From Candidatus Dadabacteria bacterium (GTDB lineage Bacteria > Desulfobacterota_D > UBA1144 > Nemesobacterales > CSP1-2), in assembly GCA_963805855.1 (NCBI GenBank), contig CAWDVW010000005.1, forward strand, positions 768,001 to 832,000: DNA of 64,000 nucleotides. Reading direction: 5' to 3'. A program made the position numbers and the translations under genes. A model generated the notes under the pieces. That model was given only the letters and a program-made list of their open reading frames with translations. It made no database searches and was not told the origin of the DNA. Below are positions 1 through 64,000 of this stretch, in pieces (positions within the stretch are counted from its first letter, which is position 1; the number at the start of each line of letters is the position of its first letter).

Positions 1-92
1 TGCAGGGACATGAAATGTCAAAGGGGTACCACATGAAAAAAAAACGAACGGAAATTCTCATTCGTATAATAATGTGCTAAGGAGAATAATCA

Positions 93-419
93 ATGAAGAC
101 TTTGTTTGAAGGTAAAACGAGTTCATTATCAATCTTAGCAGCAGTGATTGTCCTTTGGTTAGGTTGCGCAACCGTCAACAAAGTTGAACAGGCGCAAGAA
201 ATATCCGCTGAACAAATTGAAATGTTGCAACAACAATCCGCCGGAACCATTCCATGTCCGCCTGAGAAAATTGAAATCACGGGATACAAAATTAACAAAA
301 CTGACGGAAGCGAATACTGGACTGCTTTTGGGTGCGATGGGGGGACATACAGTTGCACAAGGAGCGGCAAAGATAAGGCTGTAAATTGTGAGCGGGCGGA
401 TCCAGATTTAATAAATTAG
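93..419 (+). CDS. Small hypothetical lipoprotein, Cys-rich
   Basis: AGGAG RBS upstream; hydrophobic signal ending in lipobox-like LGC; four further Cys. Confidence 0.7.
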   Translation: MKTLFEGKTSSLSILAAVIVLWLGCATVNKVEQAQEISAEQIEMLQQQSAGTIPCPPEKIEITGYKINKTDGSEYWTAFGCDGGTYSCTRSGKDKAVNCERADPDLIN

Positions 420-565
420 CTAGACAAAATTGAATGACATGTTATTTACTTCCGACACAACTCGATATATAATTGGTACTCTTGATGGCTTTAAAATGGC
501 AGGTTCCTGTTTGCACCTTTTAAGTACTGAATTACCTGCCGCTTCCTACAGGGTTTCCTTGGCGC

Positions 566-672
566 GTCATTGCAAACGCATTCACTTTCGTCAGTTCAGG
601 CTCCGTGAAGTAATCCCATTTATAGATTGCTTCGAACCCATTCGACCTGGCTCAGGGTTCCTCGCAATGACA
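566..672. repeat. REP/MITE-like palindromic intergenic element
   Basis: Inverted ends GTCATTGC...GCAATGAC with internal AGATTGCTTCG and TTCGACCTGGCTCAGG motifs; related TTCGACAGGCTCAGG at about 11850 and in 20190-20390. Confidence 0.55.
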
Positions 673-733
673 TCTGAGACTTTCGGTTTCATTAAAAAAA
701 TTTACATAGAATTGAGAAGTAAAGGAGGCTGAC

Positions 734-3063
734 ATGAAGAAAGGATATTTTCAGCTACGAAGCATATGTGCTTTATTAGTTGGAGCAGCCCTCTTGATCT
801 TGATGGCGTGGCCAGGATTGGCTCAAAATAAGAACCCGGAGCGGAGCGTCTATTTCGGTGAAACACACCAACACACCAGTTGGTCTCTGGACGCCTATCT
901 CTTCGGCAATCATATAACCGGGCCAGCGGATGCCCTTAAATATGCCCAGGGAGAGACGATCAAGCACCCGCTGGGTTACGACATCAAGATCACGACCCCG
1001 CTAGACTGGATGGGCGTGACGGACCACTCGGAATATGTGGGTGTTATGAAGGAGGCGAACACCCCGGGTTCAGCAGTTAGCAAGCTGCCAGCTGCACAGC
1101 CACTGATTATCCACGATCCAGAAAACAAGGAAGAAGTTAATAAGGTTTTCCTTTATCTCGTCACGCTCGTGGCAGGCAAGCCCGTTCCAGAATTGATGAG
1201 CCCAAAGGTAGCAAGCTCAGTATGGAAGGAAAACGTAAAGATTGCCGACGAGAACAACCACCCGGGCAAGTTCACCGCCTTCTGTTCCTACGAATACACC
1301 TCACAACATGACTATCGCAACCTCCATCGAAACATTTTCTTCAGAGATTGCGCCAAGGTGCCAGACATGCCATACACCTCGCTCCAGTCCTGGCATCCAG
1401 AAGACCTTTGGAAATGGATGGATACGCAGCGTAAGGCGGGTAACGAGCTGTTGGCGATTTCGCACAACGCAAACCTGAGCGACGGGTGGATGTATCCCAC
1501 CGATGTCAACAGCTTAGGAAGGCCAATCGACGCCGCGTGGGCCGAATCACGGATGCGTAACGAACGGCTGATTGAGATCAAACAAATCAAGGGGCAGTCG
1601 GAGACGCATCCCTTGCTCTCTCCAAACGATGAATTCGCGAACTACGAGATAATGAGCTTCCTCATAGGCCTCCCGGCGGACTCCGGCCGCTTCCCTCACA
1701 TTGTCGGCAGCTACGGCCGACAGGCCCTGAAAGATGGCATCACCATGCAGGACACCAGGGGCTATAACCCTTACAAGTTCGGTATCGTGGGTGGCTCCGA
1801 CTCGCACAACACGGGCACCCCATACCGTCAGGACAATTTCTACGGCGGGCACGGAATCAATGACGGAACCATCGAGACTCGCATGAGCGGCCATATTTTT
1901 TCAGGTATTGACGTGCGCCTTGAGAGCCCTGCCGGACTGACCGGGGTATGGGCGGAGGAGAACACTCGCGCATCAATATGGGACGCCATGTATCGCAAGG
2001 AAACATTCGGAACCAGTGGTCCTCACATAAAGTTGCGCATTCTTTGGCGGCTGGGAATACAGCCCTGACGAGGCGAAACAGAAGGACTGGGTCAAGGTGG
2101 GCTATGAAAAGGGCGTACCGATGGGCGGGGATCTTCCGCCGCCAAAGTCCAAGGCCCCGACGTTCGTCGTGTGGGCCGTAAAGGACCCGACTTCGGGCAA
2201 CCTCGACCGAATCCAGATCGTCAAAGGCTGGAGCAAAAGCGGCCAATCATTCGAAAAGGTTTTCGACGTCGTCTGGGCGGGCAACCGTCAGCCAGACAAT
2301 TGTACCGGGAGGTTCCGCCGATTGGGAGCACGGTCGACATCGAACGCGACCTACACAAACACAATCGGTGATGTGGAGCTGAAAACAGTGTGGACCGACC
2401 CGGAATTCGACCCAAGCCTCCACGCATTCTACTACGCACGTGTACTGGAAATCCCCACACCACGCTGGACCACCATCCAGGCCAAGGAACTCGGAATAGC
2501 CCCACCCGACGTTGTGCCGGCAACAATCCAGGAGCGTGCGTGGAGTTCGCCAATCTGGTACACGCCGAGTGCCGAGACACGCAAAACCGCAAAGCCTGGC
2601 CCGACGGTGGCCGACCTTAACAAGAAAGGCGCGGTAGCCCTGGATCGAGGCACAACTCACGGCTTTGATCGTAGGCAAGTCCATTTGGTGGCGAAATATC
2701 GTCACCGGCGAGCCGTTCAAAATTCGCTATGACGATACTGGTCAGAGGATCATCCTGCATATCGGTAGGAATGCAACGCTGGCCAGTGAATTCGGCGATG
2801 TGGCGCAGAGCAGCTATCAAACAACACCCTCGCCGTACATGATTCAGAACGGCAAGCTCGTAATCTCGCTCGGGGGCACACTATTCGAGGTAACCGTTTA
2901 CAAGATGGGCGACAAATACATCGCTGCGCGGAGCAACGAGTTCGGCTATGCCAATTACGAAATCATGCCGAAAGGTCCGGAGAATTTGATCAATCTGGGA
3001 AAAGGAGAGTCGCAGGGAGAAGACAAAAATGTGCCTCCTGGGCCTGTTAAGGATGCAGAATGA
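734..3063 (+). pseudogene. DUF3604 domain protein (PHP-like metal-binding), split by frameshifts
   Basis: Signal peptide, HQHTSWSLDA, TDHSEY, HRN, SHN and GSDSH motifs and QERAWSSPIWY. Spread over ORFs 734-2068, 2097-2732 and 2665-3063, with single-base indels near 2039, 2310-2345 and 2647. Could be sequencing error. Confidence 0.85.
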
Positions 3064-3091
3064 ACTCGGCGAGTAGGAGAAGCCTGCAGCG

Positions 3092-4063
3092 ATGAGTAAA
3101 TCTCCTGTCACTAAAGGTGAAGGGCGGCCTTTCCTTGCAGCCATTAAGCGCTGGCTGCGCGAGCCGCTGCTACACTTCGTGCTGGTGGGTCTTGCGCTTT
3201 TCGCCATCTACGGCTACATGAACCGCGGGCTTGGCGGGGTTGAGTCGTCCAAGCAAATTGCTTTGACCCTTGATGACCTGGGCCAGATGGACACGTACTT
3301 TGTCTCGCAGTGGCACCGGCAGCCAACTGCAGAGGAATTCCAGGCAATGGTGGAGGACAAGATCCGCGAGGAGATTCTCTATCGCGAGGCCTTGGCTATG
3401 GGTTTGGACAAAGACGACACCATTGTGAAGCGCCGCATGGCGCAGAAGATGCAGTTCCTGGCCGAGGACGTCGCCGCAGCACGCGAGCCAACAATAGAAG
3501 AACTAAAGGCGTGGTACGAAAAGAACACCGATATGTTCGCGATGCCAAGCCGTGTCAGCTTCCGCCATTTGTATTTTTCTCCAGACAGTCGGGGCCAGCG
3601 CGCATACGACGACGCGGAGAAGGCGCTGGCGAAGATCGCAGGACAGCCGGAAGACTCGAAACTCGCCCCTTCACTGGCCGATCAATTCATGTTTCAGGAC
3701 TACTACGGGGATCGCACATCGGAGCAGTTGGCCAAGGAGTTCGGCCCCAAATTCGCAGTGGCGGTTTCCAAGCTGAATCCCGGCTCCTGGCAGGGGCCGA
3801 TCGAGTCCGGCTATGGCTGGCATTTGGTGTTCGTCGATTCGGTGATTCCAGGCCGAATTCCCGCTTTCGAAGAAATTGAGCCGGACGTGAAGACCGCCTG
3901 GCTTGGCGAGCAGAAGCAGCAGGCGTGGGACAAGGCCTATAAAGAGATGCGCGCCAAGTACACCGTGCTGCTGCCCGCTCCTCCCACCAAGCAATCAGCC
4001 AGCGCACCTGCGCTACAGAACCCTAGGGAAATTGCCACCTCATCGGGGGAGGGACCTCTGTGA
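3092..4063 (+). CDS. PpiC/rotamase-type peptidyl-prolyl cis-trans isomerase
   Basis: REPLLHF N-terminal anchor, EEILYREA, DDTIVKRRM and WQGPIESGYGWHLV motifs. Confidence 0.9.
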   Translation: MSKSPVTKGEGRPFLAAIKRWLREPLLHFVLVGLALFAIYGYMNRGLGGVESSKQIALTLDDLGQMDTYFVSQWHRQPTAEEFQAMVEDKIREEILYREALAMGLDKDDTIVKRRMAQKMQFLAEDVAAAREPTIEELKAWYEKNTDMFAMPSRVSFRHLYFSPDSRGQRAYDDAEKALAKIAGQPEDSKLAPSLADQFMFQDYYGDRTSEQLAKEFGPKFAVAVSKLNPGSWQGPIESGYGWHLVFVDSVIPGRIPAFEEIEPDVKTAWLGEQKQQAWDKAYKEMRAKYTVLLPAPPTKQSASAPALQNPREIATSSGEGPL

Positions 4064-5079
4064 GCAGCTTGCAAAAGTACATAGCTTCGCTTCTGGCTGG
4101 ACTGCTTATCACCATCCTGCTTGCCCCACCTAGCCGCGCACACGAGACACGCCCCGCTTACCTGGAAATTAACGAGACCAGCCCTAGCCAGTTCAGCGTG
4201 CTCTGGCGCACACCAGTTCTGTCGGGCATGCGCCTGCCTATCGTCCTGAAATTTCCCGATGACGTGCAAAACATTAGGGAGCCGACATTCCAGGAACTTG
4301 CGGATTCGCTCGTCGAACGTCGGGTGATCGATGCAGGGGCAAGCGGGCTTGCCGGAAAGCGAATCGAGTTCATTGGACTTCAGGTAACTATCACGGACGT
4401 CCTGGTGCGTGTGCAGATGCTAGACGGCAGGAAGTGGACGACTATCGTCCGACCATCGCAACCGTGGGTGGAGATTGCCGCCTCACAATCCTGGCTGGGA
4501 GTGGCAGGCACATACGTCGCGCAGGGCATTCGGCACATTCTCTTCGGCTACGACCACCTGCTGTTCGTGTTCGCGCTTATCCTCATCGTAAGGAACCGCA
4601 GGGTGCTGTTCATGACGATCACCTCATTCACCATCGCCCACTCGATAACCCTGGCTCTGGCTACGCTTGGGGCGGTGCATGTGCCTAGACCACCGGTTGA
4701 AGCCGCCATCGCACTTAGCATTTTGCTCCTCGCCTGCGAGATCGTCCGGTTGCAACATGGTCAGGTGAGCTTGACCGCGAGGTGGCCATGGGTAGTGGCT
4801 TTCTCTTTCGGCCTACTCCACGGCTTTGGCTTCGCCAGCGCACTGACCGACATTGGGCTTCCACAGAGTGATGTTCCTCTCGCCCTGTTCTCTTTCAACG
4901 TCGGCGTCGAACTAGGACAGCTCGCATTCATCGGGGTAGTTTTCAGCGTCCTGGAGTTAGCAAAGCGGGTCAGGCTAGTTTCGGTCATCGGGCACCGTGC
5001 GCTTCCAGCCGCAACATATGGAATAGGCATATTGGCCGCGTTCTGGTTCTTAGAGCGCCTGGCGGGGTTCTGGATGTAA
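4060..5079 (+). CDS. HupE/UreJ family membrane protein
   Basis: GIRHILFGYDHLLF, FTIAHSITL, GLLHGFGFA, FNVGVELGQL motifs; start overlaps upstream stop. Confidence 0.92.
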   Translation: MSSLQKYIASLLAGLLITILLAPPSRAHETRPAYLEINETSPSQFSVLWRTPVLSGMRLPIVLKFPDDVQNIREPTFQELADSLVERRVIDAGASGLAGKRIEFIGLQVTITDVLVRVQMLDGRKWTTIVRPSQPWVEIAASQSWLGVAGTYVAQGIRHILFGYDHLLFVFALILIVRNRRVLFMTITSFTIAHSITLALATLGAVHVPRPPVEAAIALSILLLACEIVRLQHGQVSLTARWPWVVAFSFGLLHGFGFASALTDIGLPQSDVPLALFSFNVGVELGQLAFIGVVFSVLELAKRVRLVSVIGHRALPAATYGIGILAAFWFLERLAGFWM

Positions 5080-5221
5080 GGACTGATAGGAGGAACTTAA
5101 AGGTAAAAATATTAGAAGAAGTTAAGAAGACAAGAAGACAAACATGGAAGGCGTAAAGAAAATCTTTTGCAATAGTTATTATCTCACATCAATGGTTGTG
5201 AAGAGGCTAAAGGAGCTTAAG

Positions 5222-7471
5222 ATGAAGAAAGGAGCTTTTGTGTGTTTTCAACTACGCGGTATAATTGCTTTACTACTGGGGACTGTGCTAATGATCCTGA
5301 TGGCTTCGCCGGGCTTCGCACAGAAAAACCCCGAGCGCAACGTCTACTTCGGGGAACAACACGTTCATACGAGCTGGTCATTCGATGCCTTCGCGTTCGG
5401 CGACACAGTCGACCGGGCCGGAAGAGTTCTACCAGTACGCGTTGGGTAAGCCCACTTTGCACCCCGGGGGCTTCAAGCAAACGATCAGCAAGCCGCTCGA
5501 CTGGGGCGCGGACACAGAGCATTCGGAGTACATGGGCATGATCCAGGAGGCGAATGATCCTGATTCAGCGCTCAGAAAGAACTCGCCATTTCTCTCGGCG
5601 GCGCTGAGGATCGGCACCGAGAAGGATCCGCTGCTCGCCTTCAAGATCCTGTCTGCCACGATCGCAAAGGGTGTGCACATCAAGGATCTCTCGAATCCCA
5701 GAGTGGCGGCTCCCGTCTGGAAACGGATCGTCCAGATCGCCGACAAGTACTATCAGCCCGGCAAGTTCACGACTTTCGTGGCCTACGAGTGGACCGCCAC
5801 TCCAAATTCCAAGAACCTCCACCGCAACATTTTCTTCCTGGACTCGAAAAGGGTACCGGAGGTGCCGTTCACCGCCGTCGATTCGACCGACCCGCGCGAA
5901 CTCTGGCAGTGGATGGACGGCCAGCGGAAGGCGGGCAACGAGTTACTCGCCGTCTCGCACAACTCGAACCTGAGCGACGGACTGATGTTCCCGACAGAGG
6001 TGGATGAGAAGGGTCGGCCCATCGACCGGGCATGGGCGGAAGCAAGGCTGCGCAACGAGCCGCTGCCGAGATGAAGCAGGTGAAGGGTCAGTCGGAGACA
6101 ACACCGGCGCTCTCGCCGAACGACGAGTTCGCGGACTACGAGGTCTTCGTCTGGCAGCTCCTGGGCGCCAAAGGCGCGCCTCAGGACTACGGGAGCTACA
6201 TCCGGCAGGCTTACAGGGACGGCGTCACGATGGAGCAAGCTCGCGGGTACAACCCCTACAAGTTCGGCGTCGTCAGCGGGTCCGACTCGCACGTCACCGT
6301 GGTACCCTACCGGCAGGACAACTTCTTCGGCGTCCACGGCACAGTGGATGACACGATGGAGAAGCGCTTGAGTGGCGCCACCGTTCTCGGGCTAAACAGC
6401 CTCTGGGTGACCCCAGCGGGTCTGAGCGCGGTGTGGGCGGAGGAGAATACGCGCGAGGCGATCTTCGCCGGGATGAAACGCAAGGAGACGTACTCCACGA
6501 GCGGTGTGCGCATCCCCGTACGCTTCTTCGGCGGCTGGCAATACGATGCCAAGCTGCTCGAGCAACGCGACTGGATCAAGACCGCTTACGCCAAGGGCGT
6601 GCCGATGGGAGCCGATCTCCCAGCCCCTGCGAGCCAGGCGCCCTCGTTTGTTGTCTGGGCGGTGAAGGACCCCGAAAGCGCCAACCTCGACCGCATCCAG
6701 ATCATCAAGGGCTGGAGCAAAAATGGTCAGTCGTTTGAGAAGATCTTTGATGTCGCCTGGGCGGGAACGCGGAAAATCGATCCCGCTACCGGCAAGGTGC
6801 CACCAATCGGGAACACAGTCGACCTCTCCAAGGGCACCTACACGAATACGATCGGGGCAGTTGAGCTGAAGACCGTCTCGACGGATCCGGAGTTTGATCC
6901 CAGCCTCGATGCGTTCTACTACGCCCGCGTGCTGGAGATTCCAACCCCACGCTGGAGCACAATCCAGGCGGCTAAACTAGGCAGAGTCCCGCCGCACACC
7001 CCTGGGCTGGGCATCCATACGGCGACAATTCAGGAGCGCGCGTGGAGCTCGCCGATATGGTACACGCCGAGTGCCGAGGCGCGCAAGGCCGCCAAGCCCG
7101 GCCTGACAGTGGAAGATCTCAAGAAAAAGGGCGCCGTGGCGCTCGATGACGCGCAGTTAAAGGAGTTGGTCGTGGGCAAGACAGTGAAGGTCACCAACAC
7201 CGTCACTGGTCAACGGTTCGAGATCCTTTACGGGACCGGTGGTCAACCTCTCATCACCTCGGTGGACGGCAAAGCAGGAGATTTGAGCGAGATCGCCGAA
7301 CTCTTGCACGGCGGAAGCGCGCAGTACGAGATTAGCGGGGGCCACCTGATCACCAGCTTGCGGGCACACCGTTCGAGGTCACTGTCTACAAAGCTCGGCG
7401 ACCGCTACGTGGCATCCCGCAGCAATGAGTTTGGATACGCCAATTACGAGGTCGAAGCGGTGGGACAGTGA
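5222..7471 (+). pseudogene. Second DUF3604 paralog, frameshifted
   Basis: Same motifs as 734-3063 (HVHTSWSFDA, TEHSEY, GSDSH, QERAWSSPIWY); indels near 5411, 6069 and a compensating pair at about 7360-7392. Confidence 0.85.
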
Positions 7472-7558
7472 TTGACGAGATCGCGCGTTTAGGGGTGATG
7501 TGAGTGACGTGAAAGTAGCAATGTTATAATAATTTTAAAAACTAAGGAGAAACCAGTA

Positions 7559-10075
7559 ATGAAGAGAGTAACACAGATATCAAGAACAGCGGTACCATTA
7601 ATTTTTGCGATGTTGCTTTGGACTTTCCCGAGCCTGGCCCAGCAGATTACCGGAGTGCCGGGCTCGCCGAGCGCCACGACCACCATTGACGGGAAACAGC
7701 TCCCGCCACCGGACCCAAAATTCGGCGGCGTGATCAAGAATGACGCCCTGCAATCCAAGGCGTGGTGGGCACCGCGCATCGTGCCGCCGAAGAAGGCTCC
7801 AAACATCCTGCTCATCATGACCGACGACTCGGGCTTCGGCGTGCCCAGCACTTCCGGCGGGGTCATCCCGACGCCGACGATGGATCGCATTGCAAAGAAT
7901 GGCCTGCTCTACAACAACATCCACTCCACCGCGCTCTGTTCGCCGACGCGCGCCGCGTTGATTACCGGGCGCAACCATCATTCCGCGGGCTTCGGAGTCA
8001 TCTCGGAACAGTCGACCGGGTTCCCAGGTTACAACAGCATCATCAACAAAGACAAGGCGACAATCGGCCGCATCCTGGTGGACAACGGCTACGCCACCTC
8101 GTGGTTCGGTAAGGACCACAACACGCCTGCCTTCCAGGCCAGTCAGGTCGGGCCGTTCGATCAATGGCCGACTGGCATGGGCTTCGAGTACTTCTACGGG
8201 TTCGTCGGCGGCGACGCCAATCAGTGGCAGCCCAACCTGTTCCGCAACACTACGCAAATCTATCCTTTCGAAGGCAAGCCCGGCTGGAATTTGGTCACCG
8301 CAATGGCGGACGACGCCATCGATTGGTTGAACCGCATTGATCAGACTGATCCAAGCAAGCGATTCTTTCTGCATTACGTTCCCGGGGCCACTCACGCACC
8401 CCATCACCCGACTAAGGAGTGGGTCGACAAGATCCACGACATGCACCTGTTCGATGATGGATGGAACAAGCTGCGGGAACGGATCTTCGAGAACCAGAAG
8501 CGCCTTGGCGTGATCCCGGCTGACACGCAGCTAGAGCCCTGGCCGACGGAAGTCATCAAGGACTGGGATGATTGCACGCCCGAGGAGAAGAAGCTCTACA
8601 TCCGGCAGGTGGAAGTGTTCGCCGCCTACGTGGCCTACAATGACCACGAAATCGGCCGCGTCATCCAGACCATCGAGGACATGGGCAAGCTGGACGATAC
8701 CCTCATCATCTACATCAACGGCGACAACGGCACCAGCGCTGAGGGCGGCCCGTTGGGCACACCCAACGAAGTCGCGTTCTTCAACGGCGTCAACATGATG
8801 CCCGTCGCGGAACAGATGAAGTGGTATGACGTCTGGGGCACGGAGGAGACCTACAACCACATGTCTGCGGGCTGGTCCTGGGCGTTCGATACGCCTTTCA
8901 CCTGGTACAAGCAGAACGCCTCGAAGCTCGGCGGCATTCGCCAGTCCATGGCGATCTCCTGGCCGGGCCACATCAAGGACAAGGGTGCCCTCCGTGAGCA
9001 GTTCATGCACGTCATCGACGTAGTACCGACCCTTCTCGAAGTGACCGGTATCCCGGCGCCCGAGTATGTGGATGGCATTAAGCAGGCGCCCATCGAAGGC
9101 ACGAGCTTCGCCTACACCTTCGACCCCGCCAACGCCAAGGAACCGTCACGGCACAAGACTCAGTATTTCGAAATGATGGGCCAGTGGGCCCTGTATAACG
9201 AAGGCTGGCTGTTGAGCACCAAGGTGAACCGTGCGCCGTGGGAAGCCTTCGGCGCAGCCAATCCCGACCCGCTCAACAACCAGGTGCTCGAACTCTACGA
9301 CCTGAACACGGACTTTAGCCAGTCCCAGAACATCGCGGACAAGCATCCGGACAAAGTAAACCAGATGAAGCAGATGTTCATCGAGGAGGCCCACAAGTAT
9401 CAGGTTTTCCCGCTCGACGCTTCGGCGGCAGCCCGCGTCGTCGCCCCCCGCCCCAACATCACCGCCGGCCGCACGGAGTTTGTTTACACCCACCCCATGG
9501 TCGGCCTGCCTCAGGGCGATTCCCCGTTTCTGCTCGACAGCTCGTATACCATCACAGCGGACATCGAGGTCCCGGAAGGCGGCGCCGAGGGGATGATCCT
9601 TACCTCGGGCGGCCGGTTTGCCGGATACGGGTTCTACCTGCTCAAGGGCAAACCAGTGTTTCTCTGGAACCTCCTGGACCTGAAACGCATCAAGTGGGAG
9701 GGCCCGGACGCGCTCGCTCCCGGCAAACACACTCTGGAGTTCGACTTCAAGTATGACGGCCTGGGGATGGGCACGCTCGCTTTCAATAACATGAGCGGGC
9801 TTGGTCGCAGCGGCGTCGGCACGCTCAAGGTCGATGGCAAGGAGGTCCAGACCATCGCCATGGAGAAGACGCTGCCCATGATCCTGCAGTGGGACGAATC
9901 CTTCGACATCGGCTCCGACACGCTGACTGGTGTGAACGACGCCGATTACCTGCCGCCGTTCCCGCTCACCGCCAAGCTGAACAAACTGACATTGAAGATC
10001 GACCGGCCGCAGTTGTCGCCCGCAGATATCAAGAAGCTCGAACAAGCCCAGCGGAACAACAAGACAAGCGAGTGA
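7559..10075 (+). CDS. Cys-type arylsulfatase (formylglycine-dependent)
   Basis: Signal peptide, NILLIMTDD, signature CSPTRAALITGR, GKDH, GDNG; C-terminal lectin-like extension. Confidence 0.95.
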   Translation: MKRVTQISRTAVPLIFAMLLWTFPSLAQQITGVPGSPSATTTIDGKQLPPPDPKFGGVIKNDALQSKAWWAPRIVPPKKAPNILLIMTDDSGFGVPSTSGGVIPTPTMDRIAKNGLLYNNIHSTALCSPTRAALITGRNHHSAGFGVISEQSTGFPGYNSIINKDKATIGRILVDNGYATSWFGKDHNTPAFQASQVGPFDQWPTGMGFEYFYGFVGGDANQWQPNLFRNTTQIYPFEGKPGWNLVTAMADDAIDWLNRIDQTDPSKRFFLHYVPGATHAPHHPTKEWVDKIHDMHLFDDGWNKLRERIFENQKRLGVIPADTQLEPWPTEVIKDWDDCTPEEKKLYIRQVEVFAAYVAYNDHEIGRVIQTIEDMGKLDDTLIIYINGDNGTSAEGGPLGTPNEVAFFNGVNMMPVAEQMKWYDVWGTEETYNHMSAGWSWAFDTPFTWYKQNASKLGGIRQSMAISWPGHIKDKGALREQFMHVIDVVPTLLEVTGIPAPEYVDGIKQAPIEGTSFAYTFDPANAKEPSRHKTQYFEMMGQWALYNEGWLLSTKVNRAPWEAFGAANPDPLNNQVLELYDLNTDFSQSQNIADKHPDKVNQMKQMFIEEAHKYQVFPLDASAAARVVAPRPNITAGRTEFVYTHPMVGLPQGDSPFLLDSSYTITADIEVPEGGAEGMILTSGGRFAGYGFYLLKGKPVFLWNLLDLKRIKWEGPDALAPGKHTLEFDFKYDGLGMGTLAFNNMSGLGRSGVGTLKVDGKEVQTIAMEKTLPMILQWDESFDIGSDTLTGVNDADYLPPFPLTAKLNKLTLKIDRPQLSPADIKKLEQAQRNNKTSE

Positions 10076-10212
10076 TGGATGTGCTATATTCATATACACT
10101 GGTATCAATCAGTATGGTTAAATAGTTTTTGTTTTTTGCGTTGAAAGACAGCAAGGATAAACAGAAGACTGAGTCAAAAATAAAATGAGAAAACAAGATT
10201 AGGAGGTGCTAA

Positions 10213-11019
10213 ATGGCACAAGTAAAAATAGGAGTTTTATTGGGGTGGGCAGTTGCACTGTTGCTGATGGTGGCGCCTATCAGCGCTCAGCAAACCAGCC
10301 CGACTGATCAGAACAAAAGTGAACAGCAGGCAATGGCTGTGTTGAAGGGGATGGCCGATTTTCTATCACAGGCACAGCGCTTCAGTGTCACGATGGATAT
10401 GGGCTTTGATACTGTGCAGGACAATGGGCAAAAAATCGAGTTTGGGGAGACTCGCAAGATTTTGCTCAGCCGCCCTGATCGTCTTCGAATAGATACTACA
10501 AAAAGAGACGGAACAGAGGACGAGGTAATTTTCGATGGTAAGGACATTACCGTGTTTAACCCCAAGGAAAATGTCTATGCCACTGAGGCCAAGCCTGGTA
10601 CCGTCGACCAGGCCATTGCGTATTTTGTAAATGACCTCGGCATGAGGTTGCCTCTGGCCGAGTTGGTTAACAGCAATCTGGCAAAGATGTTGCCGGAACG
10701 GGTGCGTGAAGCCGCCTATGTCGAAAAATCATCTATTGCCGGTGTCCCCTGTGATCACATCGCCCTACGTGGGGACCAGGCAGACATGCAACTGTGGATT
10801 GCGGAGGGTGATAAACCACTGCCGCAGCGGGTAGTTATTACCTATAAGCGAGAGGATGGACGGCCGCAGTTCTGGGCCAATTTAACTGAATGGAACCTTT
10901 CGCCGAAGGTACGCGATTCGATGTTTGCCTTTACCCCGCCAAAGGGTGCGGTGAAAATCGCTTTTTCCCCACGGCAGATGATGCAGACTGGGGAAACAGA
11001 AATGAAAGGAGGTGAATAG
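10213..11019 (+). CDS. DUF2092 periplasmic protein
   Basis: AGGAGG RBS, signal peptide, RPDRLRI, FDGK, CDHIA, QLWI..GDKPLP motifs. Confidence 0.85.
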   Translation: MAQVKIGVLLGWAVALLLMVAPISAQQTSPTDQNKSEQQAMAVLKGMADFLSQAQRFSVTMDMGFDTVQDNGQKIEFGETRKILLSRPDRLRIDTTKRDGTEDEVIFDGKDITVFNPKENVYATEAKPGTVDQAIAYFVNDLGMRLPLAELVNSNLAKMLPERVREAAYVEKSSIAGVPCDHIALRGDQADMQLWIAEGDKPLPQRVVITYKREDGRPQFWANLTEWNLSPKVRDSMFAFTPPKGAVKIAFSPRQMMQTGETEMKGGE

Positions 11020-11021
11020 TT

Positions 11022-11741
11022 ATGAGATCGAGAACATGGATACAATTTGGACTATGGAATGGCCTGTTCTTGATGTTGGTGTTTGCGGCCACAAACGTTG
11101 ATGCCAGGGGTTTTGGAGGCGGCGGCCGGGGCGGCGGTGGGGGATTTTCCCGGGGTAGTGGCGCCAGTGGCGGTAGTTTCGGCGGTAGGGGAGGCGGAGG
11201 TTCTCGCGACTTTGGAGGCGGCGGAGGCGAAGGTTTTTCTCAGCGCGGGGGCGCCAGTAGCGGGAATTGGCAATCCGATCGCTCAAGCATGCAGTCAAGC
11301 CGTCAGTCTTCAGCACAACAAATGCAGTCGACTGGCTCGGCTAATCAAAGCGAGCGCCAGTCCTCACGGCAAAGCTACGGACAGCAGGCTCAGCAAAGCC
11401 GGCAGAGCTACGGGCAGGACGCGCAGCAAAGCCGACAGAGTTATGGGCAGCAGGCACAGCAAAGCAGGCAGAACTATGCCAACAACTACGATGACTACCA
11501 CTACCATGGCGGGGGCTACTACGGGGGAGGGTATGGCTATGGTGGAGCGTATGCGGCCGGAGCCGTAACTGGCGCAGTCATCGGTTCGACCTTGACGGCG
11601 GCCGCATTCAGTGCCATGTCGGCCCCCCAGACCCAGGTGGTCGTGGGCGGCGTCACCTATTATCAGGTCGGCTCAACCTGGTACCAACCAATGTATCAGG
11701 GGGGTCAGGTAACCTATGTGGTGGTGCAACCGCCTCAATAG
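11022..11741 (+). CDS. Exported Gly/Gln/Ser/Tyr-rich low-complexity protein
   Basis: Signal peptide, RGG-rich segment, 11-aa repeats, C-terminal VVGGVTYYQVGSTWYQP motif. Confidence 0.8.
   Translation: MRSRTWIQFGLWNGLFLMLVFAATNVDARGFGGGGRGGGGGFSRGSGASGGSFGGRGGGGSRDFGGGGGEGFSQRGGASSGNWQSDRSSMQSSRQSSAQQMQSTGSANQSERQSSRQSYGQQAQQSRQSYGQDAQQSRQSYGQQAQQSRQNYANNYDDYHYHGGGYYGGGYGYGGAYAAGAVTGAVIGSTLTAAAFSAMSAPQTQVVVGGVTYYQVGSTWYQPMYQGGQVTYVVVQPPQ
11367..11477 (+). repeat. 33-bp tandem repeat (about 3.4 copies) encoding RQSYGQQAQQS
   Basis: Units start at 11367, 11400 and 11433, partial unit at 11466. Confidence 0.85.
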
Positions 11742-12006
11742 GCGATTTTCGAGTTGCGGGATTTAATCGTGTTGAACTATACTGATTGCATTTGAAGAGA
11801 TAATTTTATTCTTTTGCGAAGATTACTAGTCAAAAGGGGAGATTGGTCCTTCGACAGGCTCAGGACGAACGGATCTGTTTTGTATTTCATACCTAGGCAA
11901 ACTAGCACATGTATTCTGGCATTTAAGATCTTACGTAGCAATTAAAAATGTTTTGAGGATATCTTGCACTTTAAAACCATTAAGAGAGGTAGGAGGAAAT
12001 ACAGCT

Positions 12007-13260
12007 ATGCGAGAAATTATTGCGGTTGAAAATTGTAAGTCTAATGCAAAAATAGAGAGTGCCTATTGCAAATCACTCACCCGCTGCGAAATTGTTAGGG
12101 TTCCCATGTCAGTTGTGACATTAACGATAACTCTTCTGATTCTCACTCTCGCCGGCGAATCCGCTTACGGTCAGTATCCAGGATTTTACTTGTATGATAG
12201 GGATACTTCCGAAACCACAGTCCGTGCAAAAGCAATAGAAACGGGAAATAGGGAATACACCCAAGATTATTTTAAACCTGAAGAACCAACGGGGGCTAAT
12301 CAATTACTCTTAATTCCCGATCCCCATGACTTATCAATTGGGCGTAGTCCAGGTATTTTACCCAGCGAAAGAATCCAGGTATCGCAAGGCTTATCGGATA
12401 AATTTGCTATTAACGACATGTATTCGACTGAAAGCCGCAGCGGAAACTCCGATACGAGTGTTTACGCTTCTAACGACGCCGAAGCCAATTCCAACACGCC
12501 AACGCCTAAATCAAAAGATTGGGAATTTATCTTGATACCCTATGGATGGTTTACCAGTATCAGCGAAGACATAGTAGTCAATGGCAGGGGTGCTTCCGCC
12601 CACGCGAGCTTTTTTGATTTGCTTAAGCATCTCGATATTGCAGGGATGTTTCACGGTGCAGTATGGTGGAAAGGTAAATTCGGAATCTACGCGGACACAT
12701 TGTTTTCAAAGCTGACCATAAACCAGGATGTCACTCTCACACGTTTTGGCTCCATAAATGCCAACGTGCAAACCACTATGTTCATCCAGGAATTTGGAGG
12801 GTTATACCGCGTAGGCACCTGGCCCGTGGGGAGTCCATACAATCAATTCGTCCAGAAATCGAAGCCGACTCTCACCTTTAATATACTTGCCGGAGGACGT
12901 TACTGGCATCTGAAAAACGAGATAGACATTAAAACCCCGTTTGGCATTCTACCTTCAGAAACAGATCAGAGTCAGAACTGGTTTGATTTTATCGTCGGCG
13001 GAGGGGCCAGGCTTGAATTCTATAAGAAACTATTTCTAGACGTTAGAACTGATATAGGAGGGTTTGATCTAAGTTTTTCATCTAAGTTTTCATGGAATAT
13101 ACTCGCGGTAGTTGGCTATGAATTACCCTGGTACCGCATAACGCCCTTGATCGGATACCGAGCACTATATGACAACTACGCCAATGGAAGCGGGAACTCT
13201 CGCTTTGACGCAAAAACCTGGATGTACGGACCAGTGCTCGGAGTTGCTTTCAAATTCTAA
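12007..13260 (+). CDS. Outer-membrane beta-barrel protein
   Basis: AGGAGG RBS; WEFILIPYGW, GGRYW, GYRAL strands; C-terminal GPVLGVAFKF; start codon uncertain. Confidence 0.75.
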   Translation: MREIIAVENCKSNAKIESAYCKSLTRCEIVRVPMSVVTLTITLLILTLAGESAYGQYPGFYLYDRDTSETTVRAKAIETGNREYTQDYFKPEEPTGANQLLLIPDPHDLSIGRSPGILPSERIQVSQGLSDKFAINDMYSTESRSGNSDTSVYASNDAEANSNTPTPKSKDWEFILIPYGWFTSISEDIVVNGRGASAHASFFDLLKHLDIAGMFHGAVWWKGKFGIYADTLFSKLTINQDVTLTRFGSINANVQTTMFIQEFGGLYRVGTWPVGSPYNQFVQKSKPTLTFNILAGGRYWHLKNEIDIKTPFGILPSETDQSQNWFDFIVGGGARLEFYKKLFLDVRTDIGGFDLSFSSKFSWNILAVVGYELPWYRITPLIGYRALYDNYANGSGNSRFDAKTWMYGPVLGVAFKF

Positions 13261-13335
13261 GCATCCGTTCTAAATGAAATTAATCATGGAACATACGTTG
13301 ACAGGTATCTTCCTCACTTTCACGTACTGCTAACC

Positions 13336-14103
13336 CTACTTTCCGAGTTGCTGGAGAGTTTCGCGCATGGGTTCACGCGGGATATGAATCAGTCCCTCAA
13401 ACGGTCGGTTCAGCTCAATGAGCAGGAAGAATGCACTCGAAACCCATACCGTTGAGACGAATAGGATAGCTATAACGGTCAAATTGGAAGGCGCAAAGAG
13501 GCCGAACCCGAAGAAGATAGTAGTAAACCAGAAAACTAGCAGTGCTAGCACAATCAGGAATGGCACAGGAATCAATCTAACCTGTTCTACAAACAGCAGC
13601 CAGCGCGTTTGTACGAGATCCAACGCAAGGCTCAGCGCCTGGTCCCTTAGCGCCCGTTGAGTTTCGTTCTTCGGTGAGAGTGCCTGGATTTTGACAATGA
13701 GAGCCTCAAGATTAGATGGCGTTGCCTCCAACTGAGCGGGTTTAGAAATCTCGTCTGGCCACATCTGACTGACCGCCCGGCCAACCGCGCTGCGGAGCAG
13801 ACCACGGACTTCCTTCGTATCCGGCCCGTAATGGGCCAGGACACGGTCAAGGAAAATGATGCGAGCGGACAATTTCATAATGTCACCCCGCTCTTCGCGG
13901 AATGAATCCTGTGCCGCAGCGATCAACAGTCCAAGGACAAGGGCAGCCATCACCGCCATGAGACCTACCACGATATTAAACACCAGCTCTTTCGATTCCT
14001 TACTCAGATGATGCTCAGGCAGAAATGTACGGAGAAACAAACCGAGCAAAGCGCCCCCAAAGATAAAGGCAAACACGATCAAACTGATTTCCAGACCAGA
14101 CAT
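13336..14103 (-). CDS. DUF4239 / bestrophin-like membrane protein
   Basis: ALVLGLLI, LDRVLAHYGP, LIELNRPFEGLI motifs; four hydrophobic segments. Confidence 0.8.
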   Translation of the reverse strand: MSGLEISLIVFAFIFGGALLGLFLRTFLPEHHLSKESKELVFNIVVGLMAVMAALVLGLLIAAAQDSFREERGDIMKLSARIIFLDRVLAHYGPDTKEVRGLLRSAVGRAVSQMWPDEISKPAQLEATPSNLEALIVKIQALSPKNETQRALRDQALSLALDLVQTRWLLFVEQVRLIPVPFLIVLALLVFWFTTIFFGFGLFAPSNLTVIAILFVSTVWVSSAFFLLIELNRPFEGLIHIPREPMRETLQQLGK

Positions 14104-14254
14104 GATGAGTCCCGGTGGCGAACAACGACCCGCGCACTAGCGGCATGCTGCTGAGTATCCGGTTACCTAAGCTGTGACGCCACCTTACTATTGATTTACC
14201 CGTATCTTATAGCACTAATTTCTCACAAGTTCAAGTGGGCGGAAACTCGCCGCG

Positions 14255-14294
14255 AAAACACCTCCGGAAGGTCATAACCTCCCGGAGGTGTTTT
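14255..14294. repeat. Palindromic repeat, copy 1
   Basis: AAAACACCTCCGG-aaggtcataacctc-CCGGAGGTGTTTT. Confidence 0.8.
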
Positions 14295-14366
14295 TAAATT
14301 GATGAGTCAATTCCGCCGCTTGACAATCCTAGCTAATTAGCATAAGCTGTCGGAAACTAAATTATT

Positions 14367-15654
14367 ATGTTCCATAAACAAAGCTGGCGAAGCGAATCAG
14401 TTACTCGCCTCTTCATACTTACCTATCTTTTTGTTTCTTTGGTTATTCTTCAGGGGTGTGCAACTACACAAGTCCGCAATCCTCTCCCCGCAAAGCTTGA
14501 GGACCAGGTCGAGGTAAGTGGATTTCCAAACGTGCGATCCGTGGGCTGATGCCCCTAGTAAGGCGTTGAACGAGAGCGCAGTTGAATCGATTCGCCAGGA
14601 GATAGCTGCTTTTGGAATGGACAACCTGAAGAAACCTACGGAATTCCTTGTCCTTTCAGGTGGTGGCGAGAATGGAGCATTCGGCGCCGGCGTGTTGTGT
14701 GGCTGGACTGCGGCAGGTAATCGGCCGAACTTCAAGCTCGTAACCGGTATCAGCACTGGATCTTTAATTGCTCCATTTGCCTTTTTGGGGCCAGAGTATG
14801 ACCCCCAACTTAAAACTGTATACACCACCATAACGGATAATGATATCTTTATAAAGAAGAGCACGTTAACTGCTTTCTGGAGACAATCCCTATATGATAC
14901 GAAACCATTGGCCGACTTAATTGCTAAAAACATCGATGAGAAGGTTCTCGCCGCTGTTGCTCGAGAACATAAAAAGGGAAGGAGGCTCCTTGTCGGTACG
15001 ACCCAATTGGACGCCCAACGCCTTGTGATCTGGGACATGGGAGCTATCGCGGCAAGCCAGAATCCAGGGGCCCTGGATTTGTTTCGAAAAGTTCTTCTTG
15101 CCTCCGCTTCTATGCCAGCTATATTCCCCCCGGTGTACATGACCGTGACCGCAGGCGGAATGCAATATGATGAGATGCATGTGGACGGTGGAACCACATC
15201 CGAACAGATTCTCTACGATAACGCGCTTACGCCAATGACTCAGCACAAGAAGGCACTTTCTTCAGATGTTAAGAACGAGAAGCTGATGTCAGCCCTGGAA
15301 CACAGGCCGCGAATAGTATATATAATTCGTAACGACCAGGTTAAGCCCGAATGGGCAAATGTCAAACCCAGACTCGGGAATATAGCAGGCAGGGCAATCT
15401 CAACACTTGTCAAGACACATGGCGACGGCGATTTATATCGTATTTACGTACTTGCCCTTCGGGACGGTATTGACTACAACCTTGCGTCCATCCCCATTGA
15501 TTTCAATGTTCCTAGTCAGGGCATGTTTGACCCGGAATTCATGCAGAAGCTTTTTAACCTAGGTTATGAGATGGCTCGAAATGGCTATCCATGGGAAAAA
15601 TATCCGCCGGGCTACGAGCCGGAGGCGGCTTCTTCGGCTTCTAATTCCCAGTAA
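14367..15654 (+). pseudogene. Patatin-like phospholipase lipoprotein with one frameshift
   Basis: Lipobox LQGC in 14367-14549 frame; SGGGENGAFGAG, GISTG and DGG motifs in 14518-15654 frame; extra base near 14541. Confidence 0.85.
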
Positions 15655-15707
15655 ATAACAGCTGCCACCCGGATTTCAGAATCGCTCGAAATATAGAACA
15701 CTAACCA

Positions 15708-15739
15708 TACCTCCGGAAGGTCATGACCTCCCGGAGGTA
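15708..15739. repeat. Palindromic repeat, copy 2
   Basis: TACCTCCGG-aaggtcatgacctc-CCGGAGGTA, near-identical to copy 1. Confidence 0.8.
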
Positions 15740-15747
15740 CTTTAATC

Positions 15748-18162
15748 ATGCGCAAAAAATCGAAAAGTCGGGATAAAAAGAGAATAGAGGGCGAGGGAAA
15801 GAATAGAAAAAACTTTACCACCTTATCATTAATATCCATCTTGGTGGTCGTTTTAATAAGTTTGCTTCTTGCTAAGAATCTATCAAAGCAGAAAACGGCA
15901 GAACAATATGCGACTAACAATGCATCGTCAATCGAAACCGAGGTCCCGGCAAAATTCGTGGGCAGTGAAGTTTGTGCTGAATGCCACCATGGACAGTATA
16001 ACCTCTGGAAGGGATCGGACCATGACCTTGCCATGCAGGCTGCGAGTGAGAAAACCGTCCTCGGTGACTTTAACGACGTAGAGTTTAACTATTTTGGTGT
16101 TACTTCAAAATTTTTTAAGAGAGACGGCAAGTTCATGGTTCACACCGATGGTACGGATGGGAAACTTCAAGAATACGAAATAAAGTACACCTTTGGACAC
16201 TACCCGCTTCAACAATATCTAATAGAATTCCCCGGGGGGCGGTTTCAGGCGCTTGGCATCGCCTGGGATAGCCGTCCTAAAAGCGAAGAAGGTCAGCGCT
16301 GGTTTCATCTATACCCGAACGAAAAAATCACACACGACGATACGCTCCACTGGACGGGCCCGGACCAGAACTGGAACTACATGTGTGCCGAGTGTCATTC
16401 GACAAATCTCAAAAAAGACTACGACCTGAAGTCTGACACCTACAATACAACCTGGTCTGAAATCAATGTGTCATGCGAAGCCTGTCATGGCCCGGGGTCT
16501 CGACATGTACATTGGGCAAATCAAATGAGTGAAAGTGAAAATAGGAACTTGGACAACAGTAAAGGCTTGACAGCTAGATTAGACGAGAGAGAAGGAGTTA
16601 AGTGGACTACAGACCCACAAAGCGGCATACCAAAAAGGAGTGGACCTGGTACCACAAATACAGAGATTCAGACGTGTGCCCCATGTCACTCGCGCCGGGG
16701 CGTAATCTGGAAAGATCACACCTTTGGGGAGCCATTCATGGATAAGTATTTGCCTAGCCTACTCGTTGAAGGTTTATACCATGCCGACGGACAAATCCAG
16801 GGCGAGGTTTATGAGTACGGATCTTTTCTCCAAAGCAGGATGTATCATGAAGGTGTTACCTGCAGTGACTGCCACGAGCCTCACAGTCTGAAGTTGAAAT
16901 CCGATGGAAATGGTGTCTGTACCCAATGCCATCTTGCTTCAAAGTACGACTCGGATTCGCACCATTCCCACAAGACCAGCTCTTCAGGAGCAAGTTGCGT
17001 CGACTGTCACATGCCACCAACAAATTACATGATTATAGACCCACGACATGATCACAGCTTTCGAATCCCCAGGCCTGATCTTTCTGTAACGCTTGGGACC
17101 CCAAATGCCTGCAACATGTGTCATAGTGAGCGCACTCCACAATGGGCGGATGAGAATATAAACAAATGGTATGCTAAAAGGTATAAGGTTTATCAAAACT
17201 ATGCCGAAGCCCTTGATGCCGGACGCACCGGTGCTCCATTAGCGGAAGAGTTACTCGCAGACCTTGCTCAGAATGCCACAGCGCCCAATATTGCACGCGC
17301 AACAGCCCTTAGTGAATTGCATCGCTACTTAAGCCCTGCATCAATCGAGGCCGTTCGGCATGGCCTGAGTAATGATGATCCGATGATTCGTACCTCAGCT
17401 TTGGATGCACTCGAGGCGATCGAGCCTGTCGCTCGGGTTAAACTTGCATTTAATTTACTGAAAGACCCTGTCCGGGCAGTTCGGCTGAACGCTATTACGG
17501 TACTAGCCTCTGTTCCTCCAGATCATCTTACACCCGAACAGAAGAGATTTTTTGACAAGGCCGTAGATGAATACGTCACGGCACAGCTCTCAAACGCAGA
17601 ACGGCCCGAATCTCATCTTAATATTGGCCTTCTTTATGTTCAGCTCGGACGGTTTACTGAAGCTGAGTCTGAATACCAAACGGCGATTAAACTTCAGCAT
17701 GCATTTGTTCCGGCTTACGTAAATCTTGCTGATCTCTATAGATTGCAAGGCAATGATGACCAAGGAGAGGACTTGCTGCGGAAAGCCATAAAACTCCCAC
17801 CTCAAAATGCCGATGTGTACCAAGCCCTTGGACTTTTGCTGGTTCGAGAGAAAAAAATTTCCGAAGCTGTTGAAGCTCTGGAGAAATCGGCAAGACTGAG
17901 TCCTGGTAATCCCCATTATAGCTACGTTTACGCCGTGGCTCTAAATTCCGCGGGCAGGAAAAAGGAGGCAATACAATTTCTCAAAGAATCGCATTATCGC
18001 CATCCAAACGATCGAGAGATACTATTTGCTCTTACGACTTTTAACCGGGATAGCGGGGATCTTCAAGCAGCTAGGGATTATGCTCAGAAGCTCGTCGAGC
18101 TTTCGCCAAATGACCCGTCATTTCAGACTCTGCTTGAGCAACTGCAAAATCAAGATAAATAA
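15748..18162 (+). CDS. Membrane-anchored multiheme cytochrome c (8 CxxCH) with HEAT and TPR repeats
   Basis: CAECH x2, CEACH, CAPCH, CSDCH, CTQCH, CVDCH, CNMCH; N-terminal TM; C-terminal TPRs. Confidence 0.9.
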   Translation: MRKKSKSRDKKRIEGEGKNRKNFTTLSLISILVVVLISLLLAKNLSKQKTAEQYATNNASSIETEVPAKFVGSEVCAECHHGQYNLWKGSDHDLAMQAASEKTVLGDFNDVEFNYFGVTSKFFKRDGKFMVHTDGTDGKLQEYEIKYTFGHYPLQQYLIEFPGGRFQALGIAWDSRPKSEEGQRWFHLYPNEKITHDDTLHWTGPDQNWNYMCAECHSTNLKKDYDLKSDTYNTTWSEINVSCEACHGPGSRHVHWANQMSESENRNLDNSKGLTARLDEREGVKWTTDPQSGIPKRSGPGTTNTEIQTCAPCHSRRGVIWKDHTFGEPFMDKYLPSLLVEGLYHADGQIQGEVYEYGSFLQSRMYHEGVTCSDCHEPHSLKLKSDGNGVCTQCHLASKYDSDSHHSHKTSSSGASCVDCHMPPTNYMIIDPRHDHSFRIPRPDLSVTLGTPNACNMCHSERTPQWADENINKWYAKRYKVYQNYAEALDAGRTGAPLAEELLADLAQNATAPNIARATALSELHRYLSPASIEAVRHGLSNDDPMIRTSALDALEAIEPVARVKLAFNLLKDPVRAVRLNAITVLASVPPDHLTPEQKRFFDKAVDEYVTAQLSNAERPESHLNIGLLYVQLGRFTEAESEYQTAIKLQHAFVPAYVNLADLYRLQGNDDQGEDLLRKAIKLPPQNADVYQALGLLLVREKKISEAVEALEKSARLSPGNPHYSYVYAVALNSAGRKKEAIQFLKESHYRHPNDREILFALTTFNRDSGDLQAARDYAQKLVELSPNDPSFQTLLEQLQNQDK

Positions 18163-18203
18163 TTCAAAGTAATAATCATATGTTATTTGGACACAGAGTT
18201 TAT

Positions 18204-19634
18204 TCAATTGCCCCTATAACCATTACTCCTGCAACAGTCCATAAGCTCCGTTAGCATTTTGCTTTGAAATGTCTTTACCCGCGGACCGACACCGTTAGAC
18301 AGAATTGAAAATGCTAGAACGTCACCGCTTCTCGTAAAAGCATAACCGGATAGAGCCCTTACATTATTTATGTAACCCGTTTTAGCTATTACCCTCCCTT
18401 CTAATCCTGAGCCTCTAAATCTTTTTTTCAAGGTACCATCCACGCCTGCTATTGGAAGGGATTTAACAAAGTCAGGGCCTATGAGCTTATTTGTATAGGC
18501 GTATTGCAGAACTTCGGTTATCGTCTGCGGAGAAACGCGGTTTAGGTTCGAGAGGCCTGACCCGTCAACGATTCTGAAGTAATTATCGACTCCAATGCCC
18601 ACGAGAAAATCCGAAATCACCTGGGCGCCCGTCTCCCATGAACCCGGTGACCCTTTAAAATGAGCACCCAGAGTTTTAATTAAATTTTCACCGATGACAT
18701 TAACACTCTCTTTAAGGTATTCGTTAACAATCATCGAAAGCGGAATGGAATTGTGTGTGTATATTGGGTTACTCCAATTGGGAACTATTCCTTTACTAAC
18801 CGCACCACTTACCTTTATACCGGAATCCTCAAGAGCCTTCTTGAATACGCCACCAGTGTAGAGTGTCGGGTCAATCACGGCTAGCTCTAAAGCCTGTGAA
18901 GACCTACGCGGCGAGATTCGTCCATTAAGAACTACCGCATTACTGCCATCGACCCAGTGTGCCGACAGTCCGCCCTTCTTGCTACTGGTCACTGCCTTGT
19001 TAAAAACTTGAATATATGATCCAGGGGGCTCGAGCCTTATGTATGGCGTACCTCCGGGCCTGGAAGGAGAAACGTGAATCTCGAACGTATTGTGATTTAA
19101 GGTTAACGCGCTAATAGGAGGGCTATAAACATCGCCCCTCCAATTCGACTTCCATCCTTTTCCAAATCGGGTCCTCTCAAAGTATGAATCATCTACTATA
19201 ATTCCTCCCCTAATTTCCCTAATCCCCATCATCTTGAGCTGATTGGCTATAAAAACGAGATTATCCTTTTCTAACGTTGGGTCTCCGTAACCCTTAATGT
19301 AGAGTCCTCCATAAAGTACCCCGGCAGAGACTTCACCGCCGGAATAGAACTCTGTTTTAAACCTGTAGTCTGGTTTCAGTAAAGATAGCGCCGCGACCGA
19401 TATCATTACCTTCTGATTCGAAGCGGGGATAAATAGCTTATCGGCATTAAACTCGAATATGCTTTCATTTGTTGTCAAGGATTTTACAACCACACCGAGC
19501 TTCCCGTTACTCCTTGCCTCCTTTGGAATTAACGTGAAAATCCTATTCGAGTACCCGAGATTCGCTGAAAAAGCGATATGGCTGACAACAAGAACCAGAA
19601 AAAGATATAGAGATGTGAAAAAGAATCTTCTCAT
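18204..19634 (-). CDS. dacB: D-alanyl-D-alanine carboxypeptidase/endopeptidase (PBP4)
   Basis: PASNQK (SxxK), SVN (SxN), KTG, GYGDP, DGSGLS. Confidence 0.95.
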   Translation of the reverse strand: MRRFFFTSLYLFLVLVVSHIAFSANLGYSNRIFTLIPKEARSNGKLGVVVKSLTTNESIFEFNADKLFIPASNQKVMISVAALSLLKPDYRFKTEFYSGGEVSAGVLYGGLYIKGYGDPTLEKDNLVFIANQLKMMGIREIRGGIIVDDSYFERTRFGKGWKSNWRGDVYSPPISALTLNHNTFEIHVSPSRPGGTPYIRLEPPGSYIQVFNKAVTSSKKGGLSAHWVDGSNAVVLNGRISPRRSSQALELAVIDPTLYTGGVFKKALEDSGIKVSGAVSKGIVPNWSNPIYTHNSIPLSMIVNEYLKESVNVIGENLIKTLGAHFKGSPGSWETGAQVISDFLVGIGVDNYFRIVDGSGLSNLNRVSPQTITEVLQYAYTNKLIGPDFVKSLPIAGVDGTLKKRFRGSGLEGRVIAKTGYINNVRALSGYAFTRSGDVLAFSILSNGVGPRVKTFQSKMLTELMDCCRSNGYRGN

Positions 19635-19789
19635 CAGAATTCTATATTATAAGTCTCCGCCCTATTACTTCAGACTAAAAACCATGAATAGACCTTTTCA
19701 TTTTATACCTGTTATTTTGAAATGTCTAGATATATTTTTAAGTTTTTGTCACAAGTTCCATGTCTGCGATCGCCAATAGCATCTTCTTG

Positions 19790-20390
19790 TTATCATCGCA
19801 ACAAAACCTTAGCGAGGTCGAAAGCGACGAAGTAATGTCGAAAATATTGAGGAGATCCCCACCCGGGAGCCTATACTTAGCCCCGGGTTTAATCCAAGCG
19901 CCAAACCGCTTATGACAGCAGCGCTTGCTGTCATTGCTGTAGAAGTTAGATAATTCGGGGACAGTCTTTTAGATTTTAAATGGGCATTCACAAAATTGCC
20001 AAAAGCAATTCCGAAAGCGTTAAAAAAAGTGACAATCATTAACGTCATCTCGAAGGAACAGAGTGACTGAGAGAACTAATCAACAATAGAAATAGATATC
20101 TCGCACTTGCTCGATACGCAAGCGTTTTTTGTCAGCCCTTGATTTTTGTTTCTTTGTATCAAGACAAAGAAAATAAAATTTCAAATGATGGATCCCCGCT
20201 TAAGCCTGTCGTTGTGTGCGTCTAACGGGAAATCCGCGGGAATGGTCGGGTGGCACGTCAATATGGATGACCAATCCGCCAGCAAGCCTGCCCTTAGATT
20301 GTCGAAGGTACTGGCCAGGGTCCCTAATTGTAGCGAAAACCTCCCTTCGACCCTTCGTCGCGCTCAGGGCTCGGGACAGGCTAGGATTCC
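19790..20390. repeat. Mosaic of REP-like palindromic elements between dacB and polA
   Basis: GATCCCCGC...GCGGGAATG, GCCTGCCCT..TGTCGAAGG / CCCTTCGAC..CTCAGGG and GTCATCTCGA..AGATATCTCG motifs. Confidence 0.5.
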
Positions 20391-20560
20391 ATTCGTTATG
20401 TTTTATCCGTGCGGGGTTGGAAAACCCAGCCTATCGTTATTGATGAGGGTATTTATCGTGGATAGTAGGGTCACTCTTCTCCCGATAGATTTCCATTTAA
20501 TCGATTATATGGAGGACTTTCAGATTCTGTCCTGAAAATATCTGGCTATTAAAATGATGA

Positions 20561-23272
20561 CTAATGAGCCTCTGCCCAGCTCTTGCCCACTCCTATATCT
20601 ACCCTTACAGGAACCTCAAGAGTAAAGGCCCCTTCCATTTCCTCCTTTACCATCCCCGATATCACATCCAGTTCATCCTTATAGACCTCAAACAAAAGCT
20701 CATCATGAACCTGTAGAATCATCTTGGACTTATAGCCCGAAGCCAATTTATCATGTATTTTTATCATCGCAATATCTAAAATGTCTGCGGCCGAACCCTG
20801 TATAGGTGTATTGATCGCAGCCCTCTCCCCGATACCCCGCGCCGTCCTGTCGGTGGATGTCAGCTCCGGTATTGGTCTTCGCCTTCCAAGAATCGTTTCG
20901 GCATAGCCTCTATTTTGCGCAACTCGAACCGACTCCTCCATATAATTCTTTACACTACTATAACGCTTAAAGTATTCATTCATATAATTTCGAGCTATTG
21001 AAATCGAGGTGCCAAGCTGCCTTGCAAGCCCAAAGGCGCTTATCCCATAGATAATCCCGAAGTTGATATTCTTTGAAAGTCTTCTCATATCAGCGCTAAT
21101 CATATCTTCAGTGACTCCAAAGATCTCAGAAGCGGTTCGATTGTGGATATCACTTCCGGCCTTGAATGCAGCCCTCAGTCCCTCATCACCAGAGAAATGC
21201 GCAAGGAGCCTGAGCTCTATCTGCGAATAATCTGCAGATAGAAGCACGAACCCCTCTTGGGGAACAAAGGCTTTCCTGATCCTCTTTCCTTCCTCGGATC
21301 TTATCGGAATGTTTTGCAGATTAGGATCGCTCGAGCTGACCCTCCCCGTAGAGGTTCCCACCTGATTGAAAGAGGTATGTATTCTTCCCGTTTCAGGGTT
21401 GATGAGCTTAGGCAACGCATCCACATAGGTGGATTTAAGCTTCGAGAGCCCCCTGTATTCGAGTATTTTCTGGGGAACCGGATGCAGTCTGCTCAGATCA
21501 TTTAGCACATCGACATCAGTGGAGGGCTCACCAGTCCTTGTGAGTTTTTTCTTTGGCAATCCTAACCTGTCAAACAATACTTCTCTTAACTGGATCGGAG
21601 AATTCAGGTTAAATTCAAATCCAACCTGTTCGTATATGTGAATTGCCAAGTCTTCCAATCCGGCTTGAAACTCCGTAGATAAATCTTTTAAACGAGAAGA
21701 ATCGACTTTTACACCATTAATTTCCACCCTTGCGAGAACCTCAATCAGTTTAAGATAAACATCGTTGAAGACCTTAATAAGATTTATTTCTTCAAGTAAC
21801 GGAACCAGTTTCCTGCAAAGTAACAATGCGACATCGGCATCCTCACATGCATATACCTTAGCCTTCTCCAACTCCACCTCATCAAAATCGATCTTACTCC
21901 TTCCAGACCCCGTAACGTCTTTATAAGTAATTGTGTTATGACCAAGGTAGATCTTCGAAAGCTCATCTAAGCTATAGCTCATCCTGGAAGAATCCAGTAG
22001 ATGGGCTGCAATCATGGTATCGCAGTCGATTCCCCGAAGTCTTAATCCGTATTTTTCGAGGACAATATAGTCGTATTTCAGGTTCTGACCTATTTTCTTG
22101 ACTCCCTCATCTTCAACGATTGATTTTAGCTTCTCAAGAACATGATCAAGACTTAATTGCTTTCTGGAATCGACTAGAGACCTGTGAGCTACGGGTATAT
22201 AAAAAGCCTCATGTGGTACAATTGAAAGGGAAACCCCGACAATTTCCGCCCTCATAGGTTCCCGAGATGTAGTTTCGAGATCTAAGGAGACCTCTCCCGC
22301 CCCCTTTATTCGATTAATTACTTTCTCTAGCTCATCGTCAGAAAATACAAGGTGGTAGTTATCATAATAAACCTCACTTTCAATATTATTATCCTTATGT
22401 TTTGCTACAGCAGGATCGTTTATCTCGCCTATTTCACGCAGTAAGGATTTAAACTCCAACTCGTCAAAAATTCTTAGAACTTTGTCCTTATTAATCGCTT
22501 GAAATCTAAAATCCTCGACAGTAAATTTGATAGGAACATCGGTTTTGATGGTTACGAGCTTTTTACTTAGCAAGGCATTCTCTTTATTATCTTCTATTAA
22601 CTCCCTCTGCCTCTTACTCAGTTTGTCGAGGTTATCAAAAATGCCTTCTAAGGATCCATATTTACTGATTAGCTCTTTTGCGGTTTTGTCGCCAATACCC
22701 TTCACACCCGGAATATTGTCAATTGAGTCCCCGGCAAGTGCAAATACATCTGTAACCCTTTCAGGTGGAACACTAAATTTTTCACGAACATCCTCTAAGC
22801 CGGTTTCTTTATTCCTCATGGTATCAATAAGCGTAACACTCTCCGAGACGAGCTGGCTGAAATCCTTATCTCCGGTAATGACCACAACTTTTAGGCCCTT
22901 ATTTACTGAATCCCTCGTTATCGTTCCTATCAGGTCGTCCGCTTCATAACCCTCCATCTGGAACTTCGGTATGGCCAACGCATCGACCACCTCATAGATC
23001 TTCGGTATTTGTTGCTTCAGATCATCGGGTGGCTCCTCCCTGTTGGCTTTGTAAAGCGGGTAGATTTCGTCCCTGAATGTTTTACCCTTTGAATCAAAAA
23101 CAATTGCCAGATAATCAGGCTTATAATCCTTCAGAAACTTGAAAATCATGTTTGTAAACCCGTAGATAGCGTTTGTAGGAAATCCCTTAGAATTGCTTAG
23201 GCTTCTGATCGCATGATATGCTCGAAATATGTAGGAGCTACCATCGATGAGATATAAAGTCGGTTCTTTCAC
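20561..23272 (-). CDS. polA: DNA polymerase I
   Basis: LIDGSSYIFRAYHA 5'-nuclease, DLET exonuclease, DYSQIELRLLAH, NFGIIYG, QVHDEL. Confidence 0.98.
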   Translation of the reverse strand: MKEPTLYLIDGSSYIFRAYHAIRSLSNSKGFPTNAIYGFTNMIFKFLKDYKPDYLAIVFDSKGKTFRDEIYPLYKANREEPPDDLKQQIPKIYEVVDALAIPKFQMEGYEADDLIGTITRDSVNKGLKVVVITGDKDFSQLVSESVTLIDTMRNKETGLEDVREKFSVPPERVTDVFALAGDSIDNIPGVKGIGDKTAKELISKYGSLEGIFDNLDKLSKRQRELIEDNKENALLSKKLVTIKTDVPIKFTVEDFRFQAINKDKVLRIFDELEFKSLLREIGEINDPAVAKHKDNNIESEVYYDNYHLVFSDDELEKVINRIKGAGEVSLDLETTSREPMRAEIVGVSLSIVPHEAFYIPVAHRSLVDSRKQLSLDHVLEKLKSIVEDEGVKKIGQNLKYDYIVLEKYGLRLRGIDCDTMIAAHLLDSSRMSYSLDELSKIYLGHNTITYKDVTGSGRSKIDFDEVELEKAKVYACEDADVALLLCRKLVPLLEEINLIKVFNDVYLKLIEVLARVEINGVKVDSSRLKDLSTEFQAGLEDLAIHIYEQVGFEFNLNSPIQLREVLFDRLGLPKKKLTRTGEPSTDVDVLNDLSRLHPVPQKILEYRGLSKLKSTYVDALPKLINPETGRIHTSFNQVGTSTGRVSSSDPNLQNIPIRSEEGKRIRKAFVPQEGFVLLSADYSQIELRLLAHFSGDEGLRAAFKAGSDIHNRTASEIFGVTEDMISADMRRLSKNINFGIIYGISAFGLARQLGTSISIARNYMNEYFKRYSSVKNYMEESVRVAQNRGYAETILGRRRPIPELTSTDRTARGIGERAAINTPIQGSAADILDIAMIKIHDKLASGYKSKMILQVHDELLFEVYKDELDVISGMVKEEMEGAFTLEVPVRVDIGVGKSWAEAH

Positions 23273-23528
23273 TCTACTACATTGTAGGATTCTTAAGGTG
23301 ATGTGTCAAAGCAATCATGAATGATGATGTAGGAATACTGCAGACTGCGACGGGTGTTCCGAACAATGCTAAGAGCATGAATACGATCATTTTAAAAGAT
23401 GCGCAGAGTCTTGCAGAAGATGTGCTGATGAATGCCCTAAATTGGTTATCCCATAACGAAGCTCATTATCCGCATGATCAAGATTTTTGTAATAAGCAAT
23501 CAGCTATCAAAACTATACTTAAATTAAA

Positions 23529-23558
23529 AGAGGCTGCCGGCGGCAGCCTCCAATTTGT
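23529..23558. terminator. Probable intrinsic terminator (likely for the cupin operon)
   Basis: GAGGCTGCC/GGCAGCCTC stem with A-tract on left (U-tract on minus strand). Confidence 0.6.
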
Positions 23559-23606
23559 TCGATTTTGCACACAAGTATCAAAGCTTAAAACCTGAAAGCG
23601 GAAGCC

Positions 23607-24077
23607 CTATAAATATTTAATCGCGTATTTTCTGGAAAGCGCATCAATTTGCTCGTCTGTTGGATCTCCAGCCGCAAATAGATCAGCCAACTCGACGAAA
23701 TAATTATCAAACTGGCCCGGCAATATTGTATCCATGAGCCTGCTCGGCTTATCCCCAATATTTGTAAAGCCATGAGGAATACCTCTTGGTAATAGTGCCA
23801 TCACTCCTGGAACTGCCGTCATCTTTTGATCCCCAAGACTGACTTCAATTTCTCCTTCCAAGAGATAGACAAGCTCATCTTCACGTTCATGAACATGAAG
23901 TGCTACACCCTTTCCGGGTGGTGTAACAATCTCTATCACAGAGAAAACATCATTGGTGTCCTCGCTCTTTACCTTGTGAAAAAACTGACTGCCTACCATG
24001 TTTAACTCTTCACCACCGCCGGGCGGGACTATAATTGGTTCTTGCTCAAAGGCGACATCCTTTATCTTTAATTCCAT
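23607..24077 (-). CDS. Cupin domain protein
   Basis: LHVHEREDELVYLLEG and PRGIPHGFTN cupin motifs. Confidence 0.9.
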   Translation of the reverse strand: MELKIKDVAFEQEPIIVPPGGGEELNMVGSQFFHKVKSEDTNDVFSVIEIVTPPGKGVALHVHEREDELVYLLEGEIEVSLGDQKMTAVPGVMALLPRGIPHGFTNIGDKPSRLMDTILPGQFDNYFVELADLFAAGDPTDEQIDALSRKYAIKYL

Positions 24078-24187
24078 TGTATTTACCTCCGTTTTTTGTA
24101 TTTTTCCATATTCCTGCTCAAACCCTACTTCAACTAATAAAAATGACTCTCCGCAAGAAGCAGAGAGACTACTAATTGGCTTACCTG

Positions 24188-24658
24188 CTATAAGACCAGG
24201 GCTACCCTAGGCTTTAACGCACCCATAGTCTCTGCGCGCCTTTTCAGGTGTGCCGTTCCAAAAACAATGTTAAACTTCTTACACCACACTACGACAGAGA
24301 CATACTGATCCAAAGCCACGCCTTCTGGTACCTGATATACTTGTGTGCCATTTAAGCTTTTTAACCTACCCAGCGATACAAAATCACCCTGGTCATATCC
24401 CATTGGGGGATTCTTTTTATGAAGCAACAGATGTAGATCAGGACCCTCCGCCGTGGAAAAGTCGTCACCTAGTCGGACGTAGATACGATTCTCTTTTTGG
24501 AGAATCTCTACGGTCCCTGTTGTTTCATGATCCGCGTCAACCGTAACAAATTTCCCAGAGTCTAACACTTCCGCAGCTCTGACGCTTTCATATCCTATAC
24601 ACATAAGCGTCATGGCCCCTATCAAAAAAACTTTTAGTACGCCTAATGTCGTAACCAT
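24188..24658 (-). CDS. DM13 domain protein, exported
   Basis: GPDLHLLL, LGRLK..NGTQVY, SVVVWCKKFNIVFGTA. Confidence 0.88.
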   Translation of the reverse strand: MVTTLGVLKVFLIGAMTLMCIGYESVRAAEVLDSGKFVTVDADHETTGTVEILQKENRIYVRLGDDFSTAEGPDLHLLLHKKNPPMGYDQGDFVSLGRLKSLNGTQVYQVPEGVALDQYVSVVVWCKKFNIVFGTAHLKRRAETMGALKPRVALVL

Positions 24659-24724
24659 TTGATCACCTCCTACAGAAACATTTTGTTAATGCGCTAACTT
24701 GTTGCATCTTCATACCAAATCGGC

Positions 24725-25432
24725 TTACACTGCTTCACTCCATTCGTGAAAATAATCTGAAAGTTTATCCCTTAGAGAAAGCCTTGCCCTGTGAAGCCTA
24801 GACTTGACTGCAGGAAGGGATAGTTCTAGTATCTTTCCAACCTCCGGATTCGAAAGACCTTCTACATGCCTTAAATGAAACACAATCCTATATTTTTCCG
24901 GAAGATCGCTGATTGCCTTTTCTATTTGTTCCATTCCCTCTCTTTCGATAAGGATCTTATCAATTGAGTAACTCCAATCTCTTATCTCGAATCCACCTAC
25001 GTTTCCATTGCCATGATATGCTCGAGAACCATCCAGGCTGATTCGTTTCTCATAATCATTTTGTTTCCTAAGAAACCCCAAAGTTGCGTGCATTGCCACT
25101 CGATAGAGCCAGGTAGAGAATTTTGCCTCTTGGCGAAAGGTATGTAGCTTCTCTACCAGCGTTATAAAAACCTCTTGGAGCAGGTCATCGGCATATCGCA
25201 CATTGTTTGTGATTCTATATGCGAGTCTGTGAATCTTCTCGCCATAGCGATTGACTATTTCATTAAAAGCCCACTCGTCTTCTTTTTCCAGATAGAGCTT
25301 AACCAAAACTTCGTCAGATAAATCATTGTAATCTAATCCGGCGATGTCTTCTGAGTAATCTCGCGCTAAGGATTCGGCGATATAAGATCCCGTGTTTATT
25401 TGGTCTGCGACCGAAAGGCTAGCATTCATCAT
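24725..25432 (-). CDS. ECF (sigma-70 group 4) sigma factor
   Basis: DDLLQEVF, FSTWLYRVA region 2; LPEKYR..F.LR..EGLS..EV...L..AVKSRLHRAR region 4. Confidence 0.93.
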   Translation of the reverse strand: MMNASLSVADQINTGSYIAESLARDYSEDIAGLDYNDLSDEVLVKLYLEKEDEWAFNEIVNRYGEKIHRLAYRITNNVRYADDLLQEVFITLVEKLHTFRQEAKFSTWLYRVAMHATLGFLRKQNDYEKRISLDGSRAYHGNGNVGGFEIRDWSYSIDKILIEREGMEQIEKAISDLPEKYRIVFHLRHVEGLSNPEVGKILELSLPAVKSRLHRARLSLRDKLSDYFHEWSEAV

Positions 25433-25434
25433 AT

Positions 25435-25734
25435 CTAATCTCCTCTATTGATGGATATCAAATCTTTTAAGAGCGCCTCTATGAACATAGGGCAATTGAT
25501 TATTTGCAAATTTTCGTCTTTAATGCTCTCTAGCATTTTCACTCCATCGGTATCAATATAAGAAACGCCGGACACATCTAATAAAACCGTCTTTTCTTCA
25601 TTTTTTGTATATTTCACGCACTCTTCCGTGAGAAGCGATATACAAGTGCCAACCAATTTTCCGTCCACTTTCAGTTTTATAGTTTCTTCGTCTTCGAACA
25701 TTTCTGTAATCCTAAACATTCTCGTATCCACCAT
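25435..25734 (-). CDS. STAS-domain protein
   Basis: LKVDGKL and LDVSGVSYIDTDG motifs. Confidence 0.8.
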   Translation of the reverse strand: MVDTRMFRITEMFEDEETIKLKVDGKLVGTCISLLTEECVKYTKNEEKTVLLDVSGVSYIDTDGVKMLESIKDENLQIINCPMFIEALLKDLISINRGD

Positions 25735-25769
25735 ATCTCCGGGCTCAAGTTGTTTGGTCTAGCATAGGT

Positions 25770-25785
25770 GCAAGTGGTGTGCCAA
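25770..25785 (-). promoter_or_regulatory. Sigma54 -24/-12 promoter of STAS-ECF-DM13-cupin operon
   Basis: Minus strand TTGGCAC-ACCAC-TTGC, consensus spacing, about 35 nt upstream of ATG. Confidence 0.85.
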
Positions 25786-26262
25786 GTATGAAGAAAGCCA
25801 CTAAGCCCTTGACTTAATTGATTTACTTAGCGTGATCACGATTTTTCTCCAATTCTTCTGAAAGACAGAAGCTTCGAGATTTAGCGGACGCCGTGAAATA
25901 TAAAAGCCGCAAGGTCTATATTTTAGTTATCTTAGACCGTCCCTAACCTCCCAGATTTATCATTTGAGTTCATTGGAAATAAGTGCGATTCCTATCTTGG
26001 CTTCATTCATGGAAGCTTTAACGTTGAGTTCGACCTCCTTTCGCATAAGACCTCCGGATTACAAATTGGAGAAAACCCATTTGATTCTAGGTCCGGTCAA
26101 CCACTTACAACTCACGTGGATGTTTGTTATCCTGTATTACGTTGAGTGAAATATCACATGTGTTTAAAATTCATAAACCTAGGTTATATTTAAGAATCTT
26201 ATAGCTTCCGGACTGTACTCATTTAGTAAAAAAGATCAGGAGAATCAACGGGGGAGAAGACT

Positions 26263-28704
26263 TTGAAGGCGAAAGAGGAGAATTTCCGAAAGATTTTTCA
26301 TCACTCCAATGATGCCATATTTGTCATTGATCCGCCCAACGATAAAATTCTTGAGGTCAATCCAAAGGCCTGCCAAATGCTCGGTTACTCCAAAAAAGAA
26401 CTCTTGTCCATGAAAGTTTCCGATGTTCACCCTTATGAAATGCCTAAGTTGCTTGATTTTACAAAGTCGGTTGCCAAGATTGGACACGGATGGACCAATG
26501 AGCTTACATGTCTCACAAAAAATGGGGATTCCCTTTCTGCTGAGATTTCAGCGTCAACAATAGATCTAGCTGGAAGCAACTGTATTATTGCAATGGTGCG
26601 TGATATTACAGAACGCAAGCAGATGGAAGAAGCACTTAGGAAAACACGTGATGGCCTGGAACTCAAAGTAACCGAAAGAACCGCCGAACTTTCAAAAACG
26701 ATTGAAACACTCAAAGAACAAATAGGAGAGCGAAAGCGAGTCGAGGGAGCTTTAAAGAGATTAAAACGACAAGATGAGCTTATTTTGAACGCAGCGGGTG
26801 AGGGGATCTATGGCCTAGACTCTGAGGGGAGAACTACATTCGTTAATCCGGCCGCAGCCAAGATGATCGGCTGGGACGCAGAAGAACTGATTGGCAAACC
26901 CCAGCACGATATTCTTCATCACTCGAAACCCGATGGCACTCCTTACCCTCGGGAAGACTGTCCGATCTACGCAGCATTTAAAGACGGAATTGTTCACCAT
27001 GTGGATATTGAGGCTTTTTGGAGAAAGGATGGCACGAGTTTTCCGGTTGAATACACAAGCACCCCGATTTGGGAAGACGGAAAACTGGTGGGCGCGGTGG
27101 TGGTATTTAAGGATATCACAGAGCGTAAGTGGGCGGAGGAAGCACTTAACGAAACCCTCGCTCAGCTCTCCAAAAAGAATCGTTACGAGACAATTATTGG
27201 CACTGTAACTCGGAGTGTGCATCAGTCAATCAATCTCCAGGAGGTTTTGGAAAATGCAGTTGAGTCGATGAGTAAGAATATTGATAAGGTGCAGCACGCC
27301 GCAATTTATCTTGTTGAAAGTAATGAGGCAGTCATGAAAGCTCATAGGGGTTACTTGGATTGGTTCGTCAGGAGGGTGGGAAGAATCCCCTATCCAAAGG
27401 GACTTACCTGGAAGACTATTATAGAGGGAAAGACCAGGTATTGTGCAGACGTAGACCAAGATAATTCCATTGGCCCGGCTGGAAGGGAAGCGGGAATAAA
27501 AAGCTATGTCTCCATGCCAATTACTTGCGAAGCAAAGACTGTAGGTGCTCTAAATGTATCTTCCCTACAGAAGAATACGTTTAGCGAAGAGGAGGTAAAT
27601 CTACTTGAAATAGTGACCCAGCAAATCGGGATAGCGATTAATAACGCAAAGCAGGCAGAGGCGTTACGAAAAGCGCTCGAAGAAGTGGAACAGCTTAAGG
27701 ACCGGCTCCAGGCCGAAAATGTCTATCTACAGGAAGAGATTAAAACTGAATACGATTTTGAAGAAATCGTAGGTCAGAGCGAAGCGCTCCAGAAGGTACT
27801 TCGAAAAGTGGAACAAGTGGCTCCGACTAATACCACTGTTTTGATTCAGGGTGAAACCGGTACAGGCAAGGAACTGATCGCCCGTGCGATTCATAGCCTG
27901 AGCCCACGCAAGAACAGACCCCTTGTAAAAGTGAATTGCGCAGCAATCTCAGCAGGATTGGTAGAAAGTGAATTGTTTGGCCATGAAAAAGGTGCTTTTA
28001 CAGGAGCTATACAGCAGCGAGGTGGTCGTTTCGAACTGGCAGACGGTGGAACCATATTTTTAGATGAAGTTGGAGATTTGCCTCTTGACACACAGGTTAA
28101 ACTCTTACGAGTGCTCCAGGAGGGCGAATTTGAACGCGTAGGTAGCAGTAAGTCAATCAAAGTCGATTTGCGAATTATTGCCGCAACAAACCGGAATCTG
28201 GTAGAGGCCGTAAAAGAAGGGACATTTCGCTCTGACCTCTTCTATCGACTGAGTGTTTTTCCAATGGAGGTACCACCCGTAAGAGAGCGAAAATCTGATG
28301 TTCCCCTCTTAGTAAGCTTCTTTCTTGGTAAATTTGCTAAGAGTTTAGGAAAAAAAATCGAAGGGGTTTCCAAAGATACTTTAGGTTTATTAGTGGACTA
28401 TTCTTGGCCAGGAAACATAAGGGAATTGCAAAATGTGATCGAGCGAGCTACTGTTCTTTCACGGGACCCAGTCCTCCGCATTGATGAATCTATGATTCTG
28501 GGGCTCGATGCGGGGCCAGAAGCTGATTTGGCAAAACCTGACTCAAAAAGACTTGAGGATATTGAACGTTTACACATTTTCGGTGTTCTTGAAGAGACCG
28601 ACTGGGTGATTGAGGGTAAGCACGGGGCTGCCTCAATTCTTGGTCTTAATCCCAGCACTCTTCGGTCTCGTATGCGAAAAATGGGTATCAAAAAGCTGGG
28701 GTAA
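26263..28704 (+). CDS. PAS-PAS-GAF sigma54-dependent enhancer-binding protein (Fis/FhlA-like)
   Basis: Two PAS domains, GAF, GETGTGKE, ESELFGHEKGAFTGA, FLDE, WPGNIRELQN, C-terminal HTH. Confidence 0.95.
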   Translation: MKAKEENFRKIFHHSNDAIFVIDPPNDKILEVNPKACQMLGYSKKELLSMKVSDVHPYEMPKLLDFTKSVAKIGHGWTNELTCLTKNGDSLSAEISASTIDLAGSNCIIAMVRDITERKQMEEALRKTRDGLELKVTERTAELSKTIETLKEQIGERKRVEGALKRLKRQDELILNAAGEGIYGLDSEGRTTFVNPAAAKMIGWDAEELIGKPQHDILHHSKPDGTPYPREDCPIYAAFKDGIVHHVDIEAFWRKDGTSFPVEYTSTPIWEDGKLVGAVVVFKDITERKWAEEALNETLAQLSKKNRYETIIGTVTRSVHQSINLQEVLENAVESMSKNIDKVQHAAIYLVESNEAVMKAHRGYLDWFVRRVGRIPYPKGLTWKTIIEGKTRYCADVDQDNSIGPAGREAGIKSYVSMPITCEAKTVGALNVSSLQKNTFSEEEVNLLEIVTQQIGIAINNAKQAEALRKALEEVEQLKDRLQAENVYLQEEIKTEYDFEEIVGQSEALQKVLRKVEQVAPTNTTVLIQGETGTGKELIARAIHSLSPRKNRPLVKVNCAAISAGLVESELFGHEKGAFTGAIQQRGGRFELADGGTIFLDEVGDLPLDTQVKLLRVLQEGEFERVGSSKSIKVDLRIIAATNRNLVEAVKEGTFRSDLFYRLSVFPMEVPPVRERKSDVPLLVSFFLGKFAKSLGKKIEGVSKDTLGLLVDYSWPGNIRELQNVIERATVLSRDPVLRIDESMILGLDAGPEADLAKPDSKRLEDIERLHIFGVLEETDWVIEGKHGAASILGLNPSTLRSRMRKMGIKKLG

Positions 28705-29172
28705 TCTGACTTTTAGAATAGTGGTTATTTTGTTGGGCGCGTAACCATAGTTAGACTGCAAAAAATGTAGTCTACGGCCTTTTCAACGTAAAAATCAAAA
28801 GAAGGTCGCCTCCGAAGCCACGGGTACCCCCAGATTAGGTGATGTTTTTATTGATGGGGATTTAGCCGATCGGACCTCGTCAACAAACACCGCACCATCT
28901 GGTTATCTTTTATTATTGAGTTTACAACCTCAACTTCTCCAGCTTGACTGAAAATGTCATGAAAGGCCTCTTCGACACTTTCTGGTAAAAACCATTCTCC
29001 CATATGGGGCCAGTAATGCTTCGAATCCGTGGGGAGTGAGATGTCTGCTACACGGCTACAAACAGCGAAAAAGACTTTTTTCCAGTCTCCGTCTGAAAAA
29101 ATAGATGGCTTCTTAATGTTCAGCGGAGTTCATATTCCCAGGAAACAGGGGCCTGTACCTAGGCTTCACCAT

Positions 29173-29781
29173 CTATTGTTTCGGTTTAACTGCCCTTAGC
29201 ACTGGATAGTATTGTGTAAAGACCCAGTCATCAGCAGCATTACCCTGATGACAGACATTGCAGTCCGCCACAGGATTTTTCTTGGTCGTTTCAGGATAGG
29301 GAGGCGCCTCATGACTAAATGTGAAATACGCCCAGTATCCTGGCTCATCCTTGAAACGTTTCGAGTCTTTAATTGCTGCCTCGAGCCCTATAAAGTCACC
29401 CTCAAAAAAGCCCTTACCGCTCGCTGCCTGAGTTGCGCCAACACTTACGAGCTCCTTTATGAGAACTGTACCTTCGCGGAATTGACCGGTCTTACTGTAA
29501 TGTTCAAAACTTTCGAGATCGATGTACACATTATGGAACTCGGGGAATGCGGCTTCTGGCGGATTCAGGGAGTTTGGCGTGACCGGCGTACCGACATAAA
29601 CCCACTTTCTCCATTCAAAGTTCTTCGGTTGGATCAGGTCACCCTTCTCATTATACCTGACAGCTTCTTCGGCTTCAGAAGGTAGGCCGAAAAATCCTGT
29701 GGACAAGGTAAACACTACAGTGAGTACCAAAAGTATCCAAACAGCCCCTCCCCTTTCGCCTGTAAATGATAATCTATACAT
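29173..29781 (-). CDS. Cytochrome P460 family protein
   Basis: Signal peptide, W.YVGT.VTPN.LN, FHNVYID, GTVLIKELVSVG, GDFIGLEA, CNVCH, VFTQYYPVLR. Confidence 0.92.
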   Translation of the reverse strand: MYRLSFTGERGGAVWILLVLTVVFTLSTGFFGLPSEAEEAVRYNEKGDLIQPKNFEWRKWVYVGTPVTPNSLNPPEAAFPEFHNVYIDLESFEHYSKTGQFREGTVLIKELVSVGATQAASGKGFFEGDFIGLEAAIKDSKRFKDEPGYWAYFTFSHEAPPYPETTKKNPVADCNVCHQGNAADDWVFTQYYPVLRAVKPKQ

Positions 29782-29971
29782 AACACACCTCCTTAAGGTT
29801 ATTTAAAATTTTGTCTTCTACATCATTATCTGCCCTTAAAAAGCCGGAGATTGAAATCCCCATCTTTTCACAGGCTGCCAGAGGCCACATTTGCTTTCAA
29901 TCTCCATTGCACAGTCATTAGTTACTGGTCAAATCTCTACGCTGTCTCCATAATAGATCTATGATTACGGA

Positions 29972-30529
29972 TCAACCTAACGATGACGGTTTATTGTTTA
30001 ACCCATCAAGAGCCTCTCCGAACGACCAGATCGAGGCTCCGAGCAGCACTATATCCTTAATCAGGAACTGCCCCGGGACAGTTGATAGAGCAGGGAATCC
30101 TCCCAGGCTCGGCTCCCAACCCGGAGTGGAAAGCAGAAAACTTAATGTTGTAAGAAACATTCCAACCGCCAGGGTACTTCCAATCAATGCTAATTTGGCC
30201 GAAAAAGGCCGCACTGCGATCATTAACGCGATTGAGATCTCGATGATACCAAGCAGGCTTGAAAACCCACGCACACTCAGCAACCCATACATCCAACCAA
30301 GAATTGGACTGTTTGCCACGAGTGGTTGAATCCCATAGGCTTCGTAGGCGGTGAATTTCATGCCAGCGATCCAAGCAATAACCAGGACGAGCCCGTATCG
30401 GATCACGAATGACCCTATAGCTTGTATCTTATTGCTTACCTCCGATCCGCGGCCCCTCTCCGGGTCCTCAATCGCTTCATCTTCTTTTCGTAATATCTGC
30501 TCTTCAGTTAAGGCTGTTAAGTTTCTCAT
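29972..30529 (-). CDS. YkgB/RclC (DUF417) inner-membrane protein
   Basis: WIAGMKFTAYEAYGIQPLVANSP, TLSFLLSTPG, GQFLIKDIVLL. Confidence 0.9.
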   Translation of the reverse strand: MRNLTALTEEQILRKEDEAIEDPERGRGSEVSNKIQAIGSFVIRYGLVLVIAWIAGMKFTAYEAYGIQPLVANSPILGWMYGLLSVRGFSSLLGIIEISIALMIAVRPFSAKLALIGSTLAVGMFLTTLSFLLSTPGWEPSLGGFPALSTVPGQFLIKDIVLLGASIWSFGEALDGLNNKPSSLG

Positions 30530-30712
30530 TTCTTACCCCTCTTTTGGTTTATTATTATTGCTCATGTCCGAGCATTCGCTACGCATCGTTTAAACGGCTT
30601 ATGTTCTTACTGCAGTGGGGGTTTCCCCAATTAATGATGTCACGTCCCAAGCGACCTCCTTTTTATCATTTGAGTTGAGATAGGAGTACGACTCGGGTCC
30701 CCTATCTCTTAG

Positions 30713-31726
30713 CTACTTCTTTGCACTTGACGTAATGCGCGTTGATAGGAAACTTCTGATCTTCTCGGCGATTACGTCACCGTCTTCTTCCAGTGCGAAG
30801 TGCCCCGTGTCGAGTAAATGGAATTCGAGATCATTCAAATCACGTTTGTAGGGGTAGGCGCCTTCTGCCGGAAAGATATAATCGTTCTTTCCCCAGACCA
30901 CCAACGTCGGCGGTTGGTGCTTACGGAAATAGGCTTGCCACTTGGGATACAGAGGCGGGTTGGAGCCATAATCGTAGAACAACTGGAGCTGAATCGCCTT
31001 GTTGCCGGGACGGTCAAGAAAGTATTGGTCAACAATCCAATTATCAGGGTTTATCGCCTCGACGTTTCGCACGCCATGGGCGTACTGCCACTTCGTCGCC
31101 TCAAGATTCAGGAATTTTTTCAGCGGCTCTGCCGTCTTATCATTGCGATCTGTCCAGTACGCTTTAAGCGGCACCCAGAATTCGCGAAGTCCTTCTTCAT
31201 AAGCATTTCCGTTCTGGACGATCAAGGCTTGGACCCTTTCGGGATGCTTGAGCGCCAGGCGAAACCCGACAGGCGCACCGTAATCCATGACGTACAGGCT
31301 GTACTCCTCAAGGCCCAGTTTCTGAATGAAACCCTCCATCACTTCCGCCAGATGGTCGAAGGTGTAATTGAACTCATCAACGGTCGGCATCGAGCTGTTG
31401 CCGAAACCGGGATAGTCCGGAGCCACCAAATGGAACTGATCCGACAGGGCCGGAATCAGGTTGCGGAACATCTGAGACGACGTGGGAAAGCCATGGAGTA
31501 ACAAAATAGTCGGTGCATTCTCCGGTCCCGCCTCGCGATAGAAGATGTCGAGTCCATCAACTTTGATGGTTTTATGAAGTGTCGGAAGGGTTTTTAACGT
31601 GGGAGTTGCCGCCGCAACTGAAGTTTGCTGCACGACGCCCGTATTTACTAATAGGCTCGCAATGCTTATCATGAAGACAGCGGCGGGCACGTTAATTCTT
31701 TTCAGATTCGATTTTAAATGTTTCAT
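30713..31726 (-). CDS. Alpha/beta hydrolase (epoxide hydrolase/dehalogenase-like), likely exported
   Basis: [23 protein letters not shown] nucleophile elbow, DTGHFALE. Confidence 0.92.
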
Positions 31727-31831
31727 GGTTTCCTCCTAAATTTGGAATATGGATCTTGCGTCTTTGACTGGTTCAACTTTCCCCAACGCAAAATATGAGT
31801 TCGGGAAGGCTGTCGAACACAGTCACCGGCT

Positions 31832-32137
31832 TCAGTCGCCGTACTCGTAAAACAACGTCCCGTCCTCAACCCGCGTGGGCAAGGTAATCAATCGTGAGTC
31901 CTGGCGGGCTGGTCCCTTCAGGCGCCGACCGTCCCTGGAGCCAAATTCAGCGCCATGCCATTCACACACCAACTTATCACCGTCCCGCTTCATCGGACCG
32001 CCAAGATGCATGCAAATGTTGAGCATGGCTTTTGGCTTGCCTCCGACTTTGAGGATTAAAACCTCGCGACCGAAAAAGTCGATTTTCCTGCCTCCTTCCT
32101 CGGGAATCTCATCCAGTTTGCAAAGTGGTACTTTCAT
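31832..32137 (-). CDS. Rieske [2Fe-2S] ferredoxin
   Basis: CMHLGG and CEWHG ligands; GAGGAGG RBS before ATG at 32137. Confidence 0.9.
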   Translation of the reverse strand: MKVPLCKLDEIPEEGGRKIDFFGREVLILKVGGKPKAMLNICMHLGGPMKRDGDKLVCEWHGAEFGSRDGRRLKGPARQDSRLITLPTRVEDGTLFYEYGD

Positions 32138-32171
32138 ATTTGACCTCCTCAACATGGTTAATTCTCCCAAT

Positions 32172-32843
32172 TTAGCTCCGTTTTATATTTCTTATAGTTT
32201 CATCTGCTGTCCAAACCGCATTTGCAAGAAAGCGAAAATTGATGGTAGCCGATTGATAACCGTCTCCTTCCGGAACTCGTGCGGCAGCGGTAGCATCTTT
32301 AACTACCGCAATCTCGAATCCTTGTTCTAATAGTTCCCGCAAATGAGATTCCACGCATAAATTAGCGGACATACCAGCCAGGATGAGCTTATCTATCCCA
32401 CGCTTTCTTAACTGTAGAGTTAGATCGTTCGATTCCGGTCCATATACCTTATGCGGACTCACAACAATAGTTTTCCCATCATTAATATATGGCTTGTATT
32501 GTTCAAGCCAGTCCGCACCCGAGCCCTCAAAATCTTCCAGGCTTAGTGGTCCCTTGCGATCAAACATATTAATGTCGTGCATCAACTTCTCGAGCGCTCC
32601 CTCGAATTTCCATCCGTGATCAGCCGGATAATAGTAGTGAGGCGAGATGAAGACTTGAATACCATTTTGTTTGGCTGCTTTTAGCAATAGTTCTATGTTT
32701 TCAACTGTGTTATTCTCAGTGACACTTTCACCGACGACTCCCCAGGCAACTCCTTTTGGGCTTAGAAAGTCATTTTGCGGATCTGTAATTACAAGTGCGG
32801 TCCGCTCCTCGTCAACTTGTAATCCTGGGTTTGGTAATGCCAT
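32172..32843 (-). CDS. Isochorismatase-family cysteine hydrolase
   Basis: ALVITDPQNDF, HK, GMSANLCVES catalytic Asp-Lys-Cys. Confidence 0.92.
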   Translation of the reverse strand: MALPNPGLQVDEERTALVITDPQNDFLSPKGVAWGVVGESVTENNTVENIELLLKAAKQNGIQVFISPHYYYPADHGWKFEGALEKLMHDINMFDRKGPLSLEDFEGSGADWLEQYKPYINDGKTIVVSPHKVYGPESNDLTLQLRKRGIDKLILAGMSANLCVESHLRELLEQGFEIAVVKDATAAARVPEGDGYQSATINFRFLANAVWTADETIRNIKRS

Positions 32844-32888
32844 CGTACTAGCCTCCTTGCATCGAGATTTGATTTCACCAGTACTAGC

Positions 32889-32904
32889 GCAACTCTTGTG
32901 CCAA
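32889..32904 (-). promoter_or_regulatory. Sigma54 -24/-12 promoter of hydrolase-Rieske-P460 operon
   Basis: Minus strand TTGGCAC-AAGAG-TTGC. Confidence 0.85.
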
Positions 32905-33293
32905 ACAAAAAAATGTTTCGTTTAACTAGATCTAATGTGCCGAAGTTTAAAGATTTTTTTCCAAGGTGCTTGTACGTAATGTATTCTCAGAGCGATAGAA
33001 GATTACTGTTACATATCGTGGGGCTGTGAAATATCAAAGCGGAGTAAGAAATGGATTTTGATTTTAAGGGTCGCTTGCCTTCTTACGTGCAATTTGACAT
33101 ACAAAATCAAATATCATAAAATGGTTTTTAGGGTCTTGTAAGCTCCCGATAAAAACCCTAATATGGAAAACGACTTATCAGACTCAAAACATTTAAGATT
33201 CGGTCGTCCCAAGAATCCAACCAGCTTTCTTATACCCATATTGATTAGACTAGATTCATGTAAAGGAGTTCCAGTCTCTGGTTCTTATCTAAA

Positions 33294-34277
33294 ATGATCG
33301 ATGAGCTTAGCGCTCTTGAAAGGATTAGAGTGCGATTTGAAAAGGTATCTAAAAGCGTTTTTCTAGGGATTGGTGACGATACAGCCGCGGTAAAAATTCA
33401 CGCTAAAAGACTCCTTCTCGCAACTACTGACTCACAGGTCGAGGATGTACACTTCATAAAAAGGCTTTTCTCAGCTACCGATCTTGCCAGGAGATCGGTC
33501 GCCGTTTCGGTGAGTGATATTGGTGCGATGGGGGGGATACCCAAATTTTTCCTAGCATCTATGGGATTCTCAAGTCAGGAAGATGAAGCATTTCTCGAAG
33601 AGTTAATGAATGGATTTGAGTCCGGAGCAAAGGAATTCGGGTTAGAATTGATAGGAGGTAACCTAAGTTCGTCAAATAAAATTTTCATAGATATAACTGT
33701 GCTCGGTGAAGTAGAGCCTCAATTAATAGTGAAAAGAAATGGAGCAAAACCGGGAGACTTCCTATACCTCAGCGGTTCGGTGGGAGATTCCGCTTTGGGC
33801 CAAAAGTTACTAGGAAGCAGTAAAATTGCAGAGTCCGACGAGTATTTAATAATGAGACATAAAAGACCTCAGCCAAGGCTTGACCTCGGCAGAGAACTCG
33901 CAAGAAAAAAACTCGCCAGTTCTATGATTGACATAAGCGACGGTCTTTTGCTTGACCTCGAACGAATATCTATCAAACAGGGTTTAGGTGCCACAATATA
34001 CCTTGATCGCATACCATTGTCATCCAACTATAAGAAGCGAATCTCAGATTTTTCAAAGGATCTTTATTCGATCGCAATCTCCGGAGGAGAAGACTATGAA
34101 CTACTTTTTTCTTCGTCTAAAGAAAATGAAGAAGCAATACAAGAACTGTCGAGAATTCAAAAAATAAAGATAACAAAAATAGGGCATATAACCGAACAAC
34201 CCTCAATTCATCTCCTGAACGAAGATGGAGAAGAAATTAGCTACGACGACAGGGGATTTGTTCATTTTGTTTCATAG
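33294..34277 (+). CDS. thiL: Thiamine-monophosphate kinase
   Basis: GIGDDTA, SDIGAMGG, DISDGL, GGEDYEL. Confidence 0.95.
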   Translation: MIDELSALERIRVRFEKVSKSVFLGIGDDTAAVKIHAKRLLLATTDSQVEDVHFIKRLFSATDLARRSVAVSVSDIGAMGGIPKFFLASMGFSSQEDEAFLEELMNGFESGAKEFGLELIGGNLSSSNKIFIDITVLGEVEPQLIVKRNGAKPGDFLYLSGSVGDSALGQKLLGSSKIAESDEYLIMRHKRPQPRLDLGRELARKKLASSMIDISDGLLLDLERISIKQGLGATIYLDRIPLSSNYKKRISDFSKDLYSIAISGGEDYELLFSSSKENEEAIQELSRIQKIKITKIGHITEQPSIHLLNEDGEEISYDDRGFVHFVS

Positions 34278-35630
34278 ATGCAAGATATAGCCTTTATACA
34301 AAATCTTTTTTTGCTTTTGATCTTTCTTTTTCTCTCGGGATTCTTTTCAATGTCTGAGGGGGCGCTTTTTTCACTTGGCAGGCACCATCGCGCTCAGATC
34401 AAAAAAGAGGGTAAAAAAAATGCCACACTGATTGAGAGACTTCTAAGGGAACCTTACAAATTAATAATTACAATTCATCTTTCAGATGAAATTCTTAACG
34501 TTGCCTACTCGAGCATAACAGCATTGACGGTTAGACAATTACTGGCAAATTACTGGAACGAAGGATTTCTCACCATATTATCAATTTGTATCGCATCTCC
34601 CAGTCTGCTGCTCCTCGGTGAGATAGGACCCAAGACAATTGGAGTCAAGTACCCTAGACTGATAGCTAGAATCATCTCCTATCCCTTAAATCTCTACCAC
34701 ATGCTAATAACCCCTCTTAGAGTAATAGTTATGGCACTTTCCATCGGTATAACATGGATTTTGGGAGGGGGGAAGATCGAGCATGAAAGTAAAGACGGTT
34801 TCTCACCGGAGGAGATGAAGGCGCTACTAGGACTAGGAACTCAAGAGGGTGTATTGACAGACATTGAAAGGAAACTGGTAAGCAGCTTATTTAAACTTGA
34901 GGACATACGCGTCGACAAACTCATGACCCCCGGAATAAACCTGTTCTCCCTTCCGGTAGACATAACCACTCATCAAGCTATTAACAGCATAAAAAAAAGT
35001 GGGTTCTCAAGGGTTCCTATTTATAATGAAGAAAAGGACAGCATAGTAGGGATCCTCTATGCGAAAGACCTTCTATCATCAAACTCTTCAAACGGACAGA
35101 ACAAGTTAGAAGGAATTTTAAGGCCACCATATTTCATTCCTAAGACAAAAAGGGCATTCGATCTCTTGAGGGAGTTTCAGCAGAAGAGAACTCAGATAGC
35201 AATAGTTGTAGACGAATACGGTAGGGTTGACGGCATAATAACAATGGAGGATATCCTCGAGGAGCTGTTCGGCGAGATTGAAGACGAGAGGAGAGCCATA
35301 AAGGACAGTAAAGTAGTTCGAGAGGGTGAGACTCTTATAATACCTGGGAGCATGAAGATAGAAGAATTCAACGATGGCTACATATTTACGGTACTCAGGC
35401 CCGGCGGCCTAAGTTCTTTAGCAGCTGACCTTGACGATTCAATTATACCGGCTCAGGAAGATCGTGAAACGCTTGGTGGATTCGTTTTTGATCTATTTGG
35501 ACGGTTCCCTCATGAGGGCGAACAAGTTAGATTCGGGAGTTTACTCCTCACAGTTAATAAGGTTAGCGGGAAAAGAATCTCAGAGGTTAAAGTCGAAAGA
35601 TACGAGCGGGAGGTGTCGAATGTCGCTTGA
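34278..35630 (+). CDS. CNNM/hemolysin family (DUF21-CBS-CorC) protein
   Basis: FFSMSE, GEIGPK, FSRVPIY, VVDEYG, EDILEELFGEIEDE. Confidence 0.92.
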   Translation: MQDIAFIQNLFLLLIFLFLSGFFSMSEGALFSLGRHHRAQIKKEGKKNATLIERLLREPYKLIITIHLSDEILNVAYSSITALTVRQLLANYWNEGFLTILSICIASPSLLLLGEIGPKTIGVKYPRLIARIISYPLNLYHMLITPLRVIVMALSIGITWILGGGKIEHESKDGFSPEEMKALLGLGTQEGVLTDIERKLVSSLFKLEDIRVDKLMTPGINLFSLPVDITTHQAINSIKKSGFSRVPIYNEEKDSIVGILYAKDLLSSNSSNGQNKLEGILRPPYFIPKTKRAFDLLREFQQKRTQIAIVVDEYGRVDGIITMEDILEELFGEIEDERRAIKDSKVVREGETLIIPGSMKIEEFNDGYIFTVLRPGGLSSLAADLDDSIIPAQEDRETLGGFVFDLFGRFPHEGEQVRFGSLLLTVNKVSGKRISEVKVERYEREVSNVA

Positions 35631-36849
35631 GATCGTTATTCTTGTGGTTGTGATATGCCTCCTGCTTCAGGCTTTTTTTGCAGGATCCGAGATTGCGATT
35701 GTTTCCTGCGATAAGGTAAAGATGAAAGCCCTGGCAGAGAAGGGCTCTACGAGTGCAAAGCTGGTTTTAGACTCTTTCCTGAAGATCGAAAGATTCGTGA
35801 GCACATCTCTCGTCGGGATAAATCTCTCGCTCATAACAAGCACGATTGTACTAACTTTCTTCATACAGGATTATCTTGGCAAGGGGGGGGAATTGTACGC
35901 AATATTGATACTCTCTCCCTTGGTTGTGATATTCGGGCAGGTTGTTCCAAAGGCGGTGTTTCAGAGAAGAAGAAACACAATAGTTCTTTGGTCAATCTAT
36001 CCATTGTGGGTTGCGTCAAGGATATTTTCACCAATCTTATTTATGATCAACATTTTCGTGAGGGGCATGTTAAATCTTATTGGAAGCACGGAAAACCCAT
36101 TTATTACAAGGGAAGAACTACTACACGCCATCAATATAGGCAATAACAGGCTTCAGGCGGATTATAGTGAAAAAATAATCAGAAGAATATTTAGGTTCTC
36201 AGAAACTAAAATCGATGAAATCATGATCCCCTTAATTCAAGTCGTTGCGATCAGCGAGGATACAAAAGTTAGAGATGCTATAAAGATGATTAATGAAACC
36301 GGACACTCCAGAATCCCAATCTATAAAGATAGGGTGGACAATATAACTGGAATGTTGATAGCATTTTATTTGCTTGGAGCGAACCCTGAAGAACCGGTAA
36401 AGAACCACGCACGAACTCCATTCTATGTCCCCGAGACGAAACTTGTAGATGAACTCCTTGACGAGATGAAAAAAGGACGTGCCGGAATGGCTGTCGTCGT
36501 CGATGAATACGGAGGAGCTGTAGGAGTCATCACACTTGAAGACATCTTAGAAGAGGTGGTAGGGGAAATCGAAGACGAATACGACAAGGGAATAAAATTC
36601 TGGAGAAAGGTGTCAGAAAATGAATACCTCATAAACACCAAGATCGAGCTGGACGATTTAAACGAGGAGTTAAGGCTCAGCATACCTGAGGGTGATTACG
36701 ATACTCTGAGTGGTTTCCTTCTTACCGAGTTTGGATCAATACCAAATGTTGGAGACAAGATTTCGCATAGAAACTACACCTTCATCGTTACGAAAGCCTC
36801 TTCCCGCCTGATTGAGGAAGCGAAATTAATAATTAAAAATAAAGGGTAA
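35620..36849 (+). CDS. Second CNNM/hemolysin family protein
   Basis: ATG at 35620 with [42 protein letters not shown]. Confidence 0.92.
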
Positions 36850-36895
36850 CGATTGGATACAGCCTGATTTCCTGATAAGATTCTAAGCATCGGAC

Positions 36896-37483
36896 ATGCC
36901 AAGAAAAGCAAAAGTAGAAAGAAAAACATCTGAAGTCACTGTATCGGTAGACATAAACCTCGATGGTAAAGGCAAGTATGAGATTGAAACCGGTATACCA
37001 TTTTTCAATCATATGCTATCGCAGTTTGCAAAACACGGTTTCTTCGATCTAAAAATTAAAGCTAAGGGAGACATCGATATCGATTTCCACCACACGGTTG
37101 AGGATGTCGGACTTGCTTTGGGGGAGGCATTTCTGAAAGCACTCGGAGACAAAAGGGGAATAGCCAGATTCGGAGAAGCCTTCGTTCCATTCGATGAAAC
37201 CCTTGTTTTTGCCTCAGTCGACCTTAGCGGTAGACCTTTTTTCGTCCATAAGGTCCTCAGGCAAAAGGGCAAAGTTGGTGATTTTGACGTTGAGCTCGAA
37301 AAAGAGTTTTTTAAATCACTATCTAATAGCCTCATGTGCAACCTGCACATTGAGCTAAAACACGGGGATAACATTCATCATATAATCGAAGCAGCCTTTA
37401 AGTCTGTAGGCCGGGCACTCGATCGAGCATCTATGATCGACGCACGCTCGAAGGGAGTACCTTCGACCAAGGGAAGACTCTGA
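36896..37483 (+). CDS. hisB: Imidazoleglycerol-phosphate dehydratase
   Basis: HHTVED, NIHHIIEA, PSTKG. Confidence 0.97.
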   Translation: MPRKAKVERKTSEVTVSVDINLDGKGKYEIETGIPFFNHMLSQFAKHGFFDLKIKAKGDIDIDFHHTVEDVGLALGEAFLKALGDKRGIARFGEAFVPFDETLVFASVDLSGRPFFVHKVLRQKGKVGDFDVELEKEFFKSLSNSLMCNLHIELKHGDNIHHIIEAAFKSVGRALDRASMIDARSKGVPSTKGRL

Positions 37484-37618
37484 TCACGATTCATGATACA
37501 CGATGCAGGATGCAAGATAAATGGAGCCTTTCAGATTCATCCTGTATCATGTATCGTGCATCGTGCATCTGGTATCATAATCTCGTTAATTTGTGTTTAT
37601 TCGTGTCTATTTGTGGCT
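37483..37618. repeat. Short tandem heptamer repeats in inverted arrangement, plus 10-mer repeats
   Basis: GATACAC/GATGCAG/GATGCAA units followed by TATCATG/TATCGTG/CATCGTG units, then ATTTGTGTTT-like units. Confidence 0.65.
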
Positions 37619-37638
37619 GAACTTAATTGAGAAGCTAA

Positions 37639-38289
37639 ATGATTGCAATAATCGATTACGGAATGGGAAATCTCAGGAGTGTCAGCAAGGGGTTCCAAAG
37701 CCTTGGATATTCAACCTCTGTAACAAGAACCCCTGAGGAGATATTAAATTCGAGCGGTATTGTACTTCCCGGAGTCGGCGCGTTCGGTGATTGCATTAGA
37801 AACCTCGATGAATTTAACTTAATAGAACCTATTAAAAAATCCATTATACAAGAGAAACCTTTCTTGGGAATTTGTCTCGGACTGCAGGTGCTGTTTGAGG
37901 AAAGCGAGGAGTCACCAGGAATCAGAGGACTGGGAATCTTCAAGGGCAAGATTCTTAAATTTCCGAAATTCGACGACAAAAGGCTAAAAATACCTCACAT
38001 GGGCTGGAATCAAGTCGAATTTGCTAAAGAAACGCCTTTACTTAAAGGAATACCAAATAGGAGCTGGTTCTATTTTGTACACTCATACTATCCGGAACCC
38101 GACGATCAAGAAATTATCGCAGGGAGGACTACTTACGGCATAGATTTCACATGTGCCGTGAGTAGGGGAAACATCTTTGCGTGCCAATTCCACCCCGAAA
38201 AGAGCAGTAATCTGGGCCTCAGGATTCTAAGTAACTTTGCAAACTTGTTTGGAGAAAAAAACGAGCGTAGGGTTGAAAAAACCGCATAG
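37639..38289 (+). CDS. hisH: Imidazole glycerol phosphate synthase glutaminase subunit
   Basis: IIDYGMGN, PGVG, GICLG, QFHPEKS. Confidence 0.97.
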   Translation: MIAIIDYGMGNLRSVSKGFQSLGYSTSVTRTPEEILNSSGIVLPGVGAFGDCIRNLDEFNLIEPIKKSIIQEKPFLGICLGLQVLFEESEESPGIRGLGIFKGKILKFPKFDDKRLKIPHMGWNQVEFAKETPLLKGIPNRSWFYFVHSYYPEPDDQEIIAGRTTYGIDFTCAVSRGNIFACQFHPEKSSNLGLRILSNFANLFGEKNERRVEKTA

Positions 38290-38433
38290 CCATCAAGGCC
38301 CAAACGATTAAACAATCTCCAAGCGCCAAATGTCAAACGTTTACGATTTTGAAATTGAAAATTGTTTGTAATTCGTGATTTGAGATTTGGGATTTATCTG
38401 TAATTTCTGCGGCTAATTAGTTAGAATGAGCTT

Positions 38434-40470
38434 TTAATCATAGATCGCTTTATATGCCCCGTAGCTCCTCAAAATCCTTCTTATGTAGTTTCTGGTCTCC
38501 CTGAAGGGAATTTCCTCGACAAACTCATCTTTTGGAAGATTTGGAAACATGATTAGCCAATCTTCTGCCCTATTCGGCCCTGCGTTATAACTTGCAAGGG
38601 CTAGATGAATATCACCATTAAACATATTCAACACCTTCTTAAAATAATAGATACCCAATTCAATATTGACCCTAGGGATATTCAGCATCCCCGTATTAAA
38701 ACCATTCATACCTACCTCCCCCGCAGTTAACTTCGCCGTTGATGGAAGCATCTGCATTAGTCCAATTGCATTGGCAGGAGAGCGAACATCCTTTTGAAAT
38801 CTGCTCTCCTCCCTCATTATCGAATAAACTAGGTATTCATCCACGTTATATTTTTTTGCATAGGCCTTTACAATCTCACTATACGCCCGCGGATAGGAAA
38901 GGCTAATCGCTACAGGTGAATTTAGGCCCTCAGCTACTTTTACAGAATTATAAAAGTCGTTCACTCGGGCATAAAGAAGACTCGCTTGGACAAGCTCTTT
39001 ATCGGTGTTGGATCGCTTGAGCATTTCATCTATTTCCAAGGATGCGTCATCAAACATTTCCAGCTCAGCTAATAAGTCGACCTTGAGTCTCTTCGAATCA
39101 TTATCGCCCGATTGAGCATAAGCCTCAGGCGTCAAACCTCCGAAGCTGGGTCTTTTACCTGTCTTGATTTGTGCAAGGTAGGAATGATAAGAAGGGGTTT
39201 GAGACGTTGCAAGCTCATCATAAATAGCAAAGGCTTCTGCTTTTTTCCCTTGCTTTTCTAGAACTCTAGCCTTCCAATATTTATTATTTGTCGAGTTGAA
39301 AGGCACCGAGGAATTTGTGAAGGCGGAAAAGGTAGACAGCGCTTGAATTAACTTTCCCCGGTTGTAATATATCCATCCAAGATTCCAGGCACCATCCTCC
39401 GCAAACTCGCTATTAGGGTACTTTCTTATGAGCTCGTCATATAAGTTTATAGCTCTATCTATGTTGTCGTTTATCTGATAGAGCCTGGCAGCAATATAAA
39501 GACCCTCCGGAGCCAGCGGACTGCTTGGATAAGTTAGATGAAGTGTTCTATAGAGTTCAGATGCCTCTCCATCACGACCTTGCTTAGCCCGGATTTTTGC
39601 CCTCCAATACAGGGAGTCGGGGGAATTGATCCCGGCCAGTGAATTTAAAGCTTCCTCGAGCCTACCAACATGAAACATCGCAATACCCATTTTAGTCTTC
39701 ACATCGCTTGTTTTTGCAACTTTATTAAAATCTTTGAGCGAAGAGCTCCACATTGAGTTATCAAATAATATCTGAGCCCTTTTTAGATAATCTGATTCAC
39801 TAACTGTGAATGGAATCCCCTGCTTACTACCTATGTAAATTGCATTGTTGTATGCGACATCCTCGAAAATACTGTCAGGATACTCTACCCAAAGCGATTT
39901 ATATATATTGGTAGCTTCCATATACTTACCCTGACTCTGCAATGAGTTCCCCAATTTACTTAAGAATAATGCCTTATCCTGTCGATCCGTCTCGTCATTG
40001 TATAAGTTTCTAAATACATTCTCGGCGCCATCATAATTACCGGTCTCAAGGTAGATATCGCCCAGAGCTATCAGGGTCCTTTTCCTGACCCCCGTCGAGG
40101 GATAGGAGCTTATAATTCGATTAAGAAGTTTTTCCGCGCCCGGCGAATTCCCCAAACCCTTCTGCCCAATGGCTTGATAATATAGAATGTAATCGGATAT
40201 GAGTGGCAATTCATTTTCAAGGCCGTCAAGCACTGAAACTCCCTCTTGAAACCTTCCTATTTTTATCAAACAGTATCCTCTCTTGTACCTCTCCTTGGCA
40301 CCCTTACTTACCTGTTGATTAGCCAGATAAGCGCAATTGATTTCTGCTTGGGATGTTTGGTTAACAAACGCTATGGTCACAAAAATCAAAACAATTGATA
40401 AGAGTGCTTTATGGTTCGAACTCAATACAGAATTGAAAAATCGCCCGATATTTAAAGCCAGACTATTCAT
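38434..40470 (-). CDS. slt: Soluble lytic transglycosylase with TPR repeats
   Basis: REESRF, GLMQ, SYNAG, ETRNY. Confidence 0.9.
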   Translation of the reverse strand: MNSLALNIGRFFNSVLSSNHKALLSIVLIFVTIAFVNQTSQAEINCAYLANQQVSKGAKERYKRGYCLIKIGRFQEGVSVLDGLENELPLISDYILYYQAIGQKGLGNSPGAEKLLNRIISSYPSTGVRKRTLIALGDIYLETGNYDGAENVFRNLYNDETDRQDKALFLSKLGNSLQSQGKYMEATNIYKSLWVEYPDSIFEDVAYNNAIYIGSKQGIPFTVSESDYLKRAQILFDNSMWSSSLKDFNKVAKTSDVKTKMGIAMFHVGRLEEALNSLAGINSPDSLYWRAKIRAKQGRDGEASELYRTLHLTYPSSPLAPEGLYIAARLYQINDNIDRAINLYDELIRKYPNSEFAEDGAWNLGWIYYNRGKLIQALSTFSAFTNSSVPFNSTNNKYWKARVLEKQGKKAEAFAIYDELATSQTPSYHSYLAQIKTGKRPSFGGLTPEAYAQSGDNDSKRLKVDLLAELEMFDDASLEIDEMLKRSNTDKELVQASLLYARVNDFYNSVKVAEGLNSPVAISLSYPRAYSEIVKAYAKKYNVDEYLVYSIMREESRFQKDVRSPANAIGLMQMLPSTAKLTAGEVGMNGFNTGMLNIPRVNIELGIYYFKKVLNMFNGDIHLALASYNAGPNRAEDWLIMFPNLPKDEFVEEIPFRETRNYIRRILRSYGAYKAIYD

Positions 40471-40473
40471 AGG

Positions 40474-41295
40474 TTACGTCCCGCTTAATTTCGGATCTAG
40501 CATATCTCTAATGCCTTCACCGAATAGATTAAAAGAGAATGCGGTTATGAAAATCGCAAGACTAGGAAAAACAATCAAATGAGGAAAAGTCCTGATTCCC
40601 TGCCAACCGGTGCTGGCAAGCGTGCCCCAGCTCGACTCGGGCGGAGAAATCCCTAACCCGAGGAAGCTTAATGTAGATTCGGCCAATATAGCATACGGAA
40701 CGGCAAAGGTAACAGTAATGATCAGTGGACTCAGTATGTTAGGAAAGATGTGAACGGTAAGTATTCTGAAGGGAGATGCGCCAAGACCTCGGGCCGACTC
40801 GACAAAATCCACTGCCTTAAGTTGCATGACCGTACCCCTTACAATTCTTGCAACTCTCATCCAGGCAGTAAGCCCAAGGGCAATTACGATGCCCAATACG
40901 CCTCGTCCGATTACCAAAGTAATGAGTACTATAAGCAGTAGATCCGGAAGAGAATAAAATACATCTACTATTCTCATCATCGCCTCGTCAAGCTTTCCCC
41001 CCACGTAACCGGATATAGCCCCGTAGATCGTACCTATAAAAAACGCAACAAATGCTGTTCCGAGAGCAACGAAGATGGATACCCTCGCCCCGTAAATAAC
41101 CCTGCTTAAAAGATCTCTCCCCTCCTCATCGGTTCCCATGAGATGATTCTTACTGGGCGATTTTAAAAGGTTATTAAAGTCTGCTTCATAATAAGCGTAA
41201 GGTGTGATATAAGGAGCAGCCACAGCTACGCCTATAATAGTGATGATAATGAAGCCGGTGAGAACTACTTGTAGCTTTAATAACATATCATTCAA
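40474..41295 (-). CDS. Oligopeptide ABC transporter permease (OppC/DppC-like)
   Basis: MGTD..GRD, ARIVRG, EAA-like FVESARGLGAS, ESTLSFLGLG. Confidence 0.92.
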   Translation of the reverse strand: MNDMLLKLQVVLTGFIIITIIGVAVAAPYITPYAYYEADFNNLLKSPSKNHLMGTDEEGRDLLSRVIYGARVSIFVALGTAFVAFFIGTIYGAISGYVGGKLDEAMMRIVDVFYSLPDLLLIVLITLVIGRGVLGIVIALGLTAWMRVARIVRGTVMQLKAVDFVESARGLGASPFRILTVHIFPNILSPLIITVTFAVPYAILAESTLSFLGLGISPPESSWGTLASTGWQGIRTFPHLIVFPSLAIFITAFSFNLFGEGIRDMLDPKLSGT

Positions 41296-41448
41296 GAACT
41301 TAGGTTAATTAATTTTACTAATTCGATTACATGTATTACATTACCGCCATCACAACAGACACATAATAAGTCGATTGCCCGCAATAATTATCAATGATTT
41401 GGCTAGCGGTTATATAATTTTACAACTTTGAACGAAATAATCATCGAT

Positions 41449-41817
41449 TCAAATGGTTCTTCTCCGATTATTTTTTTTAGAGTACGTTGCCCTTACGATC
41501 GTTTTAATCCCGCCTCTTACGTTAAAATCGCCAATTACCTCAGCCCTCAATGGTTTGCAAGCACCCACGAGATCGTCAAGTATCTTATTGGTGACATGCT
41601 CGTGAAACTCTCCCACATTTCTGTAAGAGTGTATATAGAGCTTAAGAGACTTAAGCTCTATACAAAGTTTGTCAGGTACATACTTGATTCGTATTACAGC
41701 GAAATCAGGCTGCCGCGTCCTTGGGCATATCGAAGTAAATTCGGGGCATGTTATATCAATCTCATACTCCCTCCCCGAATATTGATTTTTAAATGTTTCA
41801 AGTATTTCGCTGCCCAT
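41449..41817 (-). CDS. queF: PreQ0 reductase, unimodular type
   Basis: EFTSICP..QPDFA, ELKSLKLY, FHE, RGG. Confidence 0.95.
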   Translation of the reverse strand: MGSEILETFKNQYSGREYEIDITCPEFTSICPRTRQPDFAVIRIKYVPDKLCIELKSLKLYIHSYRNVGEFHEHVTNKILDDLVGACKPLRAEVIGDFNVRGGIKTIVRATYSKKNNRRRTI

Positions 41818-41840
41818 AATCTAATCTTATGACTCGGATG

Positions 41841-42020
41841 CTATGAATGAACCGTAAGATCAATCTCATAAGCCCCCTTGATCCTTTTTACCCTGTTGTC
41901 ACTGTACCCCTGCGAAATATAGGTGAGTCCTTTCTTAGCCGCCTCCTTTAACTTCTTCGACACTTGTTTTTTGAGCTCCTCTTTAGTTTTAGCCCTGACA
42001 GTGATAATCTTTGCAGGCAT
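41841..42020 (-). CDS. Small basic hypothetical protein (59 aa), absent from the ORF track
   Basis: AGGAGG RBS; MPAKIITVRAKTKEELKKQVSKKLKEAAKKGLTYISQGYSDNRVKRIKGAYEIDLTVHS; stop lies 23 nt before the queF start. Confidence 0.65.
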   Translation of the reverse strand: MPAKIITVRAKTKEELKKQVSKKLKEAAKKGLTYISQGYSDNRVKRIKGAYEIDLTVHS

Positions 42021-42161
42021 ATGACATTAAATCCTCCTGTTTGGAAATTTTAGGCCTAGACAAAATTATTTTATGTATTATATACAAATATGCAATAGAA
42101 TAGATCACTAGACTAGATCTTGACTGAAATGATGATTTTATAAATACTAAAAACCTTCAAC

Positions 42162-42235
42162 TGGGGGATAGTCTAACGGCAGGACGATGGGCTCTGGACC
42201 CATAAGTCTAGGTTCGAATCCTAGTCCCCCAGCCA
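42162..42235 (+). tRNA. tRNA-Gln(CTG)
   Basis: TGGGGGA/TCCCCCA acceptor, ATGGG-CTCTGGA-CCCAT anticodon arm, GGTTCGAATCC, CCA. Confidence 0.95.
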
Positions 42236-42300
42236 CATGAAACAATGCTGATCTAGGAAGATTCTGATTTCCAGAAAATAATATGTTCTATTCTGATTAA

Positions 42301-43059
42301 ATGCCACAGCTTAAAAAAATAGTCTACTTCCTTAACCAATATCTTAAAATAGGTGATATTAAAGACACTTGCTGGAATGGGCTTCAATTCGAGGGCAAAT
42401 CAGAGGTAAAGAAAATTGCCTTTGCGGTTGATGCAAGCATCGATACGTTTAAACTGGCCATCCAAAAACAAGCCGATTTAATAGTTGTACACCATGGGCA
42501 TTTTTGGGAGACCCAAAACCCTTCGATAGTCGGATGGGCAAAAGAACGGGTAGAAATCCTGTCCAAACACCAGACGTCGCTTTATGCCTGCCATCTCCCG
42601 TTGGACAGACACAGGATAGTAGGAAACAATGCCCAGCTATTGAAATTACTCGGAGCGAACATCACGAATGAATTTTTGTTACACGAGGGCAAAAATATCG
42701 GCTGGATCGGTACGACCAGAAGAGCAGTCTCATTGAAACAAATCGAGCGTAAACTAAACGCCAAATTGAATACAAATTGTATACCGCTTCCCTTTGGAAA
42801 TGAAAAAGTCAATACAATTGCCGTTTGCAGCGGCGGTGGAGGGTACGGAGGGTTTTACGAAGCATTGAATTCGTGTGTCGACTTATATATCACTGGCGAT
42901 GCAATTGAAGTCTATTATACAGCACAGGATTCAAAAATGAACGTAATCTTTGCAGGCCATCACGCCACGGAGACCTTAGGATTGAAGGCCCTCGCAGAAG
43001 TTGTTAAGCGAAAATTTAGAGTCCAATGCACGTTCATAGACTTGCCTACAGGGCTTTGA
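42301..43059 (+). CDS. Nif3-like dinuclear metal centre protein
   Basis: NGLQ, VHHG, HLPLD, AGHHATE. Confidence 0.93.
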   Translation: MPQLKKIVYFLNQYLKIGDIKDTCWNGLQFEGKSEVKKIAFAVDASIDTFKLAIQKQADLIVVHHGHFWETQNPSIVGWAKERVEILSKHQTSLYACHLPLDRHRIVGNNAQLLKLLGANITNEFLLHEGKNIGWIGTTRRAVSLKQIERKLNAKLNTNCIPLPFGNEKVNTIAVCSGGGGYGGFYEALNSCVDLYITGDAIEVYYTAQDSKMNVIFAGHHATETLGLKALAEVVKRKFRVQCTFIDLPTGL

Positions 43060-43111
43060 AGCTTACCTTAGTATTCTTTGGCAATCACGACTTTAATATT
43101 TTTCTTAATTC

Positions 43112-43450
43112 CTAAACCTTCTTTAACCACCCAACAAAGATATCATTACCTTCAATCTTAACATCGTAGGCCGAAACAGAATGGCCTCCCGGGTGGTCGG
43201 GCAAGCCAGTCCTGACATCGAATGTCCAACCGTGCCAGGGGCAGGATACAACATAACCGCTCAATTTCCCTTCCCCGAGAGGTCCCCCCATGTGGGGACA
43301 TATATAGTTAATAGCAAAAAAATCTCCATCAACATTAAAGAGCGCAATCGGTTTTTCAAAGGCTCCTATGACTAGTTTCCCGGTTCCAGAGGGAAGTTCG
43401 TCAATCGTCGCTACCTTTACATAACCAGGCCTTCCCATTTCCCAACCCAC
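43112..43450 (-). CDS. Rieske ferredoxin (NirD-like)
   Basis: CPHMGGPL and CPWHG. Confidence 0.9.
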   Translation of the reverse strand: MGWEMGRPGYVKVATIDELPSGTGKLVIGAFEKPIALFNVDGDFFAINYICPHMGGPLGEGKLSGYVVSCPWHGWTFDVRTGLPDHPGGHSVSAYDVKIEGNDIFVGWLKKV

Positions 43451-43555
43451 CTAAAGTTAATAATGCAATATCAGTTATCTACAATTAGCCGGACACTCAA
43501 ATCACGTTTATTTGAAGCCAATAATAAGGTTCAGGTCATAAGCGAATTCAAGATT

Positions 43556-44185
43556 CTATTGAACAGGAAGTGTCAAATAAACATTGTCCTTACGATCCAG
43601 AAACCTCTCGATAGCACCCTTGCCGCCTTCTAAAACAGATTCCCCGTCGCCGACAAGCACTATATCAAAATTATATTCGAGTAAGACCTTTATAGAATCC
43701 TTTGCCTTCCGAGGATCGGCATATTTACCCTCAGGAAGCAGCGAAAATTCCCCCTTTGGCCAGCCAATAATCGCATCCCCAATAAAAAGAACCCCTTTAC
43801 CTTTAGAAAGAAGAAGGGCTGATTCTCCCGGCGACTTGTTATTAGGAATGTTTATCACCTTAAGATCTCCTGGCAATTGATCTCTATCGCCAAATGTCTG
43901 GTCAGGAGAAGATTTAAGAAATGCAGAATCCATTTCATTGACGTAAATCTTTGCCGCATATCTATCCCTGAATTCATAGGCCATCCTCTCGTGATCCTTG
44001 TTTGTTAAGATAATGTATTTCGGGGTTCCGAGCCTGAGAATATCATCGAGCTCCTCTTCGCTCACAAGCGCAGGATCAATGATGATCAGACCATCCTCTC
44101 CCTTCAAAGCATACCCATTAAAGTTATATCCGTGCTTTGGAGATAACCAAGACCATGTATAAATGCCTGTATAGATTTCTTCCAT
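43556..44185 (-). CDS. MBL-fold protein with degenerate metal site
   Basis: IIDP, LTNKDHER, SPGE, FIGD, LVGDG. Confidence 0.75.
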   Translation of the reverse strand: MEEIYTGIYTWSWLSPKHGYNFNGYALKGEDGLIIIDPALVSEEELDDILRLGTPKYIILTNKDHERMAYEFRDRYAAKIYVNEMDSAFLKSSPDQTFGDRDQLPGDLKVINIPNNKSPGESALLLSKGKGVLFIGDAIIGWPKGEFSLLPEGKYADPRKAKDSIKVLLEYNFDIVLVGDGESVLEGGKGAIERFLDRKDNVYLTLPVQ

Positions 44186-44414
44186 ATGAACACTTAATTT
44201 TGGATAATAGATTCAACCAAATATTATAGCTATTCGTACCAATGAAGCAAAAACTAATAACATTTTATCAAAAAAAGTATCTTTCCGTTACCCACACCAA
44301 ACCTCCGTTCGATAAATGCGAATCCAATCACAAACGACTTTGAGAACCGATTGACAAAATATGCTTCAGGTCTTACAATAATTTCGGTGGTTTTATTGAA
44401 CTGGAGCGGATTAA

Positions 44415-45959
44415 ATGAGTAGTGATATAGTTAAAATATTTGATACGACACTCAGAGACGGCGAGCAAGCCCCTGGATGTGGAATGACCGTAGAGGAAAA
44501 GCTCAGGGTTGCTTACCAGTTAGAAAAACTTGGTGTAGACATTATCGAAGCCGGCTTTCCTATCTCCTCGGAGGGTGATTTTCAATCAGTGAAAGTTATT
44601 GCCGATAAAATCAGGGGCTGTGAGATTGCTGGCCTCTGCAGGGCCAATTTCAATGATATAGATAGAGGTTGGGAAGCAATAAAAGGAGCTGAATATCCCA
44701 GGATTCATACCTTCATAGCGACCTCCGACATTCATCTCAAGCACAAACTCAGAAAAGACAAGGAAGAGGTCCTGGAAATAATCAGCGCCGCCGTTAAGCA
44801 CGCTAAGCGATATACTGACAACGTTGAATTCTCGACCGAAGATGCCACCAGAACGGATCTTGATTACCTCTGCCGCTCTGTGGATATAGCCATAAGAGCT
44901 GGTGCTACCACTATTAATATTCCGGATACGGTCGGATATACATTTCCCGAAGAGTTCGCACATATAATAAGAACATTGAAAGAGAAGGTTCCTGGCCTTG
45001 ATAATGTAACATTGAGCGTCCATTGCCATAACGATCTTGGACTGGCGGTCGCAAACTCAATTGCGGCAATTAAGGAGGGTGCGAGGCAGGTTGAATGCAC
45101 GATCAATGGGCTTGGCGAGCGGGCTGGAAATGCATCGCTTGAAGAAATCGTTATGGCACTTAAGGTACGAAGTGACAGACATCCGTATAAAACCCGAATC
45201 GTCACGGAGCAGATCTACCCAACAAGCAGAATAGTGTCACAGGTCACGGGGGTAAGTGTTCAGCCAAATAAAGCGATCGTAGGAGCTAATGCTTTTGCAC
45301 ATGAAGCAGGGATACATCAAGACGGAGTCCTAAAGGAAAGAATTACCTATGAAATAATGAAGGCCGAGGAAATTGGCATTCCTTCAAATAAAATAATCCT
45401 CGGAAAACACTCGGGCAGACATGCATTCAGAAAAAGGCTCGAAGAGTATGGCTATTTTCTAAACGAAGCGGATTTTCTCACCGCATTTAAAAAGTTTAAA
45501 GACCTCGCAGACAAGAAAAAGTACGTTTTTGACGAGGATATTGAAGCACTGATCAGTGAAGAGTTTGTTCGTTCTTCGGATTACTATAAGCTCATTTCGG
45601 CTAACTTTTCGGGCGGGACCGATATGAATCCAGTCGCAACTGTTAAGCTCGATATAGAAGGAGAGGAGGTAATAGTATCCGAGAGCGGTGGGGGCCCGGT
45701 AGATGCCGCCTATAAAGCCATTTCCAAGGCAACTGGTATAAATCCCAATCTTGAACATTACATGGTGGCTTCGATTACTGGTGGTACCGACGCACAAGGC
45801 GAAGTTACCGTAAGAATCGAAGATGATGGAATTTTCTCTCAGGGCCAAGGTTCGAGTACCGACATTGTGGTTGCTAGCGCAAAGGCTTATATAAATGCTC
45901 TCAATAAGCTTAGATGGAGAAAGGAGCACCCTAAAAGAGCAACAACAAGAGGACTTTAG
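44415..45959 (+). CDS. leuA: 2-isopropylmalate synthase
   Basis: [32 protein letters not shown], regulatory GPVDA domain. Confidence 0.97.
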
Positions 45960-46092
45960 GTTCCGGTAACTCGCCATAGCTTGTTTGGACAAGACACATA
46001 GTATAACCTTCTTATATATAGGACTTTTCGGTTGACAATTGAACTATTGGAATAAGTAACACAAGTAAAGTAACTCCAGATTAAACATAGCC

Positions 46093-47580
46093 ATGGCATT
46101 TCCATCCGACAAAATAGCAAGTTGCATAAGGGCTGAATATCCACTTATCTACCTCATTAGTTGGGAAGAAGAACGTGTCGAAGAGTCGTTGAGACTACTT
46201 TCAAAGGAGTCGTTTCATGATGAATATGGTGTATACTCCTGGTCCTGTACCAACGGGTTTAGCGGAGGAAATGGGGTATCAGAAGGAATCGACGACGCCT
46301 TAAGTGCCTTGAAAAAGGTTCAGGAGACCAATCAAAAGGGGTTCTTTCTTTTTAAGGATCTTCACTTTTTTCTTAACGACCCAAAGATAATAAGAGAATT
46401 GAAGGACCTACATCAAACCCTGAAAAGTAGCTCTAAAACCCTGTTCATTATTTCCCCCTCTGCAGTCCTCCCACCTGAACTAGAAAAGGAAATAACAATA
46501 TTCGAAATCGGACTTCCAGATGCAGATGATGCCACGATGATATTTGACGAAGTTACAACTCCATTTAAAGATAGCAGCCGTCAAAATCATTATACCCCTG
46601 AGTTCAGGGAAAAATGCGTTCACGCTTTGCAGGGCCTAGGATCTTCCGAAATGAAATTTGCTCTGAGGAGGATTCTTCTGGATGGAGACGAAAAAAGTGA
46701 AGAAGAGATCGTTACATCCCTCATGGATGAGAAGGCTCTCCTAATAAATAGAACCGGAACGCTGGAGTATGTAAGGGGTAGGGTAGGCTTGGATGACATC
46801 GGTGGCCTGGAAAATCTAAAGGAATGGCTCAAAACCAGGGCATTAGCATTTGGCCCGGATGGCAGGAAACGTGGGCTTGACATGCCCAAGGGATTACTGA
46901 TAATGGGAATAAGCGGTTGTGGTAAGAGCCTATGTGCTAAATCCGTCGCTTCGGTTTGGAATTTACCGCTATTGAGGCTCGACCTAAATCAACTTTATAG
47001 CGGTGTATTTGGAACCCCCGAAGAAGCCTTTCGAAACACAATAAAGACCGTTGAAACAATTTCTCCCTGTGTGCTATGGATAGATGAGATCGAGGCCGGG
47101 ATCACAAGGAGCGGGGAGAAAACGGGCGATAGTCCTGCATCCAGGATATTCGGCTCTTTTCTTACCTGGATGCAAGAAAAGAAACACCCCGTATTTATAG
47201 CTGCCACTGCAAATCAAATCGACCTGCTACCGCCGGAGATCTTGAGAAAGGGCAGGTTCGATGAGATCTTCTTCGTATCCCTTCCATCAAAAATAGATCG
47301 AAAAGAGATATTCCGAATTCATCTTGTCAACCGCCATAAGGATCCCGACTCCTTCGATTTAGATTCCCTTGCCAAGAACACCGAAGGACTTTCCGGCTCA
47401 GAGATCGAACAGGTTGTGGTCTCCGCCCTTTTTGAAGCCTATTCAAAACAAAAGGAATTGGATGACAGAGAACTTATAATCGCAGCGTCTTCTATAGTTC
47501 CACTCTCTACAACGATGCGGGAGGAGATTTCTAGGCTAGAGAGATGGGCATCAGATCGAGCAGTAGCAGCATCAAAGTGA
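46093..47580 (+). CDS. Ycf46-like AAA+ ATPase
   Basis: EEERV N-terminus, GGLENLKEWL, GISGCGKS, WIDEIE, FLTWMQE, RKGRFDE. Confidence 0.9.
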   Translation: MAFPSDKIASCIRAEYPLIYLISWEEERVEESLRLLSKESFHDEYGVYSWSCTNGFSGGNGVSEGIDDALSALKKVQETNQKGFFLFKDLHFFLNDPKIIRELKDLHQTLKSSSKTLFIISPSAVLPPELEKEITIFEIGLPDADDATMIFDEVTTPFKDSSRQNHYTPEFREKCVHALQGLGSSEMKFALRRILLDGDEKSEEEIVTSLMDEKALLINRTGTLEYVRGRVGLDDIGGLENLKEWLKTRALAFGPDGRKRGLDMPKGLLIMGISGCGKSLCAKSVASVWNLPLLRLDLNQLYSGVFGTPEEAFRNTIKTVETISPCVLWIDEIEAGITRSGEKTGDSPASRIFGSFLTWMQEKKHPVFIAATANQIDLLPPEILRKGRFDEIFFVSLPSKIDRKEIFRIHLVNRHKDPDSFDLDSLAKNTEGLSGSEIEQVVVSALFEAYSKQKELDDRELIIAASSIVPLSTTMREEISRLERWASDRAVAASK

Positions 47581-47696
47581 ACCCTTAAGACGAAATTGAA
47601 ATCATTTCACCGGGAACATGGTGAAATGAATCAATCTCAGATGTTTTCTCGTCAATGATTACGATATAAATTCTCTATCAAGATAGTAAGTGGCAT

Positions 47697-47791
47697 AAAA
47701 AAGAAAAGTGGGAATGATCTAAAGGCTTTAGAAACATTCCCACTATCTTAAAGGAGGATGGAGGATGATTTAAGTTTTCAAATTAAATACA
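47697..47791 (-). ncRNA. Candidate sRNA 1 (anti-SD motifs, terminator hairpin)
   Basis: Minus-strand promoter TTGACA(47826)-17-TATATT; UCAUCCUCCAUCCUCCUUU; AGTGGGAATG/CATTCCCACT stem plus U-tract; paralog at 53910-53996. Confidence 0.6.
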
Positions 47792-47948
47792 ATTATTAAT
47801 ATAAAGCAATTTACTTAAGTTGTCAAGTAGTTTTTTAATTTAATTAATTAATTTGCTTTTGGTTAGTATTTTTTGGTAATTTTAGATAAAATTTTTAGTC
47901 GGCCATATTTAATGTACAGAGAAACTGAATGTTTTTCTTACAACAAGT

Positions 47949-48025
47949 GGGGATGTAGCTCAGACTGGGAGAGCGCCGCCTTCGCAAGGCGGAGGTCGGG
48001 GGTTCGAATCCCCTCATCTCCACCA
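47949..48025 (+). tRNA. tRNA-Ala(CGC)
   Basis: GGGGATG/CATCTCC acceptor with G3:U70, CCGCC-TTCGCAA-GGCGG, GGTTCGAATCC, CCA. Confidence 0.95.
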
Positions 48026-48082
48026 CTAAATTTTATATTAATTACCTTGAGTTAAAACAATTACATTAGTGTCCATAGTCTC

Positions 48083-48301
48083 TTAATTTGTGTCTGAGGT
48101 GTCCGAATAGGTGTCTATCGCAGCCGATTTTAAGCGATTTCCTGGCTTATAGATAGCGGATTTTTTAGCCTCTTCCCAGGTATGACTGTATCGCTGCAGC
48201 ATCCTCATATCTTTATGTCCAGATATAGCCATTACGGTTGCGTTATCTTCTTTTTCATCAACTATGAGGGTCGAGACAAAAGTATGTCTCATATCGTGAA
48301 A
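48083..48301 (-). pseudogene. C-terminal remnant of a tyrosine integrase
   Basis: FHDMRHTF...SGHKDMRMLQRYSH (box II); N-terminal part replaced by backbone repeat. Confidence 0.85.
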
Positions 48302-48306
48302 GCTTC

Positions 48307-48388
48307 CGGGGTAAGGTGATCTTGTATTACTACAGGGAGAAAACGCCTTCACGCCTGATATAGCGGGGTTAAAATGGCTAAACTGCAC
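48307..48388 (+). repeat. Island backbone repeat, copy A
   Basis: CGGGGTAAGGT...GAGAAAACGCC...TTAAAATGGCTAAACTGCAC. Confidence 0.8.
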
Positions 48389-48406
48389 GTCCGATTAATT
48401 GCGTTG

Positions 48407-48727
48407 TTAGATGTCATTGGTTTGTTTCCGACCTTTTTGATAGGGAACAAGAATCACTTTCTTATTACCCCAATAGATGATTAGGCCTAAAAACGCATAA
48501 CTGACAAGCGCTGGGATAAGCCACTCAAGACCTCGGAAGTACAGCAACATTGTAAAAACCAACGAAATGACAGCTATAAAGATACAGAAGGCTTGTCTGT
48601 ATTTTGTATCGGTATCGACCATGAACCTCCCTCGGCAATTGGGGCATATTCTGTAATTCTTGAAGAGGCCTTGGTGGCGAAGCTCCCTTAAACAAATCTC
48701 AATCTCGCAGTATGGACATGTTGTCAT
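48407..48727 (-). CDS. Small zinc-ribbon membrane protein; probable integron-type cassette gene
   Basis: CPYC...CPNC plus two TM segments; preceded by GTTAGGT; stop overlaps ATCTAAC. Confidence 0.75.
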   Translation of the reverse strand: MTTCPYCEIEICLRELRHQGLFKNYRICPNCRGRFMVDTDTKYRQAFCIFIAVISLVFTMLLYFRGLEWLIPALVSYAFLGLIIYWGNKKVILVPYQKGRKQTNDI

Positions 48728-48738
48728 CGAGAGATCAC

Positions 48739-48895
48739 ACCTAACTGTTAATTAGACTGCAATAATGCAGCATAATTCCCTATGAGGGATTTTATCCTGC
48801 AAATCGCTCTTCTAGTTGATACTAAGATAAATGTAATTTCTAGTCAATATGAATGTATAGGAAAAATGAGCTACCCCCATAATAAGTCCATAACG
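48739..48895 (-). promoter_or_regulatory. Promoter plus attI-like platform, copy 1
   Basis: TTGACT-17-TAGTAT, ends TAATTAACA-GTTAGGT; homologous to 62307-62466. Confidence 0.6.
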
Positions 48896-48986
48896 AGAAC
48901 TAGATTTTTGATGAGCAACGCTGTAGACAGGAACTCATCAGAGTAATTAGGAAGGATTACATTTGTGAAATTTATATAATTCCATA

Positions 48987-49826
48987 CTATGCCGCCTGCC
49001 ATCTAACCTCATACAGCCGCACAGGCTCATCGAAACCACGTAGCGGTATCTCACCCTGGTCGGAAAATGGCAATTTCTTGCCGATGCACAGATCTTGTAT
49101 TACACGTGTGACCAAAATCTGTTCAGGTTTAGCATGGTCACAGATGCGAGCAGCGAGTTGGACGGTGGAGCCAAATAGATCCTGGCCTCCCGTGACGGGC
49201 TCACCAGCAGTGATGCCAATGCGAAGGTGGATAGTAGCGATGGGCTCCTTATTATTACAAGAAGCAACAGCCCTTTGAATAGACATAGCACACTCTACAG
49301 CGCGAGAAACAGAGCAAAAGGAAACCATGAAACCGTCACCTGTGTGTTTAACTTCGTTGCCATCATGAGTCTTTATAACATCGCGAATAATGGCATCATG
49401 AGTACGAAGGAGTTCCATGGCTTTAGAGTCCCCGAGGCGTGTTGTTATAGTCGTGGAACCCTCCATATCCGTGAACATGATAGTGCGAAAGGCAGAGTCT
49501 ATTATTGGTACGTTACTGGTAGGCGCAGGCGACTTGGTTGGCATTGGCGGGTCCTCAATTCTTCCAAGGAACGCCTTCACGGCCCCAGGGTTGACTTCGA
49601 TGATTTCGCTGGGAACATGTCCATGAGCTTCATGGTGCATCTGCTCTACAGCTTGTTTTCTCGGAGCCTCTATTAAACAAAAAGTCGTACCATTTGCTTC
49701 ATCAAACCAATATGTCAGGGCCTTGCAACCATACTTGTCTTGGATTTCAAGATCTTTCTGATGGGCCTCTGCAACTTCAGTTGCAGTCGTGCCTTTGATG
49801 TCATGACGATCCATATAGATAGGCAT
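48987..49826 (-). CDS. DUF4242 (SCO4226-like) plus class III adenylate/guanylate cyclase
   Basis: MPIYMDRH..AHQKDL..FCLIEAP..HHEAHG; MFTDMEGST, KHTGDG, RIGI..GE, LAARI. Confidence 0.88.
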   Translation of the reverse strand: MPIYMDRHDIKGTTATEVAEAHQKDLEIQDKYGCKALTYWFDEANGTTFCLIEAPRKQAVEQMHHEAHGHVPSEIIEVNPGAVKAFLGRIEDPPMPTKSPAPTSNVPIIDSAFRTIMFTDMEGSTTITTRLGDSKAMELLRTHDAIIRDVIKTHDGNEVKHTGDGFMVSFCSVSRAVECAMSIQRAVASCNNKEPIATIHLRIGITAGEPVTGGQDLFGSTVQLAARICDHAKPEQILVTRVIQDLCIGKKLPFSDQGEIPLRGFDEPVRLYEVRWQAA

Positions 49827-50594
49827 TCGATCCTCCCTGTCTCAATAAAGGCGACCTGTCTAATTATTTTATACAGCTCAATTGGAAGCCTCACTTGCAT
49901 ATGCTCAATTTTTGCATTATCCAGTTTAGGTTGTTCCATAGTAGCTCATGATAATGTATGAGCGCATGTAGGTCAATGTCAGAGATAATAAATATAGAGT
50001 TTTAAAGCAACGCTTAAAATACAGTTTCGCTATTAACGCCGTAGAGATGTTTTAATCTGAAAAGTTACACTATAACCTCTCTTAAAAAAATCTTTTAACC
50101 TTGCTTTATAGACAAGCTATAACAAGCATTTCCAAGTCTTATTTTGAGTAGAAATATCTTACATTAAGTAGTACAATTGGTGGTTGAGATTTTAAGTCAG
50201 GGGAGAGCTACTATAGTGAATTGACCCATCTGTACTGATCCCCTTTTGTCAAGAAGGGTTTAAGTTGGAATTATGTGATTCATATCTCGTTCAAACTGGC
50301 TTTGCGAGCAAGAATCCGGGGAAATTGTACGGTTCCTATCGGTTTATATTGGTTTCTTTGCATTGTCCGTATTCTAAGAACCCGCGCTGCACACCATTTA
50401 GTATGGATTCAAGGTAAATAACTACTCCGGAAATGTATCATTAGCGATTCCCGCCCTAATGGTGTTTTCTATTTATTGTTAAGCTTCGTAGTTACGAAGG
50501 GGCAGTTCTTTTTTGATTCGTCAAATATTGTAATTCAAGGTATAAAACTTTAGTATACTTATATATAGCGTACAAAATCGTTAGGAGGATTGGA

Positions 50595-51638
50595 ATGAAA
50601 TTAACTAAACCGCATGTGTTCGCTTTTGTACTCCTCTTGTACCTTATGTCCATAGGGGGCTGTAACGATAGTGAGAATTCCGGTGATGCGAATGTTCCTG
50701 CTTTAGTACCTTTTGATTTGAATGTCGCTGTGGAGTTGGCGACCCTAAGCCTTGTAGCTTATGACCAGCGTCTTCAGTGTATTAGCGGAGGTAAGGATGC
50801 GATAACGGTACCGGAAGGTTTCAAATTACAGGAGGTAATTTATCAACAGGTCGATACTAGTACGGATAGTGGTTGTAAGGACGATCCTCAGATAATCCCC
50901 ATAGCATTTATCGCAACGAAAGATGATAAAATCTTTCTCTCTTTCAGAGGGACTGCAAGCGTTTCGGATGAACTTGCAGACGCGCTGATTGAGCAAGAGC
51001 CGTTTACGTTTTTTATGATGGCTCCAGCAACCAATGCAAAGGTACAGCAAGGTTTCAACGAAGTATACATGGAGATCCGGGGGCCTATATTTGAAAAGAT
51101 AGAAGCTTTATCGAATGAGATGCAAGACGATGTGTTCAAATACAATACCTTGTTTATTACCGGACACAGCCTGGGGGCCGCACTCGCGGTGCTTGCAGTA
51201 CCCGACCTTAAGGAGGGTATTGAAAATCTTCCTCCGGTGGTAATGTACAACTTTGCCGGACCGAGTGTAGGAAATCCTGATTTTGTAGATCTGTATATGC
51301 AATCTGTACGCTCAAGCTGGAGGGTGGTAAATACGAAAGACGTTATTCCGAAACTGCCCCCGACAACGCTGGATTGCGACAATTACAGGTATGAGCATGC
51401 AGCAGGTGAATGGGATATTAAATTCGGGCCTAATCTTCCAGCTCTGCCTAAATTCAGTTGCAAAAATATTGGTATTATACAAGCTCAGATTTTGGAATAT
51501 CTATCAGATAATGAAAAGAAGGTGGAGATAGATCACAGCATGTGTACGTACCATGACACTCTTTGTGAAGAGCTCGTGGGCAATGAAGATTGTGCGGATA
51601 CCACAGACAATTCGCTCCATTGCACCCAATCTGAGTAG
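50595..51638 (+). CDS. Class 3 lipase lipoprotein
   Basis: Lipobox-like GGC, SFRGT, GHSLG, DVIPKLP, C-terminal His. Confidence 0.88.
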   Translation: MKLTKPHVFAFVLLLYLMSIGGCNDSENSGDANVPALVPFDLNVAVELATLSLVAYDQRLQCISGGKDAITVPEGFKLQEVIYQQVDTSTDSGCKDDPQIIPIAFIATKDDKIFLSFRGTASVSDELADALIEQEPFTFFMMAPATNAKVQQGFNEVYMEIRGPIFEKIEALSNEMQDDVFKYNTLFITGHSLGAALAVLAVPDLKEGIENLPPVVMYNFAGPSVGNPDFVDLYMQSVRSSWRVVNTKDVIPKLPPTTLDCDNYRYEHAAGEWDIKFGPNLPALPKFSCKNIGIIQAQILEYLSDNEKKVEIDHSMCTYHDTLCEELVGNEDCADTTDNSLHCTQSE

Positions 51639-51705
51639 TCAGATCGAACTATCCCGAATTAATGTTGAAATAAGCGTTTACTTTTCTGTACTGCTTACTT
51701 TATTA

Positions 51706-52476
51706 TCAAGCAGCGTTTAAATGTACAGTATGATTTTTGCAATAATCCTCTTCCACCTGAATCGGCGAGCGGTATCCAAGAGCTGAATGAAGGTAATTCC
51801 GGTTGTAATAATCAACCCATTTATCCAGTCCCTTATTTAACTCCGCTTCACCCTTCCATTCCGTTAGCCAAAAGAGCTCTTCTTTCATTGTTCTTATCAT
51901 TCTCTCTGTATCTGCGTTTCCTTTAGGGTTATTGTAGCTCGTAAATACTTGCTGAACTCCCAGATTAGAACAGGTTTTAATAAAGCTGAGTGAAGTAGGC
52001 TGACTCCCGTTATCACTCATAAGCTTAAGTCCATGTCCTCTTACTCCTCCAGGGAACTCCCTGTTTAGTCCTTTCTCTAAAGCTTCCAGCCATTCTCTAC
52101 TTGTAGCTCTTGTTCCACTGTAGTGACCTACTATCTTCTTCGTATATCAGTCTAGTACTATTACAACATATACCCAGCCGCTGTCAGTGATAACCTTTGT
52201 CATATCTATTCCCCACCACTGCTTAGGCTTATTCGGTTTAGGCTTTGGTCTTTCTGACACTCTATTTGCTATTAGTCTTGGGTTAGGTTTTACAGTAAGG
52301 TTATGCTCTCTCATTAACCTGTATATACGCTTCTTGTTTATTATTAATCCATCTACAAATCGAAGATATGCCCATACTCTCCTGTAACCCCAGAAGGGAT
52401 GTTCTGGTTTTATATCTTTTATCCTTTCAAGTAAGTATTCGTTACGGAGACTTACAGAGTTTGACGGCATTCTCAT
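51706..52476 (-). pseudogene. IS3 transposase OrfB with in-frame TGA at 52147-52149
   Basis: VIVLD*YTKKIVG reads in frame into SDNG...NADTER. Confidence 0.85.
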
Positions 52477-52748
52477 ATAAACTCGTCGTCTGTTTTTTTT
52501 AATTCAACAGTGAGTGAGCCTATTATTTGTTTTAACTCTTTATTCTTCTGACGGAGGCGGTCTATTTCTCCAGTGTCTTTTTTAGAATCAAACGCCTTAT
52601 GAGCTTCGGATAGAAACTTGTCACGCCAAGTGTAGTATTGGTTTTGATGTATTCCGTACTCGTTACATATCTCTGAAACAGGTCGTCCTGACAAGCCTTC
52701 AAGTACTATCTTGGTCTTGGTTTTAGAATCCCATCTTCTTCGCTTCAT
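52473..52748 (-). CDS. IS3 transposase OrfA
   Basis: KIVLEGLSG..VSEICNEYGI..NQYYTWRDKF; ATGA overlap with orfB. Confidence 0.85.
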   Translation of the reverse strand: MKRRRWDSKTKTKIVLEGLSGRPVSEICNEYGIHQNQYYTWRDKFLSEAHKAFDSKKDTGEIDRLRQKNKELKQIIGSLTVELKKTDDEFI

Positions 52749-53043
52749 TGCTCCCTCTCCTTTTACCATAAAATTTACTAGCTTAATTCTACTAGCTTCT
52801 TAATGGGGAGCAGTATAAATCATCAAATGGCTCTTTTTTGAATCCATTTCTTTTTTTTAGCATGACGTATGGCCTGCAGTATACTTATGCGGGAGGAAAG
52901 TTTTAATTTCTTAGATTTGATATTGTAAATCTCTTTTGAAATATGTTATATTGCTTCCGAAAATTTAAAATCACAAACACATTCGCAAGATCAATCGCTT
53001 CATAGCTTGAACAAATTAATCGAGTCGTAAAGGAGGATAGGGT

Positions 53044-53877
53044 ATGACGCGGAAAGATTTCAAGATTCATTTTTTCAAATTTGAAAGCACAGTACCAAAA
53101 TTCCTTAATATCAAACTTTACCACATTAAAATAATCCTAATCTCATTTTTTGGACTCACGCTGGTATCACTTCTGTCGTTCGTTATTGCATACAAGTATT
53201 ACAAAAGAGCTGAAATAAGTACCAATCAGAAAAGAGAACTGGCCGACCAGCTAAAGAGTCAGTCAAACGTACTAGACGAAATGAGCAAGGATGAACTTGT
53301 ATTGAAATCCAGGTTAGTAGAAATCGAAAAGAAGCTCTTGGAAATGCAGGAGTTACTTGACAAAAAGGGGATAAACAAAGAATTGTCTGTCGGAGGTAAG
53401 TACATCCCGGCCGACGGACTGGAATTATCCTATCTTGATAACATGGAAAAGGATATATATGAGCTGTTTAATGTTATCAAGAGCTATCCCCTGGGTAAGC
53501 CCATGATACAGACCGCTATCAGATCGGGTTTTGGATATAGAAGGGATCCGTTCAAATCCAGACCGGCTTTTCACTCCGGAATAGACTTCGAAGCCAAACC
53601 TGGACAGCCAGTATTTGCGACGGCTGACGGATTAGTCGAAAAAGCGGGCTGGTACTATAGTTATGGCAACACGGTAATAATCAACCATGAAAACGGGTAC
53701 GAAACACTTTATGGACACTTAACAAGGGCAGATGTGAAAGAAGGACAAAGGGTGAAGAGTGGCGATCTTATTGGCAATGCAGGTTCCACTGGAAGGTCCA
53801 CTGGGACACACCTGCATTACGAAATAATAAAAAACGGCAAGAAGCTAAACCCCTCTAAGTACTTAAGTTTAAAGTAA
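53044..53877 (+). CDS. M23 family metallopeptidase
   Basis: HSGIDF, YGHL, STGTHLHYE; N-terminal TM and coiled coil. Confidence 0.93.
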   Translation: MTRKDFKIHFFKFESTVPKFLNIKLYHIKIILISFFGLTLVSLLSFVIAYKYYKRAEISTNQKRELADQLKSQSNVLDEMSKDELVLKSRLVEIEKKLLEMQELLDKKGINKELSVGGKYIPADGLELSYLDNMEKDIYELFNVIKSYPLGKPMIQTAIRSGFGYRRDPFKSRPAFHSGIDFEAKPGQPVFATADGLVEKAGWYYSYGNTVIINHENGYETLYGHLTRADVKEGQRVKSGDLIGNAGSTGRSTGTHLHYEIIKNGKKLNPSKYLSLK

Positions 53878-53909
53878 CTTTATTCTCAGCAAACTTATTT
53901 CGTAAATTT

Positions 53910-53996
53910 CTAGAGGGAATGCTCCCGGGTTTAGAAACATTCCCACTTTAAAGGAGGATAAAGGATGAAATGCGTTAAGTTGAAGGGCTAAGTGTA
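53910..53996 (-). ncRNA. Candidate sRNA 2, paralog of 47697-47791
   Basis: Perfect TTGACA(54031)-17-TATAAT(54008-54003) on minus strand; UCAUCCUUUAUCCUCCUUU; GGGAATG/CATTCCC stem. Confidence 0.6.
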
Positions 53997-54210
53997 ATAT
54001 CGATTATAAAGTAAGTTACTTAATGTGTCAAGAGGAAAAGTTCTTTCTCTTCTAATACCCCTAACTCGTTACAAAAAAGCTAATTTCTTCTTGAAAGTTG
54101 AACCCGCCATGATATACTGACCAAATCAACATATAAAAATTAAACCCTGCATCGAAAAACTATTAACAATCCTCATGTCGGTTTGAAACATACTCCAAAA
54201 TAGTAACCTT

Positions 54211-54282
54211 GGCGGCGTAGCTCAGAGGTAGAGCAGGGCTCTCATAAGGCCTTTGTCGGAGGTTCGATTCCTCCCGCCGCCA
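54211..54282 (+). tRNA. tRNA-Met(CAT), elongator-like; CCA not encoded
   Basis: GGCGGCG/CGCCGCC acceptor, CTCATAA anticodon loop, GGTTCGATTCC; Ile2 identity not excluded. Confidence 0.9.
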
Positions 54283-54325
54283 GTAATGATTTATCAATAC
54301 ATAAAGCTAGTTATATAGAAGTAGT

Positions 54326-55369
54326 TTAGAAATGAGTCTTGGGCATAACTAGCGAGGTGTCCGAGGAGGTGTCTATATCCGCTAATTCGACAGCCCTTTT
54401 CTTATGTTCTGGCGTCGGGTGAGAATACCGCTTTGTCATAGCTATTGTTTTATGTCCTAGCAACTCTTGAACCGTTACTATATCAACTCCAGCCATTATC
54501 CCTCTTGTAGCAAAGGTATGCCTCAAAGTATGGAATGTACAATGCGCGATTCCGGAACGCTTTAGAGCAGTTCCAAATGATCTATAAATATATTCTATTG
54601 GCTTTCCGTCCCTATAGGAGAATAGATATTCATCATCAGTATTATTTTTTAAGTCCACAAGAATCCTTGTTAGACGCTGGCTCATGGGAATAGCTCTTGA
54701 TTCATAGTTTTTACTATCCCTTACAATGATGTATCCATTCTCAAAGTCTATATCTTCCCACTTTAAGTTAAGAATCTCGCCTTTACGCATCCCCGTGGAT
54801 CTTGCTACAAAAAGTATCGGTTTCAGGTGAAGGGAAGCCGAATTATAAAGGAGTTGAAATTCTTCATCGCTAAGCACTCTAGGTTTCTCTAAAGGCGTCT
54901 TAAAAAACTTTACCCCCTTTACTGGGTTTTGATCTATTTTCCCCCAATGGATAGCCAGGTTAAATATCCTTTTGAAAACCGTCATCTCTCTATTTATTGT
55001 AGATAGAGCTTTACCTTCCTCTTTTCTAAAAGACTTATATTTCTCAACATGCCATGAAGTAATACTGCCAAGTGGCATTTTACCGAAATGTCTATTCAAT
55101 ACTTTACTTATGGTTATATCCCTCTTGTAGGAGCGATGATTGTCCTTTGCATAGTTTAAATATTCCTCCACGATCCGGCTAAATAGAATCGGCTTCATTA
55201 CTTTTTCTAACCCGAACTTACCTTGGACTATTTCCCCCACTCTTGCTTTTAGCGCTTTTTCTGCCGTTGATCTTGTTATCTTATCTATATGCCCTACGAC
55301 TTCTCTTTTACGTTTTCCATTATAGTAATAATCGATATACCAACGATTACCTTTAATATATACTCCCAT
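54326..55369 (-). CDS. Phage-type tyrosine integrase, intact
   Basis: N-terminal arm-binding-like WYIDYY; TGMRKGE, HTLRH, LGH, RY catalytic residues; converges on tRNA 3' end; no IntI-type insertion apparent. Confidence 0.95.
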   Translation of the reverse strand: MGVYIKGNRWYIDYYYNGKRKREVVGHIDKITRSTAEKALKARVGEIVQGKFGLEKVMKPILFSRIVEEYLNYAKDNHRSYKRDITISKVLNRHFGKMPLGSITSWHVEKYKSFRKEEGKALSTINREMTVFKRIFNLAIHWGKIDQNPVKGVKFFKTPLEKPRVLSDEEFQLLYNSASLHLKPILFVARSTGMRKGEILNLKWEDIDFENGYIIVRDSKNYESRAIPMSQRLTRILVDLKNNTDDEYLFSYRDGKPIEYIYRSFGTALKRSGIAHCTFHTLRHTFATRGIMAGVDIVTVQELLGHKTIAMTKRYSHPTPEHKKRAVELADIDTSSDTSLVMPKTHF

Positions 55370-55578
55370 TACTTAGACCTCCTACTTTTTATTTTTTGTA
55401 TTGGCAAAGAAGGCTCTTTAATTTCGTGGCCTTCTTGTTTCATTAATTCGTGGATTAAAGCCCTGATTACCTCGGATGCCGTTAACATGCTATCTTCAGC
55501 ATATTTATTCAGAAATTCCAACTCCTTTTCATGTAGCCAAACCCTAAATAATTTGGTTCTTAATCTCTTCTGTCTCAT
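55369..55578 (-). CDS. Ribbon-helix-helix/CopG-like DNA-binding protein
   Basis: FRVWL..KELEFL..YAE....TASEVIRALI pattern; coupled to integrase start. Confidence 0.65.
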   Translation of the reverse strand: MRQKRLRTKLFRVWLHEKELEFLNKYAEDSMLTASEVIRALIHELMKQEGHEIKEPSLPIQKIKSRRSK

Positions 55579-55735
55579 GTAACGATATTATAGCTACATA
55601 TCTTATGGTAGTCAAGTGTTGTTTTGAACCTTTCAACTAATAAGGGAATATACTTTATTGTGAGATGTAAACAATCTGAAAGAACGGCGATGTAATGTCT
55701 TTTCAAACTTCAAACAGTTAAACAAAAATGATATA

Positions 55736-56212
55736 ATGTACACCATGAAAGAAATAGCTAAAACCGATATAAAACTGTCAGATTTTCCACCTAAATTGAG
55801 GAAAATTATCGATTATATAGTAGAAAATAAGGATTTTTATGACTTGGATGAAGCTATCAGTCAACTTGGCTTGAATCCTCATTCTATATCTACTATGAAA
55901 AGCAGGTTGAAGAAAAAGGGAATAGTTTTAGAAGATTATATCTACAATAAGAGAAATGAGAGGATAAAAAAGTATGTCCCTTACGTTGATAATAGTTTGG
56001 TAAATAGGGCTATCTCAGGATCGGCTAAGCACCAGGAATTATTTTATAAGAGAACCGGTGAACTGGTAAACAAACATGAAATAGACTACAGGGTAACTGG
56101 CCTATTCGCAGTATTTAGTCCTGGCACTAAAATGCCAGCGAAATTGATAGAAGAGGATAAGGTCCTTAAACCTAATGGAGTGCAGATTATAGATGCAGAG
56201 ATTGAGGATTGA
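55736..56212 (+). CDS. HTH protein resembling phage terminase small subunits (phBC6A51-like)
   Basis: N-terminal HTH, then V.NSLVNRAISGSAKHQELFYKRTG oligomerisation-like segment. Confidence 0.5.
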   Translation: MYTMKEIAKTDIKLSDFPPKLRKIIDYIVENKDFYDLDEAISQLGLNPHSISTMKSRLKKKGIVLEDYIYNKRNERIKKYVPYVDNSLVNRAISGSAKHQELFYKRTGELVNKHEIDYRVTGLFAVFSPGTKMPAKLIEEDKVLKPNGVQIIDAEIED

Positions 56213-56753
56213 GGCCACTATATCTAGTAATTCAATCCAGGTTCGTATAAGAATCAATTATGTAAACTTTCCCCTCCCCTAACTTGCCTTAATTCCTACT
56301 AAATAAAAGTGGCATAAAATACCCTCAATATAATCATTGGTTCTAATGTATATTAATACGTTCTTATAGGATCAATACACCCTAGAATGGGTATTTATTA
56401 GCTGTAAAGGTATGTTCTTTTGATGATCTATGCCTTAAATAAACATAACTGACTATTATCTCTTTCCCTTCCAGAATCCTTAAACCCCAATATGTTGTGT
56501 TATATATCCCCAAATGCACATCACCTTATGACTCTATGCTATGATGCAACCACCATTTAAATTAAGGATTGAAGTAAAATTGTAGAGGATTTTTAATTGA
56601 AATGAATGATAAAGTGTTCCGGAAAATGAAGGGCGGGGGAGGGTATGAGAAGAAGCCACCGGAGTCTATGCGCCCATCCCCCTGGGGGTTGCCACCCCCT
56701 CCCCCCTCCCGTATACGCTATACCCCACCTCTTGATTAGGGCAAAAAAATTCT

Positions 56754-56873
56754 CGGGGTAAGGTTATGTATCAAATCAACGAGAAAACGCCTCTACGTCG
56801 GTTACAGCGGCGTTAAAATGGCTAAATTGCACATGCCAATACTTCACCTGGCGAACAATGTGAGATAGGTTTT
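56754..56873 (+). repeat. Island backbone repeat, copy B
   Basis: CGGGGTAAGGT..GAGAAAACGCC..GGCTAAATTGCACATGCCAATACTTCACCTG..TGTGAGATAGGTTTT. Confidence 0.85.
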
Positions 56874-57387
56874 TCATCACCGATTGTTAACGTTTTAGTC
56901 CGGATTAGTCACAGTATTCTAACTCTGCAAAATTTTACCTCCTTTCTTGTCTTGACCTCGTACGTGATGCTAATTGAAATATGCTTAATTCAGATATTTG
57001 CACGACAATTTGTTTGCCACAAAAAACACACCCAACATTCCTATTGACTCATAAGATTTAACTGTGATATAGTCTAGTTTCCGAAACGGGTATGCAGTAA
57101 TCATATAATCTAGTGGAGATGGGGGTAAAGTGATGATGTGGCAATTACTTGTGGTTACATTTCAGTGGATAGACCCTTCTAGTTTTATACCAATTCCAAG
57201 TCGTATCAACAAGCCCCACAAAAATATTAGGAAAGTTTTGTTCAAAACCAATCCTGTTAATACCTGTAGCACTTGGGGGGTGATTCCAATCGACAATGTT
57301 AGCCCCTAAGTTTGGTGACAACCAAACCGACGGGGATTACGAAGTCAGATGTAAAACTATGTAAAAAAATGATAGGAGGTGTATACC

Positions 57388-57804
57388 ATGAATCAATTTC
57401 CAAAGTGGCTTTTACATCGTGTGTTCTTTCCGTTGACCCTAGTGATGTTAACTAATTTGGGTGCTATATCAGGCGAACTACATGCATCTGTTGTCAACTT
57501 CGAACCAGGAGCCGTTCCAAGGGATAGAACGGCTGAATGTATGGTCACGAATGTAGGGAGCTCGACCAGGGAGGTCGGAGTACAAATCACCTCACTGCCC
57601 GAGACAATGGTACCTTTACTTACTGTAACGTTAGAACCGGGAGAAATAAGCGGTCTAGTAGTTGATATTTCCCCAGCATTTTCAGTTCTAGCTTATTGCA
57701 GCTTTTATTTTTCGGGTTCCAATTCTGATATGCGAGGCATAATTAGAGCGGTGGATCGATCAACCGGAGAGGCCATTGTTTTAGAACGTGCAGAGGCGCG
57801 GTGA
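57388..57804 (+). CDS. Secreted hypothetical protein
   Basis: AGGAGG RBS, signal peptide, two Cys, beta-rich. Confidence 0.7.
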   Translation: MNQFPKWLLHRVFFPLTLVMLTNLGAISGELHASVVNFEPGAVPRDRTAECMVTNVGSSTREVGVQITSLPETMVPLLTVTLEPGEISGLVVDISPAFSVLAYCSFYFSGSNSDMRGIIRAVDRSTGEAIVLERAEAR

Positions 57805-57814
57805 TGAGATTTTG

Positions 57815-57841
57815 AAAGGGGGCCTCGGCCCCCTTTTTGTT
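57815..57841 (+). terminator. Intrinsic terminator
   Basis: AAAGGGGGC-ctcg-GCCCCCTTTTT. Confidence 0.85.
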
Positions 57842-58091
57842 CGGTCTGATTATTAATTAAGGCAACTTAAAGAAGTCATTATAAAAGAGGAATGTACTGC
57901 TCCCCTTTTGTCAAGATGGGTTTAAGTTGGAAACATAAAGAATAAATGCTTTCAATAATCCATTTCCGAACTCATCTCGACCATTGACTATTACTTTCGA
58001 AATATTGTATTGTACTTGCGATGACGACGAGTGTAATTCATCCCTCTAGTCTCACCAAGTAAGTGTTGTTACATTTTCAAGGAGGAGAAAA

Positions 58092-58658
58092 ATGGGCTAC
58101 GGCAGAATACTTGCAAGCCTCACATTGACCGGGATTTTACTTGTTTTTTGCAGCCAGGCTGTCCTGGCTGGTCAGCAAGTCTTTGCAGCACGAGTGTGCG
58201 CAGGAGACGATACGGTCTTAGAGCCTTGCGACACCGGCGTGGATGTGAGCTCGGATTTCCTGGTAACAGGTTGGGACCAAGCTGAAGTGTATGCCTCGTC
58301 CGGAAAGCGGATCGTTCCGGAATCAGACGGAATTCGCATCAACAAGACGGGATTTTATCGGGTTGTGTTTGAGACCACGGTGTTATATAGCGCGAACGCC
58401 GTGGAACAGACTCCAGACACAGCGGGTAACCTTTATTTGCGCGACAGTGATGACCAATTCCTTGGTTCTTGCAGCACGGCCCCAGCGAAAGCGGCATCGC
58501 TGTTGGAGTGGGCCCAGGGATTCTTCGTAACAGAGTGCATCTGGTCAGGAACGCTTAAATTCGAGAAAGGTGATGTATTCAAGCTGTACTTTGTCTTGGG
58601 CAGTGAGCCCGGAGCGCCAAGCTCCGTTCAGGTTCGCCTCGATGTTAGTCGCTTGTAA
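58092..58658 (+). CDS. Secreted hypothetical protein
   Basis: AGGAGG RBS, signal peptide ending VLA, beta-sandwich-like pattern. Confidence 0.75.
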   Translation: MGYGRILASLTLTGILLVFCSQAVLAGQQVFAARVCAGDDTVLEPCDTGVDVSSDFLVTGWDQAEVYASSGKRIVPESDGIRINKTGFYRVVFETTVLYSANAVEQTPDTAGNLYLRDSDDQFLGSCSTAPAKAASLLEWAQGFFVTECIWSGTLKFEKGDVFKLYFVLGSEPGAPSSVQVRLDVSRL

Positions 58659-58749
58659 GCAGCGCAATTAGTGAATACGAACCGGGAGGACACTCCTCCC
58701 TCCGGCTCTTGCTCATAAAGCCCGCTGGCACGCTAACGAAAGTTTTCTA

Positions 58750-58888
58750 TATCTCACAGCCTCTGACAGGTGAAATCATGGTTGTTAAAGATTTCTCCAG
58801 GGAGAAAACACCTCCACGCCCTTCACAGCAGCGTAAAAACGGCTAAATTGCACATGCCAATACTTCACCTGACAGTCAACGTCAGTTA
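58750..58888 (+). repeat. Island backbone repeat, copy C, with imperfect inverted ends
   Basis: 31-nt exact match to copy B; left end TATCTCACA-N8-CAGGTGAA is the inverse of TTCACCTG-N8-TGTGAGATA in copies B and D. Confidence 0.8.
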
Positions 58889-59039
58889 ATAATTGGATGA
58901 CTCACCAAACAGAAAAGCCTTTCTTAATCTTCTATACCAAAATCGAGGGTTATTCATATTAGATATAAATAATTTAAAACTTCTCTTGACAAGCGTACCC
59001 GCAGCCTGTATTAGACTTATATAGGGAATAAACATAAAT

Positions 59040-59138
59040 AATAGTTCTAAACGATGAGGGCTACCCCGTTAGGGGACGCAAAGCCGTAGGTCTTAAGCAT
59101 TTGCTTAAGGTAGCTTGGTTGCCGAACTTAGAGCTATT
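59040..59138 (+). ncRNA. Cyclic di-GMP-I (GEMM) riboswitch, variant
   Basis: GGGGACGCAAAGCC..GGTCTTAAG..GGTAGC..GGTTGCCGAA core in a 5' UTR; flanking AATAGTTCTAA/TTAGAGCTATT stem. Confidence 0.8.
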
Positions 59139-59319
59139 GCCTTTCTTAGTTCTTCCTTCCCAATCAGCTCCCGGCTTTTCTTTCAATTAACAGCCCTTAT
59201 CAATTGGAAATGCGATTGGGGAGGTAATGCCTATTGAAAACTAAACGATTTAGGAGTGATAAGATCCGTAAGTGTGACTTGCCGAATTTTTCTTAATTTA
59301 ACAATGGGGGTATGGTTAC

Positions 59320-60270
59320 ATGTTAAATAAAAATTTAAAGTTTATTTTGATATTAGTCGCCAGTCTGGTTTTCCCGATTAAAGGTTGGGGAGGTGCTGTC
59401 CCTGCGTTTTTTAATGCTAAGACAGATGACGCCTCTTTCCAGCTTTATTATGTCTGGGACTTAAGGAATAGGGATAGTTATTTTCAGGTTTTTAATACTA
59501 GTGAGCTTCAGTCCGTTACAGTACATATCCAAGTATTTGATGCGACAGATGGGACCGAATCCAGTTGTGAAATTCGCGATTACTATGACACGTATACACC
59601 CAGGGACACTCATGTCTACAACCTTCGTAATTTAGATAGAAATAATGGGCACTTCTTGTTTCCCCCTTTTCCCGCGGACGGGTTCGGTTTTGTTGTGGTA
59701 ACTGTTGTTACAGGTGAGGAAGGCGTCGCTGTTCAGAATCCGGTCCTGATAGGTAACTTCAGGATAATAGATAATGCTGGCTATGAGTACAGATCAAATG
59801 CGGCAGGCTATCCTAATACCCTAGGCGAGGTGGCGCTACCTCCCCCAATTAGCACATATTCGTTCAACTTTAACAATGCTGATGGTAAGACATTTGCAGA
59901 TGTAGTTGGTATTGCAGTTTTTCATGCCGGTCCTGGTCCTGGGTTCAATCGTGTCATTGCAAATCCGACATATCGTGCGAATTTTGATGAAGTAACCATC
60001 ACTGATGAGAATGAAGACGCTGATATTTGTCCACCAGTTACATTTGCATGCGGGGCAGGGGCAGACTTTGATCTAGGTATTGACACTGCTGTCAAGAACA
60101 GCAAGGGTGTGAGCGTTATTTGCCCTGAGTCCCATATAGAAGATGTAGGTTTTGTTAAGCTCGAAGAAACCGAATCTAGTTCAACAACGGCAGACTTCTT
60201 TGTTGGATTTATAGGGCTTAACAACGGAGGTCGCACCGGAAGCATGGATTCTTTCACCGCGGTGCCGTAA
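59320..60270 (+). CDS. Secreted hypothetical protein (paralog of 60322-61341)
   Basis: Signal peptide; WDLRNRDSYFQVFN, DTYTPRDTHVYNL, GNFRIID motifs. Confidence 0.8.
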   Translation: MLNKNLKFILILVASLVFPIKGWGGAVPAFFNAKTDDASFQLYYVWDLRNRDSYFQVFNTSELQSVTVHIQVFDATDGTESSCEIRDYYDTYTPRDTHVYNLRNLDRNNGHFLFPPFPADGFGFVVVTVVTGEEGVAVQNPVLIGNFRIIDNAGYEYRSNAAGYPNTLGEVALPPPISTYSFNFNNADGKTFADVVGIAVFHAGPGPGFNRVIANPTYRANFDEVTITDENEDADICPPVTFACGAGADFDLGIDTAVKNSKGVSVICPESHIEDVGFVKLEETESSSTTADFFVGFIGLNNGGRTGSMDSFTAVP

Positions 60271-60321
60271 AAATTGTTCAGAGTTTATGTTTCAGAAGAT
60301 TTAAGAAGAGGAGAAATAACC

Positions 60322-61341
60322 ATGTTAAAAAATTCGAAAATAAAATCAATCGCTTTTGCGAGTATACTGGTTTTAATTATTGGATTTAGCCATTCTTATG
60401 AGGCCCGAGCACTGGAGCTATGTCCTGTTGGTTCGTTTGCGAATGGGGCAATAACTATTAACGTAGCGCCCGGCGTCTCTGATGTTGATTTTGTGGGTGG
60501 GCTTTTAGGCACGTTTGAAAGCAGTGGTAAAGGAAAGGTAGTTGGGGGTATTGATTGGCTATACAACAAAGATAATGAAAGTAGTTTTGAGACTTCTTCA
60601 ACTGCACCGCAACTTATTGGATATTGGAATCAAGATAAGAGGAGGAACACTTTTATTCAGGTTACAAATACCAATCAAGGCAGCCCCGTTTCACTTTCTA
60701 TAGAACTTTTGGATGAGAACTGCTTAGATCCCTTAAGTTTTTGTGATACGCTTTCGCCCGGAGACACACATGTCTATAACTTAGGGGGAATTAAGGTAAA
60801 AGAATTCAAAGAACCTATAATGATCACCAATGACGGAAGCGTTCTTGTAGATAATATTCAAGGGCATGAGGGGATTTTTGTGGTGACTCCGATTATTGAA
60901 TGTGGTGTAGACAGAAGGGCAATTGAGTTTCCGTTTTTGCATGGTGATATTCGAGTAATAGATGACAAAAATAAATTTGACTACGGAGCCAAAATGTGGG
61001 CGAGGGGCGCCAATACCTCTGGTTGCGAAGACCAAACCGGGGGGTTTAACATTTTAGATGGAACGGAATATTGTAAATTTCGAGACGTCCTGCCATCCAA
61101 ACTGAGTCAGGTCTTTTCGACTATTTCAAACCCGGTAAATGCTAGGTCTGATATAATTTTATTTGCCCTGACCGATTCATATTCGGACGATATTTACACC
61201 CCTTCTTCAAATTCATCATTTGTAACTTTTAACCCAGCTATTCTTGATGAGGACGAGCTTTCTTTGAGCTGTCTTGGAGAGACTGTGTGTTTTGCGAGAT
61301 TTGGATTAAATGAGACGATCCCAATAAGTAAGAAAAAGTAA
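60322..61341 (+). CDS. Secreted hypothetical protein (paralog of 59320-60270)
   Basis: GAGGAG RBS; RNTFIQVTN, DTLSPGDTHVYNL, GDIRVID motifs. Confidence 0.8.
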   Translation: MLKNSKIKSIAFASILVLIIGFSHSYEARALELCPVGSFANGAITINVAPGVSDVDFVGGLLGTFESSGKGKVVGGIDWLYNKDNESSFETSSTAPQLIGYWNQDKRRNTFIQVTNTNQGSPVSLSIELLDENCLDPLSFCDTLSPGDTHVYNLGGIKVKEFKEPIMITNDGSVLVDNIQGHEGIFVVTPIIECGVDRRAIEFPFLHGDIRVIDDKNKFDYGAKMWARGANTSGCEDQTGGFNILDGTEYCKFRDVLPSKLSQVFSTISNPVNARSDIILFALTDSYSDDIYTPSSNSSFVTFNPAILDEDELSLSCLGETVCFARFGLNETIPISKKK

Positions 61342-61541
61342 GATAGTCAGAAGGAGTGGGAAGGTTAGTCCTAGACCCTATACTCAAATGCCTTGCTTCT
61401 TGAGTTCTAATTTTATATTTATTGGATTTCTTATACTGCTCCCCACTGACACCCTTCAATATTTACCAACAACTCATCTCAAATAGGCTGTATACTATTA
61501 TTAGAATGAAATTAGTATGTGCATGGTGTGAGAGAGTTATT

Positions 61542-61609
61542 GCAGCGTTAAAATGGGCTAATTTCCACCTACCAATACTTCACCTGACGGACAATGTGAG
61601 ATAGGTTTT
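61542..61609 (+). repeat. Island backbone repeat, copy D
   Basis: GCAGCGTTAAAATGGGCTAATT..CCAATACTTCACCTGACGGACAATGTGAGATAGGTTTT. Confidence 0.8.
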
Positions 61610-61714
61610 GATTCCCCTTTCGTTAAGATTGGGTTAAGTCGGGTTTAATACACATTAATGCTATTGACTTAAACAAGTGAATTATGATATAGTGGTATCC
61701 ATAACGTCACAGAC

Positions 61715-62068
61715 ATGAAAAAGAAAGTCGAGCGTAAATTCCTAACAGGTCTAAAATTAAAGCCCTTAAAGTTGGTTGCTGCAACTCCTGTCGAGCTCTT
61801 TGGACATGTTACTTTAGTTGAAGGGTACGACCTACCGAGCTATATCGGTTGCCATGCACTAGTGGCCCTGCGTGACACACCTGGAAAAACAGTTGCAGTA
61901 CTGACTTCAGAGCATCGGCTGCAGACTCTATTAGAATCAGCCCTCGTCAGCGGTAACCTGATAGCTTTTTGGGGACAGAAACTATCTAGTCCTCCAACTC
62001 CTGCTGGGGGTACATGGATAGTGGACGTATACAGTATTGACCGTGTGATACTTTACAACTTCGTGTAA
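61715..62068 (+). CDS. Hypothetical protein
   Basis: 117-aa ORF with upstream TTGACT...TATAGT promoter-like sequence. Confidence 0.6.
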   Translation: MKKKVERKFLTGLKLKPLKLVAATPVELFGHVTLVEGYDLPSYIGCHALVALRDTPGKTVAVLTSEHRLQTLLESALVSGNLIAFWGQKLSSPPTPAGGTWIVDVYSIDRVILYNFV

Positions 62069-62306
62069 TTATCTTTTAAGTACTACAAAGCAGCAAGTGA
62101 GCAGTACTACTGCCGTCCTACCTATCAAAATTCCTCCTCATAGAGAAAATGCGTATCTAAAAGGTGGAATGCCTATTGGGATGGGAGCACAGAGTTGTAC
62201 TGCTCCCCTTTTATCAAGTTCGAGTTATGAAGAATGTAGTGTTTCCTCCGTTTCTCATCCGCCCGTTTCCGATTATGCCCACTAAGCCTATCTATTGCTT
62301 TACTCA

Positions 62307-62466
62307 TGGTCTTACTATAGGGGATAGGCCATTTTTGGTTTTTCCATATTTTCCCATTGACTAGAAATTACATTTATCTTAGTATTAAAAACAAGAGCGA
62401 TTTGCAGTATAACACCCCTCATGGGAAATCATACTACATTTTCTCACTGTAATTAATAAGTTATGT
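62307..62466 (+). promoter_or_regulatory. Promoter plus attI-like platform, copy 2
   Basis: 30-nt identity ATTGACTAGAAATTACATTTATCTTAGTAT with copy 1; similarity stops at GTTATGT (62460-62466). Confidence 0.6.
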
Positions 62467-62511
62467 GGCGGAGAGCGCGTCGCAACAACCGGATGATGAG
62501 GATAAGGTTAC

Positions 62512-63204
62512 GTGAAGTCTAACAGTGAAAGACACTTTTCGCAAAGGATCGGCTGGCTACGGGCGGCGGTACTGGGCGCCAACGACGGCATCGTATCTAC
62601 GGCGAGCTTAGTAATGGGCGTCGCAGCCGCCGATGCCGCGCGTGGAAATGTATTAATTGCAGGTGTCGCGGGGCTGGTTGCTGGTGCAATGTCAATGGCC
62701 GCTGGTGAGTATGTCTCGGTTAGCTCACAAGCCGACACGGAGAAAGCTGACTTACACCGAGAGCGACTTGAGCTTGAATCTAACCCTGAGTTTGAACGCC
62801 GAGAATTGGCTCGAATATACGTTGAAAGGGGCCTGGATTCTTCCCTTGCCAGCCAAGTAGCTGAGCAACTAATGAAACACGACCCACTAGCAGCCCACGC
62901 GCGCGATGAATTGGGCCTATCGGAGGCGCATTCTGCGCGCCCCGTTCAAGCGGCTTTAGCTTCAGCCGGCACCTTCGCCGTGGGTGCTGCTCTACCTCTC
63001 TTGATGGTGTTGATTGCACCGCCGAGATTACTCATGGCTTCTGTAGCAGGGAGTTCGTTGGTCTTTCTTGCCCTTTTGGGGTGCTTGGCTGCGCGTGCTG
63101 GTGGTGCCAACATGGTAATTAGCGCAGGTCGCGTTACTTTCTGGGGCGCACTGGCTATGGCCCTCACTGCCGGAATTGGAGCGCTGTTCGGAGCCGTAAT
63201 TTGA
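62512..63204 (+). CDS. VIT1/CCC1 family Fe/Mn transporter (cassette gene)
   Basis: WLRAAVLGANDGIVS, SMAAGEYVSVSSQ, HARDELG. Confidence 0.95.
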   Translation: MKSNSERHFSQRIGWLRAAVLGANDGIVSTASLVMGVAAADAARGNVLIAGVAGLVAGAMSMAAGEYVSVSSQADTEKADLHRERLELESNPEFERRELARIYVERGLDSSLASQVAEQLMKHDPLAAHARDELGLSEAHSARPVQAALASAGTFAVGAALPLLMVLIAPPRLLMASVAGSSLVFLALLGCLAARAGGANMVISAGRVTFWGALAMALTAGIGALFGAVI

Positions 63205-63221
63205 AAAGGAACAGGGCGGCC

Positions 63222-63280
63222 ACATAACAAGTCGCTGCAACAGACCAGCTAACGCTAGCTGCTGAACTCTGTCGTTATAC
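63222..63280 (+). other. attC site (59 bp)
   Basis: ACATAAC...GTTATAC, central CAGCTA-ACGC-TAGCTG hairpin; ACATAAC is the exact complement of GTTATGT at the cassette start. Confidence 0.8.
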
Positions 63281-63457
63281 GACTTAATTTGCAAATTATA
63301 AGGGTCAAACTAAAGGTATTAACCCCACACTCGCCCTACCCGAAAATTCTCAAGCCATCCCTCAAACTCAGGTGGTGAAATATATACCCGCTTGCAAGTT
63401 TTATGCTTTGAAATTTAATCCCAATTGAGAAGAAAATGGCCGTATACTTTTATTAGG

Positions 63458-63646
63458 ATGAAATTAGTCTGTGCCTGGTGTGAGAGTGTTATAGCAGGGC
63501 CAATAATAGGTATTGAGGGTGGTGATGAGGTAGCCCCTTTCATCTGCAAAGGCTGTTTCTACGAGGTGTTTGAGGAAGGCGATAAGGCAGATATTTCCGA
63601 GCTATATGCAGCGATACAGGCTAAGAGTGGAAGATATGAGAATTAG
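63458..63646 (+). CDS. Small CxxC...CxxC (zinc-binding) protein
   Basis: MKLVCAWC...ICKGC; 5' end duplicated at 61506. Confidence 0.6.
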   Translation: MKLVCAWCESVIAGPIIGIEGGDEVAPFICKGCFYEVFEEGDKADISELYAAIQAKSGRYEN

Positions 63647-63670
63647 GTCAGAGTATGAACGACATAATAA

Positions 63671-63874
63671 TTAGTTTCCGCAATTCGAGCATTTAAAATG
63701 GTTGGGATTCGATTTTATAAAATCTAGTAACTCATTAAGATCATCTATGGTTGGGATATCGTCTCGCAGGTGAACAGGTTTTTTGCACACGTTGCGATAT
63801 CTCGCTATTTCAATTTGATCTCTACCTCCCATTTCTGGAGAACTAACTCTAATTAAAAATTTATCAGCAGACAT
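63671..63874 (-). CDS. Small hypothetical protein, possibly degenerate zinc ribbon
   Basis: GGGGGAAG RBS-like sequence; C-terminal CSNC. Confidence 0.4.
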   Translation of the reverse strand: MSADKFLIRVSSPEMGGRDQIEIARYRNVCKKPVHLRDDIPTIDDLNELLDFIKSNPNHFKCSNCGN

Positions 63875-64000
63875 GATTTACTTCCCCCCAAGTAAGTAGG
63901 ACCAAAGCAGATTGTTGCTATATTATTACCTAATCGGGTTCATTGGGTCTACCCCTCTCTGTCAAGCCCAGCCTAAGTTGAAATCATAGAGAATGTAACC

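What the first reader, a model, noticed from the sequence alone, without database searches (positions are those of the whole stretch)
47697..54031. Two paralogous candidate sRNAs with anti-Shine-Dalgarno motifs, each back-to-back with a tRNA
Seen: at 47697-47826 and 53910-54031 the minus strand has TTGACA-17-TATATT / TTGACA-17-TATAAT with similar spacers. A roughly 90-nt non-coding stretch follows, carrying UCAUCCU(CC/UU)AUCCUCCUUUAA and then AGUGGGAAUGUUUCUAAA...CAUUCCC, a hairpin whose inner part differs but still pairs. No conserved ORF exists on either strand. Known: UCCUCC is complementary to SD sequences and is the seed of several trans-acting sRNA families. Inference: a possibly undescribed multicopy sRNA family that represses translation by pairing with RBS (UCAUCCUCC could also cover an AUG). 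Its repeated position opposite an integrase-targeted tRNA is unexplained.
Basis: partly seen in the sequence, partly recalled or inferred. Interest (0 to 1): 0.72.

Follow-up and report, generated by a model that had tools for sequence, protein, structure and literature searches.

The report
Multicopy anti-ribosome-binding-site small RNA family
These are two of four copies of a conserved, apparently undescribed ~90-nucleotide small RNA gene of the uncultured Candidatus Dadabacteria whose exposed CCUCC-rich stretch is complementary to ribosome-binding sites, so it most likely blocks translation of selected mRNAs.

Summary
Window 47697-47826 and 53910-54031 (minus strand) each hold a near-consensus sigma-70 promoter, about 30 nt of 5' sequence, an unpaired UCAUCCU(CC/UU)AUCCUCCUUUAA stretch and a GC hairpin.

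- **Copies and range.** The genome has four copies. A covariance model finds the family in 91 of 101 genomes of the same order, at 1-5 matches per genome. It is not found in 19 genomes of the sister family. No Rfam family matches.
- **Structure.** The hairpin covaries: 10 of 11 pairs show double changes. G-U pairs place the RNA on the promoter strand. There is no conserved ORF, and all four copies face a convergent downstream gene.
- **Best reading.** A trans-acting anti-Shine-Dalgarno/anti-AUG sRNA, analogous to streptococcal csRNAs but not a member of that family. Hfq was not found, so it probably acts without it. No expression data could be obtained.

New here:
- Promoter, spacer palindrome and first ~25 transcribed nt are shared with gspC, the first gene of a type II secretion operon.
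- tRNA-Met adjacency is conserved synteny. The integrases lie on the other side of the tRNAs and look incidental.
- The best predicted target, a 112-aa signal-peptide protein, keeps a tandem GGAGG start region in many orthologues.

The scan found this family before on other DNA (note e1-1089040). It is a new member of a known kind.

The parts
47697..47826 (-). sRNA gene copy 1, from the -35 hexamer to the U-run; the predicted RNA of about 95 nt runs from about 47791 to 47697
   Evidence: Sequence. R1 covariance-model hit at 121.7 bits, E 1.7e-15. The fold has z -4.5. The start site is inferred from the -10 position, not measured.
47798..47826 (-). Promoter of copy 1: TTGACA, 17-nt spacer, TATATT
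   Evidence: Matches 11 of 12 in the promoter scan and is the second-best site in window 47000-55000.
47802..47818 (.). O1: palindrome-like spacer element TTAAGT-N5-GCTTTA; putative operator
   Evidence: Found as a one-mismatch match to T[TA]AAGT-N5-ACTT[TA]A. The AAGTA/TACTT columns are invariant or nearly so in 38 homologues. Protein binding is inferred.
47770..47786 (.). O2: second palindrome-like element TTAATT-N5-ACTTAA at about +5 to +21; also forms the 5' hairpin of the RNA
   Evidence: The TTAA and CTTAA columns are nearly invariant in alignment A3.
47748..47768 (-). Seed UCAUCCUCCAUCCUCCUUUAA: tandem anti-SD plus CAU
   Evidence: It is unpaired in the minimum-energy and centroid folds. 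CCUCCUUU is identical to part of the 16S 3' tail.
47697..47744 (-). Terminator of copy 1: hairpin at 47707-47744, then UUUUCUUUUUU
   Evidence: Fold. Across 58 distinct homologues, 96.2% of cells pair and 10 of 11 pairs show double changes.
53910..54031 (-). sRNA gene copy 2, the tRNA-Met-linked syntenic copy; seed variant UCAUCCUUUAUCCUCCUUUAA
   Evidence: Sequence. R1 hit at 107.1 bits, E 3.3e-13.
54003..54031 (-). Promoter of copy 2: TTGACA, 17-nt spacer, TATAAT
   Evidence: Matches 12 of 12 and is the best site in window 47000-55000.
54007..54023 (.). O1 of copy 2: TTAAGT-AACTT-ACTTTA, an exact match to the palindrome pattern
   Evidence: One of six strict matches in the 3.1-Mb genome.
53948..53968 (-). 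Seed of copy 2
   Evidence: two mismatches to copy 1.
53915..53944 (-). 3' hairpin of copy 2; no U-run follows it
   Evidence: Fold and sequence.
54210..54283 (+). tRNA-Met(CAT), elongator type, divergent neighbour of copy 2 (conserved synteny)
   Evidence: ARAGORN and Rfam. It has a G1-C72 acceptor end and differs from the two CGCGGGG-type tRNAs of the genome. 27 related loci show the same arrangement.
47949..48025 (+). tRNA-Ala(CGC), divergent neighbour of copy 1
   Evidence: The arrangement was seen in 4 distinct elements: this genome, its two congeners and G007.
53027..53047 (+). Start region of the M23 peptidase gene (53044-53877), GUAAAGGAGGAUAGGGUAUGA; candidate target
   Evidence: 4 mismatches to the full 21-nt seed complement. 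Fifth-best mean duplex energy among 2,928 crude ORF starts. Pfam M23 at 7e-38. Pairing is predicted only.

Best explanation
Each locus is a free-standing gene for a small RNA of about 90-95 nt.

- **Transcription.** The RNA is made from the minus strand, from a strong sigma-70-type promoter.
- **Anatomy.** It has a short 5' part (a weak UUAA/UUAA hairpin), an unpaired 21-nt stretch UCAUCCUCCAUCCUCCUUUAA and a GC-rich terminator hairpin.
- **Proposed action.** The unpaired stretch is the complement of an idealised start region: UUAAAGGAGG, a 7-nt spacer, then AUGA. It shares CCUCCUUU with the 16S rRNA 3' tail. The RNA therefore most likely pairs with the Shine-Dalgarno sequence and start codon of selected mRNAs and blocks ribosome loading. 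Hfq was not found in this genome, so it probably works without it.
- **Family.** The four paralogues belong to a family conserved across one order of Candidatus Dadabacteria.
- **Proposed regulation.** The genes carry the same palindromic elements, T(T/A)AAGT-N5-ACTT(T/A)A, in the promoter spacer and at about +5 to +21 as the gspC promoter of the type II secretion operon. They are probably switched by the same DNA-binding regulator.

Shown computationally: gene anatomy, conservation, strand, covariation, the shared promoter module and complementarity. Inferred: transcription itself, repression, target identity and the regulator.
For: - **Copies.** There are four copies in the genome.
- **Conservation.** 38 distinct homologues align from the -35 hexamer to the terminator, with an invariant seed. 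Model R1 hits 91 of 101 genomes of the order at E<=1e-3, with 1-5 matches each. It hits 0 of 19 genomes of sister family f9. An exact-pattern scan of species genomes gave 32 loci. Their titles were Dadabacteria (8), Thermodesulfobacteriota (10), Desulfobacterota (2), Deltaproteobacteria (6), uncultured bacterium (3), Spirochaetia (2) and Brocadia (1).
- **Terminator.** Across 58 distinct sequences, 96.2% of cells pair and 10 of 11 pairs show double changes. None of 500 shuffles reached the covariation score, and slid controls paired 40-55%. The alignment was fitted to the model.
- **Strand.** 53 G-U cells against 24 unpaired cells on the promoter strand. The G-U cells would be A-C mismatches on the other strand. 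U-runs follow the hairpin on this strand in most members.
- **Seed accessibility.** The seed is unpaired in the minimum-energy folds of 3 of 4 copies.
- **Core element.** Variants in other families keep the seed although promoter or terminator differ.
- **Orphan placement.** All 4 of 4 copies are followed by a convergent gene.
- **16S tail.** The 16S 3' end reads GGAUCACCUCCUUUU.
- **Predicted target.** Among 2,928 crude ORF starts, C2:232637-232975 is the outlier. Its duplex with the 21-nt core is -30.0 kcal/mol, against a background mean of -11.9 and sd of 4.3. Of 29 orthologue start regions, 13 fall below the background 1st percentile and 19 below the 5th. Outside the own genus the figure is 10 of 26 below the 1st percentile.
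- **Shared promoter module.** The weak R1 hit lies upstream of gspC in 6 of 6 genomes examined. Of 30 fetched loci matching the shared promoter/leader pattern, 18 precede gspC, 1 probably does and 11 are sRNA genes. gspC heads a gspC-D-E-F-G-pseudopilin-K operon.
- **Palindrome.** The strict palindrome has 6 sites in the genome, 5 of them in sRNA genes.
Against: - No transcript evidence of any kind could be obtained.
- Copy 2 and copy 4 lack a U-run after the hairpin, so termination there is uncertain.
- An anti-SD seed is complementary to most start regions, so the specificity of any one target is weak. The target ranking rests on crude ORF calls and duplex energies without accessibility.
- No control gene family was run for the orthologue test, and orthologues are not independent.
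- The covariation alignment was fitted to the model.
- 10 of 101 genomes gave no hit at E<=1e-3, including 6 of 6 in family f7. At looser thresholds one f7 genome shows a divergent CUCCUCCUCC variant.
- Hfq was not found, so no chaperone is in view (genome 93.8% complete).
Confidence: 0.65

Rival explanations
1. Global competitor for Shine-Dalgarno sequences. The RNA carries two tandem copies of the 16S-tail-like anti-SD. When induced from up to five genes, it would titrate Shine-Dalgarno sequences in general. Translation would be throttled or re-weighted broadly, favouring SD-less mRNAs such as gspC, rather than a few targets being repressed.
For: - CCUCCUUU is identical to part of the 16S 3' tail.
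- The seed complements the consensus start region. About 5% of 2,928 start regions reach -19 kcal/mol or lower.
- The genes are multicopy with strong promoters.
- The co-regulated gspC leader has no SD in 6 of 6 genomes examined.
Against: - One start region stands far out of the distribution and keeps its unusual tandem GGAGG across families. This argues for specific selection.
- Stoichiometric titration of all mRNAs would need very high sRNA levels.
- No expression data exist.
Confidence: 0.12
2. Protein-binding or decoy RNA. The CU-rich stretch, or the 5' segment shared with the gspC leader, would sequester an RNA-binding protein, for example a regulator of gspC translation, rather than pairing with mRNAs.
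For: - The first ~25 transcribed nt (UUAA-N8-CUUAA) are shared between the sRNAs and the gspC 5'UTR.
- The repeated 7-mer AUCCUCC resembles a repeated protein-binding site.
Against: - The same palindrome also sits in the untranscribed promoter spacer. That points to a DNA-level operator rather than an RNA motif.
- Variants with other 5' parts keep only the seed.
- No candidate protein was identified, and CsrA and Hfq were not found.
Confidence: 0.1
3. A DNA-level element without RNA function. The repeated promoter/operator plus hairpin modules would be regulator-binding sites, or remnants of integration sites or mobile elements beside tRNAs.
For: - Both window copies sit beside tRNAs that have an integrase or an integrase fragment on the far side.
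- The conserved palindromes look like operators.
Against: - The most conserved part, the seed, is downstream of the promoter and is not palindromic.
- The hairpin covaries like RNA, with a G-U strand bias.
- The elements lie on the 5' side of the tRNAs, whereas integrases target the 3' side.
- 2 of 4 copies have no tRNA within 30 kb.
- Positions are syntenic across families, with no flanking repeats noted.
Confidence: 0.05
4. The functional transcript is the opposite (plus) strand. It would be a GGA-rich RNA (AAGGAGGAUGGAGGAUGA) acting as a CsrA-type sponge, or a leader with a strong ribosome-binding site and a mini-ORF.
For: - The plus strand shows four GGA motifs and an SD-like AAGGAGG followed by ATG.
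Against: - CsrA was not found in this genome.
- The short plus-strand frames read by eye are not conserved: MEDDLSFQIKYNY, MKCVKLKG, MEDCSI (sequences).
- The conserved promoter and the U-runs are on the minus strand.
- 53 G-U cells of the hairpin would become A-C mismatches.
- The sequence beyond the hairpin, where a plus-strand promoter would lie, is not conserved.
Confidence: 0.03

Closest known systems
csRNAs (cia-dependent small RNAs) of Streptococcus
   Same: - Several highly similar sRNA genes per genome.
- Sequences complementary to the SD and to AUG (CAU) lie in an unpaired region between a 5' stem-loop and the terminator.
- All copies are driven by one conserved, regulator-specific promoter architecture that is also used by protein-coding genes of the regulon.

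From passages read in PMC3091779, compared.
   Different: - The taxon is unrelated.
- There is no sequence or Rfam match.
- The promoter has a -35 TTGACA and palindromic T(T/A)AAGT-N5-ACTT(T/A)A elements in the spacer and at about +5 to +21. It lacks the CiaR direct repeat NTTAAG-N5-TTTAAG set 10 nt upstream of the -10.
- The seed is a tandem AUCCUCC repeat.
- The co-regulated operon is type II secretion.
Cuckoo RNA family (CcsR/RSs0680, SmelC397 and others) of Alphaproteobacteria
   Same: - An anti-SD-like pyrimidine motif (CCUCCUCCC) is the only strongly conserved sequence.
- Stems vary through compensatory changes.
- Several copies occur per genome.

From passages read in PMC4615179.
   Different: - There the motif sits in the loops of 2-4 adjacent hairpins. 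Here it lies in a single-stranded linker before one terminator hairpin.
- The motif sequence differs.
- One member of that family is directly bound by Hfq, whereas Hfq was not found here.
LhrC multicopy sRNA family of Listeria
   Same: A multicopy sRNA induced under cell-envelope stress, with the two-component system LisRK involved. This comes from the abstract in a search listing only. The C-rich seed and the Hfq-independence of the family are recalled, not read.
   Different: No sequence relation was tested beyond the negative Rfam scans. The organism, promoter and motif differ.

Membership tests
csRNA (Streptococcus, CiaRH regulon) | Promoter with the CiaR direct repeat NTTAAG-N5-TTTAAG, 10 nt upstream of the -10 (PMC3091779) | tested here: not met
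   The alignment of 38 homologues shows TTGACA-N1-2-TTAAGTAA-N4-5-CTTTAT. A single TTAAG forms part of an inverted repeat, and there is no second TTTAAG repeat.
csRNA (Streptococcus, CiaRH regulon) | [quoted passage not shown] | tested here: met
   The seed UCAUCCUCCAUCCUCCUUUAA is unpaired in the minimum-energy folds of copies 1, 3 and 4 and partly paired in copy 2.
csRNA (Streptococcus, CiaRH regulon) | Sequence or structure homology to known members | tested here: not met
   No Rfam 15 family matched at gathering score over the window. None matched at E<=10 over copy 1 or at E<=1 over five further copies. Whether Rfam holds a csRNA model was not checked.
Cuckoo RNA family | 2-4 adjacent hairpins, each with CCUCCUCCC in the loop (PMC4615179) | tested here: not met
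   There is one terminator hairpin and a weak 5' hairpin. The pyrimidine motif lies between them and reads CCUCCAUCCUCC.
Trans-encoded base-pairing sRNA (generic class) | Own promoter, intrinsic terminator, no conserved ORF, and not the leader of a downstream gene | tested here: met
   - Promoters.
- Covarying terminator.
- ORFs.
- Convergent downstream gene at 4 of 4 copies.
- Copies 2 and 4 lack a U-run.
Trans-encoded base-pairing sRNA (generic class) | The transcript exists and represses targets by pairing | not testable with these tools
   No RNA run was listed. Target pairing is predicted only.
Hfq-dependent sRNAs | Hfq encoded in the genome | tested here: not met
   PF17209 gave no match in G000, which is 93.84% complete. 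The control search hit 5 of 14 reference genomes.
CsrA-sequestering sRNAs (CsrB/RsmY type) | Multiple GGA motifs on the transcribed strand, and CsrA present | tested here: not met
   The GGA motifs are on the strand opposite the promoter. PF02599 gave no match in G000.

The most novel reading that the evidence does not exclude
The sRNA genes and the type II secretion operon form one regulon under a single palindrome-binding regulator. The sRNAs carry two tandem copies of the 16S-tail anti-SD and act as a mimic of the ribosome's mRNA-binding tail. When secretion is switched on, they would re-programme translation broadly. Strong-SD mRNAs would be damped, including a conserved small secreted protein with a tandem-GGAGG start region. 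SD-less messages such as gspC would be spared.
Probability: 0.12. Interest if true: 0.75.

Novelty: new member of a known kind. Interest (0 to 1): 0.5.

Why it matters
Candidatus Dadabacteria are uncultured, and the one literature search made for them returned no paper on their regulatory RNAs. This family would be a first handle on post-transcriptional control in the lineage. It is nearly universal in one order and multicopy, and the seed is invariant in the 38 aligned homologues.

It comes with a testable regulon hypothesis. The same promoter and operator module drives the type II secretion operon. There is also one concrete, conserved target prediction.

It adds an independent example of convergent evolution of multicopy anti-SD/anti-AUG sRNAs. 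It could be added to RNA family databases to improve annotation of these metagenome-assembled genomes.

Tried and rejected
- **RNA runs.** Searching public RNA runs with window 45000-54999 listed no RNA holder.
- **Rfam.** Gathering and E-value scans returned only tRNAs, one c-di-GMP-I riboswitch elsewhere in the window, and chance-level snoRNA/miRNA matches.
- **Secreted-protein targets.** I tested whether predicted targets are enriched for signal-peptide-like N-termini. The top 50 held 12 (24%) against 13.5% overall (p=0.03). Among genes with a strong SD the effect vanished (Mann-Whitney p=0.43), so the idea was dropped.
- **Initiator tRNA.** The neighbouring tRNA-Met is not the initiator. 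It has a G1-C72 end, and the two CGCGGGG-type tRNAs lie elsewhere.
- **Seed displayed in a loop.** I considered that 5' CUUAA pairs with UUAAG after the seed, which would put the seed in a loop. RNAalifold did not predict this, and family f2 lacks the pairing.
- **Conserved small ORF.** None is shared on either strand (plus-strand frames read by eye).
- **Chaperone or sponge partner.** Hfq and CsrA were not found.
- **Identity of the 112-aa target.** There was no Pfam hit above cut-off. The Atlas returned only 'hypothetical protein' clusters.
- **Lost script machine.** The script machine was lost. A control gene family for the orthologue-complementarity test could not be run. Flanking genes of copies 3 and 4 were read with the ORF listing instead.


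Full report
**1. Observation**

- Copy 1 has TTGACA, a 17-nt spacer and TATATT. Copy 2 has TTGACA, a 17-nt spacer and TATAAT.
- About 30 nt follow, then UCAUCCUCCAUCCUCCUUUAA in copy 1 and UCAUCCUUUAUCCUCCUUUAA in copy 2.
- A hairpin follows. Its outer arms (GUGGGAAUG/CAUUCCC) are shared and its inner part differs but still pairs.

These two promoters are the best two of 26 promoter-like sites in window 47000-55000, matching 12/12 and 11/12. The shared 18-mer of the hairpin arm occurs exactly twice in the window against 0.07 expected. Similarity is confined to the stretch from the -35 hexamer to the 3' arm of the hairpin.

ARAGORN and Rfam place tRNA-Ala(CGC) at 47949-48025 and tRNA-Met(CAT) at 54210-54283, both on the plus strand. 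They lie 123 and 179 nt upstream of the two promoters and are divergent. Copy 1 ends in UUUUCUUUUUU, whereas copy 2 has no U-run.

**2. A conserved, multicopy family**

The window is G000:C5:768001-832000. The 3.1-Mb genome holds four copies:
- the two in the window;
- C7:132118-132258 (minus strand);
- C5:341246-341388 (plus strand).

Exact-pattern scans gave the following:
- The element occurs in 13 of 41 relatives.
- It occurs in 32 loci of the species-genome collection. Their titles read Candidatus Dadabacteria (8), Thermodesulfobacteriota (10), Desulfobacterota (2), Deltaproteobacteria (6), uncultured bacterium (3), Spirochaetia (2) and Brocadia (1).

The organism is therefore a member of Candidatus Dadabacteria.

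Thirty-eight distinct homologues align from the -35 hexamer to the terminator, and the seed is invariant. A covariance model built from them gave these results:
- At E<=1e-3 it hits 91 of 101 genomes of the order, with 1-5 matches per genome. By family: f1 14/14, f2 33/33, f8 35/37, f7 0/6.
- It hits none of 19 genomes of sister family f9, which has genomes of about 1 Mb.

More distant members keep the seed while other parts change:
- Genus g16 has UUCAUCCUUCAUCCUCCUUUA with a different terminator.
- Two f3 genomes have another promoter.
- One g24 genome has two extra copies with both a different promoter and a different terminator.
- One f7 genome has CUCCUCCUCCUGCC.

The seed is thus the conserved core.

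**3. An RNA gene on the promoter strand**

- **Covariation.** On 58 distinct sequences, the terminator helix forms standard pairs in 96.2% of cells, and 10 of 11 pairs show changes on both sides. No shuffle out of 500 reached the observed covariation score, and slid controls paired only 40-55%. The alignment was fitted to the model. An independent RNAalifold run on the MAFFT alignment gave the same helix, with 6 of 11 pairs showing double changes.
- **Strand.** The helix holds 53 G-U cells against 24 unpaired cells. The G-U cells would be A-C mismatches on the other strand. Most members have a U-run after the hairpin on this strand.
- **Seed accessibility.** Minimum-energy folds leave the seed unpaired in copies 1, 3 and 4.
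- **No coding frame.** No ORF is conserved.
- **Not a leader.** In all four copies the next gene downstream is convergent, so the element does not lead into a downstream gene.
- **Not a known family.** No Rfam family matches.
- **No expression data.** No public RNA run holding this DNA was listed, so transcription itself remains inferred.

**4. Likely mechanism**

The seed is the exact complement of UUAAAGGAGG-AUGGAGG-AUGA: a Shine-Dalgarno sequence, a 7-nt spacer and a start codon. It shares CCUCCUUU with the 16S 3' end, GGAUCACCUCCUUUU.

I called 2,928 ORFs crudely and computed duplex energies against their start regions.
- **Top candidate.** One gene stands apart: C2:232637-232975, a 112-aa protein with a signal-peptide-like N-terminus and no Pfam family.
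- **Its start region.** It reads cuuaaaggagggugaggAUGA. Its duplex with the 21-nt core is -30.0 kcal/mol, against a background mean of -11.9 and sd of 4.3.
- **Orthologues.** They were found in 37 of 61 genomes searched, and 30 loci were fetched. One locus, cut by a contig end, was dropped.
- **Conservation of pairing.** Of the remaining 29, 13 fall below the background 1st percentile and 19 below the 5th. Excluding the own genus, 10 of 26 fall below the 1st percentile.
- **Sequence variation.** Many orthologues keep an unusual tandem GGAGG-N1-2-G(G)AGG-AUG although the sequences differ, for example uggagguggaggAUG, cggaggaggaggAUG and ggagggggaggAUG.

This fits a conserved sRNA-target pair. 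However, no control gene family was run, and orthologues are not independent.

The M23 peptidase gene convergent with copy 2 (window 53044-53877) ranks fifth by mean energy. An apparent enrichment of signal-peptide proteins among top candidates vanished after controlling for SD strength. Hfq and CsrA were not found.

**5. Regulation**

The promoter spacer carries T(T/A)AAGT-N5-ACTT(T/A)A, and a second copy lies at about +5 to +21. The strict pattern occurs six times in the whole genome, five of them in the sRNA genes.

The fifth, weak model hit in the genome lies in front of a GspC-like gene (PF11356, 3.8e-10). It has the same -35 hexamer, spacer palindrome, -10 hexamer and UUAA-N8-CUUAA leader. 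The start codon follows directly and there is no SD.
- The same arrangement holds in 5 of 5 relatives checked.
- A pattern for the shared module matches 51 of 101 genomes of the order.
- Of 30 fetched loci, 18 precede gspC, 1 probably does and 11 are sRNA genes.

gspC heads a full gspC-D-E-F-G-pseudopilin-K operon. I infer a common regulator, probably a repressor because the site fills the spacer of a 17-nt promoter. This would give a regulon that joins the sRNAs to type II secretion. The regulator was not identified.

**6. The tRNA question**

In this genome, 2 of 4 copies lie beside a tRNA. The other two have none within 30 kb.

Among 57 distinct seed-pattern matches in the fetched loci, 31 have a divergent tRNA within 400 nt upstream: 27 tRNA-Met(CAT) and 4 tRNA-Ala(CGC). 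Two qualifications apply:
- Two of the 57 are the antisense of the M23 start region, not sRNA genes.
- The set is biased towards the best hit per genome.

An M23 peptidase orthologue lies nearby in 41 loci. Copy 2 is therefore the ancestral, syntenic copy. The tRNA-Ala arrangement was seen in 4 distinct elements: this genome, its two congeners and G007.

The tRNA-Met is of elongator type, not the initiator. The integrase (54326-55369) and the integrase fragment (48083-48388) lie beyond the 3' ends of the tRNAs, on the far side from the sRNA genes. A similar integrase next to the tRNA-Met recurs in only one other genome among the fetched loci. The link with integrases therefore looks incidental.

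**7. Comparison with known systems and verdict**

The closest analogue is the streptococcal csRNA family. It is multicopy, has anti-SD and anti-AUG sequences in an unpaired region between stem-loops, and has one regulator-specific promoter (passages of PMC3091779). Membership fails on the CiaR direct repeat, on homology and on taxon.

Cuckoo RNAs carry CCUCCUCCC in hairpin loops (passages of PMC4615179), which is a different architecture.

A literature search for Dadabacteria plus 'small RNA' returned two unrelated papers.

My analysis is independent of it and agrees.

Verdict: a real, conserved, apparently undescribed sRNA family, and a new member of a known kind. The shared type II secretion promoter module and the conserved target prediction are the added points of interest.

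Noticed in passing
G000:C5:960179-960308 (minus strand; loci L104, L187), outside the window: The gspC gene, first of a gspC-D-E-F-G-pseudopilin-K type II secretion operon, has the same -35 hexamer, spacer palindrome, -10 hexamer and first ~25 transcribed nt as the sRNA genes. Its start codon follows CUUAA directly, with no Shine-Dalgarno sequence. The arrangement is conserved across several families of the order.
   Followed up: yes
G000:C2:232637-232975 (locus L127), outside the window: A 112-aa signal-peptide protein with no Pfam family has a tandem GGAGG start region complementary to the whole seed. A conserved TGGTATAAAT-like extended -10 lies about 40 nt upstream in many orthologues.
   Followed up: partly
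window 59049-59126 (+): A c-di-GMP-I riboswitch aptamer scores 43.5 bits, above the gathering score of 35.
   Followed up: no
window 48083-52769: An island-like stretch lies after tRNA-Ala. It holds an integrase C-terminal fragment (48083-48388), a SCO4226-like plus adenylate/guanylate cyclase protein (48987-49826), a class 3 lipase (50595-51638) and three short ORFs with transposase domains, HTH_Tnp_1, HTH_21 and rve_3 (51706-52769). These look like a broken IS element.
   Followed up: partly
G000:C2:49030, C5:284810, C5:986937: An unrelated repeat..ggctgtccaaaATCCTCCTTTACgaaaggaggaaatt.., contains a CCTCCTTT/AAAGGAGG hairpin. One copy has a duplicated ATCCTCCTT.
   Followed up: no
G000:C5:1042821-1043204 and C7:669041-669397: ARAGORN calls two tmRNA genes. 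Crude ORFs near the end of contig C5 (about 1,045,000-1,086,000) have visibly GC-rich start regions, unlike the rest of the genome. This may be a foreign or mis-binned segment.
   Followed up: no
G000:C7:217510-217526: This is the only strict match to the palindrome T[TA]AAGT-N5-ACTT[TA]A outside the sRNA genes. Its context was not examined.
   Followed up: no
locus L119 1501-1640 (-) and L120 1501-1635 (-), genome G042: Two extra sRNA-like genes keep the seed AUCCUCCAUCCUCC(A)UUUAAGAG but have a different promoter and a different, strong terminator.
   Followed up: partly

What the first reader, a model, noticed from the sequence alone, without database searches (positions are those of the whole stretch)
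48389..63280. Integrase-less integron platforms: duplicated promoter+attI-like site, each loaded with a different gene cassette, inside tRNA islands
Seen: 48739-48895 (minus) and 62307-62466 (plus) are homologous (30 nt identical, strong similarity over about 110 nt), contain TTGACT-17-TAGTAT, and lose similarity right at a GTT core (GTTAGGT vs GTTATGT). Each core is followed by a single closely spaced gene and then the complementary inverse core. For VIT1 this is ACATAAC, starting a complete 59-bp attC. For the zinc-ribbon gene it is ATCTAAC over the stop codon, starting an attC cut off by the backbone repeat. Known: this is how IntI-inserted cassettes look at attI behind Pc. No intI is in the window, and the intact integrase lacks the IntI-specific insertion. 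Inference: phage-integrase islands carrying portable Pc-attI landing pads loaded in trans, or relics of integrons that lost intI.
Basis: partly seen in the sequence, partly recalled or inferred. Interest (0 to 1): 0.82.

Follow-up and report, generated by a model that had tools for sequence, protein, structure and literature searches.

The report
Integron landing pads without their integrase
The two repeated segments are leftover front ends of integrons (a promoter plus the docking site for gene cassettes) that have lost their integrase gene; one still holds a captured metal-transporter cassette, and in this bacterial lineage such orphaned front ends far outnumber complete integrons.

Summary

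- **Copies.** The 118-nt inverted pair (81%) is 2 of 5 copies in this 3.1-Mb genome. All 5 lose similarity at GTTAG, GTTAT or GTCAT.
- **Link to intI.** In a metagenome contig the same module lies next to, and divergent from, an intact integron integrase (TIGR02249, 480 bits). An intact integron in a related genome has the same site layout.
- **intI here.** The window's copies keep about 5 intI codons. No IntI passes the cut-off in this genome or its two congeners.
- **attC test.** Covariance models built only from attC sites of other genomes hit the window once, at 63222-63280 (32 bits, E 5e-6). That is also the only significant hit in the whole genome. VIT1 is therefore a true cassette. It is foreign in G+C and absent from the congeners.
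- **Zinc-ribbon gene.** Its supposed attC stump has no model support.
- **Cassette rule.** In 7 of 16 distinct metagenome loci the first attC is the exact complement of the module's core (1.1 expected).
- **Frequency.** Of 44 assessable metagenome modules, 3 have a full-length intI.
- **Loading in trans.** This stays open. One truncated platform carries two different first genes in different contigs.

Verdict: a new variant of a known kind.

The parts
62196..62329 (+). MITE-like repeat (D2ext) directly left of platform P1. Its right end (..GGCAGGC in full copies) abuts the intI remnant.
Evidence: The same junction is seen in 4 of 5 own-genome copies.
62330..62347 (-). Remnant of intI: start codon plus about 5 codons (MEKPK..).
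   Evidence: Read by eye. Compared with the intI 5' end in G009:C73 and L137.
62357..62385 (+). Pc-like promoter TTGACT-17-TAGTAT, pointing at the cassette. The -35 box lies about 10-12 nt from the intI start codon on the other strand.
   Evidence: -35 is identical in 5 of 5 own copies; -10 is TAGTAT in 4 of 5.
62399..62466 (+). attI: four IntI-box-like repeats (GCAGTATAAC, inverted TCATACTAC, CACTGTAAT, core GTTATGT at 62460-62466). The crossover is inferred after G62460.
   Evidence: The end of similarity is quantified.
62461..63274 (+). VIT1 gene cassette (linear form). CDS 62512-63204, 230 aa. G+C 0.52-0.57 in the profile windows over it, against about 0.36-0.43 in the windows on either side.
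   Evidence: Pfam VIT1 232 bits. Composition. Closest relatives 65-72% identical, only in a sister family; absent from the congeners.
63222..63280 (+). attC of the VIT1 cassette: R'' ACATAAC, L'' GCT-G-CAAC, L' GCTGAAC, R' GTTATAC.
   Evidence: R1: 32 bits, E 5e-6. R2: 32.4 bits, E 1.7e-5. Only significant hit in the genome. The hairpin energy is not exceptional.
48739..48880 (-). Platform P4: core GTTAGGT (48745-48739), -10 at 48824-48819, -35 at 48847-48842, shortened intI remnant.
48874..48963 (-). 3' part of the MITE-like repeat left of P4.
48407..48727 (-). First gene behind P4: 106-aa zinc-ribbon membrane protein with no Pfam family. Not found in 14 of 14 other family genomes.
48406..48412 (-). 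ATCTAAC over the stop codon, complementary to the P4 core at 6 of 7 positions. A possible attC stump, not verified.
   Evidence: No model support.
47949..48388 (.). tRNA-Ala (47949-48025, +) and the C-terminal remnant of an island integrase (48083-48388, -).
54210..55369 (.). tRNA-Met (54210-54283, +) and an intact phage-type island integrase (54326-55369, -) that is not an IntI. The tRNA 3' end is repeated at C5:835386-835447, about 3.4 kb past the window end, so P1 lies inside a roughly 13-kb island.

Best explanation
Both segments are copies of the intI-proximal 'platform' of a lineage-specific class of chromosomal integron. Public records of related genomes are titled Desulfobacterota or Thermodesulfobacteriota bacterium, and one hit is titled Candidatus Dadabacteria.

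A platform has three parts:
- the first codons of intI on one strand;
- a sigma-70-type promoter that reads away from intI;
- a roughly 70-nt attI with four IntI-box-like repeats, ending in the GTT crossover.

An integron integrase once inserted circular cassettes at G|TT by attI x attC recombination. The VIT1 gene with its attC is such a cassette. In this genome every platform has lost intI: 5 of this type, plus at least 3 of two other attI types.

Shown: homology to real integrons, cassette junctions at the GTT, and the attC.

Inferred:
- The platforms now act as fixed promoters and leaders for whatever gene follows.
- Their spread and reshuffling came from MITE-, island- and homology-driven rearrangement.
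- Capture at them could resume only if an IntI were supplied from elsewhere.
For: 1. **The module adjoins IntI elsewhere.**
   - L137 has an intact 330-aa ORF (TIGR02249, 480.1 bits; cut-off 265) that starts about 55 nt from the module, on the other strand.
   - L126 and L082 carry another (457.2 bits).
   - In G009:C73 an intI remnant (aa 1-120) lies 9 nt from the module.
2. **Shared layout.** The intact integron of G014 (IntI 484.9 bits) has the same order: promoter, repeat, inverted repeat, repeat, 6 nt, GTTAGGC. Its first cassette ends in an attC with R'' GCCTAAC.
3. **Similarity ends at GTT.** In 53 distinct copies identity runs 0.72, then 0.52, then 0.26. The consensus after GTT is AGGC, which fits the canonical GTTRRRY.
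4. **Cassette rule.**
   - An exact inverse core lies within 1.5 kb in 8 of the 20 copies (of 24 aligned) for which a core was called; I reckon about 1.8 by chance.
   - In metagenome contigs the first downstream same-strand attC is the exact complement of the core in 10 of 19 loci. That is 7 of 16 distinct loci, against 1.13 in permutations, with 0 of 20000 permutations reaching it.
5. **attC models.** R1 (8 sites) and R2 (31 sites), built without any own-genome site, each hit the window once, at 63222-63280. In the genome only that site is significant.
6. **P5 cassette.** Homology among G000, G005 and G006 breaks exactly at the R' G|TT of a degenerate attC.
7. **No IntI.** None passes the cut-off in the own genome (0 of 14 matches) or its genus. 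IntI passes in 4 of 15 family genomes and 5 of 120 phylum genomes.
Against: - The attC models are my own, trained on sites that I picked by R-box and folding heuristics in relatives. They are not IntegronFinder's model.
- The VIT1 attC folds no better than 11% of interior shuffles.
- 4 of the 5 type-1 copies have no significant attC behind them. P5 scores only 14.6-15.7 bits. The other 3 attI platforms were not searched separately, and the whole-genome scans found nothing significant near them.
- Only about 150 of roughly 330 first-look candidates were scored in the whole-genome RNA searches.
- The genome is 93.8% complete in 9 contigs, so an intI could lie in the missing part.
- Promoter activity is inferred from a 9-of-12 consensus match and from conservation only.
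Confidence: 0.85

Rival explanations
1. The integrase-less platforms are still working landing pads. An IntI encoded elsewhere (another replicon, a transient element, or an unassembled part of the genome) loads and unloads cassettes at them, so the platform is a trans-served, portable capture-and-expression module.
For: - L080 and L081/L128 share about 300 nt upstream, including about 110 nt beyond a 45-aa intI remnant. They diverge right after AGTT. L111 carries L080's first gene behind a different platform.
- Four own-genome copies share one MITE|intI-codon-5 junction yet carry different first genes.
- The VIT1 cassette is absent from both congeners, keeps a foreign G+C and has an exact core / inverse-core match.
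Against: - No IntI passes the cut-off in any of the 3 genomes of the genus.
- The own genome has only one solid attC.
- No attC was detected behind the genes of L080, L081, L111 or L128.
- At P5 the promoter, remnant and MITE part was exchanged while attI plus cassette stayed orthologous. The shared junction can therefore spread by ordinary recombination.
- In a 98%-identical marsh strain 5 of 24 differences fall in the 59-nt attC, which suggests relaxed constraint.
- No empty-site joint was seen in 4 runs.
Confidence: 0.25
2. Most platform-gene fusions that lack an attC arose by IntI-catalysed recombination between attI and non-attC secondary sites. That would have placed the promoter and attI in front of ordinary chromosomal genes, making the platform a portable promoter.
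For: - Platforms outnumber attC sites. The own genome has 8 platforms against 1-2 attC sites.
- Only 19 of 58 module-like metagenome contigs have a same-strand attC downstream.
- Divergence still starts exactly at GTT in copies without an attC.
- Off-site integrase activity is in print: I saw only the listing abstract of bioRxiv 10.1101/2022.09.11.507474.
Against: - Short contigs and attC decay explain the same counts.
- No reciprocal junction or rearrangement scar was identified.
- The models may miss divergent attC sites.
Confidence: 0.15
3. The module is not a recombination site. It is either a conserved 5' leader or operator (cis-regulatory RNA or repressor site), or the end of a transposable element with an outward-facing promoter.
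For: - Two alternative hairpins can be drawn: GCAGTATAA/TTATACTGC and ACTGCA-TTTTT-TGCAGT.
- A MITE-like repeat abuts 4 of 5 copies.
Against: - No Rfam family matches at E <= 1 in 47800-64000.
- The stem position that varies among the own copies (T/G/G/C) is not compensated.
- This reading does not explain the constant adjacency to intI or its remnants.
- Nor does it explain the core / inverse-core complementarity.
Confidence: 0.04

Closest known systems
Chromosomal integrons with inactivated or deleted intI, as in Xanthomonas (Gillings et al. 2005 as summarised in bioRxiv 10.1101/2025.06.18.660453; I read passages found with 'find')
   Same: Repeated lineage-specific loss of intI by stop codons, frameshifts or large deletions. 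The attI side and the cassettes stay behind and become fixed.
   Different: - There, a single ancestral locus next to ilvD carries arrays of many cassettes. Here, at least 8 platforms sit in one 3.1-Mb genome, mostly in tRNA-linked islands, with only 1-2 attC sites.
- intI is cut down to a few codons.
- A MITE-like repeat sits at the break.
CALIN and single attC sites lacking an integrase, as IntegronFinder classes (Cury et al. 2016, PMC4889954; I read passages found with 'find')
   Same: Integron parts without a neighbouring integrase. The paper notes that loss of intI in one of several integrons is a possible origin.
   Different: - A CALIN needs at least 2 attC sites and ignores attI.
- Here the retained part is attI plus promoter.
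[quoted passage not shown]
- The window's locus has one attC.
Class 1 integron 5' conserved segment: intI1, Pc, and attI1 with direct repeats DR1 and DR2 plus a simple site ending in GTTAGGC (recalled, not from a call)
   Same: - Divergent intI and cassette promoter.
- Four integrase-box-like repeats.
- An inverted pair about 6 nt apart ending in GTTRRRY.
- Crossover after the G.
   Different: - No sequence similarity was tested.
- Here the promoter lies in the intI-attI spacer rather than inside intI.
- Repeats 1 and 2 form a long inverted pair around a palindromic spacer.
Integrase-catalysed insertion outside att sites (bioRxiv 10.1101/2022.09.11.507474; abstract in the search listing only)
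   Same: It offers a route by which integron junctions can form without a second canonical site.
   Different: That work concerns attC x genome-site insertion of cassettes. The fusion proposed here, attI x secondary site, is an inference.

Membership tests
Integron (complete) | An integron integrase gene (IntI, with the extra domain near patch III) next to the site. | tested here: not met
   - Own genome: 14 TIGR02249 matches, none over 265 bits; best 88.3.
- Window island integrase: 82.8 bits.
- Only about 5 intI codons remain.
- The feature is met for the same module in L137 (480.1 bits) and L126 (457.2 bits).
Integron (complete) | An attI site beside intI, where cassettes are inserted at G|TT of a GTTRRRY core. 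| tested here: met
   - Similarity ends at GTT in 53 distinct copies; consensus GTTAGGC.
- Same layout beside the intact intI of G014.
- The first attC is complementary to the core in 7 of 16 distinct loci, against 1.13 expected.
- This rests on sequence evidence only. Recombination was not assayed.
Integron (complete) | A cassette promoter (Pc) reading into the array. | tested here: inconclusive
   - TTGACT-17-TAGTAT matches 9 of 12 consensus positions.
- It is conserved across genera.
- No RNA run holds the stretch, so no transcription start could be mapped.
Integron gene cassette | An ORF followed by an attC (R''-L''...L'-R', with an extrahelical base) whose R'' is complementary to the cassette's first bases. 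| tested here: met
   - VIT1: ACATAAC against GTTATGT, 7 of 7.
- R1 32 bits, R2 32.4 bits, full-length model match with the bulged G.
- Zinc-ribbon gene: not met.
CALIN (cluster of attC sites lacking an integrase) | At least two attC sites without a nearby intI. | tested here: not met
   There is one attC in the window. In the genome there is one significant site plus one at 15.7 bits, on another contig.
In0 | intI (and attI) present, with no cassette. | tested here: not met
   No intI. A cassette is present.
IS200/IS605-type or PATE hairpin-ended element | Subterminal hairpins at both ends, a fixed target or cleavage tetranucleotide, and a related TnpA in the genome. | not tested
   Only considered as a rival. 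The intI adjacency made it unnecessary to test. No second end was looked for.
Known cis-regulatory RNA (Rfam) | A match to a curated covariance model. | tested here: not met
   At E <= 1 in 47800-64000 only two tRNAs and one c-di-GMP-I riboswitch (59049-59126) matched. Nothing matched on either platform.

The most novel reading that the evidence does not exclude
In this lineage the promoter-attI front end of the integron lives on as a unit of its own. It persists and multiplies after intI is lost, it rides in tRNA-linked islands next to a MITE, and it is still served in trans by rare integrases. It may also fuse to non-cassette genes through attI x secondary-site recombination. On this reading, orphan attI platforms, which current integron finders do not search for, are the commonest state of the system rather than debris.
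Probability: 0.22. Interest if true: 0.8.

Novelty: new variant of a known kind. Interest (0 to 1): 0.58.

Why it matters
Integron surveys look for intI and attC. Cury et al. 2016 state that attI is unknown for most integrons and so cannot be searched for (passage seen).

Here attI and its promoter are conserved well enough across genera to be traced on their own. That shows a hidden population of integrase-less platforms:
- Metagenome contigs: of the 44 that could be assessed, 3 have a full-length intI, 12 a remnant and 29 none.
- This genome: 0 of about 8 platforms have an intI.

What this provides:
- a defined attI with four boxes and a cognate intact IntI (L137), ready for recombination assays;
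- a natural series of intI decay;
- a concrete case in which 'loading in trans' after integrase loss can be tested.

It does not change what an integron is. Loss of intI with frozen cassettes is already documented in Xanthomonas.

Tried and rejected
- **attC stump behind the zinc-ribbon gene.** R1 with filters off on 48389-48470 gave only scores below 0 bits. The claim is not supported.
- **attC behind P2, P3, P4 and F1.** Filters off on L002-L005 and L010 gave only P5 at 14.6 bits.
- **attC next to the close VIT1 homologues of sister family f8.** 0 of 5 loci had a hit better than E 1. These look like resident genes.
- **Hairpin-energy scan as an attC detector.** The VIT1 site is not distinguishable this way (11% of shuffles fold as well). 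A motif regex was too strict.
- **MAFFT alignment of all 14 attC sites.** It misaligned the 3' halves, so I used the 8 shortest.
- **Expression.** No RNA holder is listed.
- **Contigs of 4 DNA runs.** The platform-VIT1 junction is bridged in X1, X3, X4 and X7. No joint skips the cassette, so no empty-site form was seen.
- **Zinc-ribbon homologues.** 0 of 14 other family genomes have one, so I could not check for a complete attC behind a relative.
- **Insertion boundaries of the G006 relic against the empty own locus (C5:447.7-448.0 kb).** I read them but could not interpret them.
- **MITE next to platforms in the contigs fetched.** Found only in L067, a contig of relative G010, so the MITE junction looks specific to a few lineages.
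- **Literature.**
  - 'Dadabacteria' plus 'integron': 8 papers hold both terms and 7 were listed; none of the 7 has either term in its title or abstract.
  - The phrases 'orphan attI', 'solo attI', 'attI lacking', 'attI without' and 'isolated attI': among the 15 of 27 papers listed, the only hits were for 'isolated atti', and those titles are unrelated to integrons (mostly 'attitude'-type words).
  - 'integrase-less integron': once, in a Corynebacterium diphtheriae preprint that I did not read.
- **Supplements.** None were consulted. IntegronFinder's tables of attI and Pc patterns may bear on the comparison with class 1-3 sites.


Full report
**1. The observation**

The two segments are real. 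The repeat finder gives an inverted pair, 48748-48865 and 62339-62456, of 118 nt at 81%. The pairwise alignment shows an identical 30-nt run that includes TTGACT-17-TAGTAT. The promoter scan lists that site at 62357-62385, matching 9 of 12 consensus positions. Similarity stops at GTTATGT (62460-62466) and at GTTAGGT (48745-48739, minus strand).

The window is G000:C5:768001-832000 of a 3,114,175-base genome in 9 contigs, 93.84% complete. That genome holds 5 copies:
- P1: C5:830300 (the VIT1 copy)
- P2: C6:136189
- P3: C2:266847
- P4: C5:816738, minus strand (the zinc-ribbon copy)
- P5: C4:38028

All five lose similarity at one column: GTTAT, GTTAG (three times) and GTCAT.

**2. What the module is**

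*In relatives.* The module occurs in 8 of 15 genomes of the family, counting G000. An alignment of 24 copies shows a promoter-like TTGAC-17-TAnnnT followed by a conserved stretch of about 70 nt. Every copy diverges after AGTT.

*Integrases.* True integron integrases (TIGR02249 above 265 bits) occur in 4 of 15 family genomes and in 5 of 120 genomes of the phylum. Only two of those five places (G014:C47 and G025:C1) are full length without stops. The own genome has none: 14 matches, best 88.3 bits. Its two congeners also have none.

*Adjacency.*
- In G009:C73 the module starts 9 nt from an intI remnant (aa 1-120) on the other strand.
- A pattern scan of metagenome contigs found 69 contigs, of which 58 look like the module by my regex.
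- Three of those 58 have a full-length intI directly beside the module.
- L137 has an intact 330-aa ORF (TIGR02249, 480.1 bits). L126 scores 457.2 bits. L082 carries the same downstream sequence as L126.

*Same layout in an intact integron.* The intact integron of G014 (IntI 484.9 bits) has a diverged sequence but the same order of parts. These are promoter, repeat, palindromic spacer, inverted repeat, repeat, 6 nt, GTTAGGC. Its first cassette ends with an attC whose R'' is GCCTAAC.

*Repeat arms.* The 3-5 bases that flank the GT(A/C)TAA boxes differ between attI types but agree among the boxes of one platform. I read GCA.., TTC.., TCC.. and GCT.. by eye. That is what binding sites of co-evolving integrases would look like.

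*intI remnant.* In the window's copies the stretch left of the -35 box reads, on the other strand, ATGGAAAAACCAAAAATG. These are the first five codons (MEKPK) of the relatives' intI.

*Other relics in the own genome.* It also holds four further intI N-terminal remnants:
- C5:443598-443810, aa 2-72
- C5:986622-986702, aa 1-27
- C7:542817-542921, aa 1-29
- C2:189402-189503, aa 6-38

Three of them are followed by an attI of the G007 type, the G014 type or a degenerate type 1 (read by eye).

**3. Cassettes**

*Cassette rule.* The defining rule is that a cassette's first bases are the complement of the R'' of its own attC.
- Of the 24 aligned copies from the own genome and relatives, a core could be called for 20. 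Of those 20, 8 have the exact inverse 7-mer within 1.5 kb. I reckon about 1.8 would be expected by chance.
- The sites found this way are canonical attC hairpins in G004, G005, G006, G007 and G010.

*Models.*
- I built covariance model R1 from 8 such sites, none from the own genome.
- Sites held out of training score 32-40 bits.
- In the window R1 has one hit at E <= 10: 63222-63280, plus strand, 32 bits, E 5e-6, full model length, with the bulged G in L''.
- In the whole genome that site is the only hit at E <= 1 (E 2.4e-4). Only 150 of 329 first-look candidates were scored.
- Model R2, built from 31 sites of relatives and metagenomes, gives the same result: 32.4 bits. Its only other hit is C4:38502-38604 at 15.7 bits, E 6.9.
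It was passed, with the caveat that the model is mine and not IntegronFinder's.

*Metagenome contigs.*
- 19 loci have a first same-strand attC downstream of the module.
- Its R'' is the exact complement of the module's core in 10 of those 19.
- Collapsing duplicates, that is 7 of 16 distinct loci.
- Permutations give 1.13, and none of 20000 reached 7.
- 54 of 64 variable positions match. For L108 and L136 I read the core by eye.

*Origin of the VIT1 cassette.*
- The gene has G+C of 0.52-0.57 in the profile windows over it, against about 0.36-0.43 in the windows on either side.
- Its close homologues (65-72% identity) occur only in a sister family whose loci have G+C 0.51-0.56 and no attC.
- The best match in both congeners is 27-28% identical, a different resident VIT1.

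*In the field.*
- Contigs of four marsh or soil DNA runs bridge the platform-VIT1 junction.
- A 98%-identical strain (X7) spans 62327-63467.
- In that strain 5 of 24 differences fall in the 59-nt attC.

*Second cassette.* The P5 cassette is shared with G005 and G006 at 90-93% identity. The three-way alignment breaks exactly at the G|TT of the R' box. G005 keeps R' GTTATGC, complementary to R'' GCATAAC.

*What is not shown.*
- The zinc-ribbon gene has only ATCTAAC, a 6-of-7 match, over its stop codon. Nothing attC-like follows it.
- It has no homologue in the 14 other family genomes.
- P2, P3 and P4 have no attC behind them either. F1 (L010) was included in that search, with nothing significant.

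**4. Setting and history**

- P2 lies 250 nt after tRNA-Asn.
- P3 lies 1.1 kb after tRNA-Thr, just past a repeat of the tRNA's 3' end.
- P4 lies 0.9 kb from tRNA-Ala, next to an integrase remnant.
- P1 lies 8 kb from tRNA-Met, inside an island closed by a 62-nt repeat of the tRNA end.

In P1, P2, P4 and P5 a MITE-like repeat of about 190 nt ends directly at intI codon 5. Solo copies of that repeat share the same right boundary.

intI remnants beside other copies have many different lengths: 32-120 aa in relatives, and 33-49 aa or none in metagenomes. Truncation therefore happened many times.

At P5 the attI 3' part and the cassette are orthologous in the three congeners. The promoter, remnant and MITE part differs in G000. 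Exchange inside the platform therefore occurs, and the shared junction could spread without an integrase.

**5. Is loading in trans real?**

*For.* L080 and L081/L128 are nearly identical for about 300 nt upstream, including about 110 nt beyond a 45-aa intI remnant. They diverge right after AGTT. L111 has L080's first gene behind a different platform whose attI differs from L080's at several positions.

*Against.*
- No attC was detected behind either of those genes.
- No IntI occurs in the genus.
- The own genome has one solid attC.
- No empty-site form appeared in 4 runs.

I put present or recent trans-loading at about one in four.

**6. Rivals**

A regulatory leader or a transposon end does not explain the intI adjacency or the complementarity rule. 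Rfam has no match on the module.

**7. Comparison and novelty**

Loss of intI with frozen arrays is known in Xanthomonas (passages of 10.1101/2025.06.18.660453). CALIN and single attC sites are standard classes (PMC4889954). The same paper states that attI is unknown for most integrons.

New here:
- a traceable attI and promoter module in a little-studied lineage;
- many integrase-less copies per genome;
- platforms that outnumber attC sites.

Among 44 assessable metagenome modules, 3 have a full-length intI, 12 have a remnant and 29 have none.

Relatives' public records are titled Desulfobacterota or Thermodesulfobacteriota bacterium, and one hit is titled Candidatus Dadabacteria bacterium CSP1-2.

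Searches for 'Dadabacteria' with 'integron' and for phrases such as 'orphan attI' found no description of this.

**Verdict:** a real integron relic, a new variant of a known kind. Interest 0.58.

Noticed in passing
window 59049-59126 (+): A c-di-GMP-I riboswitch (RF01051, 43.5 bits; gathering score 35) lies upstream of two adjacent genes, 59320-60270 and 60274-61341. Neither has a Pfam family. Both sit inside the tRNA-Met island.
   Followed up: no
window 48337-48423, 56781-56867, 58802-58888, 61517-61603: D1 is a direct repeat of about 87 nt in 4 copies (61-82% identical to the reference copy). Copy 1 is cut short and joins the 3' end of the zinc-ribbon gene to a truncated island integrase. 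Its nature is unknown.
   Followed up: no
window 62196-62329, 48874-48963, 50231-50270, 57893-57932, 61605-61644, about 63940-64000; own genome C4:16352, C6:171625, C5:831960: A MITE-like repeat of about 190 nt (TGTACTGCTCCCC ... GGGGGGCAGGC) has at least 15 copies or fragments in the genome. It abuts 4 of 5 platforms exactly at intI codon 5. Similar inverted-repeat ends lie next to platforms in G007 and G010.
   Followed up: partly
window 48954-49981: The adenylate/guanylate-cyclase gene (SCO4226-like plus Guanylate_cyc domains) and its upstream region are 99% identical to C6:170436-171463. The identity ends at a MITE copy, which points to a recent duplication or exchange between two islands.
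   Followed up: partly
window 61481-61545 and 63434-63646: The small zinc-ribbon gene (MKLVCAWCE..., 63458-63646) that follows the VIT1 attC has a truncated, 88%-identical copy of its 5' part 1.95 kb upstream. The segment holding P1 and VIT1 therefore lies between two copies of one gene start.
   Followed up: no
own genome C5:443598-443810, C5:986622-986702, C7:542817-542921, C2:189402-189503: Four more intI N-terminal remnants lie outside the window. Three have an attI of another type. The first genes behind them are a 405-aa bicupin, a 137-aa membrane protein and a 208-aa unknown protein. The fourth remnant is followed by a promoter and a ferritin-like gene, with no visible attI (the ferritin-like reading is by eye).
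   Followed up: partly
L047 (G007:C51) and L048 (G007:C19): In G007 a second, integrase-less platform lies at the far end of the cassette array of a first, degenerate integron. This is a tandem arrangement.
   Followed up: no
L019/L043 (G009:C73:14650-14730): This platform is a short form. It lacks the stretch between the two GCAGT repeats, as if deleted by recombination between boxes 1 and 3. L021 has a duplication of box 3.
   Followed up: no
window 62357-62422 and about 63613, in run X7: A 1887-nt marsh contig, 98% identical, carries a second copy of the platform in inverted orientation beyond the small zinc-ribbon gene. The arrangement therefore differs between close strains.
   Followed up: no
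window 51702-52817: An insertion sequence with two overlapping transposase ORFs (52473-52769 and 52147-52476 / 51706-52020, minus strand) is 81.5% identical to C6:175828-176948. The second ORF appears split.
   Followed up: no
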